Source: Candidatus Shapirobacteria bacterium (GTDB lineage: Bacteria; Patescibacteriota; Microgenomatia; UBA12405). From it: a stretch of 64,000 nucleotides of DNA. Under the pieces are notes generated by a model that worked only from the letters and a program-made list of their open reading frames with translations, had not been told where the DNA came from and did not search any database. How positions within the stretch are numbered: the stretch's first letter is position 1; every line of letters starts with the position of its first letter. The translations under genes were made by a program, and so were the position numbers. The DNA lies in assembly GCA_018062705.1 (NCBI GenBank), contig JAGORQ010000001.1:21624-85623 (forward strand). Reading direction: 5' to 3'. Below are positions 1 through 64,000 of this stretch, piece by piece.

Positions 1-470
1 TTAGGATTGAGAGATAAGTTGGTAATAAAGTCGACGATTGATGATTCTTGATAGGCATTTAAGGCAAGCTTAGCCGATAAAACCTTGGTTACAGGATCAC
101 TATTAATTGATAATTTATTAAACAAAATATCGGGAGGTGTACTTTCTACCAGACTGCTAAGGCTACTTGAGTAATCTGGCTGTAAAAGATAAAACTTCTT
201 GATAAAACTTAGTCGATTTTGAAGTAATTGATAATCTTTTTCAAAAGGCTGAGTACTTTCCAAAATGGCCCGTCGTTGACGAATAATTTCTGATAAGTCT
301 GAATTTTTTCGATCGAGCCAAAAACGGGAAATAAAAGCGAGGATCACAAACAGCTCAGTGAAGACAATGACAAAACGACCGACCGAAGTTAACCAATTAG
401 TAATTCGGGCAATTAGTGAGGTAGGATTTTCTGATTCGGGAAGAAGTGAGAGCTCCTTTTTTTGCACCAT
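1..470 (-). CDS. PilN-like type IV pilus assembly protein, N-terminal part (gene continues beyond the window start)
   Basis: Open minus-strand frame, ATG at 470..468, absent from the ORF track because it is edge-truncated. Translation is MVQKKELSLLPE..., then a TM helix (FVIVFTELFVILAFISRFWL), then a coiled coil. The xxLLP N-terminus plus single TM plus coiled coil is the PilN architecture. Confidence 0.3.
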   Translation of the reverse strand, partial: MVQKKELSLLPESENPTSLIARITNWLTSVGRFVIVFTELFVILAFISRFWLDRKNSDLSEIIRQRRAILESTQPFEKDYQLLQNRLSFIKKFYLLQPDYSSSLSSLVESTPPDILFNKLSINSDPVTKVLSAKLALNAYQESSIVDFITNLSLNP

Positions 471-491
471 ATAAACAGTATATATGGGAAT

Positions 492-2105
492 TTATTTTTT
501 TGCGATAAATGCTTTGACGCGGTTAAGATATTTTTGATAGTCAGTGATTTCTTCGACTTGAAAAAGATTGGCTGATAGGATAAAAACGGTGAGTCCGACG
601 ACAGAAGTAAAACAAAACAAAATAAGAAGCGGTAGAGTTTTGGAAGTATCAAAAACGAACAAATCAAAAACCCTTAGGCTAAGCCAGGTAGAGAGTCCCA
701 TTAATACCGAGGCGAAAAGAATTTTTACAAAATTTAACAAAGTTTTAAGCCAGCCGGTGCCATCGATAACTCTGATGAAAATTATTAATAGTCCAAGACA
801 TTGAACTATATTACCAACTGAAGCGCTCAAGGCGAGTCCAAGTATTCCTAAATCTGTATAGTTAATAAAGAAAAAAGCGGTGCCGATGTTGGCAATTAAG
901 GAAATAAAGGATATTCGTAAAGGAGTTTTGGTGTCGTGAAGCGCATAAAAAGCTCGAACAAGGATTTGAATAACAGCTTGGGCAACAATAGCCGGGGTAA
1001 GATAGGCTAGAGTTTTGGCAGTTATGAGGGTGGCACTCCAGGGAAATTCGCGAGCACCAAATGCCAAACGAATTATGGCTACCCGATGAACTAGTAACAA
1101 TGTCGTCAGTGGGACGGCAATAAAAAGGCTTTGAAGAATGGTTTTACGGACAGTATTGCGAAAGAGATCGATTTCGTTGCGAGCAATGTTTTTCGAGAGA
1201 ATTGGCAAAGATGCCTGACCGATGGTGGTGCCAAAAATACGACTAGGAAGATACATTATTTGCATTGCCAAATTAAGAAGAGAGATTGATCCAGCCGAGA
1301 GTGAGCTCGCAAAAAACAAGGTAATGGTGTTTTCAATTTCTCCTAGACCAAGCGAAAGAGTGCGGGGGAACATTAGACGAATAACCTCCTTGACTCCGGA
1401 AAGATTTCGGTTGATGACAATTGCGTAGTTAAACCCGGTACCTTTTATAAAAGGAAGTTGAATACCAAAATGCAAAATAGCCCCAATTACAGCACCGTAA
1501 GCTATACCGTAAATTCCAAAAATTGGAGCTAGTGTGAATATACTCACAATAATTGCAAGGTTGTAAACAATGGGGGATAAAGACGGTACGATAAATATTT
1601 GATGAACCTGTAGAATGGCAGTGAAAAAATTGCTGATCAGGAAAAATATTTGAGCGAACAAAAGAATCCGAGTAAGTTCAGTCATTAAAGTTATCTGTTC
1701 GGCAGAGAATCCGGCAGCTATAATTGAGTTAAAAAATGGAGCAAAAATGAAGACGATCACAGAAATGACAATAAACACCAACAAAAGTAAATTTATGATA
1801 GTTGAGGCAATCTTGTTGGCCATTCGCTCGTCTTTGTGAAGATAGCTACTAAATACTGGAATAAATGAGGCGGACAGAGCTCCGGTGACCAAAAGTTTAA
1901 AAATTAGATCGGGAAGTCGAAAAGCGGCGTTATAGGCATCAAGTTGCAAGACACAGCAATTAAAAAAATAGGCGTATAGAAATTTGCTACGAAATAAGCC
2001 AAGTAAAGCGGACAGACCAAAAGTTACTCCTAAAACCAGTGAGGCAGATAAAATGCTGTTTTGTTTTCGAGAGCCAAGATTCAACAAGTGGTGGCCTATT
2101 TTCAT
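492..2105 (-). CDS. murJ: Lipid II flippase MurJ/MviN (537 aa polytopic membrane protein)
   Basis: 537-aa ORF with about 14 predicted TM helices and N/C regions typical of the MurJ/MviN family. Confidence 0.75.
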   Translation of the reverse strand: MKIGHHLLNLGSRKQNSILSASLVLGVTFGLSALLGLFRSKFLYAYFFNCCVLQLDAYNAAFRLPDLIFKLLVTGALSASFIPVFSSYLHKDERMANKIASTIINLLLLVFIVISVIVFIFAPFFNSIIAAGFSAEQITLMTELTRILLFAQIFFLISNFFTAILQVHQIFIVPSLSPIVYNLAIIVSIFTLAPIFGIYGIAYGAVIGAILHFGIQLPFIKGTGFNYAIVINRNLSGVKEVIRLMFPRTLSLGLGEIENTITLFFASSLSAGSISLLNLAMQIMYLPSRIFGTTIGQASLPILSKNIARNEIDLFRNTVRKTILQSLFIAVPLTTLLLVHRVAIIRLAFGAREFPWSATLITAKTLAYLTPAIVAQAVIQILVRAFYALHDTKTPLRISFISLIANIGTAFFFINYTDLGILGLALSASVGNIVQCLGLLIIFIRVIDGTGWLKTLLNFVKILFASVLMGLSTWLSLRVFDLFVFDTSKTLPLLILFCFTSVVGLTVFILSANLFQVEEITDYQKYLNRVKAFIAKK

Positions 2106-2120
2106 CAGGTTATTATATGG

Positions 2121-2126
2121 TATAAT
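2121..2126 (+). promoter_or_regulatory. TATAAT -10 box 7 nt upstream of the rpsT ATG (leaderless-type arrangement)
   Basis: tattatatggTATAATcccatctATG, read directly from the sequence. Confidence 0.35.
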
Positions 2127-2133
2127 CCCATCT

Positions 2134-2460
2134 ATGCCAATTGGAAGATCAGCAAAAAAATCACTGCGAAAAGCAGTAAAAAATCACAAGACTAACGTCT
2201 TTTTTAAAAACAAGCTTAAGCTTGTAATAAAAGAATATTTGGTTAAGCCGACAGAAAAAGGCTTGGTTGAAGTAGCCTCATTTGTGGATAAAGCCGTCAA
2301 AAAAAGCTTGATGCATATAAATAAGGCAGCCAGAATAAAATCACGTCTTTCAAAAATGCTTTCAGCACCAAAAGCTGAAGTAAAAACAAAAGCTGTGGTA
2401 AAAAAAGTTGTCAAGAAAGTACCAACTAAACGAACAGCCAAAGAAAAGATGTCAAAATAA
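2134..2460 (+). CDS. rpsT: 30S ribosomal protein bS20 with a Lys-rich C-terminal tail
   Basis: The internal Met of ORF 1984..2460 gives MPIGRSAKKSLRKAVKNHK...HINKAARIKSRL, a typical S20 sequence. The upstream 50 aa of the ORF are an artefact that overlaps the murJ start. Confidence 0.8.
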   Translation: MPIGRSAKKSLRKAVKNHKTNVFFKNKLKLVIKEYLVKPTEKGLVEVASFVDKAVKKSLMHINKAARIKSRLSKMLSAPKAEVKTKAVVKKVVKKVPTKRTAKEKMSK

Positions 2461-2494
2461 TTGAGTTGTATACTTAATTATTTTAATATCTTTA

Positions 2495-4264
2495 ATGAAC
2501 AAAAAATTTTACGTTACCACCCCGATTTATTATATAAACGATGTGCCTCATATTGGGCATACCTGCACTACTGTAGTGGCTGATATTTTGGCGCGAACTC
2601 ATCGCCAGGCGGGAGACGATGTGTTTTTTTTGACGGGGACTGATGAACATGGTCAAAAGGTTGCTGAGTGTGCTGAAAAAGAAGGGTTGGACCCTCAAAC
2701 TTACTGCGATAAAATTGCCCCGACTTTTGAAACTGCTTGGAAAGATTTAAACATTAGCTATGATTATTTTATAAGGACAACAAATCCCCAACACGAAGTT
2801 GTGGTGGCAGAATTGTTGCAGAAAATTTACGATGCGGGTGATGTTTACAAGGCGAAGTATGAAGGGTATTACTGTATTGGTTGTGAGAAATTTTTGACCG
2901 AAACTGACTTGGTCGATGGACACTGCCCACTTCATCCACCGGAGAAGACAGTTAAAAAGTCGGAAGAAAACTGGTTTTTTAAATTGTCAAAGTTTGTCCC
3001 ACAAATTATAGAAATTATTGAAAAAGAAAATTATATTTTCCCGGAAGGAAAGCGAGCTGAGGTGTTGGCAAAATTGAAGGGGGGAGTGACTGACATATCA
3101 CTATCTCGAGAAAATGTGTCATGGGGGATTCCCCTACCGTGGGATAAAAAACAAACTGCGTACGTATGGTTTGATGCCTTAATTAATTACTACAGCGCCA
3201 CCCAATTTGTCGAAGGCAAAAAAGACTTTTGGCCAGCAGATTTGCATTTGCTCGGAAAAGAAATTTTGTGGTTCCACACGGTTATTTGGCAAGCAATGTT
3301 GTTGTCGGCCAAAATTGGGTTGCCAAAAAAGACATATACTCATAGTTTTTATATGATCGACGGACAAAAAATGTCTAAAAGTTTGGGTAATGTGATTAGT
3401 CCGAAACAATTAATAGACTTGTTTGGAGTTGATGGCACCAGATATTTAATCGCCCGATCGTTTCCAGCGGAAAACGATGCTGATGTCGGTATTGGTAGAT
3501 TTGTGGAAAGATATAATGCAGATTTGGCGAACAACTTGGGTAATTTGGTGTCGAGAGTGTGTAAACTCGCAATCAAAATCCCCCTGTCTCCACCGAAGGC
3601 GGAGACCTCCCCCTTTGACGAAAGGGGGACTTATTTGGAATTAGTGAATAGTTTAAAACTGGATGAGGCGATAGGGTGGGTATTTGAAAAATTTATTGAT
3701 AAATCAAACAACAGACTAAATGAGGTGATGCCATGGAAATTGGAGGCAGATGACCCAAAAAGAATCGAGGTGTTGACTGAGTGTGTGAACAACTTAAGAC
3801 AGGTGGCATTTTATTTAAAACCAGTCATGCCTGATGTTTCTAAAAAAATAGAAGATTGTTTTGATGGTGAAGTTAAACCACTAGAAAGTTCGCTTTTTCC
3901 GCGGGTGGAAGTTCCCAAAATGGCTCCAAATTTGTTGATAAATAAAATCGTGATTGGGGAGATAAAAAATATAGAAAAATTGCCAGACAAGACAATTCAA
4001 AAAATTACGGTCGATGTAGGAACCAAAGAACTAAAAATTGTTTGTGGAGATTTAAGTCTAAAAGTTGGCGAAAAAGTACCAGTGGCACTGCCGGGATCGA
4101 GGGTGAATGATGTTAATGGCGGCAAGAGAAAAATTAAAAAAGGCAAGGTTCATGGAGTCGAATCGGAAGGAATGCTGTGCTCTGGGCTGGAACTAGGGAA
4201 AAATAAAGATGGTGAATTAATTTATAGAGTTGAGGGAGTGGTGGGGGAAGAGATAAATGATTGA
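2495..4264 (+). CDS. metG: Methionyl-tRNA synthetase with a C-terminal EMAP/Trbp111-like tRNA-binding domain
   Basis: Carries the class I HIGH motif (PHIGH) and KMSKS (KMSKS) plus the LANNLGNL anticodon-domain motif. The C-terminal ~100 aa are OB-fold tRNA-binding. Confidence 0.9.
   Translation: MNKKFYVTTPIYYINDVPHIGHTCTTVVADILARTHRQAGDDVFFLTGTDEHGQKVAECAEKEGLDPQTYCDKIAPTFETAWKDLNISYDYFIRTTNPQHEVVVAELLQKIYDAGDVYKAKYEGYYCIGCEKFLTETDLVDGHCPLHPPEKTVKKSEENWFFKLSKFVPQIIEIIEKENYIFPEGKRAEVLAKLKGGVTDISLSRENVSWGIPLPWDKKQTAYVWFDALINYYSATQFVEGKKDFWPADLHLLGKEILWFHTVIWQAMLLSAKIGLPKKTYTHSFYMIDGQKMSKSLGNVISPKQLIDLFGVDGTRYLIARSFPAENDADVGIGRFVERYNADLANNLGNLVSRVCKLAIKIPLSPPKAETSPFDERGTYLELVNSLKLDEAIGWVFEKFIDKSNNRLNEVMPWKLEADDPKRIEVLTECVNNLRQVAFYLKPVMPDVSKKIEDCFDGEVKPLESSLFPRVEVPKMAPNLLINKIVIGEIKNIEKLPDKTIQKITVDVGTKELKIVCGDLSLKVGEKVPVALPGSRVNDVNGGKRKIKKGKVHGVESEGMLCSGLELGKNKDGELIYRVEGVVGEEIND
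3577..3630. repeat. Family E two-hairpin element, in-frame inside metG (encodes ~IPLSPPKAETSPFDERGT)
   Basis: aatccccctgtc-[gtctccaccgaaggcggagac]-ctccccctttgacgaaagggggac. It has the same architecture and near-identical flanks as the intergenic copies at 43497 and 46373. Confidence 0.5.
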
Positions 4265-4985
4265 TACACATTGCCACCTAAGAAACACTGAGGATATTAA
4301 AATTAAGGGCCTAGAGTTTGCGGTGTTGTCGGCAAGCAATTTGGAAGACTCAAAAGAAAATGTCAAATTACAAATGTCAAATGACAAATTAAAGGCATCG
4401 GTGGGGGTACATCCGCAAGAATTAATTACTAATTACGAATTACTAATTACTAATTTAGAAGAATTACTAAGTCAAAATAAAGAAATTGTTGCGGTAGGGG
4501 AATGTGGACTAGACTTTAGTGCCGAAAACTACGATAGACATTCTCAAGAAATTATGTTTAGGGCGCAAATTTGTTTGGCTTTGAAATATGATAAGCCGTT
4601 GATAATTCATAGTCGGAAGGCGATGGACGAAACGTTGGAAGTGTTGAAAAGTTACAAAAACTTACGAGGAGCAATTCATTGTTATAGTGGGGGAATTAAG
4701 CGAATTAAAAAAGTTTTGGAGCTACCCGGAGAGTGGTTCTTTGGTATCGATGGAAATTTAACCTATGAAGCGGGATTGCAGGAAGTAGTAAAAAATATAC
4801 CGAAGGACAGGCTAGTGCTCGAGACTGACAGTCCAGAGTTGACCCCCATCCCCCATCGGGGTGAAAAAAATTATCCGGAGTATGTAAAATTTATTTATCA
4901 AAAAGTGGCAGAGATTTGGGTGATGAGCTTGAAAGAAACTGAGGAATTGATTGATGGGAATGCGAAAAGAATTTTTGATATTTAG
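4257..4985 (+). CDS. tatD: TatD family metal-dependent DNase/hydrolase
   Basis: Has the MIDTHCHL N-terminus and other TatD His/Glu/Asp motifs. It overlaps the metG end by 8 nt. Confidence 0.8.
   Translation: MIDTHCHLRNTEDIKIKGLEFAVLSASNLEDSKENVKLQMSNDKLKASVGVHPQELITNYELLITNLEELLSQNKEIVAVGECGLDFSAENYDRHSQEIMFRAQICLALKYDKPLIIHSRKAMDETLEVLKSYKNLRGAIHCYSGGIKRIKKVLELPGEWFFGIDGNLTYEAGLQEVVKNIPKDRLVLETDSPELTPIPHRGEKNYPEYVKFIYQKVAEIWVMSLKETEELIDGNAKRIFDI
4421..4471. repeat. (TTACTAAT)n microsatellite copy inside the tatD coding sequence (encodes ELITNYELLITNLEELL)
   Basis: attaattactaattacgaattactaattactaatttagaagaattactaag. The same octamer repeat occurs at 5986 and 41565. Confidence 0.4.
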
Positions 4986-4986
4986 C

Positions 4987-5229
4987 GGGTTTGGGCAAGC
5001 CAAACCCCTACTTTACCTTGGCTGTATCGGGTTTGGGCAAGCCAAACCCCTACTTTACTTTGGCAACTTTGGGTTTGGGCAAGCCAAACCCCTACTTTAC
5101 CTTGGCTGTATCGGGTTTGGGCAAGCCAAACCCCTACTTTACCTTGGCTGTATCGGGTTTGGGCAAGCCAAACCCCTACTTTACCTTGGCTGTATCGGGT
5201 TTGGGCAAGCCAAACCCCTACTTTACTAA
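4987..5229. repeat. Tandem array of ~5.8 copies of a 42-bp REP-like unit (GGGTTTGGGCAAGCCAAACCCCTACTTTACCTTGGCTGTATC), each with a GGGTTTGG/CCAAACCC hairpin
   Basis: Exact 42-nt periodicity starting at 4987, 5029, 5071, 5113, 5155 and 5197. ORF-track entries 4951..5229 and 4991..5257 are translations of this array. Confidence 0.85.
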
Positions 5230-5231
5230 AA

Positions 5232-5711
5232 TTGTATATGCGACTTTTAAACGGTAGGCATACTATTCGACGACAAAAAGTAGATTACACAAAACCAAAT
5301 TGTTTTATGGTGACCATTTGTGCCAATAAATTTGGTTATTATTTCGAAAAATATCCAGAATTAAAAAAGATTATTGAAGATAATTTATTAAAAATTTCTG
5401 GTGACTTTGCCAATACTAGGTTAGGTGAATATGTGGTAATGCCAAACCATATCCACTTTATATTGACAATGAGATATCAAATAAAAAATGTAAGTTTGGG
5501 GAAAATTATTGCCACATTTAAATCGAGAGTCGTAACTGACTGGCTAAAAGTAATAAACGATCAAAAACTTAATTCTTTAGCAAAAATTTGGCAAAGAAAT
5601 TATCACGAACATATTATTAGAAATAAAGATGAGTTTGAAGCTTACACTAAATATATCGTTAATAATCCAAAAAATTGGCTAAATGATTCATACCACGTTT
5701 CGGTAAAGTAG
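5232..5711 (+). CDS. IS200/IS605-family Y1 HuH transposase, REP-associated tyrosine transposase (RAYT)-like
   Basis: HuH motif (PNHIHFIL), N-terminal KPNCFMVTIC motif, and C-terminal YHEHIIRN...YIVNNPKNW typical of TnpA_REP/RAYT. The gene is flanked by REP copies in inverted orientation. Confidence 0.75.
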   Translation: MYMRLLNGRHTIRRQKVDYTKPNCFMVTICANKFGYYFEKYPELKKIIEDNLLKISGDFANTRLGEYVVMPNHIHFILTMRYQIKNVSLGKIIATFKSRVVTDWLKVINDQKLNSLAKIWQRNYHEHIIRNKDEFEAYTKYIVNNPKNWLNDSYHVSVK

Positions 5712-5748
5712 GGGTTTTGCTTGCCCAAACCCGACTTACTTTAAAAAA
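5711..5748. repeat. Single inverted copy of the 42-bp REP unit immediately 3' of RAYT1
   Basis: ggggttttgcttgcccaaacccgacttacttt is the reverse complement of the unit core GGGTTTGGGCAAGCCAAACCCCTAC, with 2 mismatches. Confidence 0.6.
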
Positions 5749-5978
5749 TCATTAACAATGTTTTCCAGTTCTTTTTGAGAAGGGTAGCGGTCGATCAAAG
5801 CGACTTCGTTGTCGATTAGCAAAATAGTGTTGCCTTGGTAGCCTCGTGCGTAAGCTTTGTTGAGATCTTTGGAATACTCGGGTTCGTTTTCAATTTGAAG
5901 ACGTTTGCAGACAACTTCCAAATCAGCAAATAATTTTTTACCTTGAGGCAAGCCTCGATCAAAAAGTTGAATTCGCAT
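5736..5978 (-). CDS. Small glutaredoxin-like (thioredoxin-fold) protein lacking the CxxC motif
   Basis: 80 aa. The beta-alpha-beta pattern (RIQLF...KKLFADLEVVCKRL...GNTILLIDNEVAL...ELENI) resembles Grx/NrdH, but no CxxC is present. Confidence 0.3.
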   Translation of the reverse strand: MRIQLFDRGLPQGKKLFADLEVVCKRLQIENEPEYSKDLNKAYARGYQGNTILLIDNEVALIDRYPSQKELENIVNDFLK

Positions 5979-5985
5979 AAAAAAA

Positions 5986-6015
5986 ATTACTAATTACTAA
6001 TTAATAATTACTAAT
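5986..6015. repeat. (TTACTAAT)n microsatellite immediately upstream of the ATG of the minus-strand gene 5736..5978
   Basis: attactaattactaattaataattactaat. Confidence 0.4.
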
Positions 6016-6022
6016 GAGAAAC

Positions 6023-6784
6023 TTAAGTTAGTATAGCAGTAGGTGGTGAAGTTAGATTTTCAAGTAAGCAGGCGATGGTGAGTGGCCCAATACAGCCATA
6101 GGTTGGGGTGATATAGCCAGCTACTTCTGAAACTTCGGTAAAATTTACATCACCACTGGCAGCATCAATCACTATGGCACCGGGTTTGATATAGTCTTTG
6201 GTCACGAGGCCTTTGACGCCGGTGGCAGAAATAAGAAGATCGGCTCCCCTGCTGATTTCTGAGATATTTTTGGTGAATTCATTGCAAAGTGTAACTTGAA
6301 TTTTTTTGGATAATAAAAATTTTTCCAAAGGTTTGCCAATCAAATTTGAATCGTTGATAATTACCGCAGTTTTTACCGTAGGGAGGAGTTGGTATTCAAT
6401 TAGAAGATGAACAATACCTTTAACTACTGCTGGGGTGTAGGGTGAATTTGGAGTAAGCCCATCAACATCTTTCGATTGAACTATGGATGATAAAATTATA
6501 TTTTTGTCAAGATTACTTGGTAGCGGAAGTTGGACAAAAAATCCGGTAACTTGGGGATTATTATTTAGATTATTAATTAGAGAAATGATTTCTTGTTCAG
6601 AAATTGTTTGGGGCAAGGAGTGGATAACACAGTCCTGACCAATCTCTTGGCACTTTTGTTGTTTAAGAGACACATACTTGAGACTGGCAGGATTGTCCCC
6701 CACCAAGATTATGTGGAGTGTGCCTCGAGGCTGGAGATTGGAAATTATTTTATTGGCAAGTGTTTTACCATCAAGAAGTACCAT
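6023..6784 (-). CDS. folD: Bifunctional methylenetetrahydrofolate dehydrogenase/cyclohydrolase
   Basis: LVGDNPASLKYVSLKQQKC, a GxGxxG NAD(P) site and a PGAIVIDAA-type C-terminus. Confidence 0.85.
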   Translation of the reverse strand: MVLLDGKTLANKIISNLQPRGTLHIILVGDNPASLKYVSLKQQKCQEIGQDCVIHSLPQTISEQEIISLINNLNNNPQVTGFFVQLPLPSNLDKNIILSSIVQSKDVDGLTPNSPYTPAVVKGIVHLLIEYQLLPTVKTAVIINDSNLIGKPLEKFLLSKKIQVTLCNEFTKNISEISRGADLLISATGVKGLVTKDYIKPGAIVIDAASGDVNFTEVSEVAGYITPTYGCIGPLTIACLLENLTSPPTAILT

Positions 6785-6792
6785 GGTGTATT

Positions 6793-7371
6793 CTATCTAA
6801 AAATGGTGGAAAAGACATTCCAGACAAAGTGGTTGGCAATGGGAGCGTAAATTGAGCCGGTGACAAAAAATAAATAGATATCAACAAAACCAGATACAAA
6901 GTTACTAATACAATAAGTTAATAAATCGTAACCTGAGTAGTGGAGCTGAAAAATTGCCAGAGGTAGGTGAGTAAAAGTAAAAAATAAACCATTGGCAATT
7001 AGGGCCAGCCATGAGGGCTTAAAAAATTTTAACCAACGATTGAGCAAAAAACCGCGAAAAAATATTTCTTCGGTAAGGGCAGTGGCCAGGCAAACTAAAA
7101 TAGTTAAAAATATTTGGGTTGATTGAAATTCAAAATGTTTGGTAAATAGCCGCTCGAGGGAAAAGACCAAACCAACCCCTAGACCAATTAAAATATTTTG
7201 AAAAACTTTTTTATTAACGAAGCCGAGATTTTTGAATTTGGTGATCAAGTATATCGGTAGTAGCCAAATGAGAGGTTTGAGCAAAAATTCGTCGAGATAT
7301 AAACTTTCAGGAAAAGCTAGTCGATAGAAAGACCAGGTGAGAAAAACAATAAAGGCAATGATGAATGACAC
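6793..7371 (-). CDS. CPBP family (CAAX/Abi) intramembrane metalloprotease
   Basis: EEIFFRGFLL (EExxxR) motif plus FxxxH motif (FTFTHL) in a 6-TM protein. Confidence 0.6.
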   Translation of the reverse strand: MSFIIAFIVFLTWSFYRLAFPESLYLDEFLLKPLIWLLPIYLITKFKNLGFVNKKVFQNILIGLGVGLVFSLERLFTKHFEFQSTQIFLTILVCLATALTEEIFFRGFLLNRWLKFFKPSWLALIANGLFFTFTHLPLAIFQLHYSGYDLLTYCISNFVSGFVDIYLFFVTGSIYAPIANHFVWNVFSTIFR

Positions 7372-7487
7372 AATTTATTTTAATATAGATTCCCGCCTTC
7401 GCGGGAATGACAATTTATTGAAACGGGAATGACGTTTTGTCTGGTCTGGTATAACTTTGGAATTTGATTTAACTTTGATATTTTTTG

Positions 7488-7515
7488 TTAGAGACGCGCC
7501 ATGGTGCGTCTCTAC
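7488..7515. repeat. Family B palindrome (TTAGAGACGCGCC ATG GTGCGTCTCTAC) just 3' of the map stop
   Basis: Perfect inverted repeat. The outer GAGACGC/GCGTCTC stems are shared with 7 other copies. Confidence 0.6.
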
Positions 7516-7525
7516 GGAGAAGATA

Positions 7526-8284
7526 TCAGAGTCGAGTTAATACCTCACAACCATTTTCGGTTATCAAAACAGTATGTTCGAATTGGGCAGAAAGTGAACC
7601 GTCATGAGTGCGGATAGTCCAACCATCATTTTTGTCCAACACTACTTGCCAGTCGGAAGAAGCGTTGACCATTGGCTCAATGGTAAAAATCATGCCTGGT
7701 TTTAAGACAGTGTCGTCGGAACGGTTGGCAAAATGATAAACGAACGGATCTTCGTGAAACTTGACTCCAACGCCGTGCCCACCTAGGTCGCGGACGATAC
7801 CATAACCATATTGACGAAGATAGTTGTCGATAACTTTACCGACACAATCATTGATGTTTTTGCCAGGTCGGAGTGCCGAAATCGCTAAGTCTAGTGATTG
7901 GCGGGTCCGATCGAGCAATTGGGAGGCTTTTTTATCCACCTGACCAACCGGATATGAGGCGGAGGTGTCGCCATAATAACCGTTTAAAATAGTGGTGATA
8001 TCGAGGTTGATGATATCGCCGGTTTTGAGGATATCTTTGGGGGACGGGATACCGTGGCAAACCACATTATTGATAGAAGTGCAGAGGCTTTTGGGGAAGC
8101 CATTGTAATTTAGTGGGGCAGGAATTGCGCCATGATCAAGAATAAATTTATGGACAGCAGTATTTAGTTCTTCAGTTGAAGTCCCCTCTCTGACAAACTT
8201 TGAGGCAAAAATTAGAGTCTCGGCTGCCAATTTAGAAGATTTTCTAATTCCCTCGATTTGTTCGGGAGTTTTGATAATAATCAT
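7526..8284 (-). CDS. map: Methionine aminopeptidase type I
   Basis: Conserved metal-binding D/D/H/E/E context (DIINLDIT, HGVG, FTIEPM, EHTV). Confidence 0.9.
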   Translation of the reverse strand: MIIIKTPEQIEGIRKSSKLAAETLIFASKFVREGTSTEELNTAVHKFILDHGAIPAPLNYNGFPKSLCTSINNVVCHGIPSPKDILKTGDIINLDITTILNGYYGDTSASYPVGQVDKKASQLLDRTRQSLDLAISALRPGKNINDCVGKVIDNYLRQYGYGIVRDLGGHGVGVKFHEDPFVYHFANRSDDTVLKPGMIFTIEPMVNASSDWQVVLDKNDGWTIRTHDGSLSAQFEHTVLITENGCEVLTRL

Positions 8285-8305
8285 ATTGGTTGATTATAGC
8301 GCAGA

Positions 8306-8402
8306 ATCGTCATTGCGAGGAGTCTTATCATACGATCCCCAAAGGGGACAGGCTACACAATCCCAACGAGATTGCCACGACCTTCGGCCTCGCAATGACG
8401 TT
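8306..8402. repeat. Family C composite element (TCGTCATTGCGAGG ... CAATCCCAACGAGATTGC ... CCTCGCAATGACG) between the deacetylase stop and the map start
   Basis: 13-bp terminal inverted repeats enclose a CCAACGAGATTGC module that is shared with 38199, 54715 and 57268. Confidence 0.5.
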
Positions 8403-9138
8403 AATTTAATAACTCGGATAATTTAACAAAATTAAAGCCCTTGGATCGGAGATAGGGAATGGTAGCCTCGAGGGCCTCAGCAGAGTGAGGGGCATTTTTG
8501 TTGCCATGAAAATGGAAGAGTAAAATCGAACCATTTTGGGTTTTGGTTTTGATACTATTAATAATTGCCGGGAGATTGTCGTTAAAAGAATCGGTGCTGG
8601 CGGCATCCCAACCAACAACGGTTAAGCCGTACCTATTTGCCAGTTTAATATCAGTATCAGTTTGGCAACCACCCGGAAAACGAAAAAAATTGGGAGTAAT
8701 ACCAGTGATTTTTTTGATGGCTGATTGGGATTTTTCAAACTCCCCGTCACCACCCCAGGTGGGCATAGCAGGTAGGGCGAAGCATTGGTCAGCAAAACGA
8801 GGATGAGAGTAAGAATGGTTGGCAATTTCAAACAGTGGGTTACTAGCTAATTGACGTGATATATCTGGATAAAGCTCGGCCCACATACCGGACATAAAAA
8901 TTGTGGCGGGAATTTTTTCCCGTTCCAAAATTTCGACTATTTTATCGTTGTACCATGACTTTACTTTACCTTGTTTTAATTCTTCTACCATACCGGGGGT
9001 CATGTCAGCATCAAAAGTTAAGGCAATATTTGGTTGGGTTCGCGGTCCGTGGCTGACGTACGAAATAAATTTTGGCGAATCGACTGAGGTGGTGTGAACA
9101 TTGAAAAACGAAACTAGAAACAAAAAGAACTTAGTCAT
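8401..9138 (-). CDS. Polysaccharide deacetylase (CE4/NodB domain), secreted
   Basis: TFDADMTPGM...ANHSYSHP...LLFHFHG motifs. N-terminal signal/TM from the internal Met (MTKFFLFLVSFF). Confidence 0.75.
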   Translation of the reverse strand: MTKFFLFLVSFFNVHTTSVDSPKFISYVSHGPRTQPNIALTFDADMTPGMVEELKQGKVKSWYNDKIVEILEREKIPATIFMSGMWAELYPDISRQLASNPLFEIANHSYSHPRFADQCFALPAMPTWGGDGEFEKSQSAIKKITGITPNFFRFPGGCQTDTDIKLANRYGLTVVGWDAASTDSFNDNLPAIINSIKTKTQNGSILLFHFHGNKNAPHSAEALEATIPYLRSKGFNFVKLSELLN

Positions 9139-9760
9139 TTTCCCGTCGATAAAGAAAGTAGGAGTAAACAAAAACAAATATCACAGAGCCAAATAATGGC
9201 ACCATTAAAAAATAGACAGACAGTGTGGGCCAAAAGACTCCCAACAATGAAGTTAAGGCGCTAAGTTTGAAAAGCTTACCGCCGACTTGGTGGGTTTGAT
9301 TCCAGACTGATTCACTACTCAAAGTCCAGGGGGTGCGAATGCCGACAAACCAGTTGCGCCTGGCTTTTTGATTAAGAACCCCGGCATAATAAAAAATTAA
9401 AGAAAGTGCTGGTAATAAAAACTGAGTTAAATTAAATTCAAATCCATAATTCCAAGCAATCGTCAAAAAGTATATATAGAATAAAAAGACAAAGACTAAA
9501 TTTACAAAATTATCGTAGTATTTTTTGAACTGAGCAAAGTTGTGTTTGTACGGATCGGTTTTGGGTAAAAATAAAAACAGAAAATACAACAAAATTAATA
9601 ATGTTGGTAAAAAGAATAGACCAAAGCTTTTGGATGAATAGCCATCTACATTGTTATTGATTCCCCAATGAGTGACGATAGTAGGTGGCAGGTAAGGAAA
9701 CGAAATGATAGCTAGAGCAAACGACAATAAAATTATTAGTGGTGGAATGAATTTTTTCAT
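9131..9760 (-). CDS. SdpI/YhfL-family (DUF1648) integral membrane protein
   Basis: About 6 TM helices with a THWGINNNVDGY N-terminal motif, like SdpI immunity-type proteins. Confidence 0.4.
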   Translation of the reverse strand: MKKFIPPLIILLSFALAIISFPYLPPTIVTHWGINNNVDGYSSKSFGLFFLPTLLILLYFLFLFLPKTDPYKHNFAQFKKYYDNFVNLVFVFLFYIYFLTIAWNYGFEFNLTQFLLPALSLIFYYAGVLNQKARRNWFVGIRTPWTLSSESVWNQTHQVGGKLFKLSALTSLLGVFWPTLSVYFLMVPLFGSVIFVFVYSYFLYRREND

Positions 9761-9816
9761 TTGGTTAATTTTACCACTTGACCGTGAGACTGAACTACGA
9801 CTAAAATGATATAAGT

Positions 9817-10392
9817 ATGTTTAAACTAAATCCCCTACCCTATGCCTACGAGGCGCTCGAACCAGTTATTAGCCGTAAAATTATGGAGTTGCATCACGAT
9901 AAACACCATGCGGCCTATGTGACAGCGGCCAACGTAGCGACAGAAAAATTAGCTAAGGCCAGAGCTGGTGAGATAGAAATTGATACCCGAGCAGTAATGC
10001 GCGATTTTAGTTTTAATGCCAACGGAGCAATGATGCATGATATTTTTTGGAACTGTATGCGGGCACCAACTGAAAATAATTTACCGACTGGAAAAATGCT
10101 TGAAGAAATTAACCGAGGTTATGGTAGTTTCGAGGCTTTTAAAAAAGAATTTACGGTTGCCGCGACCACAGTGGAAGGCTCGGGCTGGGCAGTAATGTAT
10201 AAGACTCCCGAAGTACTGACTACAGGGCAACTAGAGAAACATAATTTAATGGCGCTTAATGGCTGTTTGCCAATCTTGGCTTTGGATGTATGGGAACATG
10301 CCTACTATCTTGATTACCTCAATGACCGCAAAACTTATGTAGAAAAGTGGTGGTCGTTAGTCAACTGGGAAGCAGTTGAAAAAATGTTATAG
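9817..10392 (+). CDS. sodA: Fe/Mn superoxide dismutase
   Basis: LHHDKHH N-terminal motif and DVWEHAYY C-terminal motif. Confidence 0.9.
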   Translation: MFKLNPLPYAYEALEPVISRKIMELHHDKHHAAYVTAANVATEKLAKARAGEIEIDTRAVMRDFSFNANGAMMHDIFWNCMRAPTENNLPTGKMLEEINRGYGSFEAFKKEFTVAATTVEGSGWAVMYKTPEVLTTGQLEKHNLMALNGCLPILALDVWEHAYYLDYLNDRKTYVEKWWSLVNWEAVEKML

Positions 10393-10881
10393 ATTGTCGA
10401 GGATCGAGTTGATTTCGGTATTCAAATCGCCGGTGAAAGAAGCGGTTAGAACAGAAACCTGATCTTTTTGAATTTTTATTCGTTGAATCAAGCTGATTTT
10501 GACTTTTTGATTGTAGTAATAGCCAGATAAATTGGCCGTATATAAATTTTCTGAAGATTTTCTTTTATCATCGGTGATGGTGAGAGAAGGGATGGCTGAA
10601 GTAGCGCCAGCAATTAAACTATCAGTATATTTGGCTGGAGCAGTAGCTTCAGATGACTGATTGATAGTTTTGACTATTTGGGGTTTGATGCCACTAGTAT
10701 TTTTTTCTAATTTTAAAGCTACGTTTTTGGCCTCAACAGCAGACCAGCCAGCAGGAAGTTTGTTGATTGAGTCAGAGGAAACCTGAGGCTCAGCTCGACG
10801 AAACATTGTTGGACGACGATAGATTAAATAACCACAAAGTACACCTAGAACTAAAAGAGAAGGGAGGATATATTTTTTCAT
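10387..10881 (-). CDS. Hypothetical N-terminally anchored protein, co-transcribed with the sortase
   Basis: 164 aa with a single N-terminal TM. Its start overlaps the sortase stop at the same nucleotide. Confidence 0.4.
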   Translation of the reverse strand: MKKYILPSLLVLGVLCGYLIYRRPTMFRRAEPQVSSDSINKLPAGWSAVEAKNVALKLEKNTSGIKPQIVKTINQSSEATAPAKYTDSLIAGATSAIPSLTITDDKRKSSENLYTANLSGYYYNQKVKISLIQRIKIQKDQVSVLTASFTGDLNTEINSILDNL

Positions 10882-12197
10882 TATTTGATAATTGAAGCTT
10901 TAACAATAATGCGAGAGTTAGGATAAGTGACACTACAAGTCATTAGGGCAATTTGATCACCAGTTGTCTTAATTGAGTCGACTTGGGATTTGTCGACAAA
11001 AAGCTTGTCGGTGATTTGGTAGGTTGATACCAAACCGTTATTTTCAGTCATGACTTTGTCACCAATATTTAGAGTAAATAACTGGCTAAAGACACCATAG
11101 CCATTGTGGCCGTAGTAGAGGTTGCCCTCACGTAAAACTTCGTTGTGACCGACAATAAATTGATCGCCAATTTTTTGGGGTAAATAAATTGGTTGGTTTA
11201 AATTAAGGGAGGGAATAATTAGCGCTTGATTAGTGTCGAGAGTATTTCCTGAAGGAAGTTTCTCGGTGGAATAGACCACTTCGGCAGTAGCTGCTAATTC
11301 AGAAGAAGTGCCGAGAACTGATCCACCATAACTATTTTTGATGCCATCAATTAGCGGATTGTTGTTTGTTCTAGCTCCTAGTACTCGAAAACCACCAACA
11401 TTTTGGTTGGTACAAACTACATTACTCGGGCTACCACCACGACAACCGTTTTGGGCCTGAACATAAAAACAATATTTGCCACCAGGATTGAGGGCCTTGA
11501 CAGTGTAAGTGGTGACGTTACCAACATTGGGATCACCATATATATAGTTGCCGGTAGTTGGGCCATAACCAACAGCATAGCTAGTGTGATTGCCAGGAGC
11601 ATGATTCCAAGTTAACAAAACTTTACCTCCACCGAGAGCAATGGCCACTAAATTTTGAGGTGCACCGGGATCTGAATCATTGCATGAAGGAGGATTGTTG
11701 TTCGAATTATTTGAAGGTTGAGGGGTTTGATTCTCCACCTGCGCCGTTGGCTCTGGCGAGACAAAGGGTGTGACTGTGGGAATTATTTGACAACTCTCAG
11801 TCTGTTCACAATTTAGAGTTGGAGTAACTGTTGGGGTATTTGATGGAGAAATAGTAGCTGTAGGGCTGGGATTTGAAGTAATCGTGGGTGAGGGAGTTTT
11901 CGTGGCCGTTGGGGTACGAGTGGGTGTGTTGGTAGGGCGACAATCATCATCGTCATGACGACCATGACGGCCATGTTGATTATCGTCACAATCATCATCG
12001 TGATGATTTGAAGTGGGGGTAGGGGTTGGGGTGCGAGTAGGTGTAGGTGTGCGAGTTGAAGTTGGGGTTCGAGTTGGGGTGGGAGAATTCCATTTTGCCT
12101 CAGAAACAATTTTATTCTGAAAAAATTTAGAATTAATAAAGAACACTTCGATTATTGCTAGTGCAACAATCAGACCTGCTTTGATTGTTTTTACCAT
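10881..12197 (-). CDS. Sortase-family transpeptidase with an N-terminal TM, a Pro/Thr-rich linker containing HDDDDC motifs, and an FN3-like domain
   Basis: C-terminal sortase fold with the active-site motif ALMTCS (TLxTC). (TPTRTPTP)n low-complexity region. FN3-like block ([20 protein letters not shown]...YCFYVQAQN). Confidence 0.7.
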
Positions 12198-12296
12198 ATT
12201 GGGAGATAGTATAGCACTATGAGATATAATTTGATAGGTTTTGATGATTGGGTGAGGCTATGCCAATTTTAGGTGGCGAGAGTTTGAGATTTATTA

Positions 12297-12324
12297 GTAG
12301 AGACGGGGCATGCCCCGTCTCTAC
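12297..12324. repeat. Family B palindrome (GTAGAGACGGGGCATGCCCCGTCTCTAC), intergenic
   Basis: Perfect 28-nt palindrome. Confidence 0.6.
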
Positions 12325-12400
12325 ATGATATTTCAAACAATTGTTGATAACCAAAACAAAGAGTCGCACCCAGACAATAAAAAAATATATAATATGCATC

Positions 12401-13165
12401 ATGACAACAGATACTTCATGGAAAAATGTGGGTGGGTGGTACAAAGAAATTGTCGGTGAGGAAGGGCACTTTTATCACCGTGAGGTGGTGTTGCCAAACC
12501 TACTTCGACTGATGAAACTGGATAATAAATCAAAAGTTTTGGATTTGGGCTGTGGACAGGGTGTATTGGCTAGGGCATTGCCCCCTGAAATATATTATTG
12601 GGGAGCAGACATGGCGCCAAATTTAATTGAAGAAGCAAAGAGACTCGATAAAAATCCCCGCCATGTATTTGGGGTGGCCGATGCCACTAAAACTATTCCC
12701 ATAGTTGAAACCGGATTTAGCCATATAACTGTAGTGCTGGCATTACAAAATTTGGAGAGTCCGTTTAAATTGATGAGGAATGTAGACAAATTAATGGCCA
12801 AGGATGGTAGGTTTTTTATCGTATTAAACCATCCGGCTTTTAGAATTCCCAAAAATAGTGACTGGGAAGTTGATGAAAATAAAACAGTGCAATATCGAAA
12901 AGAAAGTAAGTACATGTCTCCCTTAAAAATTGCGATTGAGTCCAGTCCGTTTGATAAAAAGAATAATCAAATTAGCATGTCTTATCATTATCCAATATCA
13001 GCCTATAGTGAAATGTTGCACGACAATGGCATGGTGATAGAAGTGATTGAAGAATGGGTGTCGCCCAAAAAATCGCAAGGACCTATGGCTAAAATTGAAG
13101 ATGTAGCCCGGCGAGAGTTTCCGTTATTTATGTGCATTGTGGCAAGAAAGGTCCAGTCGGGTTAA
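12401..13165 (+). CDS. Class I SAM-dependent methyltransferase
   Basis: VLDLGCGQGVLA motif I. TATAAT lies 7 nt upstream of this ATG. The ORF-track start at 12341 is an upstream extension. Confidence 0.65.
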   Translation: MTTDTSWKNVGGWYKEIVGEEGHFYHREVVLPNLLRLMKLDNKSKVLDLGCGQGVLARALPPEIYYWGADMAPNLIEEAKRLDKNPRHVFGVADATKTIPIVETGFSHITVVLALQNLESPFKLMRNVDKLMAKDGRFFIVLNHPAFRIPKNSDWEVDENKTVQYRKESKYMSPLKIAIESSPFDKKNNQISMSYHYPISAYSEMLHDNGMVIEVIEEWVSPKKSQGPMAKIEDVARREFPLFMCIVARKVQSG

Positions 13166-13173
13166 AATATTTC

Positions 13174-13380
13174 ATGTCGAAAAATGAATACTGGGCAATG
13201 GGAATTGGGGTGTGGTTGATTATTTTGGTGGCAATTTTTGTGGCCACGTCGTTTGGAGAAATTAAGAAACTTGACCAATGTAAAAATGAGAGAATTCGAA
13301 AATATGTCCCAACTGATTTTGTCTGGCAAGGAATTCTGGATGGAATCAAAAATGGCACCTATCAACCAAAGTGTATTTGA
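13174..13380 (+). CDS. Small single-TM protein
   Basis: Internal Met of ORF 13132..13380 (MSKNEYWAMGIGVWLIILVAIFVA). Confidence 0.3.
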   Translation: MSKNEYWAMGIGVWLIILVAIFVATSFGEIKKLDQCKNERIRKYVPTDFVWQGILDGIKNGTYQPKCI

Positions 13381-13424
13381 ATAGCTAGAAGATTTTTTGC
13401 AGATTTATTGGTACTATACGGTCA

Positions 13425-13874
13425 ATGGTAATAGTTGAAGTCACAAGTCATAGACAGGTATTGTCGGTGGCAAAAAAATTAGCAAAAAGTGAATCATTAC
13501 TATCTGTAGGTATCAGGTTTTTTAGAAAAGACCAAGTTGAAAGAGTGGTTCAGACTGGAACTGACAGGTCCGATGCTGATTCACGTGTGTGGTGTGACGA
13601 AAATGATTTTAGGGGAGTGAGACCAGCCAATATCACACCCGGAATAATAACTTATATGAGAGAGATTGACGTGGTAAGCAAGCCCGCAATAATTGTTGGT
13701 TTTAATGGAAGTAATGGTAGGTATGGTGACAGCCTAGATTACCTAAGACATATGGATGCGGACATGGCACAGGTTATTTACAATCCAACTAAAATGCGCC
13801 GAGTGTCTCTTAACGAGTGGTGGTTTATTTCTGACCCTAAGGAAGCTTTATTGGCAATCATTACCCGTCGCTAA
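13425..13874 (+). CDS. Hypothetical protein
   Basis: 149-aa ORF with compatible codon usage and no recognisable motif. Confidence 0.4.
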   Translation: MVIVEVTSHRQVLSVAKKLAKSESLLSVGIRFFRKDQVERVVQTGTDRSDADSRVWCDENDFRGVRPANITPGIITYMREIDVVSKPAIIVGFNGSNGRYGDSLDYLRHMDADMAQVIYNPTKMRRVSLNEWWFISDPKEALLAIITRR

Positions 13875-14170
13875 AGATTATATTTAAGATAGTCAATAAA
13901 ATTAATAATTTGCTGACCACTAAACTTAATCCCCTCGGCTTCGAGACGGCGACGTTGCTCGGGCCAATTGCCCAAGGAAAACTGGTTGGCTAACACTCCC
14001 CCACTTTTGACTACCCGATGGCAGGGAATAGACATGTTTTCGTTGCCCCGAAGTGCCCAGCCAACAACTCTTGGGGTGGTACCAATTAATTTGGCTATAG
14101 AACCGTAAGTAGTTACTTTACCTAGGGGTATTTGGCTAACAATCTGACGGATTTTGAGGAATATTTGCAT
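13871..14170 (-). CDS. ogt: Methylated-DNA-protein-cysteine methyltransferase (stand-alone DNA-binding/active-site domain)
   Basis: IPCHRVV active-site motif in a ~100-aa MGMT-C fold. Confidence 0.7.
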   Translation of the reverse strand: MQIFLKIRQIVSQIPLGKVTTYGSIAKLIGTTPRVVGWALRGNENMSIPCHRVVKSGGVLANQFSLGNWPEQRRRLEAEGIKFSGQQIINFIDYLKYNL

Positions 14171-14320
14171 ATTCTGTTATATATGGTAGACTACCATCTG
14201 ATTTTACGTTAGGCAACGAATCATAATACTGCCCCTGGTACAGATAGCTGTACATAAATATTTATTTTGTGGGCAAATATTACCCCGATGTGTTATCGGG
14301 ATGCCACAATTTAATAAAAT

Positions 14321-15520
14321 ATGTACAACAACAGTCGTCGTTTTGGTGGATACAATAATCATTCTCACCGTCCAAGTTTTGGTGGCAGACCTAAACGCGC
14401 CGGATTTGCTAAAAAAATAGACGAGAGATTATTTGTCAAAAAGGCAGAGGAGTTCAAAACAATTGATGAAGCAGTAACGGTAAATAGTTTTGCCGATTTT
14501 GGACTTAATCCAGTACTGCAAAAAAATATTGTGGGTAAGGGTTATACCAAACCAACTCCAATTCAGGATAGAGTAATTCCAGAGATAATGGCAGGTAAAG
14601 ATGTGTTGGGAATTGCTAACACGGGAACCGGTAAGACAGCAGCCTTTGCACTACCTTTGATCAATAAAATTTTGCAAAAACCGAATACCAGAATTTTAAT
14701 TATGGCGCCAACTCGCGAGCTGGCACAACAAATTAAACAAGATTTCCGATCTTTTACCTATGACTTGAAAATATATATCGCTTTAGCGATTGGTGGTTCG
14801 TTTATCCGCGAACAGATAATGGATATTCGTCGTGATCCACACATTGTGGTAGGCACACCAGGAAGAATTATGGATTTGGCAGAGCGCCGAGTAATTAATT
14901 TTGCAAAATTTGATACGGTTGTTTTAGATGAAGTTGACCGAATGTTGGATATGGGTTTTGTGGAAGATATCAAGGGTATTATGCAACAAATTCCTAAGAC
15001 TCGACAAACACTTTTCTTCTCGGCCACAGTAGATCGAAAAATTGAAACATTAATCGATACCTTTTTGACAAACCCAGCTAAAATTTCAGTTAAAACTCAA
15101 GATACTTCGTCTCACGTCGAACAAGATGTGGTCCGAGTAGCTCGTGGTCAAAAAGAAAGCAAATTGTGTGACCTATTAACCCAAGAACATTTCAAAAAAG
15201 TGTTGGTCTTTGGTGCCACCAAAATGATGGTGGACAGAATTACCACCACCTTGATTCAGAGAGGTTTTAGAGCTGATTCAATTCATGGTAACAAGGCCCA
15301 AAATAAACGTCAGAGAGTCTTGCAAGCATTCAAACTTAGCCAAATAAATATTTTAGTGGCCACAGATGTGGCGGCACGGGGACTAGATATTGCTGATATT
15401 TCCCATGTAATTAATTATGATCAACCAAATAACTACGAAGATTATATTCACCGAATTGGTCGTACTGGCCGAGGTGATGCCAAAGGTTTTGCTTTGACGT
15501 TTGTTGAAGAGAGATACTAA
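14321..15520 (+). CDS. DEAD-box ATP-dependent RNA helicase with an Arg/Gly-rich N-terminus
   Basis: Q motif (PTPIQ), Walker A (ANTGTGKT), DEVD (DEAD variant), SAT, and HRIGRTGR motif VI. Confidence 0.85.
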   Translation: MYNNSRRFGGYNNHSHRPSFGGRPKRAGFAKKIDERLFVKKAEEFKTIDEAVTVNSFADFGLNPVLQKNIVGKGYTKPTPIQDRVIPEIMAGKDVLGIANTGTGKTAAFALPLINKILQKPNTRILIMAPTRELAQQIKQDFRSFTYDLKIYIALAIGGSFIREQIMDIRRDPHIVVGTPGRIMDLAERRVINFAKFDTVVLDEVDRMLDMGFVEDIKGIMQQIPKTRQTLFFSATVDRKIETLIDTFLTNPAKISVKTQDTSSHVEQDVVRVARGQKESKLCDLLTQEHFKKVLVFGATKMMVDRITTTLIQRGFRADSIHGNKAQNKRQRVLQAFKLSQINILVATDVAARGLDIADISHVINYDQPNNYEDYIHRIGRTGRGDAKGFALTFVEERY

Positions 15521-15531
15521 AACATTAAATT

Positions 15532-15559
15532 GTAGAGACGTTGCGCGCAACGTCTCTAC
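15532..15559. repeat. Family B palindrome (GTAGAGACGTTGCGCGCAACGTCTCTAC) between convergent genes; possible bidirectional terminator
   Basis: Perfect palindrome 12 nt after the DEAD helicase stop, followed by an A-run on + and a T-rich stretch on -. Confidence 0.55.
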
Positions 15560-15571
15560 AAAAAAATATCA

Positions 15572-16288
15572 TTATTTTTTTCCTGTTTCTATTTTACGCC
15601 TGGTTTCGCGGAGGGCGAGGCGGGGAAGAGTTAGACCCTGAGTTTCAAGGTACTCCCTAACTATTGATGGAAAGTTTTTGACCATTGAGCGGAGAATCCA
15701 AGAAACTGCTTTTGTTATCAGGATATCTGTTTCAAATTTTAGTTTTTCAACTAGCTCGAGTGATAGATTGGCTAGTTTTAAATTACTTGATTGGCGGAGT
15801 GGCTTACACAAGAAAACTATTGAAGCGCGACGCTGGTTAATGTTTTTTGATGTCGATAATTTCTTTAAAAATTTTGACCAATTTGGAAAATTTTCCAACA
15901 TAATTTCTGCCGAAACATCCGAGCTACACAAACTATCCACTTCTGCCCAACCATGGGTAAAGGTCAACCAATAGTCAAATTTATTGAGAGGAATTTGAGA
16001 GATAATCTTAGGATAGAATCCAATAAGTGAAGCTGCAAAAGAGGTTTCTTCAAAAGTACTAGCTTCTGAATAAAGTTTGTCGATTAACTCAACTAACTCA
16101 TTAATATTTAGAGGGTTGGCTTTGGCAGTTTTTTTGGCTAACTGGCGAATGAGATCGGTTTTGATACAACGAGTAGGCTTGTTACTGCCGAGATATTTTT
16201 GAACCCAACTGCGTTCGGATGGGTTCTCTTTGCCGGGGAGTTTGAATAACTCTGTCTGGACTTGGCGATAAAATGATTGGATGTCCAT
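15572..16288 (-). CDS. DNA alkylation repair enzyme (AlkC/AlkD-like HEAT-repeat glycosylase family)
   Basis: Resembles the all-helical DNA alkylation repair enzyme family (WVQKYLGS..., WLTFTHGWAEVDSLC). Confidence 0.55.
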   Translation of the reverse strand: MDIQSFYRQVQTELFKLPGKENPSERSWVQKYLGSNKPTRCIKTDLIRQLAKKTAKANPLNINELVELIDKLYSEASTFEETSFAASLIGFYPKIISQIPLNKFDYWLTFTHGWAEVDSLCSSDVSAEIMLENFPNWSKFLKKLSTSKNINQRRASIVFLCKPLRQSSNLKLANLSLELVEKLKFETDILITKAVSWILRSMVKNFPSIVREYLETQGLTLPRLALRETRRKIETGKK

Positions 16289-16294
16289 ACAAAA

Positions 16295-16969
16295 CTACAA
16301 TTTGTAATCTGAGATAACCTCATAACTAGCATAAGGGAGAATAGTTTTATCTAAAATACACATTTTTACCTCGGGCCAACAATTTTCCATTTCTTTAATT
16401 TGTTTTTGTGAAGACCAGACAACACCATCATCTAATTTCATTTTTTCTTTTTCACCCATACTCACCTCGATTTTATATATTGCTTGACCGTCGTCAAAAA
16501 GCACTTCTCCGGCGGGAGTTTTGGTAATTTTTAAATGCAAACTAACAAATGAAAATTTGTCTGACGTAACTTTTAGATCAGTATTTTTTTCAAAGATACG
16601 AACTAAAGACTCCTCTATTTTTTCTCCGAATCGAGGATCACCACTAGGTAAATTATAAAAATTTACTTTGGCCATAGGGTGTTCTTTTATCAGGAAATTT
16701 CCTGCGCCATCAGTAATTACCAGCCCGCAAAAAAATAGTTTTTTGCGAGGGAAGTCTAAGTCTGGCAGTCCAAGTGAGTAAATCTCTCGCAACCCTTTTG
16801 GAGTTATTTTGTATTTGTCTTGAGACTTTTCTATTAGTGCTTCTTTTGATAATTGCTTGAGGTGAAAAACAATATTATCTTCAAAATCGTAGCCTCTAGT
16901 TAGGTTTGAATATTTTTGACCGTTTTTGTTTACCAATCTGGCTAAAATAGTTTTTTGGATTTCATGCAT
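16295..16969 (-). CDS. Protein with N-terminal winged-helix-like region and a degenerate Nudix-like domain
   Basis: G-x5-E-x7-R pattern (GDPRFGEKIEESLVRIFEK) approximating the Nudix box. The N-terminal ~70 aa look like an HTH/wHTH. Confidence 0.35.
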   Translation of the reverse strand: MHEIQKTILARLVNKNGQKYSNLTRGYDFEDNIVFHLKQLSKEALIEKSQDKYKITPKGLREIYSLGLPDLDFPRKKLFFCGLVITDGAGNFLIKEHPMAKVNFYNLPSGDPRFGEKIEESLVRIFEKNTDLKVTSDKFSFVSLHLKITKTPAGEVLFDDGQAIYKIEVSMGEKEKMKLDDGVVWSSQKQIKEMENCWPEVKMCILDKTILPYASYEVISDYKL

Positions 16970-17042
16970 TTAGTGTAGTTTACTACTCTAGAAGCCAACA
17001 TTCTAAATTAGTACAATGCCTGAGTTATAGATTATCGCTACT

Positions 17043-17411
17043 ATGTTCAAAAAAATGTTTGCCAACTGTTTGCTAGTTAAAGATTTCAACAAATCTTTGG
17101 CTTTTTATAGAGATACTCTTGGACTTGAGATCAATACTACCGACGGTAAATTTGCCAATTTTAAGATAGATAATATCGAGCTGGCGATTATGGAACAATC
17201 ACAAGCGACTGAAATGTTACCAATGCAATACATGAAGGATGGTGGAAGTGTGCTACTCTGTTTCCAAGTTGAAGATGTAGTTAAAGCAGTCAAAAACCTA
17301 AAATCAAAAGGAGTAGATTTTATAGTGGATACAGAGAAGACATCTTGGGGGCAAACAGTCGCATATTTTCAAGACCCAGATAACAATGTTTGGGAAATAT
17401 CAAAATTATGA
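17043..17411 (+). CDS. VOC/glyoxalase/bleomycin-resistance family protein
   Basis: 122 aa with the beta-alpha-beta-beta-beta VOC pattern (LVKDFNKSLAFYRDTLGLE). Confidence 0.6.
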   Translation: MFKKMFANCLLVKDFNKSLAFYRDTLGLEINTTDGKFANFKIDNIELAIMEQSQATEMLPMQYMKDGGSVLLCFQVEDVVKAVKNLKSKGVDFIVDTEKTSWGQTVAYFQDPDNNVWEISKL

Positions 17412-18049
17412 TTAAAGCTGTAATTTTTGACTACGACGAGACTTTAACCAAAACTATCGAAGGTAAAGCCAAGGCGTATTCTGATTTTGCCAAGTCAGAA
17501 TATAATCAGGAGTTAACACTTGAGGCAGTCAGAAAGGCTTTTGGCAAACCGTACGAAGAATTTATCAAAACACTTTTTGGAAATGTCGAGGAGGTTAATA
17601 CCATTATTTCGAAATATCAAAAATTTAGTGAAAATTATCCACCAATCGCCTACGAAGACGCTGAGGAAAATGTTAATCGACTATTTACTAAGTACTTAGT
17701 CGGGATTGTTAGCGGTGTCAGAAGAAAAGCCCTTTTTAAAGATTTGGAAAAATTGAAATTTGACCAAAAGAGTTTTTTTCATATTCAATGTGGTGACGAC
17801 ACCGTTGACCTAAAACCAAATCCCAAAGTATTTACACCATTACTTTCAAAACTAAAATTATGCCAAATCAGTCCAAGTGAAGTTGTTTATGTTGGTGATA
17901 GTCTCGGAGACTTTCAGGTTTCGACTGCAGTTGGTTTTCAATTTATCGGCACAGCCGAGCATACAATTCCAAAATCAGAATTCGAAAAAGTCGGAGCAGA
18001 GTATATAACTGAATTTAAGCAATTGGAATTAGTCTTAAGCGGTAAGTAG
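17408..18049 (+). CDS. HAD-superfamily hydrolase (subfamily IA-like)
   Basis: DxD motif I (VIFDYDETL), GDS motif (YVGDSLGD). ATGA overlap with the preceding gene. Confidence 0.7.
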   Translation: MIKAVIFDYDETLTKTIEGKAKAYSDFAKSEYNQELTLEAVRKAFGKPYEEFIKTLFGNVEEVNTIISKYQKFSENYPPIAYEDAEENVNRLFTKYLVGIVSGVRRKALFKDLEKLKFDQKSFFHIQCGDDTVDLKPNPKVFTPLLSKLKLCQISPSEVVYVGDSLGDFQVSTAVGFQFIGTAEHTIPKSEFEKVGAEYITEFKQLELVLSGK

Positions 18050-18248
18050 GGAATAACTAGGTTGATTCTGGTATAGGTAATTTTTTCGTATGTCGTCCAG
18101 AATGTGGAGCAAAATGTTAAATTAGCCCAAAGATGAAGTATATATACTACTTTGCGAAGATGACATACTTTATGCCAGAATCTCAAATGTCTTTGACTAT
18201 CGATTCAATTGGTGAAACTTTATAGTTAAAGCAGTATATTTGTTATTA

Positions 18249-19472
18249 ATGATAAAGCTTACACACCAACAACAAGTTTTAGCTGGATATATATATAAAG
18301 AATTTGTATTAAAAGAAGCAAGGGAAAATGACGTTCCATTTATCGACTACGATCAGCAATTCCCAATTATTGACTGGTGGGCTTTGGCTGGAGCAAAGTT
18401 GCTTACTAAACTCAATCAAAGTCAGGTCGACAATTCGGATATATCCTCAGTCTGGAAGAATCGGGTTGTGTTAGACGAATGTCCTGTTTGTGGCCACACA
18501 ATGTCTTTAAAGAAATTGAAATATATTGGAATTTCTAGTATTGAAAATTGTCAAAATTGTGGTCATGGGTTTCAAAATCCGCAATTGTCATTGCCATATT
18601 CGGTAACTCCATTTCCAACACTTATGTCGGATAGTGCAATAACTATAGGTGGAAGAAAACCAAAGATTGTTGAAACCATTGACTATATTGAATCTTGTTT
18701 AAAAGATAAAGATTCTTGGAATGAGCAAGAAACATTAATAGATGTTGGATGTGGCAAAGGTGATCTCATTCAACTATTATTGGACAGAGGATACCCGGGT
18801 ACAATTTACGGTTGTGACACTGACATTAACGCAATTAAAATAGCCAAGGACAAGGTCCAAGGTAGTGACAAAGTTTCCTTAATCTGTGGCACTTTTGAAG
18901 ACCTGATTAGAATCAAAAAGCTTGGGCGGACAAATATTGGAACATTTGTATTGTCAAAATCTCTCGAGCATCTACCTAAACCAAAACAAATAATATCGCA
19001 AATGTTGAACCTGCTAAAACAATCCGGTGTGGTGATAATTTTGGAGATACCAAATCATGATCCGAAAAGTATCATTTCATCTTTGCTTGAAGACAAGACT
19101 GGCTATAATTATTTCCCAGACCATCTTCATTTTTTTACAGTCAATTCCCTAAGAATTCTAGCAAAATCCATCTTCGCAGAAATTAAAATAGACAGAGTCG
19201 GCCACCTTACAGAAAAAGAACCTGTCATAACCGAAATAGGAGCTCGGGGATGGTTTGGAAAAACTGAATGGGTTGGAGGTGAAATGGCTGTAAACAATCC
19301 GAATTTCTGTAACTCATACCAATTAAATATTTCCCATATAAAGAAATTTTTTAAGTTACACAACTTGAATATTCCTCCAAAAATTGGATCATTTGAGAAA
19401 TTCTTTGATTTATTCAAAAAAACAGATATTACCGGTTCGGCTTTATTGAACGCGGTAATAACAAAAACCTAA
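18249..19472 (+). CDS. Class I SAM-dependent methyltransferase with an N-terminal Cys4 zinc-ribbon
   Basis: CPVCGH...CQNCGH, and IDVGCGKGDL motif I. Confidence 0.6.
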   Translation: MIKLTHQQQVLAGYIYKEFVLKEARENDVPFIDYDQQFPIIDWWALAGAKLLTKLNQSQVDNSDISSVWKNRVVLDECPVCGHTMSLKKLKYIGISSIENCQNCGHGFQNPQLSLPYSVTPFPTLMSDSAITIGGRKPKIVETIDYIESCLKDKDSWNEQETLIDVGCGKGDLIQLLLDRGYPGTIYGCDTDINAIKIAKDKVQGSDKVSLICGTFEDLIRIKKLGRTNIGTFVLSKSLEHLPKPKQIISQMLNLLKQSGVVIILEIPNHDPKSIISSLLEDKTGYNYFPDHLHFFTVNSLRILAKSIFAEIKIDRVGHLTEKEPVITEIGARGWFGKTEWVGGEMAVNNPNFCNSYQLNISHIKKFFKLHNLNIPPKIGSFEKFFDLFKKTDITGSALLNAVITKT

Positions 19473-19843
19473 ATTTATTTTGATGTTTTAAATTGTTGTT
19501 TCTAGCTTTATCATTGTAGTCGCATACTTCTTCCAAATTATATCTAAGACTAAGAGCATTAATAAGTTATTTGGAGTTCTAGGGTCTCAAACACTGTCCT
19601 GGTATTCCCCCATTCCTAAATATGTCTACTAGTGGGAGCATAATAAAAAAGCCGTCAAAAATGACGGGTTATTTATTATCTTCTCACTCAGTTTCAGGTC
19701 TGGGAGCCTGTCCTGAGTGAATTCATCATGAACTTGCCGAATGAACCGAAGGACGCGGTGGAGCAGACATTAATATAATACGTAAAGATACGCCAAACAT
19801 ACTTTCTTGTAATGGTTTAATAGAAGTAAAGTATAATCAGTTC

Positions 19844-20299
19844 ATGAAAACTAAAAGAGCTGCACGAACGGTGATTATCGATGAGGATAACTTGGTCGCT
19901 TTGATTGATGTTAGAGATGGAGAGTATTATAAAATTCCCGGTGGTGGAATTGAGAAAGGTGAAACGGAAGAAGCAGCTGCCAAAAGAGAAGCTCTAGAAG
20001 AAGCTGGTTGTGATATTGAAATAATTAAAAAAATCGGAGAACAACAGTTTGAAGATATGAATCCTAAGTTTGGCGACATTATTCATCACTCTGTTTGTTA
20101 TTTAGCTAAGAAAGTCGGTGACAAGAAAAACACTAGTTTTGATGAGTGGGAAAAGAGTAACAAAATGAAACTAATCTGGGTTACTTTTCCAAAAGCTATA
20201 GAACTTTTTTCGAAAGTGAATACCCATGATTTCTTTGGGTCGGAGATAAATAAAAGAGACTTCGGGTTTGTTCTCAAAGCTAAAGAAATGTTGGCATAG
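19844..20299 (+). CDS. NUDIX hydrolase
   Basis: Canonical Nudix box GGGIEKGETEEAAAKREALEEAGC. Confidence 0.8.
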   Translation: MKTKRAARTVIIDEDNLVALIDVRDGEYYKIPGGGIEKGETEEAAAKREALEEAGCDIEIIKKIGEQQFEDMNPKFGDIIHHSVCYLAKKVGDKKNTSFDEWEKSNKMKLIWVTFPKAIELFSKVNTHDFFGSEINKRDFGFVLKAKEMLA

Positions 20300-20415
20300 T
20301 TTTAAAATCGTTCCACTCACGTAGCATCATAGACTCGGACTTATTTTGAACCCAAAATAGGTCCAAACTTTTCATACCCCCTCATAGACTTCAGAACTTT
20401 TGGTAAAATCATATA

Positions 20416-20727
20416 ATGAAAATATACAATTTTGCTACTGACCCAGGCGTTATTACTGGGCAAGAAAATAACCCTGATTTGTTTATTAGAAGAACTGATT
20501 TCTCTGCAGGGTATTCCGAAGCTGACTATCATAATCATCCCAACTCTTACGAATTCTATGTTGTGTTGAAAGGCAAAATAAAGTTTGAATCAGAAAATAA
20601 AGAAATAGTTGATGCAATCAGTGGTTCATTGGTTTATTTTAATGAAGCCGAGCCACACAGAATCGTAATGGTTGATGAAGATGTTGAAATGTTGTTGATA
20701 AAAAGACTTGGAGCTACAAAAGCATAA
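20416..20727 (+). CDS. Cupin-domain protein
   Basis: Cupin motifs (YHNHPNSYEFYVVLKG ... AEPHRIV). Confidence 0.55.
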   Translation: MKIYNFATDPGVITGQENNPDLFIRRTDFSAGYSEADYHNHPNSYEFYVVLKGKIKFESENKEIVDAISGSLVYFNEAEPHRIVMVDEDVEMLLIKRLGATKA

Positions 20728-20876
20728 GTTTACCTTAATATCCGCAAACAGCAGTCATGATTGATTCCAAAGCGGGGAGCAGATATATTCCATAAGTTAT
20801 TTGTTGGTAGAGCATAATTATATTGTAGTATAAGTTTTATTCAGCTGAGATTAAGCTACTAGACTATAATTGGAGT

Positions 20877-21533
20877 ATGAGAATACTAGTCGTCGAAGAT
20901 GAACACCGAATTGCCAACACCATTAAAAAAGGGTTGGAACTAGAACATTATGCTGTTGATGTGGCCTATGATGGAATTGAAGGTTATGATTTGGCCAGTA
21001 GTGGCGACCATGATTTGATTATCTTAGATTTAATGTTGCCCGGAAAAGACGGTCTAAAAATTTGTGCCGAGCTTAGGGCTAATAAAATTCAAACACCAAT
21101 TTTGATTTTGACGGCCAAAGGCCAAACACAAGACAAGGTGAAGGGGTTAAACATGGGAGCAGACGATTATTTGACAAAACCATTTGCGTTTGAAGAATTG
21201 TTGGCTCGAATCAAGGCGTTGTCGAGAAGACCAAAAACTGCGATTAATCAGATGATTGAAGTGGCTGATTTGAAAATTAATACCACAACTTATGAAGTTA
21301 AAAATGGTAATAAAATAATTGAACTATCGAAGAAAGAATATGCATTGCTCGAGTGTCTGGCCCGGCATGCCAATAAAATTTTGAGTAAAGATCAAATTAT
21401 GAATCAGGTGTGGAACTATGAGGCAGATATTTTACCAAATACGGTGGAAGTTTATATTAAAAAATTGAGAAATAAATTGGGGGAGAAAGTTATTAAAACA
21501 GTGAGAGGGTTTGGATATAAACTAGAGAGTTAA
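20877..21533 (+). CDS. OmpR/PhoB-family response regulator
   Basis: REC domain (D-D-K residues, ILDLMLPG) plus a C-terminal winged helix (VRGFGYKL). Confidence 0.85.
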   Translation: MRILVVEDEHRIANTIKKGLELEHYAVDVAYDGIEGYDLASSGDHDLIILDLMLPGKDGLKICAELRANKIQTPILILTAKGQTQDKVKGLNMGADDYLTKPFAFEELLARIKALSRRPKTAINQMIEVADLKINTTTYEVKNGNKIIELSKKEYALLECLARHANKILSKDQIMNQVWNYEADILPNTVEVYIKKLRNKLGEKVIKTVRGFGYKLES

Positions 21534-21534
21534 A

Positions 21535-21573
21535 TAGATTTAAGATTTAAGATGTATGATTTAAGAATAGAAC
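21535..21573. repeat. Family D element (TAGATTTAAGATTTAAGATGTATGATTTAAGAATAGAAC) between the RR stop and the HK start
   Basis: Shares more than 80% identity with copies at 23821, 24551, 32913, 39432 and 45654. Confidence 0.6.
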
Positions 21574-21588
21574 ATCAACAATCAAATA

Positions 21589-22599
21589 ATGTTTGAGAAA
21601 ACGAGACTAAAATTAACCGGCTGGTACTTGATGATTATTATGGTGGTGTCATTATCTTTTTCGGGCGTAATTTATAGAATTGTAACTCAAGAAATAGATA
21701 GATTTGCTCAGGCGCAACGATCAAGAACCGAAAGAAGGATGATGGTGTTTCCCGGAGGACCTACCGTGGTGTTTTTGGATACTGATTTGGTAGCAGAGAC
21801 AAAAAAGAGATTAGTAATTGAACTAATGTCGGTCAATGTACTTGTATTGATAATTTCTGGATGGTTAGCTTATTTGTTGTCTGGTAAGACATTGAAGCCA
21901 ATTCAGGAAATGGTGGAGGAACAAAATAGATTTATTTCTGATGCGTCACATGAACTTAAAACTCCCCTAACCTCCCTAAAAACGGCAATGGAAGTGAGTT
22001 TGCGCGATAAAAATTTTTCTTTAAACGAAGCAAAAGAGCAAATAAAGGAAAATATTGAAGAGGTAAATAAATTACAATCACTGTCGGAGGGGTTGTTGGA
22101 GTTATCAAGATTTGAACAACCAAAACAAATTAATGATTTGGAAAAAATAGTGTTGCCTAAATCAATTGCCAGTGTGGTTAAAACTTTGAAACCAATTGCC
22201 ACAAAAAAAGAAGTGAAAATAATTAACTTAATAAAAGGTGGTGGTGAAATAAAAGGCAACGAGGCGGAACTGAACAAGCTATGGACAATATTAATTGAAA
22301 ACGCGATTAAATATACTAATAATACTGGCGAAGTGAAATTGGAATTGGGTGAGACCAAAAATCATTGGCAAGTAATTATCAGTGATAATGGTGTGGGAAT
22401 CGCTCCAGCGGATGTGCCACATATTTTTGATCGATTTTATCGGGCGGACAGTGCCAGAACCAAAGCAGGAAATGATGGCTACGGACTAGGGCTAGCAATT
22501 GCTAAAAAAATAATTGAATCACACAATGCTAAAGTAGAAGTGCAAAGTGAAATTAATAAAGGTACCAGCTTTAAGCTGACATTCAGGAAAGAGATTTAA
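21589..22599 (+). CDS. Sensor histidine kinase (2 TM, HisKA, HATPase_c)
   Basis: H-box SHELKTPL and the N, G1, G2 boxes (DNGVGI, GYGLGLAI). Confidence 0.85.
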   Translation: MFEKTRLKLTGWYLMIIMVVSLSFSGVIYRIVTQEIDRFAQAQRSRTERRMMVFPGGPTVVFLDTDLVAETKKRLVIELMSVNVLVLIISGWLAYLLSGKTLKPIQEMVEEQNRFISDASHELKTPLTSLKTAMEVSLRDKNFSLNEAKEQIKENIEEVNKLQSLSEGLLELSRFEQPKQINDLEKIVLPKSIASVVKTLKPIATKKEVKIINLIKGGGEIKGNEAELNKLWTILIENAIKYTNNTGEVKLELGETKNHWQVIISDNGVGIAPADVPHIFDRFYRADSARTKAGNDGYGLGLAIAKKIIESHNAKVEVQSEINKGTSFKLTFRKEI

Positions 22600-22608
22600 A
22601 TTACCACC

Positions 22609-23817
22609 ATGAAAACAAAGGTTAAATATCTAATAATATTTTTGATAGGAGTTGGCGGTTGGTTAATTTATGCCAATTTGTTTAAAAATAAAACAGCTAC
22701 TGTCAGTTATCAAACAGCGGTGGCGGAAAAAGGAACACTGATAACCACATTATCTGGATCGGGACAAATTAGTAGTGTGAATAATCGAGCAGTAACCACA
22801 TCAACTTCGGGAGTAGTATCAAAAGTTTATGTCAAAAACGGACAAAAAGTAATAGTTGGTACAGTGGTAGCATCGGTTGACCTGGATATGACTGGAAGAC
22901 AAGCTCGAGATTCGGCCTACACTAGCTATTTGAGCGCCAAAAATACACTGGAGACGACAAAAAATAGTTTGTTGACATTACAAAGCACCCTGGCTACGGC
23001 TTATGATAAATTTCACAACGATGCCGGGGCTAGAGGTTTGGCGACAGACGATGTGACTTATGTTAACCAATACAATGCCTATCAATCAGCACAATTTAAT
23101 GTAAATAATTTTGTAAATCAACAAAAAATAGCTGAACAGCAAGTGGCTAATGCTTGGAGCAACTACCAACAAGCAAGTAATTTGATCTATGCACCGATTT
23201 CCGGAGTAATTAGTGGACTATCACTGAAACCTGGGATGGTCATAAGTGGTGGCACGACTGGTTTAAAAGTGGCCAATATTACGACTAGTGCTACACCAAC
23301 AGTAACAGTTAATCTGACTGAGGTAGATATTCCCAAGTTGACTGTAGGCAATAAAGCCACAATAACCTTGGATGCTTTGGCGGAGAAATCGTTTACCGGG
23401 ACGGTGGTGGCAATTGATAAATTGGGGTCGGTGTCGTCTGGGGTAGTTAATTATCCAGTAGTCATTCAGCTTGACAGCGTGTCGGAAGAAGTGTTCCCAA
23501 ACATGTCTGCCAGCGCCAAAATTATTACGAGTGTCAAAGACAATGTGATTTTGGTAGCGTCAACTGCTGTTAAAAAAACTAACGGGGTAGCAACTATCCA
23601 AGTGATGAAAAATGGTAAGCCAGTAAATATAGATGTGGAAGTTGGTGGAAATAATGATACTCAAACTGAAATAATTTCCGGAATTATTGAAGGCGATTTG
23701 GTAGTGACCTCGTCAACTAGTGCCTCAAAAGCCACAGGCACATCTACGTCGACTTCGGTTTTTGGTGGAAGTAATAGAGGTTTTGGGGGTGCTGGCGCGG
23801 TTAGAGTGGGGAGGTAA
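22609..23817 (+). CDS. HlyD/MacA-family periplasmic adaptor subunit
   Basis: N-terminal TM, coiled-coil, lipoyl and beta-barrel regions typical of membrane-fusion proteins. Sits in an operon with the ABC ATPase and permease. Confidence 0.7.
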   Translation: MKTKVKYLIIFLIGVGGWLIYANLFKNKTATVSYQTAVAEKGTLITTLSGSGQISSVNNRAVTTSTSGVVSKVYVKNGQKVIVGTVVASVDLDMTGRQARDSAYTSYLSAKNTLETTKNSLLTLQSTLATAYDKFHNDAGARGLATDDVTYVNQYNAYQSAQFNVNNFVNQQKIAEQQVANAWSNYQQASNLIYAPISGVISGLSLKPGMVISGGTTGLKVANITTSATPTVTVNLTEVDIPKLTVGNKATITLDALAEKSFTGTVVAIDKLGSVSSGVVNYPVVIQLDSVSEEVFPNMSASAKIITSVKDNVILVASTAVKKTNGVATIQVMKNGKPVNIDVEVGGNNDTQTEIISGIIEGDLVVTSSTSASKATGTSTSTSVFGGSNRGFGGAGAVRVGR

Positions 23818-23820
23818 AAA

Positions 23821-23877
23821 TAGATTTAAGAAATAAGATTTAAGATTCTTGCTGAAGCAAACAAGTATGAATAAGAC
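23821..23877. repeat. Family D element upstream of and overlapping the ABC ATPase start
   Basis: tagatttaagaaataagatttaagattcttgc...aagtatgaataagacaa. Confidence 0.55.
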
Positions 23878-24571
23878 AATAAAAAAAATAGTAATTGAGA
23901 CGAGGAATTTGTCGAAGGTGTATACCGTCGGAGATGTGAAGACGGTGGCACTCGATAAGGTGTCGTTTAACATTGAGCAAGGTGAATTTGTGGCGATAAT
24001 GGGACCATCTGGTTCGGGCAAATCAACTTTGATGCATATTATTGGAGCTCTGGACAAACCAACTGGCGGTCAATATATCTTGGATGGAAGTAATGTAGAA
24101 AATCTGAGTGATGATGAGCTGGCGGAAATTAGAAATAAAAAAATTGGGTTTATTTTTCAGGCGTTTAATTTATTACCCAGGACCACCACAATGAAAAATG
24201 TGATGCTACCAATGAAATATGCTGGGTTGTCGGAAGAAAAACAAAAAGCAACAGCAGAAAAGTTTTTGAAAATGGTGGGATTAGGAGACAGACTAAAACA
24301 TACCAGTAATCAGTTGTCCGGAGGACAACAACAGCGAGTGGCAATTGCTCGGGCACTAGTACTGGACCCGGCAATTATTTTGGCAGATGAGCCAACAGGA
24401 AATATTGCTTCGGCACAGGCGGATGAAATAATGGAGATTTTTGAAAAATTAAATGATGAAGGTCATACCATTGTGATGATTACTCACGAACCAGATATAG
24501 CCAATCATGCTAAAAGGATTATTCATATAAAGGATGGGCAAATATACAAAGATTTAAGAAATAAGATTTAA
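23867..24571 (+). CDS. ABC transporter ATP-binding protein (MacB/LolD-like)
   Basis: Walker A (GPSGSGKST), signature LSGGQQQRV, Walker B (ILADEPTGN). The last 8 codons are encoded by family D copy D3. Confidence 0.85.
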
Positions 24572-24590
24572 GATGTATGAATAAAACAAA
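24551..24590. repeat. Family D element that supplies the C-terminus (KDLRNKI) and TAA stop of the ABC ATPase and precedes the permease ATG
   Basis: gatttaagaaataagatttaagatgtatgaataaaacaaa. Confidence 0.55.
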
Positions 24591-24593
24591 CAC

Positions 24594-25820
24594 ATGAAAG
24601 AATTAATTAATCAATTTGTTGAAAGTTTGGGGACACTGACTCTGAATAAAACCAGGACAGGATTGGCGATTTTGGGAATTGTGATCGGTATTGGTAGTGT
24701 GATTGCGCTGGTGTCGCTCGGTGAGGCGACCCAAAAATCAATCCAAAATCAGATTGAGTCCTTGGGGTCAAACTTATTGACGGTTAATCCTGGCGCAGTC
24801 AGTTCGGGAGGAGTGCGGGGGGCACAGGGTGGTGTGACTACCTTAACTTTGGAAGATGCTAAAGCGATAATTACATCGAGCACTGTGACGACAATTAAAA
24901 CAGTGTCGCCAGAGTTTTCCAGAAGAACCCAGGTGGTAACAACCGGTAAAAATACCAACACCCAAATAATTGGAGTTAGCCCGGAATATGCGAATGTACA
25001 TAAACTGTCGGTGGAAACGGGTAGCTTTGTGTCGCAAACAGAAGTTGACGGCATGAGTAAGGTGGCAGTACTCGGGCCACAGGTTGTAACTGATTTGTTT
25101 GGAGATGGCGCTAATCCAGTTGGTCAGACAATAAGAATCAGTGGACAAACTTTTACGGTTATTGGAGTGACAGTGTCAAAAGGAGGCAGTGGTTTTCAAA
25201 ATCAAGACGATATTATTTACGTACCAATAACTACCGCCCAAAAACAATTGTTTGGAGTAAATTATTTGAGCTCAATTGGACTAGAAGCGAAAACGGCCGA
25301 GGTGATGACCCAAGCCCAAGACGAGGTAGGTTACTTATTATTATCGAGACATAAATTTAATGATCCGAGTCAGGCTGATTTTTCAATTTTTTCCCAACAG
25401 GATATTTTGAATACCGCTTCATCAACTACCGGGACGTTTACTTCGTTATTGTCGGGAATAGCGGCCATTTCATTACTAGTAGGCGGAATTGGGATAATGA
25501 ATATAATGCTAGTGACCGTGACGGAGAGAACTAGAGAAATTGGACTGCGTAAAGCCTTGGGAGCCAAAAAGAAAGTGATAACCAGTCAATTTTTGACTGA
25601 GTCAGTTATTCTGACATTTACTGGCGGAATTATTGGAGTGGCAATGGGGATACTGGCATCGTACATAATTTCACTCTTAACCGGCTCGTTATTTGTAGTA
25701 TCGGTAAATTCGATAGTGTTGGCATTTGGAGTGTCGGCGGGAATTGGAGTAGTGTTTGGCTGGTACCCAGCCCAAAAAGCTGCCAATATGCAACCGATAG
25801 AAGCGTTGAGATATGAATAG
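24594..25820 (+). CDS. ABC transporter permease, MacB/FtsX-like (4 TM with a large periplasmic domain)
   Basis: MacB_PCD-like periplasmic region and the FtsX C-terminal TM bundle. Confidence 0.8.
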   Translation: MKELINQFVESLGTLTLNKTRTGLAILGIVIGIGSVIALVSLGEATQKSIQNQIESLGSNLLTVNPGAVSSGGVRGAQGGVTTLTLEDAKAIITSSTVTTIKTVSPEFSRRTQVVTTGKNTNTQIIGVSPEYANVHKLSVETGSFVSQTEVDGMSKVAVLGPQVVTDLFGDGANPVGQTIRISGQTFTVIGVTVSKGGSGFQNQDDIIYVPITTAQKQLFGVNYLSSIGLEAKTAEVMTQAQDEVGYLLLSRHKFNDPSQADFSIFSQQDILNTASSTTGTFTSLLSGIAAISLLVGGIGIMNIMLVTVTERTREIGLRKALGAKKKVITSQFLTESVILTFTGGIIGVAMGILASYIISLLTGSLFVVSVNSIVLAFGVSAGIGVVFGWYPAQKAANMQPIEALRYE

Positions 25821-25911
25821 TTTAAATCCCAAACTCTAAACTCTAAATTCTAAAAAATTCAGTAAAAGTTAAGTAATAATTTATAAAATATATTAATAGT
25901 TATTAAATATT

Positions 25912-25931
25912 CCGCCTGCGGCGGGCTTTTT
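25912..25931 (+). terminator. GC hairpin (CCGCCTGCGGCGG) plus T-run abutting the next ATG
   Basis: tccgcctgcggcgggcttttt ATG, read directly from the sequence. Confidence 0.35.
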
Positions 25932-26384
25932 ATGAAACAAAATCAAATTATTTCCTTAGTTTTAGTAGCGGTTATTTTTGGTGCAGGTGGGTTTTTTGGA
26001 GGGATGAAATATCAACAATCAAAAGCCCCCAATTTTAATTTTGGAGACCGAGCAGGTATGGTGGGTCAATTTGGAAATAGACAAGGTGGTGGTATGGGAC
26101 AAAACGGAACTCAAGCGAGAAGAATGGGTGGGCAAACCTATGGCGATATATTGTCTTTAGATGACAAAACGATGACAGTAAAAATGGCAGATGGTAGCTC
26201 AAAAATAATTTTGTTATCTGACTCAACTTCATTTAATAAAGAGGCGACTGGTACTAAAACAGATTTAAAAGTTGGTGATAAGGTGGGTGTATTTGGTCAA
26301 AGCAATACCGATGGCTCAATCAGTGCCCAAATGGTGCAAATAAACCCAGTGATGCGACAACAAAGCCTTGTGCCGACGAAATAA
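25932..26384 (+). CDS. Hypothetical secreted Gly/Gln-rich protein
   Basis: N-terminal TM/signal (IISLVLVAVIFGAGGFFGG) and a G/Q-rich low-complexity region. Confidence 0.4.
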   Translation: MKQNQIISLVLVAVIFGAGGFFGGMKYQQSKAPNFNFGDRAGMVGQFGNRQGGGMGQNGTQARRMGGQTYGDILSLDDKTMTVKMADGSSKIILLSDSTSFNKEATGTKTDLKVGDKVGVFGQSNTDGSISAQMVQINPVMRQQSLVPTK

Positions 26385-26539
26385 GACCAAAAAAAATCCG
26401 TTAAAACGGATTCAGAAAAGGAAGGAATGAAAAAACAGTAGAGCAAAAAAATTTAAAATATAGGGGGGTATAAATTAAATTAAAGGGGGGATTTTTGGTC
26501 TGACTGTTTTTTCGTTTTTGGTTTGGGTTGGTTGTCTTG

Positions 26540-26760
26540 TGTGTTGTTGGTCACCCCCTTTGGGTGACCGCCGTGAGGACTCTTCCTATTCGCACCCATT
26601 TCTGTGCTACTTATGGAGAGGATACCTATTGGTAAAACTATAGGAAGAGTCCTAATTCCGGTCTCAGACGTTTCTGACTACACGAACAATACAAACGAAC
26701 AAACGTCTGAACTAATAAATGGTGGAGTCCACCGCTTGTTAGTTCAGACGTTACCTAAAC
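26540..26760 (+). ncRNA. Candidate structured non-coding RNA of unknown family, in a 477-nt non-coding gap
   Basis: Stacked hairpins: ggtcaccccctttgggtgacc; a 15-bp inverted repeat gaggactcttcctat / ataggaagagtccta; tcagacgtttctga; and a 13-bp stem acgtctgaactaa / ttagttcagacgt enclosing ggtggagtccacc. A TATAAAT box lies about 70 nt upstream. No conserved RNase P, tmRNA or SRP motifs were seen. Confidence 0.25.
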
Positions 26761-26861
26761 CAAAATTTTTAAAGAACTGATCGAATGGGTCAATGCAGAC
26801 ATTGAAATTCGATTGATGGGGTATTGTAATACCAAAAATATAGGCTGTCAAGACAGAGTTT

Positions 26862-27233
26862 TTATGGCAGATAAATCAATTTTAAAGCAGACTGAAGTGC
26901 TGTTTTGTGCTCGTCGGTGGCACCAAGTGACAATTCCCATTTTGGGGTCATAAACATATGGGTAATAAATCCAGAGCCGTGGACTCGTCGATAAAAATCT
27001 TCAAAATCTGAATGGGTTGCACCAGATTTTTTAATTGCTTCATAGACATCATCACTAAAAATGTCATTTTGAGAAAAAATGGGGAAATGGTGTAAACGAC
27101 GAAGATTTTTGGTGTATTTGTCTAGCCGTTTCAAATTTTTGGGGATATTTTCTGGTCCTTCGGAAGAAATGATGCCAGAAACATAACCAATTTGAGTAAT
27201 ACCTTGTTGACGCATTTTTAAAAAAAGAACCAA
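26862..27233 (-). CDS. Hypothetical protein (possibly a DUF4406/nucleoside deoxyribosyltransferase-like fold)
   Basis: 123-aa ORF. The family assignment is weak. Confidence 0.35.
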   Translation of the reverse strand: MVLFLKMRQQGITQIGYVSGIISSEGPENIPKNLKRLDKYTKNLRRLHHFPIFSQNDIFSDDVYEAIKKSGATHSDFEDFYRRVHGSGFITHMFMTPKWELSLGATDEHKTALQSALKLIYLP

Positions 27234-27295
27234 AAGACCGTCGGCGATTTCATCTAAACTCCTGGCACCTTGGAGGTGCTTTTGTATTATATGTT

Positions 27296-27619
27296 TTATG
27301 GAAAAGTATAAATTATTTTTTCAAAATCAACAACGCGGTCTTTGGCGGTGAGTTTAATCCCCTCTTTTTTATACAAGGCGAGTCTAGTTTTTCGATGTTT
27401 ATCATCTAACCATACCTTGCCACCGGAATAGACAATCCGATGAAAAGGAATTTTGTCTACATCGGGAGAACGACTGAGAATGGTGGTGATCATTTGAGAA
27501 AGTATTGGGTGGCCACCGGCGGCCACTGTCAACAAACCATAAGTGGTTACCCGACCAGGAGGTATGGTGAGGGCTAGGGCACAAACTTTTTTGGAAAATT
27601 CACCGGGAGCGAGCTTCAT
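27296..27619 (-). CDS. Alkyltransferase-like (ATL) MGMT-family protein lacking the active-site cysteine
   Basis: MGMT-C fold with PFHRIV in place of the PCHRV motif (Cys to Phe), as in ATL proteins. Confidence 0.55.
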   Translation of the reverse strand: MKLAPGEFSKKVCALALTIPPGRVTTYGLLTVAAGGHPILSQMITTILSRSPDVDKIPFHRIVYSGGKVWLDDKHRKTRLALYKKEGIKLTAKDRVVDFEKIIYTFP

Positions 27620-27677
27620 AAATTATTTCGGGCGCCAGCAACCTGCCTACCGGCAGGCAGGGTGTCGCCCCTACGGA

Positions 27678-28154
27678 TTAGTATAATGCCATTGTGTATG
27701 AATATAAATATAACGGTGAAGTAATTTTTGATTTTATAAGGGCGACACTATCTGATAGTTGTTTAAGGTTTTTTTGTTGCTCTTTTAACCGACGTTGATT
27801 CAATACATAACCTTTGACTAAATATTGTTTTAGGGTTTTAGTTGCCCAGATACGAAATTGGGTGGCCTTGACGGAATTTATGCGATAACCGACCGAAATT
27901 ATCAAGTCTAAGCTATAAGCTTTGACTGGTTTATCAGAATTTGCAATGTTCCATTTTAGAACATTGCTTTTTTCAACCAATTCGTTTGATTTAAAAATAT
28001 TATTTATGTGCTTGGTGACTGCAGGTCGTCGAGTACCGAATAAATCAGCTATTTGTGACTGTGTTAACCAGATGTTATTTTTTTCGATTTTAGTTTTTAG
28101 TTTAACTTCACCGTTAATGGATTTGTATATTGCAATCTGATTATTATTTTTCAT
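27678..28154 (-). CDS. RhuM-family (virulence protein RhuM-like) protein
   Basis: Conserved RhuM region (WLTQSQIADLFGTRRPAVTKHINNIF...FRIWATKTLKQYLVKGY). Start taken at the internal MKNNNQIAIY. Confidence 0.55.
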   Translation of the reverse strand: MKNNNQIAIYKSINGEVKLKTKIEKNNIWLTQSQIADLFGTRRPAVTKHINNIFKSNELVEKSNVLKWNIANSDKPVKAYSLDLIISVGYRINSVKATQFRIWATKTLKQYLVKGYVLNQRRLKEQQKNLKQLSDSVALIKSKITSPLYLYSYTMALY

Positions 28155-28211
28155 AAATAAATATAACCCAAATAAAAACCGAAGTAAATAATTTGGTGGT
28201 AAGATTAATGA

Positions 28212-28859
28212 ATGAAGAACCGAGCCAACAGCTCCACCAATCAACAAATTCGCAGTACTAGTGGTCAAGCATTTAGGCGGGCAGGAAAAGTATTGGTTTT
28301 AATGGTGGTTATCTTGGTTGGGGTAATGGTGGTAGGCAAAATGTACGGCGGGATGAAAGAGGATAAATTTTGTGTGACCAAACATGTTCCAACAACTACA
28401 AAACCTAAGGATTTGGTGACTGCCCAAGATTGGCTCTATACGGGTGATTATGATTTTGAGAGCGGTAATTGCGAACAAGCAATTTCCGATCTTAATATGG
28501 CAATTGGAATTAATCCAAAATATGCTGAGGCATACAATAACCGAGGTTACATAAAAACCAGACTAAAGCGCTATGCTGAGGCGTTACCCGATTTTGACAA
28601 AGCGATAGAATTAAGACCGGGTTATCCTCATGCGCTGATGAATCGAGGTGATTTGTACAATTATTATTTGGTGGTAAAAGACAAGACTAAAGCGATGGCG
28701 GATTATGATAGGGTGATTGCTTTGGGAAAAGAGACTATAAAATCAGAAGCAGTTTGTGGCCACCGTGATATGGCCACTTACGAGGGAAATTTTGTCAGAG
28801 CAATTTTTAATGCGGTTTTGAGGAAGGGAGAGTGTTGGAAATTGTATTTTGAAAAATAA
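28212..28859 (+). CDS. Membrane-anchored TPR-repeat protein
   Basis: N-terminal TM followed by three or more TPR units (AEAYNNRGYIKTRLKRYAEALPDFDKAIELRPGYPHALMNRGDLY). Confidence 0.6.
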   Translation: MKNRANSSTNQQIRSTSGQAFRRAGKVLVLMVVILVGVMVVGKMYGGMKEDKFCVTKHVPTTTKPKDLVTAQDWLYTGDYDFESGNCEQAISDLNMAIGINPKYAEAYNNRGYIKTRLKRYAEALPDFDKAIELRPGYPHALMNRGDLYNYYLVVKDKTKAMADYDRVIALGKETIKSEAVCGHRDMATYEGNFVRAIFNAVLRKGECWKLYFEK

Positions 28860-29503
28860 TGTCGTATTTACAAATAAATGATTTTGATGCGGAGTTAGAG
28901 CAGTTGCAGTTGAAACACGGCAATCCGAGTATCTGTTCAATAAATGGAGCCGGTTGTATTGATAACCCAAGACTATTTCTTTTGTTTATGAATCCGACAG
29001 CAAAAAATGTATCGGCCAACAAAAACTGGAGAGGTTTGAGAGCGCCATGGATTGGGACAAAAAATATTTGGAAACTGCTACTTAAACTTAATTTAATAGA
29101 CAAGGAACAATTTGATAAAACTCAGAAATTAAAACCGACTGAGTGGACAACGGATTTTGCAGAAAGCTTATATAAAACTTTGGCTAATAATAAAATCTAT
29201 TTAAGCAATTTGGCTAAGTGTACTCAGGATGATGCCAGACCACTAAAGAATGCCGTGTTTAGGGAATATTTAGAGCTAACTAAAAAAGAAGTTTATAAAG
29301 TGTCAGCAATAAATATAGTTTCGTTTGGAGTGCAAGTGAGCGAAATTTTACTGGGAAAGAAAATTGAATTGAAAAGTTCGACTGAAGAAGAATTGGTGAT
29401 TGAGGACAAAAAGTTTAATATCTATCCAACTTATTACCCGGTGGGACAAGGAATGAGAAATATGGGTAAAGCGGTGGAGCGAATATCAGCGCTTCTTGGG
29501 TAA
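28859..29503 (+). CDS. Uracil-DNA glycosylase superfamily protein (family 4/5-like)
   Basis: UDG-like motif block (LFLLFMNPTA...) and overall ~210-aa size. The assignment is tentative. Confidence 0.4.
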   Translation: MSYLQINDFDAELEQLQLKHGNPSICSINGAGCIDNPRLFLLFMNPTAKNVSANKNWRGLRAPWIGTKNIWKLLLKLNLIDKEQFDKTQKLKPTEWTTDFAESLYKTLANNKIYLSNLAKCTQDDARPLKNAVFREYLELTKKEVYKVSAINIVSFGVQVSEILLGKKIELKSSTEEELVIEDKKFNIYPTYYPVGQGMRNMGKAVERISALLG

Positions 29504-30397
29504 ATCGTGGTGGAAGATTACTTTGCCAAGAGCTAGAGTCATGGGACGGTTTTTCATGGAGTCAAGAATTATTTTATTTAAATTATCGCGGTACTCAGCG
29601 GTGTCGGCAGACTCAAAATCGGGAATTAGTTCGGGGGAATTTTTTTGAAGATACTCGTAAAGTCGGGTTTTGATTTTGGAACTTTGATTGAGATGTTCAA
29701 ACCAAACTTCGGAAACTCCGGCATGCTGGAGCGCATCGAGCAATTCATTAATGGCTTTTTTATTATTGACAAAATGTGGCAGAATTGGACCGACAAAGGC
29801 GTAAGTGGAAACACCATTATCGTGTAATTGTTTTAGTGCTTCAATGCGAGCAGAAATAGGTGGTGCTAGAGGTTCGAGAAAGCGAGCCACTTGGTCGTCG
29901 AGTGTGGTGACAGTAAAACCAACTTGAACTTTTTTTAATTTTTTTAAAATATCAATATCTTGAGTAACCAAGGGTGATTTTGTTTGAATGCCAATTGCTC
30001 CTTCATAACCAAAATCAACAAAAACTTGAAGACATTGGCGGGTGATATGGTATTTGGCTTCGAGACCGGTGTAGGGGTCGGTGACCGAACTAAAAAAGAT
30101 AAAACCAAAATCTTTTGATGATTTAATTTTATTTTGGTGTGTAGAGACGCCAGGCCTGGCGTCTCTACGAGACAGCTTGTTTAATTCATTTTTTAATAAT
30201 TCAGGCGCGTTGGTTTTGACATCTAAATAACTCCCCCACTCTTCATCGGGGTGATGCCAGCGGGCTATTTGGGCGGCATAGCAGTACGTGCAACCGAGCT
30301 GGCAACCGCCGTAGGAATTAACTACCCAATCGGCACCAGGCAGACCGGATTTGGTGAGGATTGTTTTGGCGGTAATTTCGTTAATTTTGAGGAGCAT
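29486..30397 (-). CDS. Radical SAM protein of the spore-photoproduct-lyase/DNA-photolyase-like (SplB) type, carrying an in-frame family B palindrome insert
   Basis: The CxxxCxxC cluster (CQLGCTYC) near the N-terminus and the overall architecture fit SplB-like rSAM. Residues SRRDARPGVST are encoded by the palindrome at 30141..30168. Confidence 0.55.
   Translation of the reverse strand: MLLKINEITAKTILTKSGLPGADWVVNSYGGCQLGCTYCYAAQIARWHHPDEEWGSYLDVKTNAPELLKNELNKLSRRDARPGVSTHQNKIKSSKDFGFIFFSSVTDPYTGLEAKYHITRQCLQVFVDFGYEGAIGIQTKSPLVTQDIDILKKLKKVQVGFTVTTLDDQVARFLEPLAPPISARIEALKQLHDNGVSTYAFVGPILPHFVNNKKAINELLDALQHAGVSEVWFEHLNQSSKIKTRLYEYLQKNSPELIPDFESADTAEYRDNLNKIILDSMKNRPMTLALGKVIFHHDLPKKR
30141..30168. 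repeat. Family B palindrome (GTAGAGACGCCAGGCCTGGCGTCTCTAC) in-frame inside the radical SAM gene
   Basis: Perfect 28-nt palindrome. The minus-strand reading frame passes through it without a stop. Confidence 0.6.
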
Positions 30398-31588
30398 TTA
30401 TTTTTTGGTAGTTTTGTTAATATAATACTTTTTATTTTTAACTTTATCGGGTAGTAACGATTCGGTGGTGTATTTTTCATACCCTTTGCCGTAGCCGAGG
30501 TCTTTCATCAGATCGGTAGGAGAATTGCGTAAATTCATCGGAATAGGCAAGTTTCCATAGGTCTTGATATCCGCTTGGGCTAAGCGGAGGCCGTCGTAGG
30601 CGGAGCGGTTTTTGGGGGAGAGGGCCAGATAGGTAACCCCATGGGCCAGGTTGATGGCACATTCAGGATAACCAATTTGGGTGACAGCTTGAAAGACTTG
30701 GTTGGCCAACATTAAGGCAGAAGAGTTGGCTACTCCAATATCTTCGGAGGCAAAAATCACCATCCGCCGGGCAATAAACTTGGGGTCCTCCCCCGCTTCA
30801 ACCATCCGTGCCAAGTAATAAAGAGCCGCATCGGGATTTGAGGCACGCATACTTTTAATGAAGGCACTAATAGTGTTGTAGTGTTCCTCGCCTTTTTTGT
30901 CGAAACGTAAATAAGAATTTTGGAGAGTGGATTTGAGAGTGTCGATAGTGATTTTTTGGTAGAGAGTAAAGGCGTTGTCCAACATGGTGATGGCTTGGCG
31001 GGCATCACCGTTGGCCATTTGAATTAGCCAATCTTTGGCTTTTTTGTCAATCCCCCCTTTAGTCCCCCCTTTGACAAGGGGGGAAAGAATATCTATACAG
31101 CGTTTTATTATTTGACCCATTTCATCGTCGGATAATTCTTTGAGAACAAAGACACGGCAGCGGGATAATAATGGAGAAATGACCTCGAAACTGGGATTTT
31201 CGGTGGTGGCACCGATGAGAGTTAGTAGACCTGATTCAACATAAGGCAGGAGAAAATCTTGTTGGGCTTTGTTGAAGCGATGAATTTCGTCTAAAAATAA
31301 TATTTTTTTGTTGAGGCCGGGCTGACCTGACCCAATAATTTTTTTGATATCGTCTTTACTAGCAGAAACAGCTGATAACTCATATAAATCGGCCTGGGAT
31401 TCGTGGGCAATAATTTTGGCGAGAGTAGTTTTACCCACACCGGGTGGGCCCCAAAAAATCATCGAGAAAATCTGATGATTGTCGATAGCCATTTTTAGAG
31501 GCTTCCCCTCCCCGACTAAATGAGTTTGGCCGACAAAGTCGGCTAGGGATTTTGGTCTTAATAGTGAAGCTAAAGGTTGAGTTAACAT
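30398..31588 (-). CDS. rarA: Replication-associated recombination protein A (AAA+ ATPase MgsA/RarA)
   Basis: Walker A (GPPGVGKTT), Walker B ([10 protein letters not shown]), and the characteristic C-terminal MgsA helical domain. Confidence 0.85.
31049..31090. repeat. Degenerate family E-like hairpin (AATCCCCCCTTTAGTCCCCCCTTTGACAAGGGGGGAAAG) in-frame in rarA (encodes ~[14 protein letters not shown])
   Basis: Shares AATCCC...CCCCCTTTGA(C/A)(G/A)AAGGGGG with family E copies. Confidence 0.3.
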
Positions 31589-31667
31589 TTTTGGGTTTTA
31601 TTTGGATGTCTTAGAATATAATTTATTATTAATTTAATCAAGTTGGAAGTGTTGTACAATAGTCGGC

Positions 31668-31994
31668 ATGTCAGAAGATATAAGTAAGCAACAGCTGGAG
31701 GCTATATATGCGAATGCGTTTAAACGATTGGGAGAACGATGTGTCCTTAGTCGGTCAGATTTGGCGAAGATAGCTGTTGAAGTTGGTTTAAAAGAAAAAA
31801 GCCTAGGTCCCCAGTTTTTAGAAGCGTCTATTAGAAGCCGTTTCATGGTGGATAATAATAGGCCGTTAACAGTGGTTCTGGTGGGTCAGGAAAGATTACT
31901 GTGGGATAGTCAGTTTCCACTGGAGAGAACAAACATTAGCCAAATAGTTGAGAGAAAGAATGGGGCCAAAAACAGACGGGTGAGAATTTTATAA
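31668..31994 (+). CDS. Hypothetical protein
   Basis: 108-aa ORF with no recognisable motif. Confidence 0.35.
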   Translation: MSEDISKQQLEAIYANAFKRLGERCVLSRSDLAKIAVEVGLKEKSLGPQFLEASIRSRFMVDNNRPLTVVLVGQERLLWDSQFPLERTNISQIVERKNGAKNRRVRIL

Positions 31995-32056
31995 AGATAT
32001 AGGCCTTTTTAATTATTAGATGAAGCTGTCAAGATGCTTTGATATAATCACTGATT

Positions 32057-32908
32057 ATGAAAAAGTTGGCCGGAATAATTTTATTATTGACGGTGTTTTT
32101 TGTTGGTCTATTAAATAGTAAGCATATTTATAGGGCTAAATTGGTGGTGGCTGATGCGCCTGTTGTTCCGACACTTACGCCAACCTTGATACCGACGCCA
32201 TCAATAAAGGTATTATCTTTTGAGGAAATGAATAAATATTATGGTCCTTGCGTGGTGGCGCCAACTCTCATGTACCACCACATTCAACCAGAGGTGGAGG
32301 CAAAAACAAAAGGTCAGGGTGGGCTAAGTATTAGCCCCGACTGGCTTAGAAAACACTTGGAATATCTAAGGATGAACGGCTACACAATAATTGATGCGCA
32401 TGATTTAAATGGTTTTTTTGACAATGGTTTGAAACTGCCAAATAAACCAGTAATTATTACTTGGGACGATGCTTACGAAGACAACTATTCTTTTGCCTTG
32501 CCAATTATTCGAGAACAGGTGGCCAAGGTAACCCTGTTTACACCAACTGGTTTGGTAACTAATCCTGACTATTTGAATTGGGAGCAGATTCGTGAAATGG
32601 CAGGCAGTGGTTTGGTATATTTTGGCAACCACACCTGGTCACACCAGAGCATGAAAACAACTGCTGAGAAAATTAGAGAGGAAATCGGAACAGCCGACAA
32701 ACAGCTTGTAGAGCACGGATTAAATAGTCACAAGGTATTTGCCTACCCATACGGTAGTTATAGTAAACTGGCTGAGGAAGAATTAAAAAGGCTGGGATAT
32801 GGTTTGGCTTTTGGCACTAAGAGTGGAAAAATTTTATGCAAGGGAATGAGGCTAGATTTGCCGAGAGTGAGGGTGGGGAATGCGCCGCTGTCGAGGTATG
32901 GAATATAA
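32057..32908 (+). CDS. Polysaccharide deacetylase (CE4/NodB), secreted; second paralog
   Basis: N-terminal TM, then ITWDDAYEDN ... GNHTWSHQSM motifs. Confidence 0.75.
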   Translation: MKKLAGIILLLTVFFVGLLNSKHIYRAKLVVADAPVVPTLTPTLIPTPSIKVLSFEEMNKYYGPCVVAPTLMYHHIQPEVEAKTKGQGGLSISPDWLRKHLEYLRMNGYTIIDAHDLNGFFDNGLKLPNKPVIITWDDAYEDNYSFALPIIREQVAKVTLFTPTGLVTNPDYLNWEQIREMAGSGLVYFGNHTWSHQSMKTTAEKIREEIGTADKQLVEHGLNSHKVFAYPYGSYSKLAEEELKRLGYGLAFGTKSGKILCKGMRLDLPRVRVGNAPLSRYGI

Positions 32909-32912
32909 AAAA

Positions 32913-32955
32913 TAGATTTAAGATTTAAGATGTAAGATTTATGAATAAGACAAAG
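32913..32955. repeat. Family D element immediately after the deacetylase stop
   Basis: tagatttaagatttaagatgtaagatttatgaataagacaaag. Confidence 0.55.
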
Positions 32956-32970
32956 ATGTTAAAATAAATT

Positions 32971-33114
32971 ATGATATTAAGAAATATTTCTCCGCTAATG
33001 TCTTTGATTTTTGGATTTTTGATTTTGATTAATCCAAAATTGTTGTCGGTGCTGGTGGCAATTTATTTGATTGTTACTGGGCTAATTGGATTGGGTGTGC
33101 TGAGGCTTGGATAA
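32971..33114 (+). CDS. Small (47 aa) two-TM hydrophobic protein, not in the ORF track (below its length cutoff)
   Basis: ATG at 32971, TAA at 33112..33114, translation MILRNISPLMSLIFGFLILINPKLLSVLVAIYLIVTGLIGLGVLRLG. Its 3' end overlaps the convergent gene 33074..34072. Confidence 0.3.
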   Translation: MILRNISPLMSLIFGFLILINPKLLSVLVAIYLIVTGLIGLGVLRLG

Positions 33115-34072
33115 ACTTTTTTTCTAATTTTTCGAGCTTGCGGGTTTTTCGGGCAAGGCTGTTTAATGAATCCTGGGCAGATTGATTTAGCTCATGAGGG
33201 GAGATTAATTTTTCCATAACCTCACTATAATAGTGGTGAAATTCCTGTAACCTTTTTTCTTTGGTACTTGAGTTCCGGGAGTGCCTTAAGGTGGCGATGG
33301 TGCTTTTTGTGAGTCGACGCAAAAATAATATTGCATGGTTAGGCGATAAGGAAGCATAGGCACTTAGATCAGGATTAAAGTCTTGTTTTTCGTAGTGAGA
33401 GACACTAACTCCATACATTCGACCACTAGTAGAGATTACTGTTTTACCTTGGTTTGGCAGATATCCTAGGTTCTGGTAAGCTTGCTCTTCGGATACTGTT
33501 TCACTGATAAATACAGGATAAACTTCGGCGTAGGGTGAGGGGAAATCTTTTTTTGGATTAATAGAGTCACTGATGCCAGGACCAACATAGACGATAGTTT
33601 CACCGGTACTAATTTTATGAAGCTGAGAATCGTGGGGGTCGGGAATTTGACTCTGAAATAGCTCGCAAACTTTTTGTTGACGAAGATTGTTGTCCATTTC
33701 TAGATACTTTGGATGTAAGAAAAAAGCTACGTTGTTAGTAGTCACCAAGGCATCGTTTTCACCCCATATTTCCAATTCATTTGTCTCAATAAATGGTTGT
33801 AGCTCTGTCCAGATTTCTGGACTACAACATAATACAGGAATGGTAAGGTCAATATCTTTGCCTTTGGCCCGATTTTCGGAAATTCCCGGACGAAGGTCGG
33901 CGATAATTGAGCCAATACGGTTGAGGATATGATAAGGACATTTGGGTAAAAGATCTAATAATGGCGCCAGTTTTTCGGGTGCATTAATAGATTCAGGTAA
34001 AGAATTGACCCGATGACCAAGTAAGTGCGTCAAATCTTCATTGATGTTCTGCATAGTTGAGACTATAGCCAC
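33074..34072 (-). CDS. Hypothetical cytoplasmic protein (332 aa), first gene of an uncharacterised three-gene cassette
   Basis: Long ORF with no recognisable domain. Overlaps the downstream regulator gene by 35 nt. Confidence 0.45.
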   Translation of the reverse strand: MAIVSTMQNINEDLTHLLGHRVNSLPESINAPEKLAPLLDLLPKCPYHILNRIGSIIADLRPGISENRAKGKDIDLTIPVLCCSPEIWTELQPFIETNELEIWGENDALVTTNNVAFFLHPKYLEMDNNLRQQKVCELFQSQIPDPHDSQLHKISTGETIVYVGPGISDSINPKKDFPSPYAEVYPVFISETVSEEQAYQNLGYLPNQGKTVISTSGRMYGVSVSHYEKQDFNPDLSAYASLSPNHAILFLRRLTKSTIATLRHSRNSSTKEKRLQEFHHYYSEVMEKLISPHELNQSAQDSLNSLARKTRKLEKLEKKFIQASAHPIQLAQ

Positions 34073-35129
34073 GGCCGCGACTGGTAGAAATTAATGTAGA
34101 TGGTAAGCCAATGTCAACTAACTTTTGACGGAGGCGGGAAATTAATTTGTCGATAGCTGAATCGGAAACTGTAAGAGGATTTTTGTGCCAACAAATTTCA
34201 ATTAACTGATCGCGGTTGATAAATTTTTCTTGAGACATTTTAACCAATAACTCTATTTCGTGCGGGGCAAAATAGCTATTGATTTCTGATTCACCAAGAA
34301 AAATGTTTTTATTTGACGAATCAATTACAAATTTATCGATTACTTTAAAGTTACTTAAAGTATGTGTCAAAGCAAGACTGATAACTTGGTTGGAAGTGTT
34401 GGTTAGTCCTAGTTTTTGAAAGTGAAGTTTGAAATCATCATCTTGTTTGGTAATATTTTTTAGTCTGACAATTTCAGTAACAGGTAACTGGTTGAGAAGC
34501 TTGATGGAGACAGGGTGCAAGTTATTTACTATTTCATCTTCAGATTTGGTTATTAGTGAAAATTCAAAAACCTTTTTGACTAAATAGGGGTAGCCGCCGG
34601 TAACACTTTGAATTTTCTGCAATTGGGCATTGGTGTAGTCAGTTGAAAAACGTTTTGAATAATGCTCAATTAACTCGGGAAATTCACTATTGCCAGCCAA
34701 CGGAAAATAGTCCAACTGTCGAGATGACGCTGATACTCCATACCAATTTGGATTTGAATAAAAATGATAAATAAGGTTGGTGTTTTTGCGGTGCTGATTG
34801 CGAAGCTTTTCAATTAGCTCATAGGTTTCTACACATTTGTTGGAAAACAAAGGAAAATTCTCAATCAAAAAGTAAGTTGGCCGTGAATTATTGTTTAAAC
34901 TAAATTTTTGGTCGAGGTAGTCAGCTAGTTTATCTGGATGAAGGGATATATCAATAATTGACAGTTCGTTTTCTAGCTCGAGCAAATTAAATGCCTCACT
35001 AATAGTTCTTTTGATACCAGACTTTGGTAGTCCGATAAAAAATGAATTCAGACGCTCTTCAATAATTTTTTTTAGTGTATCGGCTGTTGAGGCTACACGG
35101 TAGACAAATTTAATTGGTTGACTGTCCAT
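34038..35129 (-). CDS. Transcriptional regulator: N-terminal P-loop-like/ATPase-like region plus C-terminal OmpR/PhoB-type winged helix
   Basis: C-terminal trans_reg_C signature (LTVSDSAIDKLISRLRQKL...SRGRGYSL). N-terminal degenerate GxxxxGxK (GLPKSGIKRT). Confidence 0.5.
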   Translation of the reverse strand: MDSQPIKFVYRVASTADTLKKIIEERLNSFFIGLPKSGIKRTISEAFNLLELENELSIIDISLHPDKLADYLDQKFSLNNNSRPTYFLIENFPLFSNKCVETYELIEKLRNQHRKNTNLIYHFYSNPNWYGVSASSRQLDYFPLAGNSEFPELIEHYSKRFSTDYTNAQLQKIQSVTGGYPYLVKKVFEFSLITKSEDEIVNNLHPVSIKLLNQLPVTEIVRLKNITKQDDDFKLHFQKLGLTNTSNQVISLALTHTLSNFKVIDKFVIDSSNKNIFLGESEINSYFAPHEIELLVKMSQEKFINRDQLIEICWHKNPLTVSDSAIDKLISRLRQKLVDIGLPSTLISTSRGRGYSLNYAEHQ

Positions 35130-35230
35130 TTAGTAATTCTAGCACGCAGAAAAACAGACAAACTGTGTCAGATAATGTCAGGTAACTATGTAACCTATAA
35201 GTTATATTGTGGTCAATATTTAATTAAATA

Positions 35231-36866
35231 TATGAAGAAATTAATTGAAGGACAAAATATTGGTGAGAAAAAACCAAACCCAGCATTTGAATCTCAGATC
35301 GAAAGGCTGACGTTTTGGGGAAATGTGGAACTGGAGAGATTTGATTTTGTCGATGAAAAATACCTTCAAGGTTTATTTTTAAGTAGTCACTATCAATTAC
35401 TAGACGAAGATGGGAGCGAAATCATTTCTTCTTTAAAGGGTGAGAGATTATTTAGCTTTTTAAAAGATACTACAAAAAACCAATGGCCAACAGAAGTTGT
35501 TGACTTAGCTGAAAATCCGAGTGGAGATTTAGTAGAATTTTTAAGTTCAGAAAATATAGGCGATGAAGAATATGAGAGGATTATAAAGGTCAGCCAGATA
35601 ATGGCTACCAGAGCATACGAAAAAGTTGATAAAACTACGCCTCAAGAAAACAGACTGATTGATAACGGTGTGTCGGTGGCGGATATGGTGATACAAGTAA
35701 TGAATGCAGGGATAGAAAATAAAAACATGTTGCCAATGACGAATGGAAGCTGGAGAAACACAATTATTGATTTGGTTTCATCTGAGGAGCTTGAAGCCTA
35801 TACAAGAAATCTAAATTACGTTGATGGAATATTGGATAACAGAGACTGGTATAAGGATATGGGAATTGACCTACTAAAGAAGAGCCTGACAGAAGAATTA
35901 AGTGGTAGCCCATTACAAAAAACAAAAGAATTAATTGAAATACTGACGATAAGACCTCGGGCAATCACTGATTGTGCAAAAGAATTGATTCACACCACGA
36001 TTAGATATAGTCAAAACGCAAAGTTGATGATGGGAATGTTGGTTAAATACGCCGATTTAGCTCAACAAGATATTGACGGGACAATGAAGATTCCAAATTA
36101 TTGGCACATGTCACAGCTCTTTAAGTATACAAACAATAAAATAGAATCAGGTTTAGCTATTCCTATGGAGCCAGATCAAGGACAATCTTGGGAAGAAACT
36201 GTGATTAAAAATATGAAAAATCCAAATCGGTTCAGAGAAGTGCTAGAAAAATGGAGAAAAAGAGATGATTTAAGTGTTGAACAGGCTTCGGTCGATTTGT
36301 TTTTAGATGGTGCGATTAGGGACGATCTTTCGGTTAATAGTTATCTAAATATATTTAATAACCCTGGACTGATAACAAAATTAATACCAACACTGGAGGC
36401 TTCAGTAAATTATTCCCTTGGAGCTAATAATTTGGCGAGAAAAATATTGCATGTGGCTGAGGCTGGTCAAAGATTCAAAGAAAAAATCAATGCTGGTCTT
36501 AAAGTCGAGGTTGTTGTTTTAAAAGATAACAAGGAAACTATAAAAATTGGTTTAGACCTAGGAAAAGTAAAAGGTAATCTAACCAAAACAATAGATGGAG
36601 CCACCAATCGAAATAGACAAGGCGAATGGTTAAGTGTGACTCCCAATGGTCGGGTACATTTGGCTGTTGGTGAACATACACCGGGAGGAAAACTGTTGAA
36701 CAATGCTTTGGTCTGGAAAGAAATTGGACAAAGAATAAATATGAAACTGAGAATATTGCCAATTGGAAAATCCAGCACCACAAGATATTTGATGGATATC
36801 CCCCAAAATGGCGAATTAGTTGTCAGCAAACCACCACAAGAATGGCGGTTTAGACTTTCTGAATAA
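35231..36866 (+). CDS. Large hypothetical cytoplasmic protein (about 545-580 aa) divergent from the regulator
   Basis: Long ORF with no TM or signal and no recognisable motif. The ORF-track start at 35118 overlaps the divergent gene, so the internal ATG at 35231 (MKKLIEGQ) is preferred. Confidence 0.45.
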
Positions 36867-36918
36867 TGATGACGATTCTCAATACCTTTTTTGAGGTTGT
36901 GGTAAAAATCTAGGGCGA

Positions 36919-37266
36919 TTAGTTTTTTTTAAGTACAAGTTTGCCGTTTTCTATGGTAGCACTATCTGGAACAGCTATCATTGTAACCTTGGTACATTTT
37001 CTAATACCCAGCGCGTGCAACCACGAGTTTCCAGAATAAAAAGTTTCCTTGCATCCTAATTGGTATCTAAACTCATGTGTCCCTCTGAGATTGGGAATAG
37101 GTAACCCACCGTATTCAGCCTCAAGGACTACAAACATCTCAAAATTTTTTACCCGAGCAGAGGAATGGTGGTTAATTTTTGAGTGAGGAACAGTGTCTCC
37201 TGTGGCCAAGAAAGATACAACTTTTTTTTCGTCTGGAACTTCAACAGTGACAAAAGCTTTTGCCAT
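36919..37266 (-). CDS. Hypothetical protein
   Basis: 115-aa ORF. Confidence 0.3.
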   Translation of the reverse strand: MAKAFVTVEVPDEKKVVSFLATGDTVPHSKINHHSSARVKNFEMFVVLEAEYGGLPIPNLRGTHEFRYQLGCKETFYSGNSWLHALGIRKCTKVTMIAVPDSATIENGKLVLKKN

Positions 37267-37305
37267 ATTTCTATGTATTATAAGTCACTATCTCGTTTTA
37301 GTCAA

Positions 37306-38169
37306 CTAGGCTCTCTTTTTAATAAAATACCAATATATGATAACTAGTAGAAATATTATTGGAGAGTATACTGCTCCCCAGATAAGGAAATTGCCGAGAT
37401 TGCGGACATTGGCAATCAGGGAGCGGACGGCTTCTTTGAAAACTACGGCCGGGCGCCACTCGTTGGTAGGAGCGTATGGTAGAGCTAGTTCATCGGTGGA
37501 TAAATAGATGGATATTTTGGTAAGTTTGGCTGATTGCTCGTAGTATTTTTGTTGACCTTTGATACTGTCAATTTGTTGCTGAATGTTGGTTAGCTGTTGC
37601 TGAACATTCATTAGATCATTAACTTGGGTGGCTTTGGCCAAAATTTCCTGAAACTTTTGTTTGGTTTGAAGCAGAACTTCTAGCTGGGCATCAAGATCGG
37701 TGTACTGATCGGTAACATCATTGGCATAAACGGATCGGGAAACGACTTTGACGGCTAGCTTGGAAAATTCGGTCATAGCTTCTGATCTTTTTTCTTCAGG
37801 GACACGAACAGAGATATTGCCCGAAGCCGATTGGTCAGGACGATTAAGATTTGAATTGATCATATAGCCACCAAGGTTTTTGGTAGTAACTTCGATTTGA
37901 GAGATAGAGGCTGGGACATCTTTAACTTGAAGCGACAAACTAGTGTCTTGAATGACTAGCCGATTGGCAGAATCGGAAAGGGCTACTTCTCGAGTGGGCA
38001 TCATTTTCGAAGAGACAGAATCAAAGGCAAGACCGCCTGAACCGGCCATCATAGTATTAATTCCACCTCCAGCTATAGGAATGGTGGGAGAGGTGCTGGA
38101 CCGACCATAAACAAATGCAATCGTAACGATAACTAAAATTAACCAGTTTTGTTTGAGCCAATTGATCAT
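37306..38169 (-). CDS. DUF4349-like protein: N-terminal TM, coiled-coil, C-terminal TM
   Basis: Coiled-coil block (QLEVLLQTKQKFQEILAKATQVNDLMNVQQQLTNIQQQIDSIKGQQKYYEQ) and a C-terminal hydrophobic anchor. Start taken at MINWLKQNW, because the upstream part of the track ORF lies over repeat C2. Confidence 0.4.
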   Translation of the reverse strand: MINWLKQNWLILVIVTIAFVYGRSSTSPTIPIAGGGINTMMAGSGGLAFDSVSSKMMPTREVALSDSANRLVIQDTSLSLQVKDVPASISQIEVTTKNLGGYMINSNLNRPDQSASGNISVRVPEEKRSEAMTEFSKLAVKVVSRSVYANDVTDQYTDLDAQLEVLLQTKQKFQEILAKATQVNDLMNVQQQLTNIQQQIDSIKGQQKYYEQSAKLTKISIYLSTDELALPYAPTNEWRPAVVFKEAVRSLIANVRNLGNFLIWGAVYSPIIFLLVIIYWYFIKKRA

Positions 38170-38198
38170 ATATTTAAAGTATAGCACCACCATACTTT

Positions 38199-38346
38199 CG
38201 TCATTGCGATCCGCCAGTTGGCGGAGTGGCAATCCCAACGAGATTGCTTCGTCCCCTTCGGCTACGCTCAGGGTCCTCGCAATGACCCTTCGACTTCGCT
38301 CACAATCCTCGTTATAACCCTTCGACTTCGCTCAGGGTTATAACGT
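38199..38346. repeat. Family C composite element in a divergent promoter region; includes a duplicated CTTCGACTTCGCTCA(G/C) submodule
   Basis: gtcattgcga...ggcaatcccaacgagattgcttcg...cctcgcaatgacc, then two copies of cttcgacttcgctca. Confidence 0.5.
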
Positions 38347-38351
38347 ATTAT

Positions 38352-39614
38352 ATGGTTATGAAAATATGGTGGATTTTGCTAATTTGTCTGGGAATTAGAC
38401 TTATAGGAATTAATCAATCGTTGTGGCTAGATGAGGCAATATCGGCCAATGTAGCCAAGAATTTTTCCTACCAAGAAATACTGACAAAATTTAGTCCGGG
38501 AGATTTTCACCCGCCAGGATATTATCTGATGTTGAAAACTTGGGGAAGTATTTTTGGTTATTCGGAAATTAGCTTAAGACTAACGTCGGTAATATTTAGT
38601 TTAATAACGATTTATGTGGTTTATTTACTGGGAGGATCGGCTGGTGCAATGCTGGTTGGATTTAATCCCCTGTTAGTGTATTACTCGCAAGAAGTGAGAA
38701 TGTACTCGATGGTGACCATGTGGCTAACTTTGGCGATCTATTTTTTGATAAAAGAAAAATATTGGCTAGTGGGACTATTTTTTGGATTGGCGTTTGGGAC
38801 GTTTTACGGGTCGGTATTTTTGATGGTGGCGGTGTTTATCTATTTAATTGTTAATAAAAAATATAAACCGGCAGGAATCGTAACAATAGTTCCATTGATA
38901 TTCTTGCTAATTATATGGCCATTGATGAGTCAACAACTTCAAAATTCAAAGGTGATGTTGGCCACAGTGTCGGGCTGGAGCCTTGTGCTAGGAAAAGTAA
39001 ATCTGAAAAATTTATTGTTGATTCCGATGAAATTTACGTCGGGGAGAATCAGCTTTTATCCAAAGATTATTTATTATGTTTTGGCGGGAGGATGGTCTAT
39101 ATTTGTGTTTTTTAAAGTGCTTAGTGCTAAGTTCAAAGTGCAAAGCAAAATCTATAGTTTTTTGTTTTGGACTACGTTGGCAATCGGGGTGGTGTTTTCG
39201 ATATTTACCCCTATGTTTGAGTATTTTAGATTTTTGTACTTGATACCAATTATGGCGCTAGCAATAGGGAAAAATAAACTGATAGCCGGAGGGTTTTTGG
39301 CGTGGAGTTTGGTGTATGTACTAAACCCGAGTTTTTATCGAGAAGATTGGAAGAGTGTGGTGGCAGAGTTATCGAAAGACCAACCAGTTTACATGATCAA
39401 ATCATTTGAAGATCCGGTGAGTTATTACAATCTAGATTTAAGATATAAGACGTATGATTTAAGAATAGAACCGAAAGAAAATAGAATAACGGTAATACCC
39501 TATGGTGAGGAGATACATGGAGTGAACCATGTTAAATTGATGGAAAAACAGGGTTATAAAATGGTTGACCAAAAAAATTATCGAGGATTGGTGAGTGAAT
39601 CTTGGAGTCGGTGA
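38352..39614 (+). CDS. GT-C fold glycosyltransferase (GT39/GT83, PMT/ArnT-like) membrane protein
   Basis: DE motif in the first periplasmic loop (LWLDEAISANV) and about 11 TM helices. A family D repeat lies in-frame near the C-terminus. Confidence 0.6.
   Translation: MVMKIWWILLICLGIRLIGINQSLWLDEAISANVAKNFSYQEILTKFSPGDFHPPGYYLMLKTWGSIFGYSEISLRLTSVIFSLITIYVVYLLGGSAGAMLVGFNPLLVYYSQEVRMYSMVTMWLTLAIYFLIKEKYWLVGLFFGLAFGTFYGSVFLMVAVFIYLIVNKKYKPAGIVTIVPLIFLLIIWPLMSQQLQNSKVMLATVSGWSLVLGKVNLKNLLLIPMKFTSGRISFYPKIIYYVLAGGWSIFVFFKVLSAKFKVQSKIYSFLFWTTLAIGVVFSIFTPMFEYFRFLYLIPIMALAIGKNKLIAGGFLAWSLVYVLNPSFYREDWKSVVAELSKDQPVYMIKSFEDPVSYYNLDLRYKTYDLRIEPKENRITVIPYGEEIHGVNHVKLMEKQGYKMVDQKNYRGLVSESWSR
39432..39472. 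repeat. Family D element in-frame inside the GT39 gene (encodes LDLRYKTYDLRIEP)
   Basis: tagatttaagatataagacgtatgatttaagaatagaacc. Confidence 0.55.
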
Positions 39615-40369
39615 ATTATTGGCAGGGTAGCTTGGTAACCAAAGTTGATCATTTCTTCAATAGACTTTTCTGACTTAACTTGGGTAATTAGATTTTCTGG
39701 CTCGACGATAAAATCAGCATCTTCTAAATTTAATTTAGTTAGCTGATAAACGGAACAGTAAAATGCTTTAATGAGATCGTTGAGCTTACCTAGATTTTCG
39801 AGGTTGTTCATCGGAAAAACGTGACTAAGCAAATTAACCGCCAAGACAATATCACCATGTTCACGCGCAACTGATACAGGTACTGGTGAGGTAATTCCGC
39901 CATCTAATAAGGTGTGGTGGTGATGTTTAACTGATGGCATGATTAACGGGACAGCTACTGAGGCGGAAACTGCTTTGAACAAATTGCCTTCATTTAGAAC
40001 ACAGGGTTCTCCTAAATCAATATTGGTAGCTACGGCAGTAAAGGGAATTTTTAAATTAGCAAAAGTGATATCACCTAACTTTTGCCGGAAGTCGTTTAGT
40101 TTTCGACGATATTCAAGAAAAAATATATATTTTTTTCCGGCTACTTGAAACTTCGTTTGACGATAAAAATTTTCGACGTCATTTATATCGCCATTTATAC
40201 AATAAAGCGAACCAACCAAGGCTCCGGTAGAACAGCCGACAATATGGTCAATTTTAATATTGTTGTCAAGAAGACATTTAATGACTCCAATATGGGCGGC
40301 ACCACGAATACCACCGACACCGAGGGCTAGAGCTAACTTTGGTTTTTTTGGCAATTGATATATTGACAT
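39578..40369 (-). CDS. Patatin-like phospholipase
   Basis: GxGxxG oxyanion motif (GVGGIRGAAHIG) and the GCSTG lipase serine motif. Confidence 0.8.
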   Translation of the reverse strand: MSIYQLPKKPKLALALGVGGIRGAAHIGVIKCLLDNNIKIDHIVGCSTGALVGSLYCINGDINDVENFYRQTKFQVAGKKYIFFLEYRRKLNDFRQKLGDITFANLKIPFTAVATNIDLGEPCVLNEGNLFKAVSASVAVPLIMPSVKHHHHTLLDGGITSPVPVSVAREHGDIVLAVNLLSHVFPMNNLENLGKLNDLIKAFYCSVYQLTKLNLEDADFIVEPENLITQVKSEKSIEEMINFGYQATLPIIHRLQDSLTNPR

Positions 40370-40452
40370 GCTGGCAGTTAATATTTATACTGCTAATTGT
40401 CTTCGATATTATAAAGAAGACAAAACATTATATATTATTTTTAGGAGGATAT

Positions 40453-40866
40453 ATGAGATATCTACCTTTTAAGCCGTTACTAGATTACCGCCCATTTTTT
40501 TGGGATGAAGATGACTGGCAAGAAACAGCCGGAGCATCAGGAATTAATGTTTATATTGATGAAAAAGAAACTGAAGTAACCGTGGAAGCGCCAGTAGCAG
40601 GACTGGAACCAAAGGATGTAAAGGTGACATACCATGACGGGATGTTGCATATTTTCGGATCAAATAGTCAAAAAGATGAAGATAAGAAAAAGGGTCAGGT
40701 AGTGAAAAAGTGGCAAATGGCCACTAGTTTTGACTATGTAACTTCCCTACCCCGACCAATCGATGCCAAATCTGTCGACGCCAAGGTAAAAAACGGTGTA
40801 ATTACCATCAAAGCAAAAGTAGCCGAAGAGTCGAAACCAAAAGAAATTGAGGTTAAGGTTGGTTAA
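40453..40866 (+). CDS. Hsp20/alpha-crystallin small heat-shock protein
   Basis: ACD motifs (VTYHDGMLHIFG...NGVITIKA). An AGGAGG RBS lies upstream of this internal ATG. The track start at 40339 is a hydrophobic upstream extension. Confidence 0.8.
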   Translation: MRYLPFKPLLDYRPFFWDEDDWQETAGASGINVYIDEKETEVTVEAPVAGLEPKDVKVTYHDGMLHIFGSNSQKDEDKKKGQVVKKWQMATSFDYVTSLPRPIDAKSVDAKVKNGVITIKAKVAEESKPKEIEVKVG

Positions 40867-41557
40867 ACATTAAAGACTTCACTTCACCCGGGGATAGTGG
40901 TCGCCACTCCCCGGGTTTTAGTTGGCCTAGACTGATGCGACCGATGGAAATGCGACAGAGATCAATTACAAATAAATTGAGCGAGGCGCAAAGCAGACGG
41001 ATCTGGCGTTTTTTTCCTTGATATAGGGTGATTTTCATTTGAGTGTTGTCAAAGTTGCCAACCGTAGCCTCAACATCAGCCGGAACGCGACGAATTGTTT
41101 GGAGTTTTTCAGCAGTGACTTTGCCCCGAATTGTCACTAAATACGTTTTGGGTAAATGAAATCGAGGGTGGGTTAGCCGAAGGGTCAACTCACCATCGTT
41201 GGTTAAAATTATTAGACCAGATGATTCAAAATCGAGGCGACCAACCGGAAAAACCCGAGGGTTGAGAGGAACATAGTCGAGAACAGTTTTGCGTCCACGA
41301 TCATCACTGGTGCTACTGAGGACGAATTTTGGCTTGTTGAGCAGATAATAGACTAGGGTTGGTCCGCCAGCTGGCGGATGGGGTGGGATTATTTTTTTGT
41401 CGACAATAACTGTATCGACATCAGGGTCAACCTTATCCCCAAGTATGGCTATTTGACCATTAATTTGAATCCGGTGGCTAATGGTAAATTGATCGATTTG
41501 GCGACGGGAGGCGACTCCAAGGGAGGCGAGGTATTTATTTAGTCTGATTAATGGCAT
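40853..41557 (-). CDS. Pseudouridine synthase, RsuA/RluB family, with an S4 domain
   Basis: S4 N-terminus (LNKYLASLGVASRRQ) and the catalytic region (PVGRLDFESSGLIILTNDG). Confidence 0.8.
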   Translation of the reverse strand: MPLIRLNKYLASLGVASRRQIDQFTISHRIQINGQIAILGDKVDPDVDTVIVDKKIIPPHPPAGGPTLVYYLLNKPKFVLSSTSDDRGRKTVLDYVPLNPRVFPVGRLDFESSGLIILTNDGELTLRLTHPRFHLPKTYLVTIRGKVTAEKLQTIRRVPADVEATVGNFDNTQMKITLYQGKKRQIRLLCASLNLFVIDLCRISIGRISLGQLKPGEWRPLSPGEVKSLMFNQP

Positions 41558-41564
41558 GTGTTTT

Positions 41565-41598
41565 TAATTACTAATTACTAATTACTAATTACTAATTT
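41565..41598. repeat. (TTACTAAT)n microsatellite in the divergent promoter region between the rluB-like gene and the nuclease gene
   Basis: taattactaattactaattactaattactaattt. Confidence 0.4.
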
Positions 41599-41604
41599 GA
41601 AGAA

Positions 41605-42495
41605 ATGAGATATGATAGTTTTATGGCTAAAGACAAGTATAGCGCAATCTGGGTGAGTCATTCTTCGATAGGGAGTTTTTTGGAATGTCCGAGAGGTTAT
41701 TATTTGCGAAACATTTATAAAGATCCAAAATCGGGACATAAAATAAAAATTGTTAGCCCACCTTTGGCGTTGGGAACAGCGGTGCACGAGGTAATTGAGA
41801 GCTTGTCGAATATTCGGACCGACGAGCGATTTAAAGAATCGCTTTTGGAAAAATACGAGAGGGCCTGGAAAAAAGTGTCGGGTAAGCTAGGGGGATTTTT
41901 TGATGCCGACACTGAATATAAATATAAAATGCGGGGTCAGGAAATGATTGAGCGGGTGATGAAGCACCCTGGACCAGTGGCTGAAAAAGCAGTCAAGATT
42001 AATATGGAACTCCCCTATTATTGGCTGTCGGAAGAAGACAATATTATCTTGTGTGGCAAAATTGACTGGCTAAAATATATTGAAAAAACTGATTCAGTGG
42101 AAATAGTTGATTTTAAAACTAGCAAGAATGAAGAGGGTGAGGATAGTCTTCAATTACCAATCTACAATCTTCTTGTACATAACTGTCAGAAGAGAAAGGT
42201 GGATGGGGCGTGGTATTGGTACTTGGGTATGAGCGATGAATTGGTGAAAAAAGAATTACCAGATATTGTGGAAGCCGAAAAAAAGATATTAAAAATTGCT
42301 AAGCAAATGAAATTGGCCAGACAGCTGGAAAGGTTTGTCTGTCCATCTGGCACTGAGGGTTGCCGAGCCTGCCGACCTTATGAAATGGTGCTAAATGGTA
42401 GCGCAGAATTTGTGGGCAACGACGAATATCGAGCGGATGTGTATGTGATCAATAAACCTACGATGACTGAGGTAGAGGATGCGAGGGTACTTTAG
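41605..42495 (+). CDS. PD-(D/E)XK nuclease with a Cas4/RecB-like 4-Cys cluster
   Basis: One N-terminal Cys (FLECPRGYY), a D...E-V-D-F-K core (EIVDFKTSK), and three C-terminal Cys (CPSGTEGCRACRPY). No CRISPR array or cas genes are nearby. Confidence 0.55.
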   Translation: MRYDSFMAKDKYSAIWVSHSSIGSFLECPRGYYLRNIYKDPKSGHKIKIVSPPLALGTAVHEVIESLSNIRTDERFKESLLEKYERAWKKVSGKLGGFFDADTEYKYKMRGQEMIERVMKHPGPVAEKAVKINMELPYYWLSEEDNIILCGKIDWLKYIEKTDSVEIVDFKTSKNEEGEDSLQLPIYNLLVHNCQKRKVDGAWYWYLGMSDELVKKELPDIVEAEKKILKIAKQMKLARQLERFVCPSGTEGCRACRPYEMVLNGSAEFVGNDEYRADVYVINKPTMTEVEDARVL

Positions 42496-42513
42496 GTTTT
42501 GTATAATACCCAA

Positions 42514-42900
42514 ATGGCGAAGATTTTTGTAATACACCCAGAATGTATTAATATAGATTTAAGACTCAATTTACATTTACAATACAGACCACACCAGCTT
42601 GATGTTTTATCTCAAATTAAAACCATAACAAAAAATGCAAGGAACCTAGTTGTGATAGATGATTATGATTTAGAAAATACCCCAAAAGATGGTGATGTAT
42701 ATTTATTGGAAGAAGGTCCAACTCGACTGGTAGCAGGCTGTATAGTCAGAAAAGATGAGGCAATATTCATTGGTGCTTACACTGAAAAATGTGTTTCAGA
42801 AGCTGCCAATGTCGCAAGACGTGCTGGTGCAATCGTAACTATTAATAGAAAGCTAACTGTGCCACTAGATCCTAGATTATATTCTGAAATATTAAAATAG
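42514..42900 (+). CDS. Small isochorismatase-family-like (cysteine hydrolase-like) protein
   Basis: IGAYTEKCVSEAANVARRAGAIVTI resembles the isochorismatase catalytic-Cys block, but the protein is short (~128 aa). Confidence 0.3.
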   Translation: MAKIFVIHPECINIDLRLNLHLQYRPHQLDVLSQIKTITKNARNLVVIDDYDLENTPKDGDVYLLEEGPTRLVAGCIVRKDEAIFIGAYTEKCVSEAANVARRAGAIVTINRKLTVPLDPRLYSEILK

Positions 42901-43494
42901 TCCTAGTTGTGGTGCTTCAACTTTTTTGGGATAGGAAAAGTCGACCGGAAAGGTGCGGATAGTGTTCCATTTGTCCATGAATTTTAGTTGCTTGTTTTTG
43001 AGGCCAAAATCGTAGACTTCCTTGGTAACCTGGACATCAGCTTCGCAATATTTTTTTAATTTGGCAAGCGATTCGGCCGAGTGCTCCGCCCAATACTTAA
43101 CAGCGTTGAGACCATGATCGATTTTGGTGTGGCCGAGGGTTTCGGCGGCCAAATTCCCCAGACCAATTCTAAAACCGAGTGATAATTTAATCGGATCCAT
43201 TAGGTCAAAATGATTTAATTTTTTAAAATCATAAGGAGCTAGCGGAGCCATGGCCGGCACATCAAAATGAAGAGAATTGAAACCAATTATCCGATCGACA
43301 TTGGTAAATATTGGCCACATTTTGGGAAAATCTTCTTCCCAAAAACTCATCATTTGTCCATCGATTTCATTTAGATTATCGTCGAGAGTGCGTTTGAAAA
43401 CAGAGATAATGGAGATACCCAAATCGGCCGGATCGCCAGTGGCGATATCGTCAAATATTTTTTTGGTTTCGATGTCAAAAAAAACTTCAATCAT
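42892..43494 (-). CDS. DEDDh-type 3'-5' exonuclease (DnaQ-like fold)
   Basis: FDIET (Exo I), HFDVP (Exo II), and H...D in the C-terminal block. Confidence 0.5.
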   Translation of the reverse strand: MIEVFFDIETKKIFDDIATGDPADLGISIISVFKRTLDDNLNEIDGQMMSFWEEDFPKMWPIFTNVDRIIGFNSLHFDVPAMAPLAPYDFKKLNHFDLMDPIKLSLGFRIGLGNLAAETLGHTKIDHGLNAVKYWAEHSAESLAKLKKYCEADVQVTKEVYDFGLKNKQLKFMDKWNTIRTFPVDFSYPKKVEAPQLGLF

Positions 43495-43496
43495 AA

Positions 43497-43549
43497 ATCC
43501 CTCTGTCCTGCGGTCGCCGGACCTCTCCCTTTGAAGAAAGGGAGAAATA
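43497..43549. repeat. Family E two-hairpin element immediately 5' of the exonuclease ATG
   Basis: aatccctctgtc-[ctgcggtcgccggac]-ctctccctttgaagaaagggagaaataac. Confidence 0.55.
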
Positions 43550-43575
43550 ACTAAATACGTAGAGAGAAGATTATA

Positions 43576-44139
43576 TTAGAAACCGAGATCTTGTTCAACA
43601 AAGAGGATATGAGTGCGGGAGGCAACAGGTTCTTTATTGAGAATTAAAAGCTTATTAACACCACTGTGAACACCATAAGCTTTCAAGGCCCTAGCATCTT
43701 CAAGAGGTAGTACAACATCATAAATTCTCTTGAGAGCTGCGGTCAAGTCACCACTAATTTTTTTGGTGCTGACTACAAAAATAACTTTTTTGGCGCCAAA
43801 AACATACGCCGGAAGTTGGCTACCAGTAGCTGAGGCAATGACTAATTCGCCAGTTTCAGTGACCGCATGAACACTACCAATAGCAATATCTGGCAGGGAG
43901 GCTAAGTGGCGGGCTTCAGCATCGCCGGCATAAAACTTGGGTTTGATGGCATCATATTTGCCCGACTCATTAATTTCTTGGGAAATTCCTAACTGGTCGA
44001 GAGTGGTGGAAGACATGGTCATAACTTGACTACCTTCGGGAATTAACTCATGAATTTTTTTGATGACATCATCACTACTAACACTAACCGACACCTCAAA
44101 ACCATTATTTTTGAGATTTGAAATTAAATCTTGATTCAT
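43576..44139 (-). CDS. LUD-domain protein (YkgG/LutC family, DUF162)
   Basis: Pattern of conserved Gly-rich segments (IAIGSVHAVTETGELVIASATGS). Confidence 0.5.
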   Translation of the reverse strand: MNQDLISNLKNNGFEVSVSVSSDDVIKKIHELIPEGSQVMTMSSTTLDQLGISQEINESGKYDAIKPKFYAGDAEARHLASLPDIAIGSVHAVTETGELVIASATGSQLPAYVFGAKKVIFVVSTKKISGDLTAALKRIYDVVLPLEDARALKAYGVHSGVNKLLILNKEPVASRTHILFVEQDLGF

Positions 44140-44191
44140 TTTTTATAATAAATTTTAACTACTACAACTGTAGTATTAGTTAAGACAAATG

Positions 44192-45415
44192 TCAAGAGAT
44201 GTTGCCGAAGCCAATAGCGTCATGAACAGCTTCGCCCAGGCCCAGCATTTTGGCTGGAGTGAGAACGAAACTACCGTATTTTTGGGTAACTTTATCAATG
44301 GCTAAATTTAGATTGATATGTTTTTTGATGTCACCAAATAGATCGAGTTGGAGGCTATTGTTTTGCGATAAATTGAAAAAAGTGACGGCTAAATTGGCCA
44401 CCGGAGAATGGTAAGGGGAGGATGACATAATTTTGTAAGCTCGACGATAGAGGTGGTAATCATCGGAAACTGGTTCGGGGTAAATAGCGCCGTGATGCCA
44501 AAACTGACGGTCGCGATAGAGTAGTGAAATATGGACACCACTGGCGGTATAACCATGACTTCTGAGGCGAAGACCGGCTTTGACAACTAGTTTGTGGAGA
44601 ATGGGTGAGAGTTCCTCGGGGGTACTAAGTGGTTTGGGGAGTGAATACATATGACCAAAACTTTTGCGGGCAAAATCAACATTATCAATTTCTAGGCCTC
44701 GAAGACGAAGATACCAATAATAGCCGTTAATGGAGTTAAAGGCATGATGGAGAATGTGGATTGGGGCATTATAAAAATCCATAACTGAAAAAATACCTGA
44801 GTGGTGAAGGTGGGTGGCGTTAGCTCGGGCAATACCAGTCAGATCGGTGAGTTCAAGTTTTTGATAAATTTCTAAATAGTTTTTGGAATTTATTTCATCT
44901 AGACCATCGGGCTTGTGAAGATTACTAGCAGTTTTGGCCAAAAAACGGTTTGGACCAATACCAACCGAGACAGTTAGCCAATCCCCGATTTCACTTTTTA
45001 TTTTTGACTTTATTTCTCGACCTATAAGGTGCAGGCCAATTTTGAGGCCGGGAAAATTTTGAAAATTAAGAGAAAATTCATCAATAGATTTGGCGGTATA
45101 GTCGGCAGTATAGTAGCTTAATAATTTGTGGAGTTTATGGTGGACAAAACGATATTTGTCGGGATCGGAAGTGAGAACAATTAAGTTGGGACAAAGCTTT
45201 TTGGCCTCAAAGATGCGAAAACCGGTTTTGATGCCGAGGGCTTTGGCCTCGACTGAAGGAGCAAGAATGCAACCGCGAGGACTGTCGTAGGCGGCCACAG
45301 CGATCGGCCGACCACGGAGGAGTGGATTAGCCTGTTGCTCGATCCGAGCAAAACAGGAATTTAAATCGACGTGCATAAAAGTCGATTGACATTGATTAAA
45401 ATCGAGATTAATCAT
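44192..45415 (-). CDS. dinB: DNA polymerase IV (Y-family)
   Basis: MHVDLNSCFARIEQ N-terminus and the ImpB/UmuC core motifs. Confidence 0.9.
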   Translation of the reverse strand: MINLDFNQCQSTFMHVDLNSCFARIEQQANPLLRGRPIAVAAYDSPRGCILAPSVEAKALGIKTGFRIFEAKKLCPNLIVLTSDPDKYRFVHHKLHKLLSYYTADYTAKSIDEFSLNFQNFPGLKIGLHLIGREIKSKIKSEIGDWLTVSVGIGPNRFLAKTASNLHKPDGLDEINSKNYLEIYQKLELTDLTGIARANATHLHHSGIFSVMDFYNAPIHILHHAFNSINGYYWYLRLRGLEIDNVDFARKSFGHMYSLPKPLSTPEELSPILHKLVVKAGLRLRSHGYTASGVHISLLYRDRQFWHHGAIYPEPVSDDYHLYRRAYKIMSSSPYHSPVANLAVTFFNLSQNNSLQLDLFGDIKKHINLNLAIDKVTQKYGSFVLTPAKMLGLGEAVHDAIGFGNIS

Positions 45416-45653
45416 TGGAGACTTCTTGGAGTTCCCAAAATAAATTGTCAGTGTTGAGACTTAACCGAAAAAAAGTCTGATTGGCAGTGACAGAGAAAAT
45501 GTGGAACAGAGTCTGCCCGCGACGGATAGTATGGTGGAGACCGATTTGAGAAACGGTGTAATCTACTCCACGCCAAAAAAATTTACGCGGACCAACCCGA
45601 TTGGTGGCGGAGTCGAAACTAGAGATGACAGAGATGGGAATTTTTAACTGCAT
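45408..45653 (-). CDS. Small hypothetical protein overlapping the dinB start by 8 nt
   Basis: 81-aa ORF translationally coupled to dinB. Confidence 0.35.
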   Translation of the reverse strand: MQLKIPISVISSFDSATNRVGPRKFFWRGVDYTVSQIGLHHTIRRGQTLFHIFSVTANQTFFRLSLNTDNLFWELQEVSND

Positions 45654-45698
45654 GATTTAAGAAGTAAGATTTAAGATGTATGAATAAAACAAAAAAAC
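45654..45698. repeat. Family D element abutting the start codon of the minus-strand small gene
   Basis: gatttaagaagtaagatttaagatgtatgaataaaacaaaaaaac. Confidence 0.55.
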
Positions 45699-45705
45699 AT
45701 AGGTC

Positions 45706-45735
45706 ATTCCCGCGGAGGCGGGAATCTAATTTTTT
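45706..45735 (+). terminator. 8-bp GC hairpin (ATTCCCGC GGAG GCGGGAAT) plus T-run; terminator-like with no obvious upstream + gene
   Basis: A similar hairpin attcccgccttcgcgggaat occurs at 7389..7408. Confidence 0.3.
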
Positions 45736-45737
45736 AA

Positions 45738-45805
45738 ATCTCCCTCGGCTGCGCCGCATCCCTCATCTCTGCTGAGACATCTTCGACTTTGATGAAAGAG
45801 GGACT
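45738..45805. repeat. Divergent family E-like element
   Basis: aaatctccctcggctgcgccgcatccctcatctctgctgagacatcttcgactttgatgaaagagggact. Confidence 0.3.
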
Positions 45806-46024
45806 ATAAGGTAAATTTATACTATACCGAAGAAAAGCCGAAGTCAAGAGATATTAGATTTCAAAAACTTTGAAAATATACAATAAGTACGAAACATATG
45901 AGGATAAGTAATACTATCTTAGTTGCACAAACTAAAAAAGAGGTATAATACCTGCTGTAGAGAAGTTTCTGTCAAGCAAAGTTAGTTGAAAAGAGGTCGC
46001 TACAGATTATTAATTTTTACTAAA

Positions 46025-46372
46025 ATGGTAAAAAAATTGTATGTCGGCGGCTTGTCATTTTCGACAACTGATGACACTTTGAGAGCGGCATTCGCTCAAG
46101 CTGGAACCGTCGTTTCAGCAGTAGTTATTAAAGATAAATTCTCCGGTCAATCAAAAGGCTTTGGATTTGTGGAAATGGATTCGGAAGAGTCCGCACAAGC
46201 AGCTATTGATATGTGGAATGAGAAAGAATTGGATGGTCGCACCGTTAAGGTGAACGAGGCTCGTCCAATGGAAGAGAGACCCCCACGACGTGATAATTAC
46301 TCTCGTGGTCCTAGCCGACAAGGTTTCGGTGGTGGTTCACAAGGTGGTTACGGTGGTGGTTCAAGATACTAA
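46025..46372 (+). CDS. RRM-domain RNA-binding protein with a Gly-rich C-terminal tail
   Basis: RNP-2 (LYVGGL) and RNP-1 (KGFGFVEM). The promoter TATAAT at ~45936 predicts a ~85-nt 5' UTR that contains an inverted repeat. Confidence 0.8.
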   Translation: MVKKLYVGGLSFSTTDDTLRAAFAQAGTVVSAVVIKDKFSGQSKGFGFVEMDSEESAQAAIDMWNEKELDGRTVKVNEARPMEERPPRRDNYSRGPSRQGFGGGSQGGYGGGSRY

Positions 46373-46421
46373 AATCCCTCTGTCAGCGTTGCTGACATCT
46401 CCCTTTGAAGAAAGGGAGAAC
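46373..46421. repeat. Family E two-hairpin element immediately 3' of the RRM gene stop
   Basis: aatccctctgtc-[agcgttgctgacat]-ctccctttgaagaaagggagaacc. Confidence 0.55.
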
Positions 46422-46423
46422 CT

Positions 46424-46452
46424 AAAAAAACCCGTCGCAAGACGGGTTTTTT
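46424..46452. terminator. Rho-independent terminator, bidirectional (A-run, CCCGTC GCAA GACGGG, T-run)
   Basis: aaaaaaacccgtcgcaagacgggtttttt. Confidence 0.7.
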
Positions 46453-46475
46453 GATGGATTTTAAAATGTACCCAA

Positions 46476-46501
46476 AGAGACGCATTGCAATGCGTCTCTA
46501 C
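46476..46501. repeat. Family B palindrome (AGAGACGCATTGCAATGCGTCTCTAC) overlapping the RAYT2 stop codon
   Basis: Perfect palindrome. The minus-strand TAG of RAYT2 lies inside it. Confidence 0.6.
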
Positions 46502-47040
46502 AATTTGGAAAATAATCTGTCCTTTTGCCAGTTTTTGGGGTTGTTTCTGATGTAGTATTTGATTTGAGTTAACCGTTTTTCGTCGTGAATAATTTCGTCA
46601 TAAAAACGAGGTTGCCAGGCGAAATAAATATTATGTTTTTTGCAGATGCGTTTGACGGCACCTTTGAAGGATTTGATGGTTTGGGAAATTGTTTGGATTG
46701 ATTTGGAATTTATATCTTGATAAAAATCTGGGTGGTTCCGATGGCTATGGATAAATATTGGCGTTGGGGAACTTTCGTGTAGAGACGCATGGCAATGCGT
46801 CTCTACAGGGATATCCCGAATGGTGATTAGCAGGTGAACATGGTTGGGCATGACCACCCAGGGGTTGATAATTAAAGATTTTCGAATAGAGATGGTTTTG
46901 ATTAATTCATCAACAGCAATTTGACCCCTATCCGATAATTCCATTTTTCCGTTGATAATTTTGCCAAAGAAATTGTTATGGTTGTAGGTGCAGATGGTGA
47001 TGAAGTAAAAGCCAGGTGTGGAGTAGTCCCAACCATTCAA
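46498..47040 (-). CDS. IS200/IS605-family HuH Y1 transposase (RAYT-like), second copy, carrying an in-frame family B palindrome
   Basis: YFITICTYN N-terminal motif, HuH (PNHVHLLIT), C-terminal YYIRNNPKNW. Residues VETHCHASLH are encoded by the palindrome at 46779..46806. Confidence 0.7.
   Translation of the reverse strand: MNGWDYSTPGFYFITICTYNHNNFFGKIINGKMELSDRGQIAVDELIKTISIRKSLIINPWVVMPNHVHLLITIRDIPVETHCHASLHESSPTPIFIHSHRNHPDFYQDINSKSIQTISQTIKSFKGAVKRICKKHNIYFAWQPRFYDEIIHDEKRLTQIKYYIRNNPKNWQKDRLFSKL
46779..46806. repeat. Family B palindrome (GTAGAGACGCATGGCAATGCGTCTCTAC) in-frame inside RAYT2
   Basis: Differs by 1 nt from the copy at 46476. Confidence 0.6.
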
Positions 47041-47094
47041 TCGATTGGATTCAGTGCGATATTTTTCGGCAAAGCGGAGAACAAATAAATTGTA

Positions 47095-47652
47095 CTATTT
47101 TTGGCAGGCAGTGGGTGACCAGAGGCCGAGATTGTTCGATTCAGCCTGTTTTTGGGAATCTTTGAACTGTGTTTGGAATTTGTAGGGAATGCGATAGGTG
47201 TATTCATGACCATAACCATTCGCAATGATTTTTTGATTAACTAGGGTGCCGTCGGGCAGATAAACGTAGCGTAGTAGTCGGCCGTATTTGTCGAGATTGC
47301 CTTGGGTTGGGTCGGATACCAATATTACACTTTGATTTTCCAAAAGTTTTTTGGTGAACTCTGAGGCTTCCTTTCCAAAACACTGGACCGGTTTGCGCGG
47401 GTCGACCACTTCGGGAGTGTCGACACCAATTAGGCGGACCGTTTCGATTTTATTATCGATAATAACTTTGATGGTGTCACCATCAACGACCCGGTCGACT
47501 TTTACTGGTGCACCTGAAATTGAGGCGGTGATTGACGGTGTAACAGTGGCAACTATTTTTGTCGGCGTGACGGACGGAAATAAACTCTTAACTAATTTAG
47601 CCTGACTGCGAGGGAGAAAAAGGAGAAGGAAGGAGAGGAGAAGAATTTTCAC
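47095..47652 (-). CDS. Secreted thermonuclease (SNase/micrococcal nuclease family)
   Basis: Signal peptide, VVDGDTIKV...RLIGVDTPE, and YG...R catalytic residues. Confidence 0.8.
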   Translation of the reverse strand: MKILLLSFLLLFLPRSQAKLVKSLFPSVTPTKIVATVTPSITASISGAPVKVDRVVDGDTIKVIIDNKIETVRLIGVDTPEVVDPRKPVQCFGKEASEFTKKLLENQSVILVSDPTQGNLDKYGRLLRYVYLPDGTLVNQKIIANGYGHEYTYRIPYKFQTQFKDSQKQAESNNLGLWSPTACQK

Positions 47653-48548
47653 AATTTACTAACTAACAAATTTTTGGCTTCGTTGATGAATTTTACATCA
47701 ATATTTTCAATAACGTCGTTGGTCGAATGATAATTTTTCATGACTAAACTTTGATCGTTTTGGAGCCAGTAAGTTTTGGATGAATATTTTTCAAGATTTC
47801 GGAATTGAAGTACAAGTTTTAAATCAGTTTTAGTTAAATTTGGACTGCTTAACCCAATACCATCAACTACAAAAATTTGCTTGGCCGACTCGAGAATATC
47901 TTGATGCTTTGATTCAAAAACACGAAAACCGTGACCATCATAATCAACAATATCTTCGGGATACTCGTCGTAGGAAATTTCCTCATTACCGGCAAAAATA
48001 AATAGATTTTTTGTTAGAGAATTTGGATCTGATTTAATAATGTCAACCAGCATGGCGACAGCACAGCCATTGTCCATGGCGCCAGGACCAATAATGGAAT
48101 CGTGATGGGCAAATATTATGTTTTGTGGATTGATGATGTTGCCAACTAAAATATTTTTGGTGAAAAAATCTTCTTTGACGACAGTGATATTGCCATTGAT
48201 AACCTTGGCATTGTTTATTATTTCTTGATCGATCCGGGATATTGCGAGCGATGGTTGGTCGTAAAAAGACACTACACTGATATTGTCTGCATGAGGACTA
48301 GAATGAATAAATTCTTTGGAAACTATTTGGCCACTACTAAAACTACAACCCAGACAAGGAACGGCTTCACCATCTACCAACAACTCGGCTTTGGTGATTC
48401 GAGGAACGGAAGACTCAAAAGGTTCTTCAACAAAGTTGATGTTTGAACTTTTTAATTCGTCAATAATTACTTGCGCCCCCTTGGATTCATCTATACCGTA
48501 GCGAGGAGAGATGGAGGTTAGCTTTTGTAAAAAACTTAGATCAAACAT
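47649..48548 (-). CDS. M28-family Zn-dependent peptidase-like protein
   Basis: HHDS and GAMDNGCAVA motifs. Confidence 0.45.
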   Translation of the reverse strand: MFDLSFLQKLTSISPRYGIDESKGAQVIIDELKSSNINFVEEPFESSVPRITKAELLVDGEAVPCLGCSFSSGQIVSKEFIHSSPHADNISVVSFYDQPSLAISRIDQEIINNAKVINGNITVVKEDFFTKNILVGNIINPQNIIFAHHDSIIGPGAMDNGCAVAMLVDIIKSDPNSLTKNLFIFAGNEEISYDEYPEDIVDYDGHGFRVFESKHQDILESAKQIFVVDGIGLSSPNLTKTDLKLVLQFRNLEKYSSKTYWLQNDQSLVMKNYHSTNDVIENIDVKFINEAKNLLVSKL

Positions 48549-48565
48549 GACTGATTATAACCCAA

Positions 48566-48766
48566 TCAGGCGGTGACGGAGCAGAAGACTCTTTTCTCGC
48601 CATAGTCGTGTTTATCAAACTGTTTTTGATGTTTAGTATCATGCTCGGCAAATTCCTCCTTAAAAACTCGATGCATTTCTTTGATTATAAGTTTAAAGTA
48701 TTCACCAAACTTAACGTCGAATTTTTCATCAATTTTTTTCTCTAACTTATCACTAAATTCTTGCAA
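48566..48766 (-). CDS. Small charged hypothetical protein
   Basis: 66-aa Lys/Glu-rich ORF. Confidence 0.3.
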   Translation of the reverse strand: MQEFSDKLEKKIDEKFDVKFGEYFKLIIKEMHRVFKEEFAEHDTKHQKQFDKHDYGEKRVFCSVTA

Positions 48767-48853
48767 ATCCTTTTTTGTAACAAAATCAGTATTCTTGTTT
48801 ATAAATAATACTACCTCTAGTTTTAATTTTTAAAAATAGACATCAAAAGCATC

Positions 48854-49468
48854 TCAGAAAGTCAGATGACCGTAGCAGGTATTGCCATTGGTACCACTAT
48901 TGGTACCATCGGGACAAGTGGTGGTAGCTCCCCAATAAACATTGGTGATAGTGGTATTGGTAAAAATTGCCTTGTCAAAATTTGAATTATAAGTTTGACC
49001 GTCGATACTAAAAATAGCACCAGTTAGATTGGCGTTGGTAAAATTGGCACCAACTGCTTGGACATCTGTCAGCCTGGCACCGGTAATGTCGTCACCGGTG
49101 AAATCAGTACCGTTGAGACGAGCATAGTTGAGATTGGCACCAGTTAGTTTGTGGCCGGTAAAATCATGATAAATAATTCGTTCTTGTGACAAATCGGCAT
49201 TGGTCAGATCGGTGAGATATGAACCAGAGGTACTATAAATATTGTTGGTGATGTAGGTGGTGGTACCGACACCAGTTGAACTACCACCAGTACTTAGGGT
49301 GACTGCAGTTTCACGAGGAAAACAAGTTTGCTTACCAGCAATAATTCTGATTAAACCAAGCGGGGTGATACAAGCATTTAGCGAACCGGCGGCCAAAACT
49401 TCTTTAGTGACTAGAGCCACAACTAAACCAATAACGAGACCAGTACAGAGAATCGTTATTTTTTTCAT
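48854..49468 (-). CDS. Secreted pentapeptide-repeat protein
   Basis: Signal peptide plus tandem A(D/N)LxG pentapeptides (ANLNYARLNGTDFTGDDITGARLTDVQAVGANFTNANLTGAIF). Confidence 0.75.
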   Translation of the reverse strand: MKKITILCTGLVIGLVVALVTKEVLAAGSLNACITPLGLIRIIAGKQTCFPRETAVTLSTGGSSTGVGTTTYITNNIYSTSGSYLTDLTNADLSQERIIYHDFTGHKLTGANLNYARLNGTDFTGDDITGARLTDVQAVGANFTNANLTGAIFSIDGQTYNSNFDKAIFTNTTITNVYWGATTTCPDGTNSGTNGNTCYGHLTF

Positions 49469-49551
49469 TAAATTAATAATATAATCTTGGTACAGAGAGT
49501 CAATGACCTAGAGTGGTGAAACCGTAGCTGAAACAAGGTAGAATTGTCAAT

Positions 49552-51249
49552 ATGTGGAACTGGAAAAAATGGTTGATGGTTGGCATACTGACTGGATTAG
49601 CAGTATTTAGATTTAGTGGAATACTGAACAATCCTCCATCGCTGTTTTCTGATGAGGTGGATGAGGGTTACCAGGCATTTGTTTTAAATAACTGCGGTAC
49701 GGATTATTTTGGAAATAAATGGCCAGTGCATTTTCAATCTTTTGCCGACTTTAGAACACCGCTTTATATATATAGTATTGCTGGACTAGAAAGATTAGGA
49801 GTAGGGAGCGAACTGGCAGTGAGATTGCCGTCAGCAATTATGGGGATAGTTACTATTGGTGGCTTTTTTGGATTAATAATGTTGGTGTTTAATAACTATT
49901 GGCTGGCAGTGACCGGAATGGTCTTGCTAGCAATTAACCCGTGGTGGTGGCATTTTAGTCGAGGTGGGTGGGAAGTGGTGGGGATGATAATGTGTTTGTT
50001 GTGGGCACTAATTTGCTGGCTAAAATATTTGGATAACAAGCGAATTGGCTGGTTGTTGACTGGAGCAACTTTACTGGCGGGAAGTTTTTATTTTTATGCT
50101 ACTGCCAAAATGATGGCGGTAATATTGGGGATATTGCAAATTATCGTCTGGAGAAAACAGACCACAAAAATTGACAAAAAACATTTAATATTGGGGCTGG
50201 CTTGGTTGATGTTGGTAAGTGCGCCGATGATCAAAGACACTTTAAATGGGCGGGCTGGATACCGGTTTAATTATATTAATATTTTTTCTGACCCTACCAA
50301 TTCAAAAGTGGTTGACGGGGTACGTTACCAGGATGGGTTGTTGATGCAAAAGAAAGATACGGTTGGAATAGTGCCCAGCGCTGAAACTAAAATTGCTCAC
50401 AATAAACTAAGTTTGTTGGTGTCTAAATTTGGACGAAATTATCTAAAAGCATTTTCGACTGATTATTTATTTTTGACTGGCGACGGAAATTTGCGACATG
50501 GATTTGGAAGCAAAGGTTACTTGCTTTATCCAGATTTTATTTTAGTTATTTTGGGAATTGGAGCGGTCATATTTTCAAAAAAATACAAAAATAATCTGGG
50601 GACATTCATGTTGGGATGGTTACTGTTGGCACCAATTCCCAATGCGTTGACTCGGGATAGTGATTTTCCAAACGGTACTCGGTTGCTACTGATGTTAATA
50701 CCTCTTATGTACTTGGTGGTGGTGGGAATTAAAACTATTTGGAACAAAAAATGGCTACTGGCAATTACACTGGTAACCTACGGTTTGTCGTTTGCTGATT
50801 TTTATCATTATTATAGTTATCACTTTCCTCAAATTGCGCCAAAGGAATGGCATTACGGTATTAAAGAAGCGGTAAATGAATCGATTAAATTGGCACAACC
50901 TGATGACAAAATATATTTTAGTAATAGTTATGAGCCAGTACTACCATTTTTTTGGTTTTATAATAATTATTTACCGAGTAGTGGTAGCTGTGTGCCAGCA
51001 AAGGCGCTGGTAAAAACTAGCGAGTTTGGATTTGAAGGCAAAAGTTTGGAAAATAAATATTATTTTGGTAATTTTGAATGGAGGGAAATGGTGAAGAACA
51101 GATCCAGCCTAGAAAACAAAATATTTGTAATCAATAGCAAAGATATGGATCAAATTAAAATGTTACCGGGAGTAAAAGTTGACTTTTTGGCTCTACCACA
51201 AATTAAGTTTACCGAACAAGAAAAATTTTGGATAATCAGGCTAGATTAA
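49552..51249 (+). CDS. GT-C fold glycosyltransferase (PMT/ArnT-like, GT39/83) polytopic membrane protein; second paralog
   Basis: DE loop motif (FSDEVDEGYQAF) and about 12 TM helices. Confidence 0.6.
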   Translation: MWNWKKWLMVGILTGLAVFRFSGILNNPPSLFSDEVDEGYQAFVLNNCGTDYFGNKWPVHFQSFADFRTPLYIYSIAGLERLGVGSELAVRLPSAIMGIVTIGGFFGLIMLVFNNYWLAVTGMVLLAINPWWWHFSRGGWEVVGMIMCLLWALICWLKYLDNKRIGWLLTGATLLAGSFYFYATAKMMAVILGILQIIVWRKQTTKIDKKHLILGLAWLMLVSAPMIKDTLNGRAGYRFNYINIFSDPTNSKVVDGVRYQDGLLMQKKDTVGIVPSAETKIAHNKLSLLVSKFGRNYLKAFSTDYLFLTGDGNLRHGFGSKGYLLYPDFILVILGIGAVIFSKKYKNNLGTFMLGWLLLAPIPNALTRDSDFPNGTRLLLMLIPLMYLVVVGIKTIWNKKWLLAITLVTYGLSFADFYHYYSYHFPQIAPKEWHYGIKEAVNESIKLAQPDDKIYFSNSYEPVLPFFWFYNNYLPSSGSCVPAKALVKTSEFGFEGKSLENKYYFGNFEWREMVKNRSSLENKIFVINSKDMDQIKMLPGVKVDFLALPQIKFTEQEKFWIIRLD

Positions 51250-51701
51250 ATTTGACCTAAAGATATTTTTTGGATGCTGACTGGCTGATCGTTGACCATG
51301 ACTTTGGTGCCAATCGGTTGACCGAGAAGGGCAATGCCGAGTGGACTGTCAGCGGATACCCAGTCTGGACGGAGTCGAGCATCGTTTTTGCCAACCAAGG
51401 TGAGGGTGATTTGACGTTTATCGGTTTCAAAAAAAATAGTGACCTGGTGACCAAACTCGACAGTATTGGTTTGAGTTGGAGCGGTAGCCACAGTTGATTC
51501 TTTTAAATCGGTTTCGAGTTGATCAATTTGAGATTGAAGCACCTGGGCTCGTTCGCCTAGAAAGATGTAGGCGGAATTTTCTTTGAGGTCGCCCTCGGCG
51601 GCGGCGGCTTGACGCTCGTCGTAGGTGCGGGTGAGCTCGGACTTGAGCTCCTGAATTTGAGTGGTAAGGTTGTCTAAACCTAGTTGAGTAATCAAGGACA
51701 T
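51246..51701 (-). CDS. greA: Transcription elongation factor GreA
   Basis: N-terminal coiled coil (LTTQIQELKSELTR...) and C-terminal FKBP-like domain (VEFGHQVTIFF...GKNDARLRPDWVSADSPLGIALLG). Start at the internal Met. Confidence 0.8.
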   Translation of the reverse strand: MSLITQLGLDNLTTQIQELKSELTRTYDERQAAAAEGDLKENSAYIFLGERAQVLQSQIDQLETDLKESTVATAPTQTNTVEFGHQVTIFFETDKRQITLTLVGKNDARLRPDWVSADSPLGIALLGQPIGTKVMVNDQPVSIQKISLGQI

Positions 51702-51748
51702 GACGTCTATTTTAACACAAGAGCTAGTTTTGTAAGTTATACTTTGGC

Positions 51749-52447
51749 ATGAAATATGCAGTTTTGACAGGCGGATCATCAACAATTGGGCGGTTAGTAG
51801 CCAACGAGTTAATTAAAAATGATTTTGAAGTGGCGTTAATTGGACGAGATACTCAAAAATTAAAAGAAATCGGATTGCCGTATATTGAAGCAGATTTGTC
51901 GAACACAAAAAATATAGATACGTTAGTTAATAAAATATTAGAAAAAAATAAAAAAATAGACTTAATTGCCAATATTGCCGGTGTCTGGCACAACTCCGAT
52001 AGTGTTTTTGCTGGCGTAGATTTTGAGAAGTTTGAAGATAAAACAATAACTGAAACGATGAATGTGGGGATTTTGTCGCCGATGCTTTTGGTAAAGAAAT
52101 TAATTCCCAATATGGCAACTAATTCTTTGATAACTAATTTGTCTGGTACTTTTGAAAATGGGGGAAAAGGCTGGCTTCCTTATTTTGTTTCAAAAAGAGC
52201 GATTGAAGATTTTACTGTAGGATTAGCTGACGAATTACGAGAGAAAAATATTCGGGTGTGTGGAATTTCACCATCGGACACAGCAACCGAAAGTTATAAA
52301 AAGTTTTTCCCACAATATATTGAAGATTCTCTTGACCCAAGAGAAATTGCTAAATTTGTAACAGATCTATATTTTAATTCAAAAGAAACTGGGAAAATTT
52401 TTGTATTGAAAAAAGACACAAAACCTTTTGAGAATTTTCATTATTAA
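51749..52447 (+). CDS. SDR-family oxidoreductase
   Basis: TGGSSTIGR Rossmann motif, NIAG, YxxxK (YFVSKRA). Confidence 0.8.
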   Translation: MKYAVLTGGSSTIGRLVANELIKNDFEVALIGRDTQKLKEIGLPYIEADLSNTKNIDTLVNKILEKNKKIDLIANIAGVWHNSDSVFAGVDFEKFEDKTITETMNVGILSPMLLVKKLIPNMATNSLITNLSGTFENGGKGWLPYFVSKRAIEDFTVGLADELREKNIRVCGISPSDTATESYKKFFPQYIEDSLDPREIAKFVTDLYFNSKETGKIFVLKKDTKPFENFHY

Positions 52448-53007
52448 TGACCTACAAAACTCATAATGCATTTGGATTGGGATTGATGTTGGCGATAGCC
52501 ATATATCAGCCGGCAGAATCGATTGGGGTGGCCACAATAATTTTGGCGCTAATTGCTAATGCAGTTGGATCGATTGCCCCAGATATGGATCAGGGGTCAA
52601 ACAAGCTTTGGAGTATGTTGCCGGTGGGCAATATTATTGGAAAATTTTTGAGACGAATTTTTTTGGGGCACAGAGCAGTGTCACACTCATTCTTGGGAAT
52701 CTGGATAATTTATAAAATAAACATGTGGATATTTTTTAATATATTTAACCCTAATTTTGTAAATCCGGAGTGGATTGTGTTGGGATTTATGGTGGGATAT
52801 TTGTCGCACATTTTGATTGATGGATTAACTGAAGAGGGTGTTCCCCTACTCTGGCCACTGCCCTGGAAAGTAGGCTTCCCGCCAATTAAACCCTGGCGGA
52901 TAAAAACTGGTAAATGGTTTGAAAACTTGATTATTTTTCCAGGAATATTATTGTGGATTGGCTGGATGGGGTGGGATAAGTGGCTTCACTTGATATTGTT
53001 TTTATAG
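52447..53007 (+). CDS. Membrane-bound metal-dependent hydrolase, YdjM/DUF457 family
   Basis: Conserved His residues in TM segments (HNAFGLG...HRAVSHSFLG...HILIDGLT). Confidence 0.45.
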   Translation: MTYKTHNAFGLGLMLAIAIYQPAESIGVATIILALIANAVGSIAPDMDQGSNKLWSMLPVGNIIGKFLRRIFLGHRAVSHSFLGIWIIYKINMWIFFNIFNPNFVNPEWIVLGFMVGYLSHILIDGLTEEGVPLLWPLPWKVGFPPIKPWRIKTGKWFENLIIFPGILLWIGWMGWDKWLHLILFL

Positions 53008-53460
53008 AGAATGCCAATTGAACAATAGTAGAATTAGACTAGCGGTGGAAAACATCATGATGATTTGAAAAAAGACTTGCATAATAATCAGGCATTGTTG
53101 ATAAGAGATGTTGCCAAAAATATAGCGAAGAATTTGAAACCGATCATCAATATAATGTGGGAAATGCTTTGGTTCCAAAAATTGCTGGAGGAAAAAGTAA
53201 AGTGTTTCGCCGGCACTACGAATGACCCAAAAAATTAGGAAGAAAAATAAACCAAACTTTAGTTGCTCGGTGACTACGGTAATAATTGAGGCAATTAGAC
53301 CGTAAAGCGAGAAGATAAATATATCTTCCCAGACAAAGGCGCCAATTAAAAATGCCCAACTGTAGGTGAACTCGGCAATTTGCTTGCCCCGACGAATACT
53401 TCGCCAGGAGATGACTAAGAGGATTAAAAAAATTAGGGTAGAGAGGTAGGCGGGGAACAT
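53002..53460 (-). CDS. Hypothetical polytopic membrane protein
   Basis: About 4 TM helices from the internal Met MFPAYLSTLIF. The upstream part of the track ORF lies over repeats B7/B8. Confidence 0.4.
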   Translation of the reverse strand: MFPAYLSTLIFLILLVISWRSIRRGKQIAEFTYSWAFLIGAFVWEDIFIFSLYGLIASIITVVTEQLKFGLFFFLIFWVIRSAGETLYFFLQQFLEPKHFPHYIDDRFQILRYIFGNISYQQCLIIMQVFFQIIMMFSTASLILLLFNWHSL

Positions 53461-53496
53461 TGCCTGATTGTAACATTTATGAAAAAACTTGTACCA

Positions 53497-53522
53497 AGAG
53501 ACGTCATATATGACGTCTCTAC
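53497..53522. repeat. Family B palindrome (AGAGACGTCATATATGACGTCTCTAC)
   Basis: Perfect palindrome, intergenic. Confidence 0.6.
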
Positions 53523-53613
53523 AAAAATATTCTAGAGTCTTCGCTAAAACAAAACAAAACAAACAGAAGAGTTTAAATTGAAGATAAATACCTAGGTTTA
53601 GTTTTATGCTGAA

Positions 53614-53638
53614 AGAGACGCACATAGTGCGTCTCTAC
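53614..53638. repeat. Family B palindrome (AGAGACGCACATAGTGCGTCTCTAC) 4 nt from the stop of the minus-strand kinase gene
   Basis: Near-perfect palindrome with one central unpaired nt. Second copy 92 nt from B7. Confidence 0.6.
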
Positions 53639-53642
53639 AAAA

Positions 53643-54086
53643 TTAAATTATTTCTTTAACTAGTTTTTCGACTGGTAAGGTGGCGTCGAGGCTTTTGTCG
53701 ATAAGTCCGGCACGTTTAAGCTCGGATTGATAATCAAAATTACCATCAAGATAAAGTGATAGATCTTCTTTGCCGGACTTTAAATTAATTTGATTACGAC
53801 GAGTGGCTTCGGTGACAGTTATTTCGAGTTGATAAATTTTGAAACCAAGTTTTTTGGCTTCGCGAAGATCATCGAGAGTTAAGTAATCAGTGTTGGCAAT
53901 TAACAAAATATCTTTTTGAGCAAAAGCATCTTTGAGGATTTTGGGGATTTGATCGGCATATTTTTCGTGAACATCGGAAGTTGTTAGTTCTTCGTCAATT
54001 TCCCGATATTGGATATTTTTGGACCGGAGATGTGTGGCGAGAGTGGTTTTACCCGAGAGTGACGCGCCGATGATGATGGTTTTCAT
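53643..54086 (-). CDS. P-loop NTPase, small kinase-like protein
   Basis: Walker A (GASLSGKTT) in a 147-aa protein. Confidence 0.5.
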   Translation of the reverse strand: MKTIIIGASLSGKTTLATHLRSKNIQYREIDEELTTSDVHEKYADQIPKILKDAFAQKDILLIANTDYLTLDDLREAKKLGFKIYQLEITVTEATRRNQINLKSGKEDLSLYLDGNFDYQSELKRAGLIDKSLDATLPVEKLVKEII

Positions 54087-54087
54087 A

Positions 54088-54678
54088 TTATTTTTGAGGA
54101 TTTTTAAACATTTTACCGTGTCCAGGAATTATAAAATCGGCGACCTCAAGCACGGTCTGTCTTGATTTTTTAAGTGCTTCAATGTCGGTGGCAAAAGGGT
54201 CGACTAAATTCATTAAGTCTTCAACGGTGTCAGACTTTTGTTCACCATCTTCCCACCAAAAAACATCTGGGGCAATAGCTACTGTGCCATCTTTGGTGGT
54301 AACTAATAGCGTGGCATCTTCGGGTGAATGACCGGGGGTGGATAATATTTTTATGTCGGTGCCTGGCAAATAATCCTTGTAAAAATGCTCCTCATCTTCT
54401 CGCCACATGATGCCTCCATCATAAATGTCTACACCAGGAAAAAGTCGGATGTTTAAAAAATGATCGGGGTGGTAATGACTCAAATAAACTCCGGTAATGT
54501 CGGAAATTTTGAGATTATTTTTTGATAAAGCCTCGAGTAATAATTTTGAATTGGTGCCGGGATCAACAATAAATTTTTTGGTAACCGTATCGATTAAAGT
54601 GGTAGTGGGGCTGGCAATATAGATACCGTCTTTGCCAGGGTGGGCATAGCCTTCAATGAGAATGGTGATTGTATTCAT
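54088..54678 (-). CDS. MBL-fold metallo-hydrolase
   Basis: HxHxDH motif (LSHYHPDH) and downstream His/Asp ligands. Confidence 0.75.
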   Translation of the reverse strand: MNTITILIEGYAHPGKDGIYIASPTTTLIDTVTKKFIVDPGTNSKLLLEALSKNNLKISDITGVYLSHYHPDHFLNIRLFPGVDIYDGGIMWREDEEHFYKDYLPGTDIKILSTPGHSPEDATLLVTTKDGTVAIAPDVFWWEDGEQKSDTVEDLMNLVDPFATDIEALKKSRQTVLEVADFIIPGHGKMFKNPQK

Positions 54679-54714
54679 ATGGGGTTATTTTATAACATTT
54701 ACTTTTTATTTGGA

Positions 54715-54772
54715 CTGTTCCAATTTCAACTAGATTGCCACCCTTTCGACTTTGCTCAGGATCGCAATAACG
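54715..54772. repeat. Family C module copy (CAATTTCAACTAGATTGCC...TTTCGACTTTGCTCAGGATCGCAATAACG) immediately upstream of the MBL hydrolase gene
   Basis: About 85% identical to the copy at 57268, including the adjacent start-codon-proximal sequence. Confidence 0.5.
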
Positions 54773-55057
54773 TATGTATATGAATATTGATTAACAAAGT
54801 GTAATATTAATTATGAAAGGAAAACATAAAAGGATTAGAAGAAAAGAACTAAAAGACACTACTTCGATTGGCGAATGGTCAAGAATGTTGCACAAATGGT
54901 GGAAATTGAGTGTGCTAAATAAAATTGAATTCAAGAAGAAACGGGAAGACATACAATAGTACCCGTCTTTGTTTTCTAGCTATTTTATTGATGGTGATTG
55001 ATGCCATGTCGATATCAGGAGTTTAATTAAAATCTGTGTGTTAATTGGGACGGAGCA

Positions 55058-56044
55058 TTAGCTTTCAACTACTTTTTTTAACTCGTTTAATAAATTATCT
55101 TCAACTTCTATTTCACCTGCATCTAGCCTTGACTTGGTGGTCTTGTCGCCTTTTTCGCCAGGCATAAATATTTCATCAACTCCGGGCATTTTTTTGGTTG
55201 ATTTTACTTTGGTAGCTAACTCGGAAGTTTGTTTTTTAAAATCATTTATGTCTACTAACATTGTAGGATCAATGGCATAAATCAAGTTCCCCCAACCTTT
55301 TTCCGGACTGATACCAACATAAGAAGCGGCAATTAATGGACCAGTAAACATTTCGACAATAAGTGAAAGTGAAGCGCCTTTGTAGGATCCATCAAATGGT
55401 CGGATTGCCCCTTCCATAGCTAAGGCTGGATTAGTGGTTAAATTGCCTTGTTCATCGTAGGCAATACCTTCGGGAATTTGACGACCGGCAGTTTTGGCTT
55501 CAATTAATCCAAAATAAGGCATGGCTGATGTAGCCATATCTAAAACCACCGGCTCACTATCTGTTGGGACGCCAATAGCAAATGGATTGGTACCAAATAT
55601 TGCCTGATAAGAACCGTGATAATTTACACTAGGTGGCGAACCGGCAAATACAAAACCAATTAAATTTTCTTTAGCAATTTGGCGGGCAAAATAACCGATG
55701 GCGCCAGTTGAAGTTGAAGTATTATTGATACCAACAATTCCAAAACCATGCTCTTTGGCTTTTAAAATTGCCGTTTCGACGGCTTTTTTCATAACCACCA
55801 TACCCTGATTGTGGGCACCATCGAGTAGGGAGGAGAGTTTTGTTTCTTTGATGGTTTTGATTTCTGACGCAGTTGGGTCTTTGGGAATTCCTTTACCAAT
55901 TAATTTAACAACTCCTTGATTATTACCCCTAAGTTGGGCATACATTAAAACTTCGGAAATTATGTTGACTTCTTCTGGTTGATAACCATATTTAACCAAA
56001 GCTTTATCGACAAGTGTTTTTAGTTCGGAAATTGATATTTTCAT
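55058..56044 (-). CDS. Ldh_2-family malate/L-lactate/sulfolactate dehydrogenase
   Basis: Overall Ldh_2 family pattern (N-terminal YGYQPEE...AQLRGNNQG, C-terminal EKGDKTT). Confidence 0.65.
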   Translation of the reverse strand: MKISISELKTLVDKALVKYGYQPEEVNIISEVLMYAQLRGNNQGVVKLIGKGIPKDPTASEIKTIKETKLSSLLDGAHNQGMVVMKKAVETAILKAKEHGFGIVGINNTSTSTGAIGYFARQIAKENLIGFVFAGSPPSVNYHGSYQAIFGTNPFAIGVPTDSEPVVLDMATSAMPYFGLIEAKTAGRQIPEGIAYDEQGNLTTNPALAMEGAIRPFDGSYKGASLSLIVEMFTGPLIAASYVGISPEKGWGNLIYAIDPTMLVDINDFKKQTSELATKVKSTKKMPGVDEIFMPGEKGDKTTKSRLDAGEIEVEDNLLNELKKVVES

Positions 56045-56050
56045 ATTGTC

Positions 56051-57238
56051 CTATTGTATAACAATCGATTGCTTTTTTTGGAAAAATAAAAATGAGGCGG
56101 TGATGAAGAGTAAAATTAGTCCGATGATGGTATAGATAATTGGACTTTGAAATAGACCGATAAAATACATGCCAAGCCAGACACCGACAGCACTAAAAAA
56201 TGAAGAAAACATGTTGACAAAGGAAATTGAGGTGGCACGCTCTCGGGAACTTAACTCTTGATTTAAATAAGTGTCAGAAATTATTGGGGCAGTAGCAGTG
56301 ATCATTTCAATTAATAAAATAATACTCACTCCACCAATAAAACCGGCTATTTTTGATGGAAGTAAAACCAAAACTACCAGTAATAAATAGGTGTAGATGA
56401 CTTTGTTTTGGGAAAAACGAATAATTAGATGACCAATCACCATAACCGCAATTGTTTTGAGAATCGCACTAACTCCAAATAACAAACTTTGATTTTTGGC
56501 ATCGAGTCCTAAATCAATGGCATAGGAATAATTGAGATATTCACGAAAAATTACTCCAAAAGAAATTGCCGTAACCGACATTAGAGCAATTAATTTGATC
56601 CGTGATGAATGACTGATTGCCTTGAAACCATCGACAATCATTTGCCGATAACCAGTCCAGGAAAACTGCTGACTATCAATTGTCGGTTCGTTGACAAAAA
56701 ACCAGATGATAATTTCAACAAGACTGGTAACTCCGTACAACAAATAGGGTAGTGGACCCCAGAGGTTAAAAAGATAACCACCAGCAAAAGAACCAATGAT
56801 AATTCCGATACGAGAAATAGTTGAGGCAAGAGAATTAATTTTGGAAAAACTTTTTTCGTGGCCGACTGACAACAAGTGATCATAAATTAGCGCGGTATTG
56901 GAACCCGAGACAAAAGCCCCAGCCACCCCCCAGAGAAGTGAGCCAATTATTAAGTGGGTACTGTTAGTGGCAAAAGCAACGGTAAAGGCGGCCAGGGCAA
57001 TGCCAATTTTGCCAATAATAATTGAAGTTTTGCGGCCAAAAACATCAGCAAAAGCACCGGTGGGCACTTCCAAAAACATAGTTAAAATAATACCGATACT
57101 TTCAATTAATCCGACGGTAGACATGGGGATAAACCGGGTATACCAGATTAACCAAATAGGCAGTAAAAACTTCATGCCTTCAAAAAATGAGGAAAGATAG
57201 TAGAGACGAATGTTTTTGTCGGTGGACATGTTTGGCAT
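56051..57238 (-). CDS. MFS transporter
   Basis: 12 TM helices. Loop 2-3 motif (GAFADVFGRK). Confidence 0.8.
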   Translation of the reverse strand: MPNMSTDKNIRLYYLSSFFEGMKFLLPIWLIWYTRFIPMSTVGLIESIGIILTMFLEVPTGAFADVFGRKTSIIIGKIGIALAAFTVAFATNSTHLIIGSLLWGVAGAFVSGSNTALIYDHLLSVGHEKSFSKINSLASTISRIGIIIGSFAGGYLFNLWGPLPYLLYGVTSLVEIIIWFFVNEPTIDSQQFSWTGYRQMIVDGFKAISHSSRIKLIALMSVTAISFGVIFREYLNYSYAIDLGLDAKNQSLLFGVSAILKTIAVMVIGHLIIRFSQNKVIYTYLLLVVLVLLPSKIAGFIGGVSIILLIEMITATAPIISDTYLNQELSSRERATSISFVNMFSSFFSAVGVWLGMYFIGLFQSPIIYTIIGLILLFITASFLFFQKKQSIVIQ

Positions 57239-57267
57239 ATTTTATAACAATTACTTTTTATTGGGCT

Positions 57268-57323
57268 GGGGAGATTCCAACGAGATTGCTTCTCCTTCGA
57301 CTTCGCTCAGGATCGCAATGACG
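57268..57323. repeat. Family C module copy (GAGATTCCAACGAGATTGCTTCTCCTTCGACTTCGCTCAGGATCGCAATGACG) upstream of the MFS gene, in a divergent promoter region
   Basis: Shares the CCAACGAGATTGC, CTTCGACTTCGCTCAGG and CGCAATGACG submodules with C1-C3. Confidence 0.5.
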
Positions 57324-57375
57324 ACTTGGTTTATTTTTTAATTCAAGAAGAAACGGGAAACTGTATAATGAAATT

Positions 57376-57837
57376 ATGAAATGGATTCAGGGAGTGTTGA
57401 TAGTGCTAGTGCTGGGGGTATGGTGGAACGTGAGACTGGTGGAAAAAAAATTAATTGAGAAACAAAGCAACAAAGTTGAAACAAAAGTAATTGAAGCTGG
57501 GACTGATAATCAAGACTTGGCAATTCAAATTGATAATCTAAAAAAAGAGGTGAATGAACTAAAAAAACAACAGAGTAAAAGTCAGGTACTGGGAGCCAAT
57601 ATTGGTGGGGACCCAACAACTGTCCTGGGCACTGGATTTATCAAAATTCGCGACGAAAAATGGACAACGATAGAGGTGTTTGAAAAACCACTAGCATCGG
57701 CTAAAGTAGTGGGTAGTATTAATTTTGGAAAATTAATTTACTATACCAAGCAAGAACCGGGGTGGTATTTGGTGGAATATTTGGATGGTAAATACGGCTG
57801 GGTGCAAAACCAGTTTATGGAGGAGATAACTGAATGA
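57376..57837 (+). CDS. Membrane-anchored protein with a coiled coil and a C-terminal bacterial SH3-like domain
   Basis: N-terminal TM, coiled coil (DNLKKEVNELKKQQ), C-terminal GWYLVEYLDGKYGWV (SH3b-like). Confidence 0.4.
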   Translation: MKWIQGVLIVLVLGVWWNVRLVEKKLIEKQSNKVETKVIEAGTDNQDLAIQIDNLKKEVNELKKQQSKSQVLGANIGGDPTTVLGTGFIKIRDEKWTTIEVFEKPLASAKVVGSINFGKLIYYTKQEPGWYLVEYLDGKYGWVQNQFMEEITE

Positions 57838-58640
57838 CAATACTAGGCAAAATACTCTACTGGTACAGTTTCTTTTTGCTGATGTTGATATTGGTGTCTG
57901 GATTAGCGCTGGGTAGTGCCAACCGAAACACGGGGACACTAACTATCGTTGGTTTGATGTTGAGTTATTTTGGGTTGAAGAGATTAAAAGTAAAAATACT
58001 GCCAAATATTATAAGTTTTGTAGGGGCAATGGTGGGGATAGTGCTATTGGCAATGAATGCTGGCAGAGCCCAATCCCCTTATCAATTGACATTGGGATTA
58101 ATCTTTGGACCGGTGGCATTATTTTTTTGGCTGGAAATGGCTGAATGGATAGGAGAGGGGTGGAAAAAAATTAATTTGAAAAAATTTAAGAATTTAGAAT
58201 TTAAAAATTTAGAAACTAGAAAAGGAGAAGAAGGAGAAGTGATAAGAAGCAATGTGACTGATGAAGACAGACGGCGGTTTTTAAAAATAGTGGGTGGAAC
58301 TAGCCTAGGAATTGTGGCATTGTCACTAATTAACCCCAAAAAAGCTGGGGCGGCGTTTTTTGGAAGTGTGCCAGGTCCAGGGACAGTGGCCCTAAAAGAT
58401 AGTGGTGGAGTGAAAATTGACCCGGCAATAAAACAACCGACAGATGGATATAAAATTAGCCAGGTGGACGACTCAACTGCACCGGCATATTACGGTTATG
58501 TAAACAACGGTGGTGCCTGGTACATAATGAAGGAAGAAGCAGATGGTAGCTATCGCTATGTGCGAGGCGCAAGTGGATTTTCGACTGGCTGGACAAATAG
58601 GGCGAGTCAAACCTATGATTATTTTGATGCAGTTTTTTAG
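57834..58640 (+). CDS. Membrane protein (4-5 TM) with an extracytoplasmic C-terminal domain; contains an internal twin-arginine-like motif
   Basis: ATGA-coupled to the upstream gene. The internal DEDRRRFLKIVGGTSLGIVALSLI resembles a Tat signal and is preceded by AAGGAG and an in-frame GTG. Confidence 0.4.
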   Translation: MTILGKILYWYSFFLLMLILVSGLALGSANRNTGTLTIVGLMLSYFGLKRLKVKILPNIISFVGAMVGIVLLAMNAGRAQSPYQLTLGLIFGPVALFFWLEMAEWIGEGWKKINLKKFKNLEFKNLETRKGEEGEVIRSNVTDEDRRRFLKIVGGTSLGIVALSLINPKKAGAAFFGSVPGPGTVALKDSGGVKIDPAIKQPTDGYKISQVDDSTAPAYYGYVNNGGAWYIMKEEADGSYRYVRGASGFSTGWTNRASQTYDYFDAVF

Positions 58641-58652
58641 ATATAATGCGGA

Positions 58653-59144
58653 ATGATAATAACTGACATAAATGGTAGCCAACGAGAGTGTGTGGAAACA
58701 CGAATTGACCCGCAATATCCAGGTTTTGTGACGGTGGTATATGCCTCAAAAAACCGACCGGGGGATAAACATGTGGAATGGTATCCGATGGAAGAGTTTA
58801 TGAAGCTGAACCCGGAAGTGGTGACAGTTCTGGGTGGTATGCCAAACACACCAAAGGATGATTTGGGGGTAGTGACCCACGCCGGAGAGATGTACATGGA
58901 GGATACAAAAAAAGATTGGCAAACAAATATCTATGTGGGATTTTATGTTTGGATTTCTCGAGGAGAGGGGGAGGCTCAGGTGCGCTTAATTAAAAGTAAT
59001 AGTAAAAACACATTAACAATAGATAGGGTGTGGGATAAGGTGCCCAACACAACCTCACAGTATGTGATTTCACATAATATTCATGATGTTAAAATATTAG
59101 GTAACGAATTGCCGACTATAAATTTACAAAAAACAAATCAATAA
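58653..59144 (+). CDS. Hypothetical protein
   Basis: 163-aa ORF in the same operon. Confidence 0.4.
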   Translation: MIITDINGSQRECVETRIDPQYPGFVTVVYASKNRPGDKHVEWYPMEEFMKLNPEVVTVLGGMPNTPKDDLGVVTHAGEMYMEDTKKDWQTNIYVGFYVWISRGEGEAQVRLIKSNSKNTLTIDRVWDKVPNTTSQYVISHNIHDVKILGNELPTINLQKTNQ

Positions 59145-59159
59145 TTTTTAACAAAGAAT

Positions 59160-59609
59160 ATGAAAAAGGAATATTGGTTGTTTGTTGCAATAGGATTACT
59201 GGTGTTGGCCTTGGTGATTGATTCGGTGTCAGGACCAATAAATTTGCCAATAAAAAATCAACTAGAATACTTTGACCCGACAATAATGCAAAAATACCCG
59301 TTGACAACAGTGGGGATATTTTTTCGCAGTTTGGGAATTATTGTGGGATATGGACTGCTCTGGTCGTTATTTGAGAGATTGTATGGGATAAAGTTGATTG
59401 CAACCTTTTTGTTGACAGGGTTGATGGAATTGTTTGTGGTGCAACAATTGGCGACAGGGATGAGAACAGTTAATTTTCAGTGGATAATGGCGATTGCTGT
59501 GGCTGGAGCAGGATTTGGGTTGCCATTGGTTTATTACTTTGTAAGATTATTGATCCCATCACCAAGAGTACAAGTGGTGGTAGATGAAAATTCAAAGAGT
59601 GTGTTATAA
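59160..59609 (+). CDS. Hypothetical 4-TM membrane protein
   Basis: Four hydrophobic helices. Confidence 0.4.
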   Translation: MKKEYWLFVAIGLLVLALVIDSVSGPINLPIKNQLEYFDPTIMQKYPLTTVGIFFRSLGIIVGYGLLWSLFERLYGIKLIATFLLTGLMELFVVQQLATGMRTVNFQWIMAIAVAGAGFGLPLVYYFVRLLIPSPRVQVVVDENSKSVL

Positions 59610-59619
59610 GTAGCTAGCT

Positions 59620-60069
59620 ATGAAAAAAATAATAAAGAAGGAAGTGAAGAAAAAGGCGGTGGTGAAACCTGTTGATGTAGTGAAAGTTGAGGAGGTGGTT
59701 TTGGAGGTAAAAAAAGTTGAACCGGTAGTGAAGATTAAACCAGACTTAGTGAGCTTTTATAGTAATAATATTAGATGCACTTTTATGAATAACCAGTGGT
59801 ATTTTTCATTGGAGGATATTTTGAAAGTAGCTAAAGTGGTTGATCCAACTAAGATGCTAATTGAGCTTAAGAACTTAGAATCAATGAAAGACCGTTATTA
59901 TCATATGGTGGAAACTTTTAGTTATTATGATGAAGTTAATCCAGTGGTAATACCAATAGTAAACTATCAGTCTTTTGTGTCGATACTACCGGCAATTAGA
60001 GAAATGAGTTATGGAGTGCCTGGTCCGTTCCCGGAATGGCTGAGGTCAATGGCAAATCGAAAATTTTGA
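59620..60069 (+). CDS. Bro-N/KilA-N-like domain protein with a Lys/Val-rich N-terminus
   Basis: FYSNNIRCTFMNNQWYFSLEDILKVAKV resembles the Bro-N core (F..IR......WF...DV...L). Confidence 0.35.
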   Translation: MKKIIKKEVKKKAVVKPVDVVKVEEVVLEVKKVEPVVKIKPDLVSFYSNNIRCTFMNNQWYFSLEDILKVAKVVDPTKMLIELKNLESMKDRYYHMVETFSYYDEVNPVVIPIVNYQSFVSILPAIREMSYGVPGPFPEWLRSMANRKF

Positions 60070-60119
60070 AGACTGGTGTCTGATAAGTTGAGTTTGGCTT
60101 GCTATAATTTTGGTATCAC

Positions 60120-63100
60120 ATGGCCACGATTACAATGTACAACAGCATCAATATTGATGATGCATTTTCTCCAACTTTCGTTGCCATTGGTTATGGAGTG
60201 ACATCTGGATCATCAACTGCCGACACGACAGGAGCGTGGACTGCTCGGACTTTACCTTCATCATCAAATTGGAATTCTGTTTGTTATGGCAACAAACAAA
60301 TCGTCGCTGTCTCTGGCTCGACCACTGTTGCCGCTACAAGTCCAACTGGTGTTACCTGGACTGCACGTTCCTTGCCAGTTAGTGCTGTTTGGCAGTCGGT
60401 AGTTTATGGTACTCGCTTTGTCGCTATCGCCAATGGATCAACTGATACTGCCTATTCTGTGGACGGAATTAGTTGGACTAGTGGAGGTGCCCTTCCTAGC
60501 TCCGCCGCTTGGTTTTGTTTGGCTTATGGTGAGGGGACCTATGTTGCTGTTTCAACTACATCTTCTACTGCCGCCGCTTATTCAACTGATGCCGGCACAA
60601 GTTGGAACAGTGCTACTCTGCCGGCAACAGGCAATTGGCAATCAGTTACTTATGGCAACGGCACCTTTGTCGCCGTTGCTTATGGTGGAACTGATGCTGC
60701 TTATTCCGCCGATGGCACCACTTGGAATACTGCCACTTTACCCAGTTCTCAAAATTGGTCCAGTGTCACTTGGGGTAATCCAGGCAATACTGCTAACGGT
60801 GTTTTTGTTGCTGTTGCCTATGGTACGGCCATTGGAGCTATTTCCACCAATAATGGTGCCACTTGGACGCAGGTTTCCCTGGCTCCAGACGTGGTTGTAA
60901 ATGGTAGTTTTACAGGAAATGCTGATGGGTGGACTCTTGGTGCTGGTTGGACCTATGGTACCAACAATGTTGTCCATACATCAGGCACGGCTACCATCAC
61001 CCCCAACCCCGCCTTAACAATCGTTGCTGCTACTCAATACGAAGTTACCTATACTATTTCAGGATGTAGCAGTGGTTCAATTACTGCCAGAATTGGCAAC
61101 GTCAATGGTACTGCCAGGTCAACTAATGGCACCTATGTCGAAGTCATCACATCATCAAACACCAACAGCTTGATACTTACTCCTACTACTGATTTTGACG
61201 GAGCTATCGATGATATTAAAGTTCGCTATTCTGCCAACTGGAACTGTATTAGTTATGGAGAAATTTCTGCCCAAGGAGTTAAAGTGTTTACTGTTACTCC
61301 CTATGGACAGGCATTTACCGCAGTTTCCTTTGATGGTACTAACTGGTTTACCAAAACAATATCATCGGCTGCCAACTGGAAATATCACTGCTATGCCCCA
61401 GTAACTTGGAATTCAGGAGACACCCTCTCGATTCAAAATAATGCCACAATTACTGTTAATACAAACCAAACAAAATTTTGGAAAACTTTTACTGCCACTT
61501 ACGGTCAGCTTTCAATTCAAAATTCCAGTACCTCAGCCCCCATTGGCTTTTATATGGGGCGTGTTTCCGCAGCTACTGCCAACGATATTACCCCACTTTC
61601 TGGTGCTTTTAATATTGATATAGATGGTAACTGGATACAAATAGGAACTGGAACTGGTATCGCCGGACAGACCGTAACCGCTTCATTTTCAGAATATATT
61701 CCCAGTTTATGGATCGAGACTGGCAGTGGTACTGGCGTTTATGAAATTTGGAACAATATTACTGGTGCTACCGGTAATTACATGAATTTATTTGGTAAAG
61801 ATGGTCTTGAGTGGGCGGGGAGTGGTAAACAAGGGAACTACTTTGTTCAGACTCCAGCAACTAATCCCACTGAAATATTATCCTTATCTTCTGGTGCCAC
61901 TACCAATCAGTCTTATTTTGTAACGTGTACAGATACTACAGGTGTTTTGCCAGGTGCGTATATTACAGGAACCAATATTCCAGCAAACACGGTTGTTAAT
62001 AAAGTTGTTGATGGCACTACCCTCGAATTAAATGTTGTGTGCACTGCCACTGGTTCTGCATATACTTTTACTGTTTACAACCCTGTTCAATCTCAATGGA
62101 CAACTACAATTGTTTTTGGTAATGGAACCAATGGTAATTTGGTTCCCAGTGGTGCCAAAATTAGACAACCAAATATTTTAATTAGTGATATCACTAATGC
62201 TTCAATTTTGGGAGCCAATCATACAACTCAGGCTTACATTAATATGGGTAATGGTGGTCTAATAGATGCACGAATTTGTCTGTTTGGTGAGTCTTATGTA
62301 AATTTTGCCCAAGCGGCATCTGTTTACTTACGTAATGTTGGGTTTGCCTATCAATGGGCACTTTCAGAGTGTTACTCAGTAGATATGGATGGTATTGGCA
62401 ACGCCGCCAATCCTACTGTTTGGTATTATTCGGGTCAATGGATTATTCGAGACCCTCGTTATGGAATCTTGCCACCTTTTGGCTATACTGCATCTTCAGC
62501 CACAAGCAATGTTTCTATTTCCTACGTCCATAATGCAACTATAAAAAACTGGCACAAAGTAGTTTATTGTTCGGCTTATTTTACAGGCACTTCAATTCTG
62601 ATGCCAATCGACCTGTCATACACTGACGATGCTGTATTTGAAAATATTCGCTCTGTAGTCCTCATGCCACATCGTGCCATCCGCTGTTTTAATATTAGTG
62701 CTCGGGTGTATCGTACCACTTTTACCAACCTTGAGCTTTATGGTGCGAACCCTCTTCAAGTCGCCACCAGTGACAACAATACTTTTGCCGGCATAGAGTA
62801 CTCACTTGATATGTTTAAGCCTATAGTGGCCTTCAAATCAAATCATCGCTTGTCCCAGAAAGCTGATGGCACTCTACTTTCTGACAATGTTCCTGTTTAT
62901 ATAAAAACTCGAACATTTTTTTCTTGGGCGACTCGGGATATGTATTTTGAGTCGGGTGAGTACAGTGCCACTCCTTTTCAAAACAATTGGCTTTTTCCCG
63001 ACATAATTTCTGTCCGACCTACCGAATCTGTCCCTGCATCCGTTACTTTTAACTGGACACAGAGGGAACCTACCGCCGCCACCACCACTGCCTATGAAAT

Positions 63101-64000
63101 TCATAGATCAACATCTGAAGGTTTTACGGCTCGAAATACTGCCACAGCAGTTTTTCGTATTGCCACACCAGCCACAGTTACTTATGCAAATAGTCCCACT
63201 ACACCGGTTGTTGCCGGTGCCCCAAATCTTACATTTAATGTCAACAAGACTATTACAGCAGCATCGGCAATTTGGACTGCAAATGGCTTTGCTGTTGGAG
63301 ACGTGGTCGAAGTGACGGGAACTGTGGCTAATAATGGCACTTACACAATTACTACCCTAACTACTACGGTGATGACGGTCATGGAAACACTGGTTACTGA
63401 AGCAACTTATACTAGCGGTGCTACCGTTACAGGACGACCCCCGACATTAGACACCAAATATTACTACCGCATGCGCAAATTCCACAGCATTACGGCACAC
63501 GTAGACTGTTCTGTTGCTAGCGGTTCTACAACCATGACGTGTTCTAATATCAACACCAACTGGGGGTTTGACAAATTATATGCCGCCAAAGATTTTTATT
63601 ACGATTCTGGCTCTACTGTTATTCGCAACCGAAAATACAATTTATTTGCACTACCTTATTATCTTGGAGCCACCATTACTGGCCCTGGCATTCCCGCAGG
63701 CACAACTATTACTTATATAGACGCGGCCGGACAAAAATATAATATTAGTCAGGCGACCACATCGGCGCAGACAAATGCTACTGTCACTCTTCCAATTCAA
63801 GCTGGCATGGCAGTGGTTTGGCAAATAAACAGACCAGGAGAAGGGCTCCCTTACGGAAATACTGTTGCCAGTGTTGAAAGTGCAACTAGTCTGACCCTGA
63901 ATCAAGCTGCAACCGCTGATATTGCCTATCTTTCCAATGGTTCTTTTACTGGAAATGCTGATGGTTGGACTTTAACAGCTGGTTGGGCTTATGGAAGTAA
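60120..64000 (+). CDS. Giant BNR/Asp-box-repeat surface protein with Thr/Ser/Asn/Gly-rich beta-rich repeats (>1290 aa; 3' end beyond the window)
   Basis: Open frame from ATG 60120 (or 60135) to the window end with no stop. Absent from the ORF track because it is edge-truncated. Six ~45-aa N-terminal repeats each carry an Asp-box (YSVDGISW, YSTDAGTSW, YSADGTTW...) and W.SV.YGNG.FVAV. The internal motif LSNGSFTGNADGWTLxAGWxYG recurs about 3 kb apart (60895 and 63935). Confidence 0.7.
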   Translation, partial: MATITMYNSINIDDAFSPTFVAIGYGVTSGSSTADTTGAWTARTLPSSSNWNSVCYGNKQIVAVSGSTTVAATSPTGVTWTARSLPVSAVWQSVVYGTRFVAIANGSTDTAYSVDGISWTSGGALPSSAAWFCLAYGEGTYVAVSTTSSTAAAYSTDAGTSWNSATLPATGNWQSVTYGNGTFVAVAYGGTDAAYSADGTTWNTATLPSSQNWSSVTWGNPGNTANGVFVAVAYGTAIGAISTNNGATWTQVSLAPDVVVNGSFTGNADGWTLGAGWTYGTNNVVHTSGTATITPNPALTIVAATQYEVTYTISGCSSGSITARIGNVNGTARSTNGTYVEVITSSNTNSLILTPTTDFDGAIDDIKVRYSANWNCISYGEISAQGVKVFTVTPYGQAFTAVSFDGTNWFTKTISSAANWKYHCYAPVTWNSGDTLSIQNNATITVNTNQTKFWKTFTATYGQLSIQNSSTSAPIGFYMGRVSAATANDITPLSGAFNIDIDGNWIQIGTGTGIAGQTVTASFSEYIPSLWIETGSGTGVYEIWNNITGATGNYMNLFGKDGLEWAGSGKQGNYFVQTPATNPTEILSLSSGATTNQSYFVTCTDTTGVLPGAYITGTNIPANTVVNKVVDGTTLELNVVCTATGSAYTFTVYNPVQSQWTTTIVFGNGTNGNLVPSGAKIRQPNILISDITNASILGANHTTQAYINMGNGGLIDARICLFGESYVNFAQAASVYLRNVGFAYQWALSECYSVDMDGIGNAANPTVWYYSGQWIIRDPRYGILPPFGYTASSATSNVSISYVHNATIKNWHKVVYCSAYFTGTSILMPIDLSYTDDAVFENIRSVVLMPHRAIRCFNISARVYRTTFTNLELYGANPLQVATSDNNTFAGIEYSLDMFKPIVAFKSNHRLSQKADGTLLSDNVPVYIKTRTFFSWATRDMYFESGEYSATPFQNNWLFPDIISVRPTESVPASVTFNWTQREPTAATTTAYEIHRSTSEGFTARNTATAVFRIATPATVTYANSPTTPVVAGAPNLTFNVNKTITAASAIWTANGFAVGDVVEVTGTVANNGTYTITTLTTTVMTVMETLVTEATYTSGATVTGRPPTLDTKYYYRMRKFHSITAHVDCSVASGSTTMTCSNINTNWGFDKLYAAKDFYYDSGSTVIRNRKYNLFALPYYLGATITGPGIPAGTTITYIDAAGQKYNISQATTSAQTNATVTLPIQAGMAVVWQINRPGEGLPYGNTVASVESATSLTLNQAATADIAYLSNGSFTGNADGWTLTAGWAYGS

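Follow-up and report, generated by a model that had tools for sequence, protein, structure and literature searches.

A compact OmpR/PhoB-type regulator with a predicted STAND/AAA+-like module, its orphan partner and their conserved upstream DNA in Candidatus Shapirobacteria

A 64-kb stretch of a Candidatus Shapirobacteria (CPR) contig, referred to here as the window, contains a conserved unit that consists of a regulator (R), an orphan partner protein (A), and the non-coding DNA upstream of R, and that does not include the gene (B) transcribed divergently from the other side of this DNA. As modelled, R is a one-component transcription factor in which an OmpR/PhoB winged helix is joined to a small STAND/AAA+-like module that replaces the phospho-receiver. 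The original prediction had described three open reading frames at this site, and all three are real at the coordinates it gave (Table 1). It had placed R and A in one operon, which they indeed form, with overlapping reading frames; the 35-nt overlap given for them is obtained only with an alternative GTG start of A at 34072 (332 aa), and the more likely start, ATG 34054, yields 326 aa and an overlap of 17 nt in agreement with the NCBI call and the orthologue alignment. Similarly, B is divergent from R, as had been claimed, at a distance of 102 nt, whereas its proposed length of about 580 aa was not upheld: translation from ATG 35232 gives 544 aa rather than 582, and the 38 upstream codons are conserved non-coding DNA. 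All three products are soluble proteins throughout (maximum Kyte-Doolittle 19-residue window below 1.0), and no histidine kinase adjoins the R-A operon according to the open reading frame list and Pfam.

Table 1. Features of the R-A locus and the adjoining variable slot (positions are those of the window)
Feature	Position	Strand	Basis
R: 363-aa receiver-less OmpR/PhoB-type regulator with STAND/AAA+-like N-terminal module	34038..35129	-	Open reading frame, NCBI name, orthologues, AF2
A: 326-aa orphan, putatively translationally coupled to R	33074..34054	-	Open reading frame; NCBI hypothetical protein KBC75_00330, 326 aa
B (B544): 544-aa genome-specific orphan, outside the conserved module	35232..36866	+	ATG 35232
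C115: 115-aa open reading frame in the variable slot between R and DUF4349	36919..37266	-	Open reading frame
OmpR/PhoB winged-helix DNA-binding domain of R	34050..34343	-	About aa 263-360
STAND/AAA+-like NTPase module of R (predicted)	34350..35102	-	About aa 10-260; five-stranded alpha/beta core plus helical domain
Non-canonical P-loop of R, G33-L-P-x-S-G38-I-K40-R-T42	35004..35033	-	Alignment; invariant in 3/3 R proteins
Extended -10-like element TGCTAGAAT, candidate promoter of a leaderless R-A mRNA	35136..35144	-	6 nt before R ATG; putative function
Tandem direct repeat CTGTGTCAGATAATGTCAGG (TGTCAG-N4-TGTCAG, 10-bp period), candidate R operator	35163..35182	+	Conservation; putative R binding
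TATA-rich block CCTATAAGTTATATT, candidate -10 of the divergent promoter	35194..35208	+	Fixed spacing from the repeat

R is named 'winged helix-turn-helix transcriptional regulator [Candidatus Shapirobacteria bacterium]' by NCBI, and the OmpR/PhoB winged helix predicted at its C-terminus was borne out by Pfam PF00486 (Trans_reg_C), which matches residues 291-357 with 43.8 bits against a cut-off of 26.2 (E 2.7e-11); the same threshold is passed by the orthologues P0002 (48% identity) and P0003 (44% identity). The topology of the domain is that of the family, with an N-terminal four-strand sheet, three helices, and a C-terminal hairpin wing. PhoB is the best partial match among NCBIfam models, and the response-regulator models of that collection cover only residues 235-361, at scores far below their cut-offs. 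Because a P-loop NTPase fold is predicted for the N-terminus and Pfam returned no match to Response_reg at E values up to 10, R is regarded as lacking a receiver domain.

An ATPase-like N-terminus with a degenerate P-loop had also been predicted, and the AF2 fold together with an invariant, non-canonical motif is in accord with this. The AF2 model of R (pLDDT 80.4), in which the NTPase fold call derives from a three-sequence alignment, presents the alpha/beta core and helical domain of STAND NTPases. The putative P-loop falls after predicted strand 29-32 and before helix 39-49 and does not conform to the canonical Walker A motif GxxxxGK[ST], since one residue is inserted ahead of the lysine. 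At the Walker-B position, predicted strand 85-90 ends in L88-I-E90-N91 (hhhEN, with L88, E90, and N91 invariant); relative to the usual hhhhD[DE], one acidic residue is retained and the second is Asn. These alterations (GLPxSGIKRT and hhhEN) suggest that the module switches between ligand states rather than turning over ATP. R would be expected to bind a nucleotide, and it may be that the altered P-loop holds no ligand at all. None of the STAND family profiles scored above threshold against R, while PF14516 (AAA_35) gave sub-threshold matches of 13-16 bits (cut-off 27) over the TGGxPYL motif of the helical domain, and these recur in 3/3 R proteins. A C-terminal repeat sensor of the TPR, WD40, LRR, or SUPR type was not found, and the winged helix runs to the terminus at residue 363.

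Several known regulators share parts of this design. The AfsR-type large SARPs (Streptomyces, NLR-type) are proteins of about 1000 aa in which an N-terminal winged helix is followed by BTAD, a canonical NB-ARC, and a TPR sensor. In contrast, R comprises 363 aa with the winged helix at the C-terminus, has no repeat sensor and no Pfam match to a BTAD domain, and carries non-canonical Walker A and B motifs; relative to AfsR-type regulators, the domain order is reversed and the size is about a third. The STAND activator MalT of Escherichia coli combines an NTPase switch with a C-terminal DNA-binding domain and activates promoters through repeated boxes, and its NTPase module is acted upon by the separate partners MalK, MalY, and Aes, which may offer an analogy for A. 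MalT nevertheless differs from R in its LuxR-type HTH, large SUPR sensor domain, canonical P-loop, and length of 901 aa, and no sequence similarity was found between the two. The archaeal Walker-type ATPases PAB2304 and SSO1545 (Pfam ATPase_2) and Orc1/Cdc6 have canonical Walker motifs and winged helices that are not of the OmpR/PhoB type, and R has no Pfam-level match to either group.

Relatives of A are few: HMMER, run exhaustively over 1.84 billion representatives, recovered only five. In all six lineages, the R gene or the C-terminus of R lies directly 5' of A with an overlap of 4-20 nt, and A proteins share 25-52% identity. Invariant positions (P0004 numbering) are G48, D67, D69, P73, W82, G151-E152, G197, L199-P200, S237-P238, H240-A241, L245-R246-R247, and K250, of which H240, R246, R247, and K250 lie on a predicted C-terminal helical bundle. 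Judged by residue conservation, the invariant D-x-D, E, H, R-R, and K look more like those of an enzyme than of a passive sensor. The claim that A and B both lack recognisable domains was sustained by searches of Pfam, NCBIfam, PADLOC, and PHROGs, and the A family, with up to six members, gave nothing consistent in these collections. Weak matches of A to McrBC, FTA4, a sigma-70 region, HEC-01B, Cas6, and HopBF1 were dismissed because each was confined to one family member. The A profile had no match in the PDB, and its structure model is poor (pLDDT 48), such that fold searches returned only generic helical bundles.

The R-A pair is present in six lineages and is limited to a few uncultured Shapirobacteria, with a wider distribution of one GTDB species representative (UBA2283) and one further metagenome contig. 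Wherever adjoining DNA was available, R and A were never found apart. Moreover, their synteny is constant in every lineage, with RarA/polysaccharide deacetylase on one side and DUF4349/HSP20 on the other, and this shared position indicates that the pair is inherited vertically and is not a mobile island. The pair is single-copy in the window, and no relatives were found in viral contigs, phages, or plasmids.

The flank occupied by B is variable. That R, A, and B make up a single functional cassette, for example a defence system, had been the original prediction and is now judged highly improbable. B is divergent, lies close to R, and has the conserved promoter region in common with it, so R may regulate B in this genome. 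However, when co-conservation was checked in relatives, R and A were kept and B was replaced: no counterpart of B occurs in L001 or L005, the two relatives for which that flank is known, and the slot of L001 is filled by five unrelated small genes, that of L005 by two genes, one of which encodes a secreted PT-rich protein. None of these genes is similar to B, and the idea that B544 is a fused or split version of the L001 small genes was rejected after tblastn and phmmer --max yielded no similarity. A word-indexed search of 5.8 billion proteins returned only B itself; this means no relatives at that sensitivity, since the same kind of search missed 30%-identity orthologues of A that HMMER later recovered. 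B has no domain in Pfam, NCBIfam, PADLOC, or PHROGs and no match in a phage collection. Likewise, C115 has no match in the four family collections and no counterpart in L001 or L005. B544 and C115 are this genome's contents of a variable slot. GC3 is just mildly lower in R and B (0.31 in B), and there are no meaningful direct or inverted repeats around the slot that would serve as mobile-element signatures.

The suggested defence function also found no backing. In PADLOC-DB 2.0, no significant match was obtained for R, A, B, or C115 or for the genes that fill the slot in relatives; the highest-ranking one was to HEC-01B (E 0.03, in one member only). No component matches a defence family, and this, with the absence of phage, plasmid, and viral relatives and the constant synteny, leaves no evidence for a phage defence role of the locus. 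Among the relatives' genes, a 264-aa protein of L005 shows a match to PD-T4-6 (E 1.6e-4) over residues 24-128, a region that spans a hydrophobic and a Pro/Thr-rich stretch.

The DNA upstream of R was compared among three independent sequences, namely those of the window, L001, and L005. The repeat, spelled TGTCAG-ATAA-TGTCAG in the window, is identical at 20/20 positions in L001 and at 18/20 in L005, and its flanks are divergent. Exact TGACANNNNCTGACA has a single occurrence in the 64 kb and one in each related locus, in every case 5' of R; sites with 1-2 mismatches in the window are at chance level (18 observed vs 14 expected), so that no further operator copies were found there. The distance from the repeat to the TATA-rich block is fixed at 12 nt in all three sequences despite differing spacer letters, whereas that to the R start codon varies (42 vs 60 nt). 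Immediately before R, the -10-like element occupies an equivalent position in each sequence (TGCTAGAAT plus 6 nt in the window and L005, TGATAATAT plus 7 nt in L001), and no Shine-Dalgarno sequence precedes R. The conserved intergenic block is considered non-coding because the frame is stopped in L001; substitutions also fall at first codon positions, and a known RNA was rejected for lack of an Rfam match. On the R strand, the repeat reads as a -35-like hexamer, CTGACA, with no -10 at a usable distance. Additionally, a -10-like TTTAAT lies 7 nt 5' of the B544 ATG, which makes the promoter assignment of B544 uncertain.

The arrangement recalls that of OmpR/PhoB-family operators. Proteins of this family bind tandem direct repeats that are able to replace the -35 element; the core of the E. 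coli PHO box is CTGTCAT (PMC4415409), the sites of PhoP are 7-bp repeats separated by a 4-bp spacer, and a PmrA box stands in for the -35 (PMC4832192, PMC10570014). R resembles PhoB, PmrA, and PhoP in that its DNA-binding domain is a bona fide member of the family and in that its candidate operator consists of TGTCA-type direct repeats in tandem that overlap a -35 position, as PHO and PmrA boxes do. It departs from them in having no receiver domain, phospho-acceptor, or adjoining histidine kinase, and in a repeat period of 10 bp as opposed to 11 bp in PHO boxes.

The reading preferred here, tentatively and at somewhat less than an even chance, is that the receiver-less R takes its state from the NTPase-like module and, probably, from A, and that by binding the repeats it governs the divergent promoter, its own expression, or both. 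Most likely, R would bind the tandem repeat as a head-to-tail dimer, and the repeat would overlap the -35 position of a divergent promoter with the conserved TATAAG/TATATT block, 14 nt from the repeat, as its -10. From a site at this -35, R would switch on whichever gene fills the slot, B544 here and other orphans in relatives. R would probably also tune its own leaderless R-A transcript, from which the overlapping stop and start codons would allow A to be made in fixed proportion to R. A, in turn, would most likely act on R as a sensor or co-regulator, thereby providing the input domain of a full-length STAND protein. We infer binding of the repeat by R, a role for R as activator rather than repressor, contact between R and A, and the biochemical activity of A. 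The repeat could be bound by a factor other than R, and the same geometry also fits autorepression, with a TATAAC -10 on the R strand and the repeat downstream as a roadblock.

Autoregulation is common among OmpR-family proteins, and, with the repeat 42-60 nt 5' of the R start, R might do no more than regulate itself, A being an unrelated housekeeping protein on the same transcript and the divergent promoter being constitutive with the TATA block as its -10. This is unlikely given the strict linkage of R and A through overlapping codons in six lineages and given that the repeat keeps a fixed spacing to the TATA block and not to R. Quite unlikely is an enzymatic A, possibly a very divergent Pol-beta-type nucleotidyltransferase, whose product or modification is read by the P-loop of R in a self-contained synthase-plus-receptor circuit. 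It would account for an hG[S/N] motif (G48), D67-x-D69 in an hDhDhhhP context, G151-E152 about 83 residues further on, the invariant basic residues of the C-terminal helical bundle, and the strong conservation of a phosphate-loop-like motif in R that is nonetheless non-canonical. However, the six members match no nucleotidyltransferase family in Pfam, NCBIfam, or PADLOC at E values up to 5-10, hhalign against E. coli Cca gave a probability of 2%, the spacing from G to DxD is 18-24 residues instead of the usual 9-13, and N replaces S/G in 3/6 members; the PDB search of the A profile was likewise empty, and the model of A is too poor for fold comparison. The chance is slimmer again that A founds a new enzyme family, possibly of nucleotidyltransferases, signalling to the P-loop of R in a one-operon circuit, lineage-restricted so far, that drives a conserved promoter with differing orphan genes.

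The motifs of A also bear on a comparison with AbiE (AbiEi/AbiEii) and MenA/MenT, which resemble R-A as overlapping two-gene operons: the first gene encodes a DNA-binding autoregulator and the second a protein of about 300 aa, which in the known systems is a nucleotidyltransferase with a GS...DxD motif. Under a toxin-antitoxin or abortive-infection reading, R would be a winged-helix autorepressor that binds its own promoter repeats and neutralises a nucleotidyltransferase-like toxin A. The gene order, with the DNA-binding protein ahead of an overlapping gene of roughly 330 aa, fits, as do the conserved repeats 5' of the operon and the DxD motif, and still such a pair is very improbable. There is no sequence or profile similarity to these systems: neither A nor the N-terminus of R matched AbiEi, AbiEii/DUF1814, or MenT in PADLOC and Pfam, and the winged helix of R is of another type (OmpR) and position (C-terminal). 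Moreover, the patchy, mobile spread of such modules is the opposite of what is seen for R-A, a single-copy pair that is vertical at one syntenic chromosomal position down to 44% R identity and absent from plasmids, phages, and viruses. Finally, the repeat holds its fixed distance to the divergent TATA block and not to the R promoter.

The genomes of CPR bacteria, Shapirobacteria among them, are tiny and encode few regulators that can be recognised, and to our knowledge next to nothing has been established about signal sensing in this group. The practical reach of the R-A system is limited; it is confined to a handful of metagenome-assembled genomes. R as modelled would represent a compact one-component design that couples a minimal STAND-like switch to an OmpR/PhoB domain, and its candidate operator can be tested in vitro with no need for a culture of the organism. 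Only about six members of the A family are known, and no fold can be assigned to them, yet A is strictly tied to R and may be a well-defined partner in work on the control of a STAND module that lacks a sensor. If the divergent slot is indeed regulated, the presence of lineage-specific genes beside a conserved regulator and promoter would be a case of regulatory hardware outliving its cargo.

The feature is a lineage-restricted regulatory operon of two genes, with a well-defined candidate operator and an adjoining variable gene slot. One gene encodes R, a 363-aa regulator, and the other A, an orphan protein whose start overlaps the end of R. The original prediction, borne out in part, had joined both to B, a large divergent orphan, in a three-gene cassette; co-conservation fails for B in L001 and L005, and R-A alone is constant across the related loci (L001 to L011). 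All three open reading frames were recovered by ORF calling on this low-GC contig (about 39% in the window), and all three products are predicted to be soluble (19-residue hydropathy maximum below 1.0). Identical proteins in NCBI carry names that assign the contig to Candidatus Shapirobacteria, a CPR lineage. No tRNA or Rfam family was found in the window or in the A-R-B region. The most likely start of A is the ATG at 34054, giving 326 aa, because the NCBI model begins there and so do the orthologue alignments; the overlap of A and R is therefore real but spans 17 nt rather than the 35 nt originally described. Similarly, the divergent gene exists but encodes 544 aa from the ATG at 35232, as in the NCBI model, and not about 580 (hereafter B544). 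The 38 codons 5' of this ATG overlie a DNA block that is kept in relatives with an entirely different divergent gene, their frame contains a stop in L001, and substitutions between lineages fall at first codon positions, which together indicate that this stretch is regulatory DNA and not protein.

At its C-terminus R has a true DNA-binding domain of the OmpR/PhoB family (43.8 bits for Pfam Trans_reg_C, against a cut-off of 26.2). Matches to the NCBIfam PhoB, RpaB, and CreB models were confined to this end, and OmpR-family DNA-binding domains were the only matches when the PDB was searched with a three-protein R profile. No receiver domain is present in R, which is a member of this DNA-binding family and not a response regulator. 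An AF2 model built from the three available sequences was reasonably confident (pLDDT 80.4, pTM 0.79). In it, a five-stranded alpha/beta core is followed by a helical domain, and the chain ends in the DNA-binding domain with canonical OmpR topology. Listed for this model were plant NLRs (11.0-12.6), the archaeal Walker-type ATPases PAB2304 (11.6) and SSO1545 (10.4), Cdc6/ORC (about 10.7), and Avs5 (10.7). Outside the DNA-binding domain, the only sequence-level matches were sub-threshold ones to AAA_35, given by all three R proteins over an invariant TGGxPYL motif, and the alignment of these proteins revealed an invariant but non-canonical phosphate loop (G-L-P-x-S-G-I-K-R-T) and Walker-B position (hhhE-N). 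The earlier reading of R as a degenerate P-loop followed by an OmpR winged helix was thus correct, and a sharper description of R is now possible, as an OmpR DNA-binding domain joined to a minimal STAND-like switch. An R orthologue (P0002, L001 7669-8739) is named "transcription initiation factor IIE alpha subunit" by JGI; this looks like an annotation artefact, since its sole matches are Trans_reg_C and the sub-threshold AAA_35 region.

The nearest functional counterparts of R are AfsR, the large SARPs, and MalT, STAND switches that drive transcription; in structure, the model places it closest to archaeal ATPase_2 proteins and Orc1/Cdc6. R differs from all of these by their defining features and belongs to none of the families: it lacks a sensor repeat, its Walker A is non-canonical, and no profile of these STAND/ATPase families matched it above threshold. 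Further, SARPs carry the winged helix at the opposite end, and no BTAD match was found in R. What is new here is an architectural variant of a known regulator type paired with an uncharacterised partner family.

A is a member of no described family. A word-indexed protein search returned one relative (52% identity), and HMMER run exhaustively against 1.84 billion representatives returned five; GTDB species representatives held one (Shapirobacteria UBA2283) and JGI metagenomes one additional contig. Orthologues of 25-34% identity, missed by the word-indexed search, were found by tblastn on syntenic loci and by the HMMER scan, and "ORFan" calls from word-indexed searches alone, including that for B544, are therefore weaker than they appear. 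An alignment of six members (25-52% identity to the window protein) contained invariant G48, D67-x-D69, P73, W82, and G151-E152, followed by a GYLP motif, SPxHAxxxLRRxxK, and a basic C-terminal helical region. As a sequence pattern, these residues have a catalytic look and bear a loose resemblance to the Pol-beta nucleotidyltransferase signature. None of the tests run supported that assignment: no nucleotidyltransferase match was found in any profile library searched or in the PDB, an hhalign comparison with E. coli Cca came out at 2% probability, and both the motif spacing and an S-to-N replacement depart from the usual signature. The AF2 model of A was poor (pLDDT 48), and fold searches with it returned generic helix bundles only.

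Wherever upstream DNA was available for an A homolog, the R gene or R C-terminus overlapped the A start codon (17 nt in the window and L007/L010, 8 nt in L001-L004 and L008, 4 nt in L005, and 20 nt in L011). The neighborhood is also constant, with RarA/MgsA and a polysaccharide deacetylase or DnaJ-domain gene on the A side and DUF4349, HSP20, pseudouridine synthase, and PD-(D/E)XK genes beyond R; this suggests that R-A is a core pair specific to the lineage and passed on vertically. In the same genomes, A has diverged faster than R (about 30% versus 44-48% identity).

In the window, L001, and L005, the stretch from R to the divergent gene contains three conserved elements within sequence that has otherwise diverged.

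Coordinates of open reading frames and conserved or promoter-like elements in the window
Feature	Position	Strand	Remark
A ORF as first described	33074-34072	-	ORF call
R	34038-35129	-	ORF call
B ORF as first described	35118-36866	+	ORF call
Tandem repeat CTGTGTCAGATAATGTCAGG	35163-35182		TGTCAG x2, 10-bp period
TATA-rich block CCTATAAGTTATATT	35194-35208		
Extended -10-like element TGCTAGAAT or TGATAATAT			6-7 nt 5' of R start codon
TACAAT+7	31650-31667		upstream of ORF at 31668
TATAAT+8	32040-32056		upstream of ORF at 32057
TAGAAT+6	35130-35144		upstream of ORF at 35129(-)
TATAAT+10	37267-37285		upstream of ORF at 37266(-)
TATAAC+7	38335-38351		upstream of ORF at 38352

The repeat is identical at 20/20 positions in L001 and 18/20 in L005, and its exact sequence occurs once in the 64 kb and once in each relative. 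It is always separated from the TATA-rich block by exactly 12 nucleotides, themselves variable, and its distance to the R start codon varies (42 versus 60 nt). Read as a promoter for the divergent gene, the region has its -35 position overlapped by the repeat, a poor hexamer there (TAATGT), and a candidate -10 (TATAAG or TATATT) 14 nt downstream. PhoB- and PmrA-type activator-dependent promoters have this layout. The PHO box core of E. coli is CTGTCAT (PMC4415409), the PhoP target consists of 7-bp repeats with a 4-bp spacer (PMC4832192), and the PmrA box takes the place of the -35 element (PMC10570014). The candidate operator recurs just once with one mismatch, as TGATAATAACTGACA at 58654-58668 (+), right where an ORF (58653-59144) begins; this copy is probably fortuitous, as copies with one or two mismatches occur at chance level overall.

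The proximity of the -10-like element to the R start codon, with no Shine-Dalgarno sequence before R, implies at the sequence level that the R-A mRNA is leaderless. In many window genes a -10-like hexamer, 6-10 nt ahead of the start codon, stands in place of a Shine-Dalgarno sequence, a pattern that suggests that leaderless mRNAs are common in this genome.

The slot between R and the DUF4349 gene holds B544 and a 115-aa ORF (C115) in the window (35232-37266), five small orphan genes directed away from R in L001 (UBA2283; 5336-7542), and, in L005 (4579-7859), a membrane-anchored Pro/Thr-rich protein and a 180-aa orphan, followed by genes for an SDR and an MFS transporter. The L001 and L005 slot genes showed no likeness to B544, C115, or one another, and no relative of B544 was detected by the word-indexed search, at the sensitivity that missed A orthologues of 25-34% identity; B544 had no phage match. 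Slot contents thus differ by lineage; the promoter region beside R is conserved throughout.

The favoured, though tentative, reading of the whole is that R, bound to the repeat, activates the divergent promoter under the control of its NTPase module and A. A head-to-tail R dimer would occupy the tandem repeat and activate transcription of whichever gene fills the slot, and R would probably also modulate its own leaderless transcript. Two inputs would set R on or off: the altered NTPase module, through its ligand state, and A. Made in step with R, A may perform the sensing that full STAND proteins do in cis.

That R merely regulates its own operon, with A unrelated, is unlikely, and slightly more so is that A is an enzyme making a signal read by R. 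An AbiE-like toxin-antitoxin pair is improbable. The originally proposed three-gene defence cassette is the least credible, as B544 is missing from the R-A loci of L001 and L005 and defence models gave no convincing match to the L001 and L005 slot genes; no evidence for a defence module was found.

Elsewhere in the window, a single ORF of at least 1297 codons, presumably encoding a giant protein, runs from about 60110 to 64000 (+) and continues past the right window end. This stretch has a higher GC content (0.43-0.45) and is the sole place where GC skew becomes negative, having stayed steadily positive over the preceding 60 kb.

What the first reader, a model, noticed from the sequence alone, without database searches (positions are those of the whole stretch)
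43497..46421. Family E: conserved two-hairpin element with a variable first hairpin and an invariant CTCCCTTTGAAGAAAGGGAGA second hairpin
E1 (43497..43549) and E2 (46373..46421) share the AATCCCTCTGTC leader and the second hairpin, but the first hairpin differs (CTGCGGTCGCCGGAC versus AGCGTTGCTGACAT) while staying self-complementary. This structure-preserving variation suggests an RNA-level function. E2 sits between the RRM-protein stop and a strong terminator (3' UTR). E1 sits between a hairpin-2 and an AGAGGGA Shine-Dalgarno-like box 4 nt from the exonuclease ATG (5' UTR). In-frame copies occur in metG and rarA.
Basis: seen in the sequence. Interest (0 to 1): 0.65.

Follow-up and report, generated by a model that had tools for sequence, protein, structure and literature searches.

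The report
Tiny nested palindromic repeat, not riboregulator
The two-hairpin "Family E" motif is real. It behaves as a very small selfish DNA repeat that lands between genes in either direction and in frame inside essential enzymes, and the same core occurs in several bacterial phyla, so it is not a dedicated regulatory RNA.

Summary
E1 (43495-43547) and E2 (46372-46421) share a 10-nt leader and an identical 22-nt second hairpin, with different self-complementary first hairpins. There are two more copies: E3 in frame in metG, and a copy without hairpin 1 lying antisense in rarA.

The RNA reading is only partly supported. Pairing is preserved: across 56 distinct first hairpins, 84% of inner pairs are Watson-Crick against 29% in shuffles. 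But the element faces either way relative to genes. E1 is antisense to its gene and E2 is sense. About 130 copies in roughly 30 assemblies show no orientation rule. G-T wobble pairs are rare. No Rfam family matches.

Copies sit in frame in MetRS, RarA, TatD, TsaD, TsaE, PheT and a ValRS-like protein. Orthologous sites in relatives are empty or hold other variants, including MetRS genes 86-92% identical in DNA.

The exact core occurs in Candidate Phyla Radiation (CPR) lineages, Dialister (at least 51 copies), several Clostridia, Margulisbacteria and a few other taxa.

Best reading: a non-autonomous, modular palindromic mini-repeat, closest in behaviour to Rickettsia RPEs, cyanobacterial small dispersed repeats (SDRs) and REPs. 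It fails the REP and MITE membership tests. What mobilises it is unknown.

The parts
43495..43547 (+). E1, full copy. Leader AAATCCCTCT (43495-43504), variable hairpin 1 (43505-43522), conserved hairpin 2 (43524-43545). Lies between two minus-strand genes, so it is antisense to their transcripts. The leader's complement AGAGGGATTT abuts the ATG (43494) of the RNase_H-like exonuclease gene.
46372..46421 (+). E2, full copy. Leader 46372-46381 overlaps the last base of the RRM gene's TAA stop. Hairpin 1 is GTCAGCGTTGCTGAC (46382-46396); hairpin 2 is 46398-46419. Sense orientation, in the 3' UTR of the RRM gene.
3576..3630 (+). E3, full copy in frame (sense) in metG (2495-4264). Encodes IPLSPPKAETSPFDERG. 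Hairpin 1 is GTCTCCACCGAAGGCGGAGAC (3586-3606). Hairpin 2 is TCCCCCTTTGACGAAAGGGGGA (3608-3629), with a compensatory C:G replacing T:A.
31049..31084 (+). Copy without hairpin 1: AATCCCCCCTTTAG + TCCCCCCTTTGACAAGGGGGGA. Antisense and in frame within rarA (30398-31588, minus strand). Encodes [12 protein letters not shown] in a variable loop.
46425..46452 (+). Intrinsic-terminator-like hairpin following E2. This is context, not part of the repeat.
43570..43598 (-). Promoter-like site (TTGAAC-17-TATAAT) that would place the reverse complement of E1 in the 5' UTR of the exonuclease mRNA. Context only.
46498..47040 (-). Y1_Tnp (IS200-like / RAYT-like) gene 77 nt from E2. Its own REP-type hairpins (family D3) lie at 46476-46502 and, in frame, at 46781-46807. 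It is a candidate but unproven trans-acting enzyme for single-stranded hairpin repeats.

Best explanation
Family E is a very small (about 36-57 bp), non-autonomous, modular palindromic DNA repeat. It is selfish or dispersed DNA, not a dedicated cis-regulatory RNA.

**Anatomy**
- A C-rich leader, AAATCCCYCT.
- An optional, fast-evolving hairpin module, here GTC...GAC.
- A conserved hairpin, ATCYCCCTTT-loop-AAAGGGRGA, whose 5' arm is a near-repeat of the leader.

**Shown here**
- It is multicopy.
- It occurs in either orientation.
- It sits between genes and, in frame, in surface-variable loops of conserved enzymes.
- It is present, absent or replaced at the same sites in close relatives.
- It nests and clusters.
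- The identical core occurs in several phyla.

**Inferred**
- It is copied or moved as a single-stranded DNA hairpin by a factor acting in trans. An HUH/Y1-type enzyme is the leading candidate; the window encodes two.
- Alternatively, or in addition, it spreads by gene conversion between copies.
- It lands preferentially where an older copy or another mini-repeat already sits, which creates hot spots.
- Copies survive only where they are harmless: intergenic DNA, or reading frames without stops that add a short Pro/Ser/Gly/charged peptide.
- Paired arms are kept because the hairpin is what is recognised or copied.

Effects on neighbouring mRNAs are incidental by-products or local co-option. 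At E1 the leader's complement supplies an SD-like AGAGGGA 3 nt before the exonuclease ATG. At E2 two extra hairpins sit between the stop codon and the terminator.
For: **Copies in the window.** Four copies, in four different contexts.

**Cross-genome scan.** The pattern ATCCCYCTGTC-N(4-30)-GACNTCYCCCTTTGA hit 83 stretches and 112 copies in about 30 species-representative assemblies. These are Shapirobacteria, Woesebacteria, Parcubacteria, Moranbacteria, Dialister (at least 51 copies in NZ_CP181256.1), Oscillospiraceae, Eubacterium, Ruminiclostridium, Acutalibacteraceae, Margulisbacteria, Bacteriovorax and Anaerolineaceae. My estimate of the chance expectation is about 0.1 hits.

**Orientation.** There is no rule. 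Intergenic copies: opposite to both neighbours 28, same as both 17, same/opposite 18, opposite/same 10. Copies in ORFs: antisense 28, sense 18.

**In-frame copies in conserved proteins.** MetRS and RarA in the window; TatD (two copies in L085), TsaD, TsaE, PheT-like, ValRS-like and a glycosyltransferase elsewhere.

**Site turnover**
- MetRS loop: E-like in 19 of 121 homologues. These are polyphyletic, and partners 94-97% identical outside the loop carry different content.
- At the DNA level, genes 86-92% identical carry E, sister family E', a third variant, or none, between the same flanks.
- TsaD site: E, another variant, or empty. A second TsaD site carries a nested insertion.
- Exonuclease 5' site: element present in 4 of about 41 orthologues.
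- Exonuclease 3' site: E' leader and hairpin 2 are identical in three genomes whose flanks have diverged, with hairpin 1 changed in a compensatory way.

**Pairing and clustering**
- Hairpin 1 inner pairs are 84% Watson-Crick against 29% in shuffles (maximum 42% in 1000 shuffles); only 4% are G-T.
- Tandem and clustered copies occur.
- Other hairpin mini-repeats are indel-polymorphic between CPR contigs 95-97% identical.

**Not a known RNA.** No Rfam hit.
Against: - No mobilising enzyme was identified. No protein recurs next to copies. Y1_Tnp homologues were seen only in Shapirobacteria loci.
- No clean filled-versus-empty pair at over 95% identity was found for E itself. No target-site duplication or exact insertion boundary could therefore be defined. 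What is seen is replacement of a loop segment rather than simple insertion.
- Hairpin 1 loops are strand-asymmetric: T-N-C or T-N-N-C in about half of the distinct hairpins. Some single-stranded form therefore matters, and an RNA cannot be formally excluded.
- At the exonuclease start site all four occupied orthologues have the same orientation, with the G-rich end next to the ATG. That could reflect selection on the mRNA.
- ORF calls used for the orientation statistics are naive and noisy in the GC-rich Dialister repeat arrays.
Confidence: 0.72

Rival explanations
1. E is a substrate of the genome's REP-associated Y1 (RAYT / IS200-like) transposases. On this view it is a REP-type element cut and pasted as single-stranded DNA by the enzymes encoded at 46498-47040 and 5232-5711.
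For: - Two Y1_Tnp genes lie in the window, one of them 77 nt from E2.
- Hairpin structure is conserved through compensatory change, as expected for HUH enzymes that read single-stranded DNA hairpins.
- On the complementary strand, hairpin 1 loops read C(GNA)G or GNNA. From my own knowledge, this is the classic hyper-stable DNA mini-hairpin loop.
- No target-site duplication is visible, consistent with IS200/IS605-type chemistry.
Against: - E lacks the GTAG/GTGG tetranucleotide that flanks REP hairpins. A different family in the same window, D3 (AGAGACG...CGTCTCTACA, which reads GTAG + hairpin on the other strand), has it and is the one that abuts and even interrupts the RAYT gene.
- E copies are single units, not inverted doublets (REPINs).
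- E is common inside genes, whereas REPs are extragenic.
- No Y1_Tnp homologue was found in 83 E-bearing loci from other genomes. That sample is only about 8 kb per locus, so this point is weak.
Confidence: 0.2
2. This is the first reader's view: E is a structured cis-acting RNA element, in a 5' or 3' UTR, whose two hairpins act on mRNA stability, termination or translation. The variable first hairpin is maintained by selection on RNA pairing.
For: - Strong covariation in both hairpins.
- E2 lies between a stop codon and a terminator. The complement of E1 lies in a predicted 5' UTR with its G-rich end at Shine-Dalgarno distance.
- Related elements occupy the same 5' position, in the same orientation, in three orthologous loci: L088, L092 and L106.
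- The hairpin 2 arms resemble an anti-SD/SD duplex (CCYCCCUUU / AAAGGGRGG-like). This is my inference from the sequence.
Against: - E1 and E2 are transcribed in opposite senses.
- Orientation across about 130 copies shows no rule.
- Many copies are inside ORFs in both senses.
- No association with any gene class.
- Almost no G-U pairs.
- No Rfam match.
- About 37 of 41 exonuclease orthologues do without it.
Confidence: 0.12
3. E does not transpose. It spreads and is homogenised by homologous recombination or gene conversion, possibly helped by biased DNA uptake as with uptake signal sequences. The same loci therefore exchange alleles with and without the element among relatives.
For: - Segments are replaced between fixed flanks, with no target-site duplication.
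- Leader and hairpin 2 are identical across genomes whose flanks have diverged.
- The distribution at the MetRS hot spot is polyphyletic.
- Both orientations occur and coding positions are tolerated, as for uptake sequences.
Against: - Density is low, at 4 copies per 64 kb.
- The architecture is complex, with a hypervariable module that an uptake signal would not need.
- The same core occurs in unrelated phyla and habitats.
- New copies appear in unrelated genes in different genomes, which requires some non-homologous insertion step.
Confidence: 0.1

Closest known systems
Rickettsia palindromic elements (RPE; Ogata et al. 2000, as summarised in PMC10969869)
   Same: Both are palindromic selfish repeats inserted in frame into unrelated housekeeping genes as well as intergenic DNA. 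Both add a short peptide that the host protein tolerates.
   Different: RPEs are about 100-150 bp, confined to Rickettsia and unrelated in sequence. E is 36-57 bp and modular, with an optional variable hairpin. It is found in CPR, Firmicutes and other phyla, in both coding orientations.
Cyanobacterial small dispersed repeats (SDR; Elhai et al. 2008, Genome Res 18:1484). I could not open this paper; the comparison is from memory. It is cited in PMC3116915.
   Same: Both are very small hairpin repeats with compensatory changes. Both show nested insertions, association with heptamer tandem repeats, mobility between close genomes, and an unknown mobilising machinery. In relatives, the MetRS site that holds E is filled by an (AATTACG)n tract.
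   Different: The sequences and hosts differ. SDRs are 21-27 nt. Frequent in-frame residence in essential enzymes and cross-phylum identity were not, to my knowledge, reported for SDRs.
REP / REPIN elements mobilised by RAYT Y1 transposases (PMC3116915)
   Same: Both are short palindromes present in many copies. Both cluster into mosaics, and hairpin structure is conserved. RAYT-like genes are present in the same genome.
   Different: E has no flanking GTAG/GTGG, no inverted-doublet organisation, and is not restricted to extragenic DNA. The window's true REP family is D3, not E.
Bacterial MITEs (Correia, ERIC, BOX, Nezha and others; review PMC10969869)
   Same: Both are non-autonomous and dispersed. 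E has short imperfect terminal inverted symmetry (ATCCCYCT ... AGGGRGAT). Both occasionally fuse with ORFs and can donate regulatory signals.
   Different: E is smaller than nearly all MITEs. No target-site duplication was seen, and no parent IS with matching ends was found near any copy.

Membership tests
REP/REPIN (RAYT-associated) | Conserved GTAG/GTGG tetranucleotide immediately 5' of the palindrome | tested here: not met
   No GTAG or CTAC adjoins either hairpin in any of the four window copies or in the 112 external copies. The D3 family in the same window does have it.
REP/REPIN (RAYT-associated) | Extragenic location and inverted doublets (REPINs) | tested here: not met
   Two of the four window copies, and many external copies, lie inside ORFs. 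Copies are single or in direct tandem.
REP/REPIN (RAYT-associated) | Cognate RAYT gene flanked by copies of the repeat | tested here: inconclusive
   E2 is 77 nt from a Y1_Tnp gene, but D3 hairpins are the immediate flank. No Y1_Tnp was found in 83 E-bearing loci of other genomes.
MITE | Terminal inverted repeats plus target-site duplication | tested here: not met
   There is only 7-8 nt of imperfect terminal symmetry. No duplication appears at the MetRS, TsaD or ValRS-like filled-versus-other sites. The comparisons are between diverged genomes, so short duplications could have been erased.
MITE | Parent insertion sequence with the same ends | tested here: not met
   No recurrent protein-coding neighbour among 831 ORFs in 83 loci. 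No match in plasmids, and a single match in 2.9 million viral contigs.
Rickettsia palindromic elements | Palindromic repeat inserted in frame in unrelated protein genes | tested here: met
   Found in MetRS, RarA, TatD, TsaD, TsaE, PheT-like and ValRS-like proteins.
Rickettsia palindromic elements | About 100-150 bp consensus families of Rickettsia | tested here: not met
   E is 36-57 bp and its hosts are CPR, Firmicutes and others.
Cyanobacterial SDR-type mini-elements | Hairpin with compensatory changes, nesting, link to heptamer tracts, mobility between close genomes | tested here: met
   See (covariation; nested insert in L055; heptamer tract at the same MetRS site; turnover). Sequence homology to the SDR families could not be tested because the paper and its sequences are not held.
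Curated structured RNA family (Rfam) | Match to a covariance model; constant orientation and gene association | tested here: not met
   No hit at gathering score or at E<=10. Orientation shows no rule.
Intrinsic terminator | GC-rich hairpin followed directly by a U-run | tested here: not met
   Hairpin 2 is followed by AAT.../ACCTAAAAAAA. The real terminator after E2 is a separate hairpin at 46425-46452.

The most novel reading that the evidence does not exclude
E and its sister variants could represent an undescribed class of ultra-small, modular mobile DNA with three unusual properties:
- It homes to sites already occupied by a mini-repeat, giving cassette-like replacement inside essential genes.
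- It carries a hypervariable nested hairpin.
- Its core is shared nearly base for base between CPR bacteria and gut Firmicutes.

Together these would imply a mobilising or copying machinery, or a universal host factor, that has not yet been recognised.
Probability: 0.25. Interest if true: 0.75.

Novelty: new variant of a known kind. Interest (0 to 1): 0.5.

Why it matters
**Annotation.** Motifs like this will be mis-called as riboregulators, or will give rise to spurious 'conserved peptides' (IPLSP..SPFD.RG, SPLVKGG..GGI). This matters most in CPR genomes, where they sit inside aminoacyl-tRNA synthetases and tRNA-modification enzymes.

**Biology.** Streamlined CPR genomes tolerate, and rapidly turn over, selfish mini-repeats within essential genes at recurrent hot spots. 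The same roughly 45-nt core is shared across phyla. How repeats shorter than 60 bp move is a long-standing open question. The hot spots found here (the MetRS loop, the TsaD loop, the exonuclease start and stop) give concrete, testable loci.

Tried and rejected
- **Rfam.** A gathering-score scan of the whole window, and E<=10 scans of 43400-46550 and of a Dialister array, found nothing for E.
- **Literature.** Full-text searches for the nucleotide strings and for the encoded peptides found nothing relevant. No paper links CPR with REP or MITE elements. The Elhai 2008 SDR paper is not held.
- **Source contig.** An exact-protein look-up of the window's exonuclease found no record. MetRS places the window in Candidatus Shapirobacteria, with the best relative only 78% identical.
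- **Plasmids and viruses.** No plasmid match and one viral match, so no evident vector.
- **Linked gene.** Clustering of 831 neighbouring ORFs gave no recurrent family. A phmmer search with both window RAYTs hit only Shapirobacteria loci.
- **UNCG tetraloop reading of hairpin 1.** Rejected. The stems pair right up to 3-nt T-N-C loops, so the register does not fit C(UNCG)G.
- **E1 and E2 as the ends of a 2.9-kb cassette (LUD-DinB-RRM).** Rejected. DinB-exonuclease synteny exists in relatives without E.
- **Covariance model.** Not built. MAFFT misaligned the variable-length hairpins, so I did anchored pair counting in Python instead.
- **Recent E insertions.** A search between near-identical contigs found indels of other mini-repeats but none of E.
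Full report
**1. The observation**

The sequence is as described.
- E1 is AAATCCCTCT | GTCCTGCGGTCGCCGGAC | C | TCTCCCTTTGAAGAAAGGGAGA, at 43495-43545.
- E2 is AAATCCCTCT | GTCAGCGTTGCTGAC | A | TCTCCCTTTGAAGAAAGGGAGA, at 46372-46419.

The 21-mer of hairpin 2 has two exact matches and one 3-mismatch match in the window. Shuffles gave zero expected matches.

Scanning found a third full copy, E3 (3576-3630). Its hairpin 2 carries a compensatory T>C / A>G change. A fourth copy, 31049-31084, lacks hairpin 1. Relaxed searches found no more.

All copies fold into two adjacent hairpins on either strand, with z-scores from -2.6 to -5.3.

**2. Context in the window**

The organism is a Candidatus Shapirobacteria (CPR). 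Its MetRS is at most 78% identical to anything in the database.

- E2 follows the stop codon of an RRM-protein gene, in sense orientation. A separate terminator hairpin follows it at 46425-46452.
- E1 lies between two minus-strand genes, one encoding a LUD-domain protein and one an RNase_H-fold exonuclease. Those transcripts therefore contain E1's reverse complement. The 'SD-like AGAGGGA' is the complement of E1's own leader, 3 nt from the ATG. A TTGAAC-17-TATAAT site upstream makes a 5' UTR plausible.
- E3 is in frame and sense in metG, encoding IPLSPPKAETSPFDERG.
- The fourth copy is in frame but antisense in rarA, encoding [12 protein letters not shown]. Both coding copies lie in regions that vary in solved homologues.

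So four copies occupy four different kinds of site and both orientations.

**3. Beyond the window**

I scanned one representative genome per species (185,579 species) for ATCCCYCTGTC-N(4-30)-GACNTCYCCCTTTGA. The scan returned 83 stretches and 112 copies from about 30 assemblies. My estimate of the chance expectation is about 0.1 hits.

The hosts are:
- Shapirobacteria, Woesebacteria, Parcubacteria and Moranbacteria.
- Dialister, with at least 51 copies in the 2.94-Mb chromosome NZ_CP181256.1.
- Oscillospiraceae, Eubacterium, Ruminiclostridium and Acutalibacteraceae.
- Margulisbacteria, and one MAG each of Bacteriovorax and Anaerolineaceae.

Seven MAGs labelled 'uncultured Gammaproteobacteria' have 31-42% GC. 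Four of them (L017, L026, L052, L061) encode proteins 43-76% identical to those in Shapirobacteria or Woesebacteria loci, so the seven are probably mislabelled CPR.

The element is nearly absent from viral contigs (1 hit) and absent from plasmids. Rfam has nothing like it. Full-text searches for the nucleotide or peptide strings found nothing.

**4. Structure statistics**

Hairpin 1:
- I found 56-60 distinct first hairpins.
- Inside the fixed GTC/GAC, 84% of possible pairs are Watson-Crick. Shuffles averaged 29%, with a maximum of 42% in 1000.
- All four Watson-Crick types occur at the first variable pair (AT 16, TA 11, GC 13, CG 8).
- G-T pairs make up only 4% and are strand-symmetric.

Hairpin 2: T:A and C:G covary, with 30 T:A, most of the rest C:G, and 4 mixed.

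Pairing is therefore clearly maintained. The near-absence of wobble pairs, and several fully palindromic centres such as CCGAAAGCTTTCGG, fit a DNA palindrome better than a selected RNA helix.

The loops are strand-biased. About half of the distinct hairpins have T-N-C or T-N-N-C loops. On the complementary strand these read C(GNA)G or GNNA, which from my own knowledge is the classic stable DNA mini-hairpin loop. I take this as a hint that a single-stranded DNA form of that strand matters. It does not fit the UNCG register.

**5. Orientation and location**

Relative to naive ORF calls, the orientation of about 130 copies shows no rule. In CPR loci, where long ORFs are trustworthy, copies sit in frame, sense or antisense, in TsaE, TsaD, PheT-like, ValRS-like, glycosyltransferase and other proteins. 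Two sit in the TatD gene of L085.

This is the behaviour described for Rickettsia palindromic elements (PMC10969869).

**6. Turnover at orthologous sites**

- *MetRS.* The loop holding E3 is hypervariable among Shapirobacteria.
  - A sizeable minority of homologues (25 of 121 by a peptide-motif count) carry I-TNYELRI-DD. In L086 this is the literal translation of an (AATTACG)n heptamer tract.
  - Nineteen of the 121 carry E-like peptides, and these are polyphyletic.
  - Partners 94-97% identical outside the loop differ completely within it.
  - At the DNA level, four genes 86-92% identical carry E, the sister family E' (AACCCCTCA-hairpin-GCTCCCCTTGATGAAAGGGAGC), a third variant, or none. In each case the content lies between the same flanks, GAAGGA| ... 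|TWYATAAA.
- *TsaD.* One site carries E in L055 and another variant in L026, and is empty in L051. A second site holds a copy without hairpin 1 in L026 and the same copy with a nested insert in L055.
- *Exonuclease start.* Four of about 41 orthologues carry a [hairpin + G-rich repeat of its 3' arm] element in the same orientation next to the ATG. Each has its own sequence variant.
- *Exonuclease stop.* Three genomes carry E' directly after TAA. Leader and hairpin 2 are identical although the flanks have diverged. Hairpin 1 changes in a compensatory way, from CTCCG...CGGAG to GTCCG...CGGAC.
- *ValRS-like protein.* In L017 an antisense copy sits beside what looks like a decayed sense copy that is retained in L051.

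Copies also form tandem arrays with a 52-nt period (L036), clusters (L058), and mosaics with other hairpin modules of the same architecture in Dialister. Other hairpin mini-repeats are indel-polymorphic between CPR contigs 95-97% identical.

**7. Interpretation**

The data fit a non-autonomous, modular palindromic mini-repeat. It is gained, lost, replaced and homogenised on short timescales. It tends to recur at sites that already hold a mini-repeat. It persists only where it is harmless.

Shown:
- copy multiplicity and both orientations;
- in-frame residence in coding sequences;
- site turnover, nesting and clustering;
- the cross-phylum core.

Inferred:
- a single-stranded DNA hairpin intermediate;
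- a trans-acting enzyme.

The window encodes two Y1_Tnp (RAYT-like) proteins, one of them 77 nt from E2. But the classical REP of that gene is family D3, which has GTAG + hairpin and even interrupts the RAYT ORF in frame. E lacks GTAG, is not extragenic and does not form doublets. I therefore rate a RAYT link at about 0.2.

No recurrent neighbouring gene was found. Replacement without a target duplication leaves gene conversion as a serious contributor.

**8. The RNA hypothesis**

It is not excluded locally. The complement of E1 would place two hairpins and an SD-like box in the exonuclease 5' UTR. Three orthologous loci have analogous elements in the same orientation. E2 adds two hairpins just after a stop codon.

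As a general explanation, however, it fails on orientation, coding residence, lack of gene association, the wobble statistics and turnover. I put it at 0.12.

**9. Comparison with known families**

- E works most like RPEs (in-frame palindromic selfish DNA) and cyanobacterial SDRs (tiny, nested, hairpin-forming, linked to heptamer tracts, unknown machinery).
- It fails the REP tests (GTAG, extragenic location, doublets) and the MITE tests (target duplication, parent IS).
- It is not an Rfam family or a terminator.

I rate it a new variant of a known kind.

**10. Unexplained**

- Why the leader and hairpin 2 are conserved almost base for base between groundwater CPR and gut Firmicutes, while sister variants diverge freely among close Shapirobacteria.
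- Why the leader is always a near-repeat of the 5' arm of hairpin 2.
- Why the arms resemble an anti-SD/SD duplex.
- What creates the hot spots.

Noticed in passing
window 7490-7516, 15534-15560, 30143-30169, 46476-46502, 46781-46807, 53497-53523: Family D3, AGAGACG-[variable perfect palindrome]-CGTCTCTACR. On the other strand it reads GTAG + hairpin, so it looks like a classical REP. One copy abuts the 3' end of the Y1_Tnp/RAYT gene. Another sits in frame inside that gene, encoding VETHCHASL.
   Followed up: partly
window 5232-5711 (+) and 4941-5268: A second Y1_Tnp (RAYT-like) ORF, 4.7e-63 to the L086 Y1_Tnp, lies just downstream of TatD as in L086. It is preceded and overlapped by a 42-bp tandem repeat of six copies.
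   Followed up: partly
window 4422-4456, 5983-6017, 41564-41598; L086 MetRS loop: Tandem heptamer tracts (AATTACT/G)n. One lies inside TatD and encodes ITNYELLITN, which is conserved in two orthologues. The same tract fills the MetRS loop (ITNYELRI) in many relatives, at the site where the window has E3.
   Followed up: partly
window 21532, 23818, 24546, 32910, 39430, 45649 (about 65 nt each): Family D2, AGATTTAAGATTTAAGATGTATGA..., made of heptamer-like AAGATTT tracts at six sites. One lies upstream of the RRM gene. They could be promoter-region repeats.
   Followed up: no
window 8358-8382, 38230-38349, 54704-54773, 57255-57324: Another dispersed family, CAATCCCAACGAGATTGC...CCCTTCGACTTCGCTCAGGGT, including three tandem 32-nt units at 38254-38349.
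   Followed up: no
L008, L017, L026, L052, L061, L064, L073: These MAGs are titled 'uncultured Gammaproteobacteria' and have 31-42% GC. Four of them (L017, L026, L052, L061) encode proteins 43-76% identical to those of Shapirobacteria or Woesebacteria loci. They are probably mislabelled CPR genomes.
   Followed up: partly
L020 1-2100 (Dialister NZ_CP181256.1): Non-coding mosaic arrays, with units of about 265 and 360 nt, built from several hairpin modules. One is a second two-hairpin module of the same architecture but different sequence: AACCTCCGTC-GCCTTCGGC-GCCACCTCCTTCCCAAGGAAGGAGG, a literal anti-SD/SD hairpin. This chromosome is about 1 Mb larger than typical Dialister genomes (PMC7283042 lists 1.89-1.96 Mb).
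   Followed up: partly
L036 1840-2095; L058 3500-3670: A tandem array of E with a 52-nt period in a Ruminiclostridium MAG, partly masked by Ns. A run of four hairpin elements, two simple and two E, in a Moranbacteria contig.
   Followed up: no
L131 vs L133; L126 vs L129: CPR contigs 91-97% identical (L131/L133) or over 99% identical (L126/L129) differ by 47-91-bp indels. The L131/L133 indels are hairpin mini-repeats (for example AATCCACGGCCTAAAGGCCGTGGCTTT), and the 75-bp L126/L129 indel is an 8-mer tandem tract (GATATTNN). This is direct evidence that such mini-repeats are currently dynamic.
   Followed up: no
window 27641-27662: A GC-rich nested palindrome, GGGGCGACA-CCCTGCCTGCCGGTAGGCAGG-TTGCTGGCGCCC. 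It resembles the sequence occupying the E' site in L090.
   Followed up: no

What the first reader, a model, noticed from the sequence alone, without database searches (positions are those of the whole stretch)
46476..47040. RAYT2 is bracketed by and internally carries family B palindromes; each of the two RAYTs is tied to a different repeat family
RAYT1 (5232..5711) is flanked by the 42-bp family A REP array and an inverted A copy. RAYT2 (46498..47040, about 45% identical in the conserved blocks) has a family B palindrome overlapping its stop, another in-frame in its body, and a bidirectional terminator just outside. Pairing one RAYT with one REP class is the pattern known from Pseudomonas and E. 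coli REP/RAYT systems. Here it would make RAYT2 the candidate mobiliser of family B.
Basis: partly seen in the sequence, partly recalled or inferred. Interest (0 to 1): 0.6.

Follow-up and report, generated by a model that had tools for sequence, protein, structure and literature searches.

The report
REP transposase gene carrying its own palindrome
This is a domesticated hairpin-cutting transposase gene (a RAYT/TnpA_REP of the published subclass 2.4) that carries one copy of its own 28-base palindromic repeat in-frame inside the gene and another across its stop codon; the layout is real and non-random, but it was described in 2018, so this is a new example in an uncultivated bacterium, not a new kind of thing.

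Summary
RAYT2 (46498..47040, minus strand; conserved reading frame to 47082) is an HUH/Tyr Y1 protein. One family B palindrome (GTAGAGACG-N10-CGTCTCTAC) lies in-frame in its body at 46779-46806. A second lies across its TAG stop at 46474-46501. A bidirectional terminator sits at 46425-46452. The window holds eight family B copies where 0.01 are expected. "Bracketed" overstates it, because no copy lies upstream of the gene.

Family A (seven copies) occurs only at RAYT1, so the one-RAYT-one-REP pairing holds within the window.

All of this matches TnpA_REP subclass 2.4 (Bertels group 4) of Quentin et al. 2018 (PMC6006769): motifs NHVH, WQ and YIRNNP, a variable loop after the HUH motif, "double foot" REPs, and REPs inserted in-frame within the gene. 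In 74 homologous genes from many phyla, 33 carry an intact palindrome in the same loop, in both open frames.

RAYT2 is not an obvious pseudogene. Ka/Ks against a syntenic orthologue is 0.16. An independent assembly has a GTG start where the window has GTT.

Less documented: the palindromes stay perfect through the four central bases and diverge symmetrically between copies.

Verdict: new member of a known kind, modest interest.

The parts
46498..47082 (-). RAYT2 coding frame. The mechanical ORF runs from TTG at 47040 to the stop at 46498. The conserved N-terminal peptide LRFAEKYRTESNR is encoded upstream, from 47082. HUH = H67-V68-H69 (46842-46834). WQ = W142-Q143. The catalytic Tyr motif YIRNNP begins at 46554 (180-aa numbering).
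   Evidence: ORF. Pfam Y1_Tnp. Motif positions. Invariant P65, H67, H69, W142, Q143, Y163 and N167 across 38 homologues. AlphaFold mean pLDDT 82.8. Top Foldseek hit 4ER8 (TnpA_REP). Ka/Ks 0.21/1.31 against the syntenic orthologue.
47080..47082 (-). Ancestral start codon position. It reads GTT in the window. It reads GTG in an independent Logan assembly of SRR11088367, the only mismatch in 3048 nt, and GTG in the orthologue L082.
46779..46806 (-). Family B double-foot REP inside RAYT2, in frame 0. It encodes V79-L87 (VETHCHASL). One central mismatch breaks the otherwise perfect 28-nt palindrome. It lies in a low-confidence loop between the HUH strand (residues 67-74) and helix 117-135.
46474..46501 (-). 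Family B REP overlapping the RAYT2 stop. The gene strand reads GTAGAGACGCATTGCAATGCGTCTCTTT, with a single foot. The TAG stop (46500-46498) lies within the GTAG foot.
46425..46452 (.). Bidirectional intrinsic-terminator-like hairpin: a 12-bp stem with an A run on one side and a T run on the other. It lies between the convergent RRM gene and RAYT2.
7488..7515 (.). Dispersed family B copy. Left foot TTAG, one G-T pair, intergenic, about 10 nt downstream of the stop of ORF 7526..8284 (-).
12297..12324 (.). Dispersed family B copy. Perfect 28-nt double-foot palindrome with centre GGGCATGCCC, in a divergent intergenic region.
15532..15559 (.). Dispersed family B copy. Perfect palindrome (16 bp per arm counting the TT/AA flanks), between two convergent ORFs and 11-12 nt from each stop.
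30141..30168 (-). Family B copy in frame inside a radical-SAM (SPL-like) ORF, 29486..30397 (-). It is translated as RRDARPGVST.
53495..53522 (-). Dispersed family B copy. Single foot on the minus strand, centre TCATATATGA.
53612..53638 (-). Dispersed family B copy. 23-nt core with a 3-nt loop and a single foot on the minus strand, 4 nt after the stop of ORF 53643..54086 (-).
5232..5711 (+). RAYT1, 159 aa, with motifs NHIH, WQ and YIVNNP and no loop insertion. Its TAG stop lies within the GTAG foot of the inverted family A copy.
4987..5221 (+). Family A array: six direct copies of GGGTTTGGGCAAGCCAAACCCCTAC at a 42-nt period. On the minus strand each reads GTAG followed by a GGG-based stem, which is a canonical long REP.
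5708..5732 (-). Inverted family A copy (1 mismatch) overlapping the RAYT1 stop.

Best explanation
RAYT2 and family B form a REPtron of the TnpA_REP subclass 2.4 / RAYT group 4 type.

Shown here:
- RAYT2 is a single-domain HUH/Tyr (Y1) protein with all catalytic motifs intact.
- Its cognate repeat is a 28-nt "double foot" REP, GTAG-AGACG-N10-CGTCT-CTAC.
- One copy lies in-frame in the loop between the HUH strand and the next helix. Another forms the 3' end of the gene and supplies its TAG stop.
- Six further copies are scattered over the window. Most lie just downstream of genes and one lies in-frame in a radical-SAM gene.

Inferred, by analogy with the characterised E. coli, Stenotrophomonas and Marinomonas enzymes:
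- The protein binds the folded single-stranded hairpin when DNA is transiently single-stranded at the replication fork.
- It reads the GTAG foot and the conserved stem base. The upper stem is free to vary.
- It cuts and rejoins at a CT or CA dinucleotide next to the hairpin, and so spreads or rearranges family B copies in trans.

The in-gene copy is most simply a tolerated passenger in a disordered surface loop. It is kept identical to neighbouring copies by the same process that homogenises the family.

RAYT1 with the GGG-stemmed family A is a second, independent REPtron.
For: Motifs and length:
- NHVH, WQ and YIRNNP match the subclass 2.4 signature NH[IFV]H / WQ / YIxNNP.
- The length of 180-194 aa compares with a family median of 194.

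Fold:
- The core is confident. Residues of about 75-115 are low confidence and sit between strand 67-74 and helix 117-135.
- The best structural match is E. coli TnpA_REP bound to a REP hairpin, 4ER8, with E = 9.6e-07. The profile search also hits 4ER8.

Repeat family:
- There are 8 copies against 0.01 expected.
- The hairpins are stable as ssDNA, -10 to -14 kcal/mol with z from -6.8 to -8.5.

Generality:
- 120 protein homologues show VETxxxASL or CRDVxxxVST in the same loop. These are the two open frames of one DNA palindrome.
- At DNA level, 33 of 74 homologous genes from many phyla carry an intact double-foot palindrome in the loop, 24 in frame 0 and 12 in frame 1.
- Close relatives have an upstream copy, an in-loop copy and a copy at the stop, all with the same centre.

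Pairing:
- In-gene and flanking copies differ by 1 mismatch or less in 10 of 15 loci, against 2% in cross-locus comparisons.

Selection and intactness:
- Ka/Ks is 0.16 against a syntenic orthologue.
- A GTG start is present in an independent assembly.

Literature:
Against: - No subclass 2.4 / group 4 enzyme has been tested biochemically. Only groups 2 and 3 have, so cleavage and mobilisation are inferred.
- In the window sequence itself the ancestral start codon reads GTT. The next start, TTG at 47040, would remove 14 conserved residues, including a nearly invariant Arg.
- The in-body copy carries a palindrome-breaking mismatch.
- The six dispersed copies all have different central 10-mers. 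This argues against a recent burst from one master copy.
- NCBIfam's REP_Tyr_transpos model scores 46.9 bits, below its cut-off of 80.
- Only 64 kb of the genome could be examined, so genome-wide copy numbers are unknown.
Confidence: 0.8

Rival explanations
1. RAYT2 is a decaying relic in this genome. Family B copies persist only because the host uses the hairpins as terminators or 3'-end mRNA stabilisers, and there is no ongoing mobilisation.
For: - The window has GTT where the orthologue and another assembly have the GTG start.
- The in-body palindrome has a mismatch.
- All dispersed copies differ in their centres.
- Most dispersed copies lie 4-13 nt after stop codons or between convergent genes. 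This is the position reported for REPs that act as RNA elements (PMC3733652).
Against: - The ORF is otherwise uninterrupted and all catalytic residues are present.
- Ka/Ks is 0.16 over the whole frame, including the N-terminal 14 codons.
- The GTT/GTG difference is one base and the only mismatch in 3 kb between two assemblies, so it may be a strain variant or a consensus error.
- The gene is syntenic and intact in a relative.
Confidence: 0.2
2. The in-gene palindrome is functional, not a passenger. RAYT2 binds the hairpin in its own gene or mRNA to autoregulate, or the copy serves as a protected master copy that keeps transposase and repeat genetically linked.
For: - A REP sits at the same loop position across many phyla, in either open frame, often in 2-3 copies.
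- Palindromy inside the coding region is kept by double changes: 99% of cells are paired and 10 of 14 pairs show changes on both sides.
- The in-gene copy matches local flanking copies.
Against: - 41 of 74 homologues lack an intact in-loop palindrome, and RAYT1 has none, so it is dispensable.
- REPs of this type also sit in-frame in unrelated genes, such as the radical-SAM gene here and those in PMC3733652.
- A permissive disordered loop beside a local source of REPs explains the recurrence without any function.
Confidence: 0.15
3. Family B palindromes are double-stranded binding or recognition sites for a dimeric protein, such as a regulator or a restriction-modification enzyme (GAGACG/CGTCTC resembles a type IIS site). 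Their link to RAYT2 would then be incidental.
For: The dyad symmetry extends through the central 4 nt, which a hairpin does not need. 40 of 48 unique 28-mers are perfect, and the innermost pairs are complementary in 92-96%.
Against: - The central 10 nt differ between copies, so there is no fixed recognition sequence beyond the stem base.
- The GTAG foot is the defining feature of REPs recognised by TnpA_REP.
- The same element accompanies RAYT genes across unrelated phyla.
Confidence: 0.04
4. The palindromes at RAYT2 are chance inverted repeats.
For: None beyond their short length.
Against: Shuffles give 0.00 matches to the 22-mer and 0.01 to the gapped pattern, against 2 and 8 observed. The same element recurs in homologous genes.
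Confidence: 0.01

Closest known systems
TnpA_REP subclass 2.4 (Quentin, Siguier, Chandler and Fichant 2018, PMC6006769), which equals RAYT group 4 of Bertels et al. 2017 (PMC5581495)
   Same: The motifs NH[IFV]H, WQ and YIxNNP. A length of about 194 aa. A variable insertion between beta3 and alphaC. No C-terminal tail domain. Both "double foot" and canonical long GTAG REPs. [quoted passage not shown] A patchy distribution over many phyla.
   Different: The host appears to be an uncultivated Microgenomates/Shapirobacteria-like bacterium, judged from the names on the nearest homologues. That group is not mentioned in the 2018 paper. The stop codon here is supplied by the REP foot. Two REPtrons of the two REP types coexist within 42 kb.
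E. coli REPtron: TnpA_REP/RayT (YafM), PDB 4ER8, group 2 / subclass 2.2
   Same: The HUH/Y1 fold (top Foldseek hit). A GTAG-footed hairpin substrate. REPs flanking the gene. A single-copy gene that behaves like a vertically inherited one.
   Different: The E. coli enzyme has DHLH and YIHYNP motifs, a C-terminal extension, bulged REPs, and no REP inside the gene. Identity is about 19%. The residues that read GTAG in E. coli (E100, H101, R104) are E-H-R in RAYT1 but D-E-H in RAYT2. That comparison is my reading of the alignments, with residue roles taken.
IS200/IS605 TnpA (IS608, ISDra2)
   Same: The same Y1 HUH fold and the same use of a hairpin plus a guide tetranucleotide.
   Different: Those elements are multi-copy with identical copies and defined left and right ends. 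RAYT2 is single-copy in the window, syntenic with an orthologue at 72% identity, and under purifying selection.
In-frame palindromic insertions in genes: Rickettsia RPEs and GTAG/CGTC REPs inside ORFs (Di Nocera et al. 2013, PMC3733652)
   Same: Short palindromic repeats translated in-frame within otherwise normal proteins, often ones involved in DNA repair or replication. The radical-SAM/SPL-like copy here fits that pattern.
   Different: Here the host gene is the presumed mobilising enzyme itself, and the site of insertion recurs across the family.

Membership tests
TnpA_REP subclass 2.4 / RAYT group 4 | HuH motif NH[IFV]H | tested here: met
   P65-N66-H67-V68-H69. H67 and H69 are invariant in 38 homologues. 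The signature is from PMC6006769 Table 1.
TnpA_REP subclass 2.4 / RAYT group 4 | W motif WQ and Y motif YIxNNP | tested here: met
   W142-Q143 and Y163-I-R-N-N-P. W142, Q143, Y163 and N167 are invariant.
TnpA_REP subclass 2.4 / RAYT group 4 | Variable-length insertion between beta3 (HuH) and alphaC, and no C-terminal tail domain | tested here: met
   The AlphaFold model shows strand 67-74, then residues of about 75-115 at pLDDT 47-65, then helix 117-135. The protein ends 13 residues after NNP. The loop is hypervariable in the alignment.
TnpA_REP subclass 2.4 / RAYT group 4 | Canonical 5' GT[AG]G REP within 1 kb of the gene, of the "double foot" type (GT[AG]G ... C[TC]AC) | tested here: met
   46779-46806 is a double foot and 46474-46501 is a single foot. 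Four of the eight window copies are double foot.
TnpA_REP subclass 2.4 / RAYT group 4 | [quoted passage not shown] | tested here: met
   46779-46806 encodes V79-L87 between H69 and Y163. The same holds in 33 of 74 homologues.
TnpA_REP subclass 2.4 / RAYT group 4 | Placement inside the subclass in a phylogeny or MCL clustering with reference members | not tested
   Reference sequences of the 2018 study were not available here. The assignment rests on motifs, architecture and REP type.
RAYT / TnpA_REP in general | Y1 HUH fold like 4ER8 | tested here: met
   Foldseek rank 1 is 4er8_A, with E = 9.6e-07 and TM 0.53/0.58. The profile search against PDB sequences hits only 4er8_A, with E = 7.8e-08.
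RAYT / TnpA_REP in general | Curated sequence models: Pfam PF01797 and NCBIfam NF047646 REP_Tyr_transpos | tested here: inconclusive
   Pfam Y1_Tnp scores 27.3 bits against a cut-off of 23, so it is met. NCBIfam NF047646 scores 46.9 bits (E = 2.5e-12) against a cut-off of 80, so it is not met at the curated threshold. RAYT1 scores 67.4, also below the cut-off.
RAYT / TnpA_REP in general | Single-copy, vertically inherited, under purifying selection (domesticated and not IS-like) | tested here: met
   RAYT1 and RAYT2 are the only two Y1 genes in the window and share 25% identity. The orthologue sits in conserved synteny, peptidase M28 - RAYT - RRM - IMS - LUD. Ka/Ks is 0.16. Whole-genome copy number could not be checked.
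RAYT / TnpA_REP in general | Sequence-specific binding and cleavage of the cognate single-stranded REP at a CT/CA dinucleotide | not testable with these tools
   This needs biochemistry. It has been done only for group 2 and 3 enzymes (PMC8266576).
REP family (classical definition) | High copy number dispersed through the genome (about 100 or more per genome) | tested here: inconclusive
   Family B has 8 copies in 64 kb, 6 of them away from RAYT2. Family A has 7 copies, all at RAYT1 and none dispersed. The rest of the genome was not available.
REPIN (Bertels and Rainey) | Two REPs in inverted orientation separated by a short spacer, forming one long hairpin | tested here: not met
   No inverted doublets of family B occur in the window. 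The two neighbouring copies at 53495 and 53612 have the same orientation. Inverted single-foot doublets do occur inside the gene in relatives L095 and L105.
IS200/IS605 insertion sequence | Multiple near-identical copies with left-end and right-end subterminal hairpins | tested here: not met
   The window holds no second copy. NCBIfam transpos_IS200 gives no hit for RAYT2 and 18.5 bits (cut-off 55) for RAYT1. A syntenic orthologue exists at 72% identity.

The most novel reading that the evidence does not exclude
The double-foot REPs are maintained as perfect palindromes by arm-to-arm copying, not merely selected as hairpins.

Evidence for symmetry beyond a hairpin's needs: I ascertained 28-mers only on their outer 9 bp. 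Of the 48 unique sequences, 40 are perfect right through the four central bases, which must form the loop of any hairpin. Copies differ from one another by symmetric double changes even inside the RAYT reading frame.

This points to a templated process. One candidate is quasipalindrome template switching. Another is fold-back synthesis primed from a RAYT nick at the foot, resembling parvoviral terminal resolution by HUH Rep proteins. Under either, each new centre variant arises in one step, and the in-gene copy could act as the protected local master copy.

This would also explain why 16-mer counting found few repeats around group 4 RAYTs.
Probability: 0.25. Interest if true: 0.55.

Novelty: new member of a known kind. 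Interest (0 to 1): 0.3.

Why it matters
The locus extends a published but biochemically untested class of domesticated HUH transposases (subclass 2.4 / group 4) to a small-genome uncultivated lineage. It offers a compact test case: two REPtrons of the two REP types, 42 kb apart, whose specificity could be cross-tested in vitro.

The wider data gathered here sharpen an open question about how REPs evolve. The repeats stay perfectly symmetric through the loop while their centres diverge, even inside a protein-coding gene. If a templated copying step is responsible, REP diversification would be a one-step process. K-mer based surveys would then systematically undercount this class of repeat.

Tried and rejected
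- Chance palindromes: rejected by shuffles.
- A third RAYT in the window, suggested by synteny with L082, which has a 228-aa Y1 gene next to the PDDEXK gene: the six-frame motif scan found only two, and ORF 42499..42900 is unrelated.
- RAYT2 as a clear pseudogene because no canonical start precedes the conserved N-terminus: weakened. The orthologue and an independent assembly have GTG at that codon, and Ka/Ks is low.
- Known RNA families or tRNAs explaining the hairpins: no Rfam hit at gathering score and no tRNA.
- Dispersed family A copies: none with a 13-mer at 2 mismatches or fewer beyond chance-level hits, and no double-foot GGGG version.
- My first gene-finding regular expression matched nothing and was replaced.
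The metagenome scan and two protein look-ups supplied the close relatives.
- The rest of this genome could not be fetched. Only a 3-kb Logan contig was returned for the window's own protein, so genome-wide counts were not possible.

Full report
**What is in the sequence**

The minus-strand ORF 46498..47040 (180 aa, TTG start) is a Y1 HUH protein. It scores 27.3 bits on Pfam Y1_Tnp against a cut-off of 23.

Two near-identical palindromes are associated with it.
- AGAGACGCATTGCAATGCGTCTCT lies at 46476-46499. On the gene strand it reads GTAG-AGACGCATTGCAATGCGTCT-CTTT, so the TAG stop (46500-46498) is part of the GTAG foot.
- GTAGAGACGCATGGCAATGCGTCTCTAC lies at 46779-46806. It is in frame and is translated as V79-ETHCHAS-L87.

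A terminator-like hairpin with a 12-bp stem, an A run on one side and a T run on the other, lies at 46425-46452. It sits between RAYT2 and the convergent RRM-domain gene.

The gapped pattern AGAGACG-N(2-30)-CGTCTCT occurs eight times in the window, against 0.01 in shuffles.
- Four copies carry GTAG/CTAC on both sides: 12297, 15532, 30141 and 46779.
- Four carry an intact foot on the minus strand only: 7488, 46474, 53495 and 53612.
- The stem base is constant. The central 10 nt differ in every dispersed copy yet remain self-complementary. Only the two RAYT2 copies share a centre.

No copy lies between RAYT2 and the upstream SNase gene, so "bracketed" is an overstatement.

**RAYT1 and family A**

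RAYT1 (5232..5711) has six direct family A units upstream, at a 42-nt period (4987-5221). One inverted unit (5708-5732) overlaps its TAG stop.

On the minus strand family A reads GTAG followed by a GGG-based stem with a 5-nt loop. No family A copy occurs elsewhere in the 64 kb.

RAYT1 and RAYT2 are 25% identical overall. They are the only two Y1 genes in the window. Within the window, each RAYT therefore sits with its own repeat class.

**Is RAYT2 an intact gene?**

All 38 aligned homologues share P65, H67, H69, W142, Q143, Y163 and N167 with RAYT2.

The homologues have about 14-20 more N-terminal residues. The window encodes that peptide (LRFAEKYRTESNR) in frame upstream of the TTG, but no canonical start codon precedes it. 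The codon at 47082-47080 is GTT.

Two sequences have GTG at that codon.
- The syntenic orthologue in L082, which is 72% identical and has the layout peptidase M28 - RAYT - RRM - IMS - LUD.
- An independent Logan assembly of run SRR11088367. It matches window 44813-47860 with a single mismatch, and that mismatch is exactly this base.

The full-length 194-aa gene therefore exists in the sampled population. The GTT is a strain variant or a consensus error. Ka/Ks against the L082 orthologue is 0.21/1.31 over 194 codons.

An AlphaFold model has mean pLDDT 82.8 and pTM 0.76, with a confident core. The stretch of about residues 75-115 is low confidence. It contains the REP-encoded peptide and lies between the HUH strand (67-74) and helix 117-135. 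The best structural match is E. coli TnpA_REP bound to a REP hairpin, 4ER8, with E = 9.6e-07. IS200/IS605 transposases follow. A profile search of PDB sequences finds only 4ER8.

**The in-gene palindrome is a clade-wide DNA feature**

Among 120 protein homologues, nearly all show VETxxxASL or CRDVxxxVST in the same loop after the HUH motif, sometimes two or three times. These are the two open frames of one DNA palindrome. The third frame contains TAG.

At DNA level I examined 80 loci from the genome collection. They span Bacteroidota, Cyanobacteria, Chloroflexota, Gammaproteobacteria, Ignavibacteria, Parcubacteria and others. Of 74 recognisable genes, 33 carry an intact double-foot palindrome between HUH and WQ, with 24 palindromes in frame 0 and 12 in frame 1.

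Twenty closer relatives from metagenomes show the full layout: an upstream copy, one or two in-loop copies and a copy at the stop, usually with the same centre. Two relatives (L095, L105) carry two inverted single-foot REPs with a spacer, all in frame.

Among 15 loci with both in-gene and flanking 28-mers, 10 have a flanking copy within one mismatch of the in-gene copy. Only 2% of cross-locus comparisons are that close.

**Comparison with what is known**

Quentin, Siguier, Chandler and Fichant (2018, PMC6006769) define TnpA_REP subclass 2.4, equated there with group 4 of Bertels et al. 2017. Its features are:
- motifs NH[IFV]H, WQ and YIxNNP;
- a median length of 194 aa;
- a variable beta3-alphaC insertion and no tail domain;
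- two REP types, canonical long with three G-C pairs at the stem bottom, and "double foot";
[quoted passage not shown] RAYT2 meets every one of these features. RAYT1 with family A fits the canonical long type.

Di Nocera et al. (2013, PMC3733652) had already reported GTAG REPs inside ORFs, often in repair genes. The family B copy in the radical-SAM/SPL-like ORF fits that report.

Bertels et al. found only moderately frequent flanking 16-mers for group 4.

Biochemistry exists only for group 2 and 3 enzymes. It shows GTAG acting as a guide, cleavage at CT or CA next to the hairpin, and variable roles for stem and loop (PMC8266576).

NCBIfam's REP_Tyr_transpos model matches RAYT2 at E = 2.5e-12, but below its curated cut-off (46.9 against 80 bits). 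I did not build a phylogeny with the reference sets.

**Mechanism**

Shown: the architecture, the intact catalytic motifs, the fold, the non-random repeat family, the specific gene-repeat association, and purifying selection.

Inferred, by analogy with the tested enzymes: RAYT2 binds family B hairpins in single-stranded DNA through the GTAG foot and the conserved stem base. It cuts and rejoins next to them, and acts in trans on the dispersed copies.

The in-gene copy is most simply a tolerated passenger in a disordered loop next to a local source of REPs.

The host probably also uses the hairpins at 3' ends of genes. Most dispersed copies lie 4-13 nt after a stop codon or between convergent genes.

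**What may go beyond the literature**

I ascertained 28-mers only on their outer 9 bp. Of 48 unique sequences, 40 are perfect palindromes to the centre. The two innermost pairs are complementary in 92-96% of cases, against 25% expected by chance. Yet these four bases form the loop when the strand folds.

For 35 unique in-gene copies, 99% of cells are paired. Ten of the 14 pairs show changes on both sides, including both innermost pairs. The outer seven pairs were part of the ascertainment, so only pairs 8-14 carry information.

The orthologous in-gene copies of L082 and L085 differ by one symmetric A-T to G-C change.

Hairpin stability alone does not explain symmetry in the loop. Quasipalindrome template switching, or fold-back synthesis from a RAYT nick, would explain it. 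This is speculation that the present tools cannot test. The 2018 paper offers only a central deletion between inverted REPs as the origin of the double foot.

**Verdict**

The system is a new member, in a Microgenomates-like genome, of a kind described in 2018. Interest is modest. The symmetry of the palindromes is the one lead worth following.

Noticed in passing
window 43497-43545 and 46373-46419; also 3608-3629 and 31063-31084: A third repeat ("family C"). AAATCCCTCTGTC is followed by a variable short hairpin and then the identical hairpin TCTCCCTTTGAAGAAAGGGAGA. It occurs twice downstream of genes, once right beside the RAYT2 terminator. Related hairpins TCCCCCTTTGACGAAAGGGGGA and TCCCCCCTTTGACAAGGGGGGA lie in-frame inside the MetRS-like ORF (SPFDERG) and the AAA-ATPase ORF 30398..31588 (SPLVKGG). 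There is no Rfam match.
   Followed up: partly
window 30141-30168: A perfect family B palindrome lies in-frame inside a radical-SAM / spore-photoproduct-lyase-like ORF (29486..30397, minus strand) and is translated as RRDARPGVST. I did not check against orthologues whether it is an insertion.
   Followed up: partly
window 47080: A single-base difference from an independent assembly of SRR11088367. It is the only mismatch in 3048 nt, and it converts the RAYT2 start codon GTG to GTT. RAYT2 is also in the same frame as the upstream SNase gene, separated by one TAG and four codons.
   Followed up: yes
window 5709-5711 and 46498-46500: Both RAYT genes end with a TAG stop that is part of the GTAG foot of a REP. 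Several close relatives also have a REP at or across the stop, and in some it is translated as a C-terminal CRDAINRVST tail.
   Followed up: partly
L095 1042-1195; L105 5284-5386: In some RAYT2 relatives the loop holds two inverted single-foot REPs with 3-nt loops, separated by an AT-rich spacer of about 55 nt in L105 and about 105 nt in L095, all in frame (VETHCVRL ... RDAxNASL). This is a REPIN-like doublet inside the gene and a possible precursor of the double-foot form.
   Followed up: partly
L082 7953-8639: The syntenic relative has an extra 228-aa Y1_Tnp gene between the RNase H-like and PDDEXK genes. At that position the window has an unrelated 133-aa ORF (42499..42900). The relative lacks the SNase gene that precedes RAYT2 here.
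   Followed up: partly
window 4423-4455, 5985-6015, 41565-41597: Short arrays (4.4-4.7 copies) of the heptamer TAATTAC/AATTACT occur at three sites. Two are in intergenic regions just upstream of gene starts.
   Followed up: no
window 38254-38338 and 12019-12080: A 32-nt tandem repeat (2.7 copies, CCCTTCGACTTCGCTCAGGGTCCTCGCAATAA) lies in the intergenic region before ORF 38352..39614. An 18-nt GTAGGGGTAGGGGTGCGA repeat (3.4 copies) lies inside ORF 10881..12197.
   Followed up: no
L045 3734-10311: A Salinibacteraceae locus shows the same behaviour with a GC-rich stem base. Seven GTAGGGGC-N12-GCCCCTAC palindromes with four different centres lie within the roughly 6 kb upstream of the gene and in the gene itself. 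The copies nearest the RAYT gene share the centre of the in-gene copy.
   Followed up: partly
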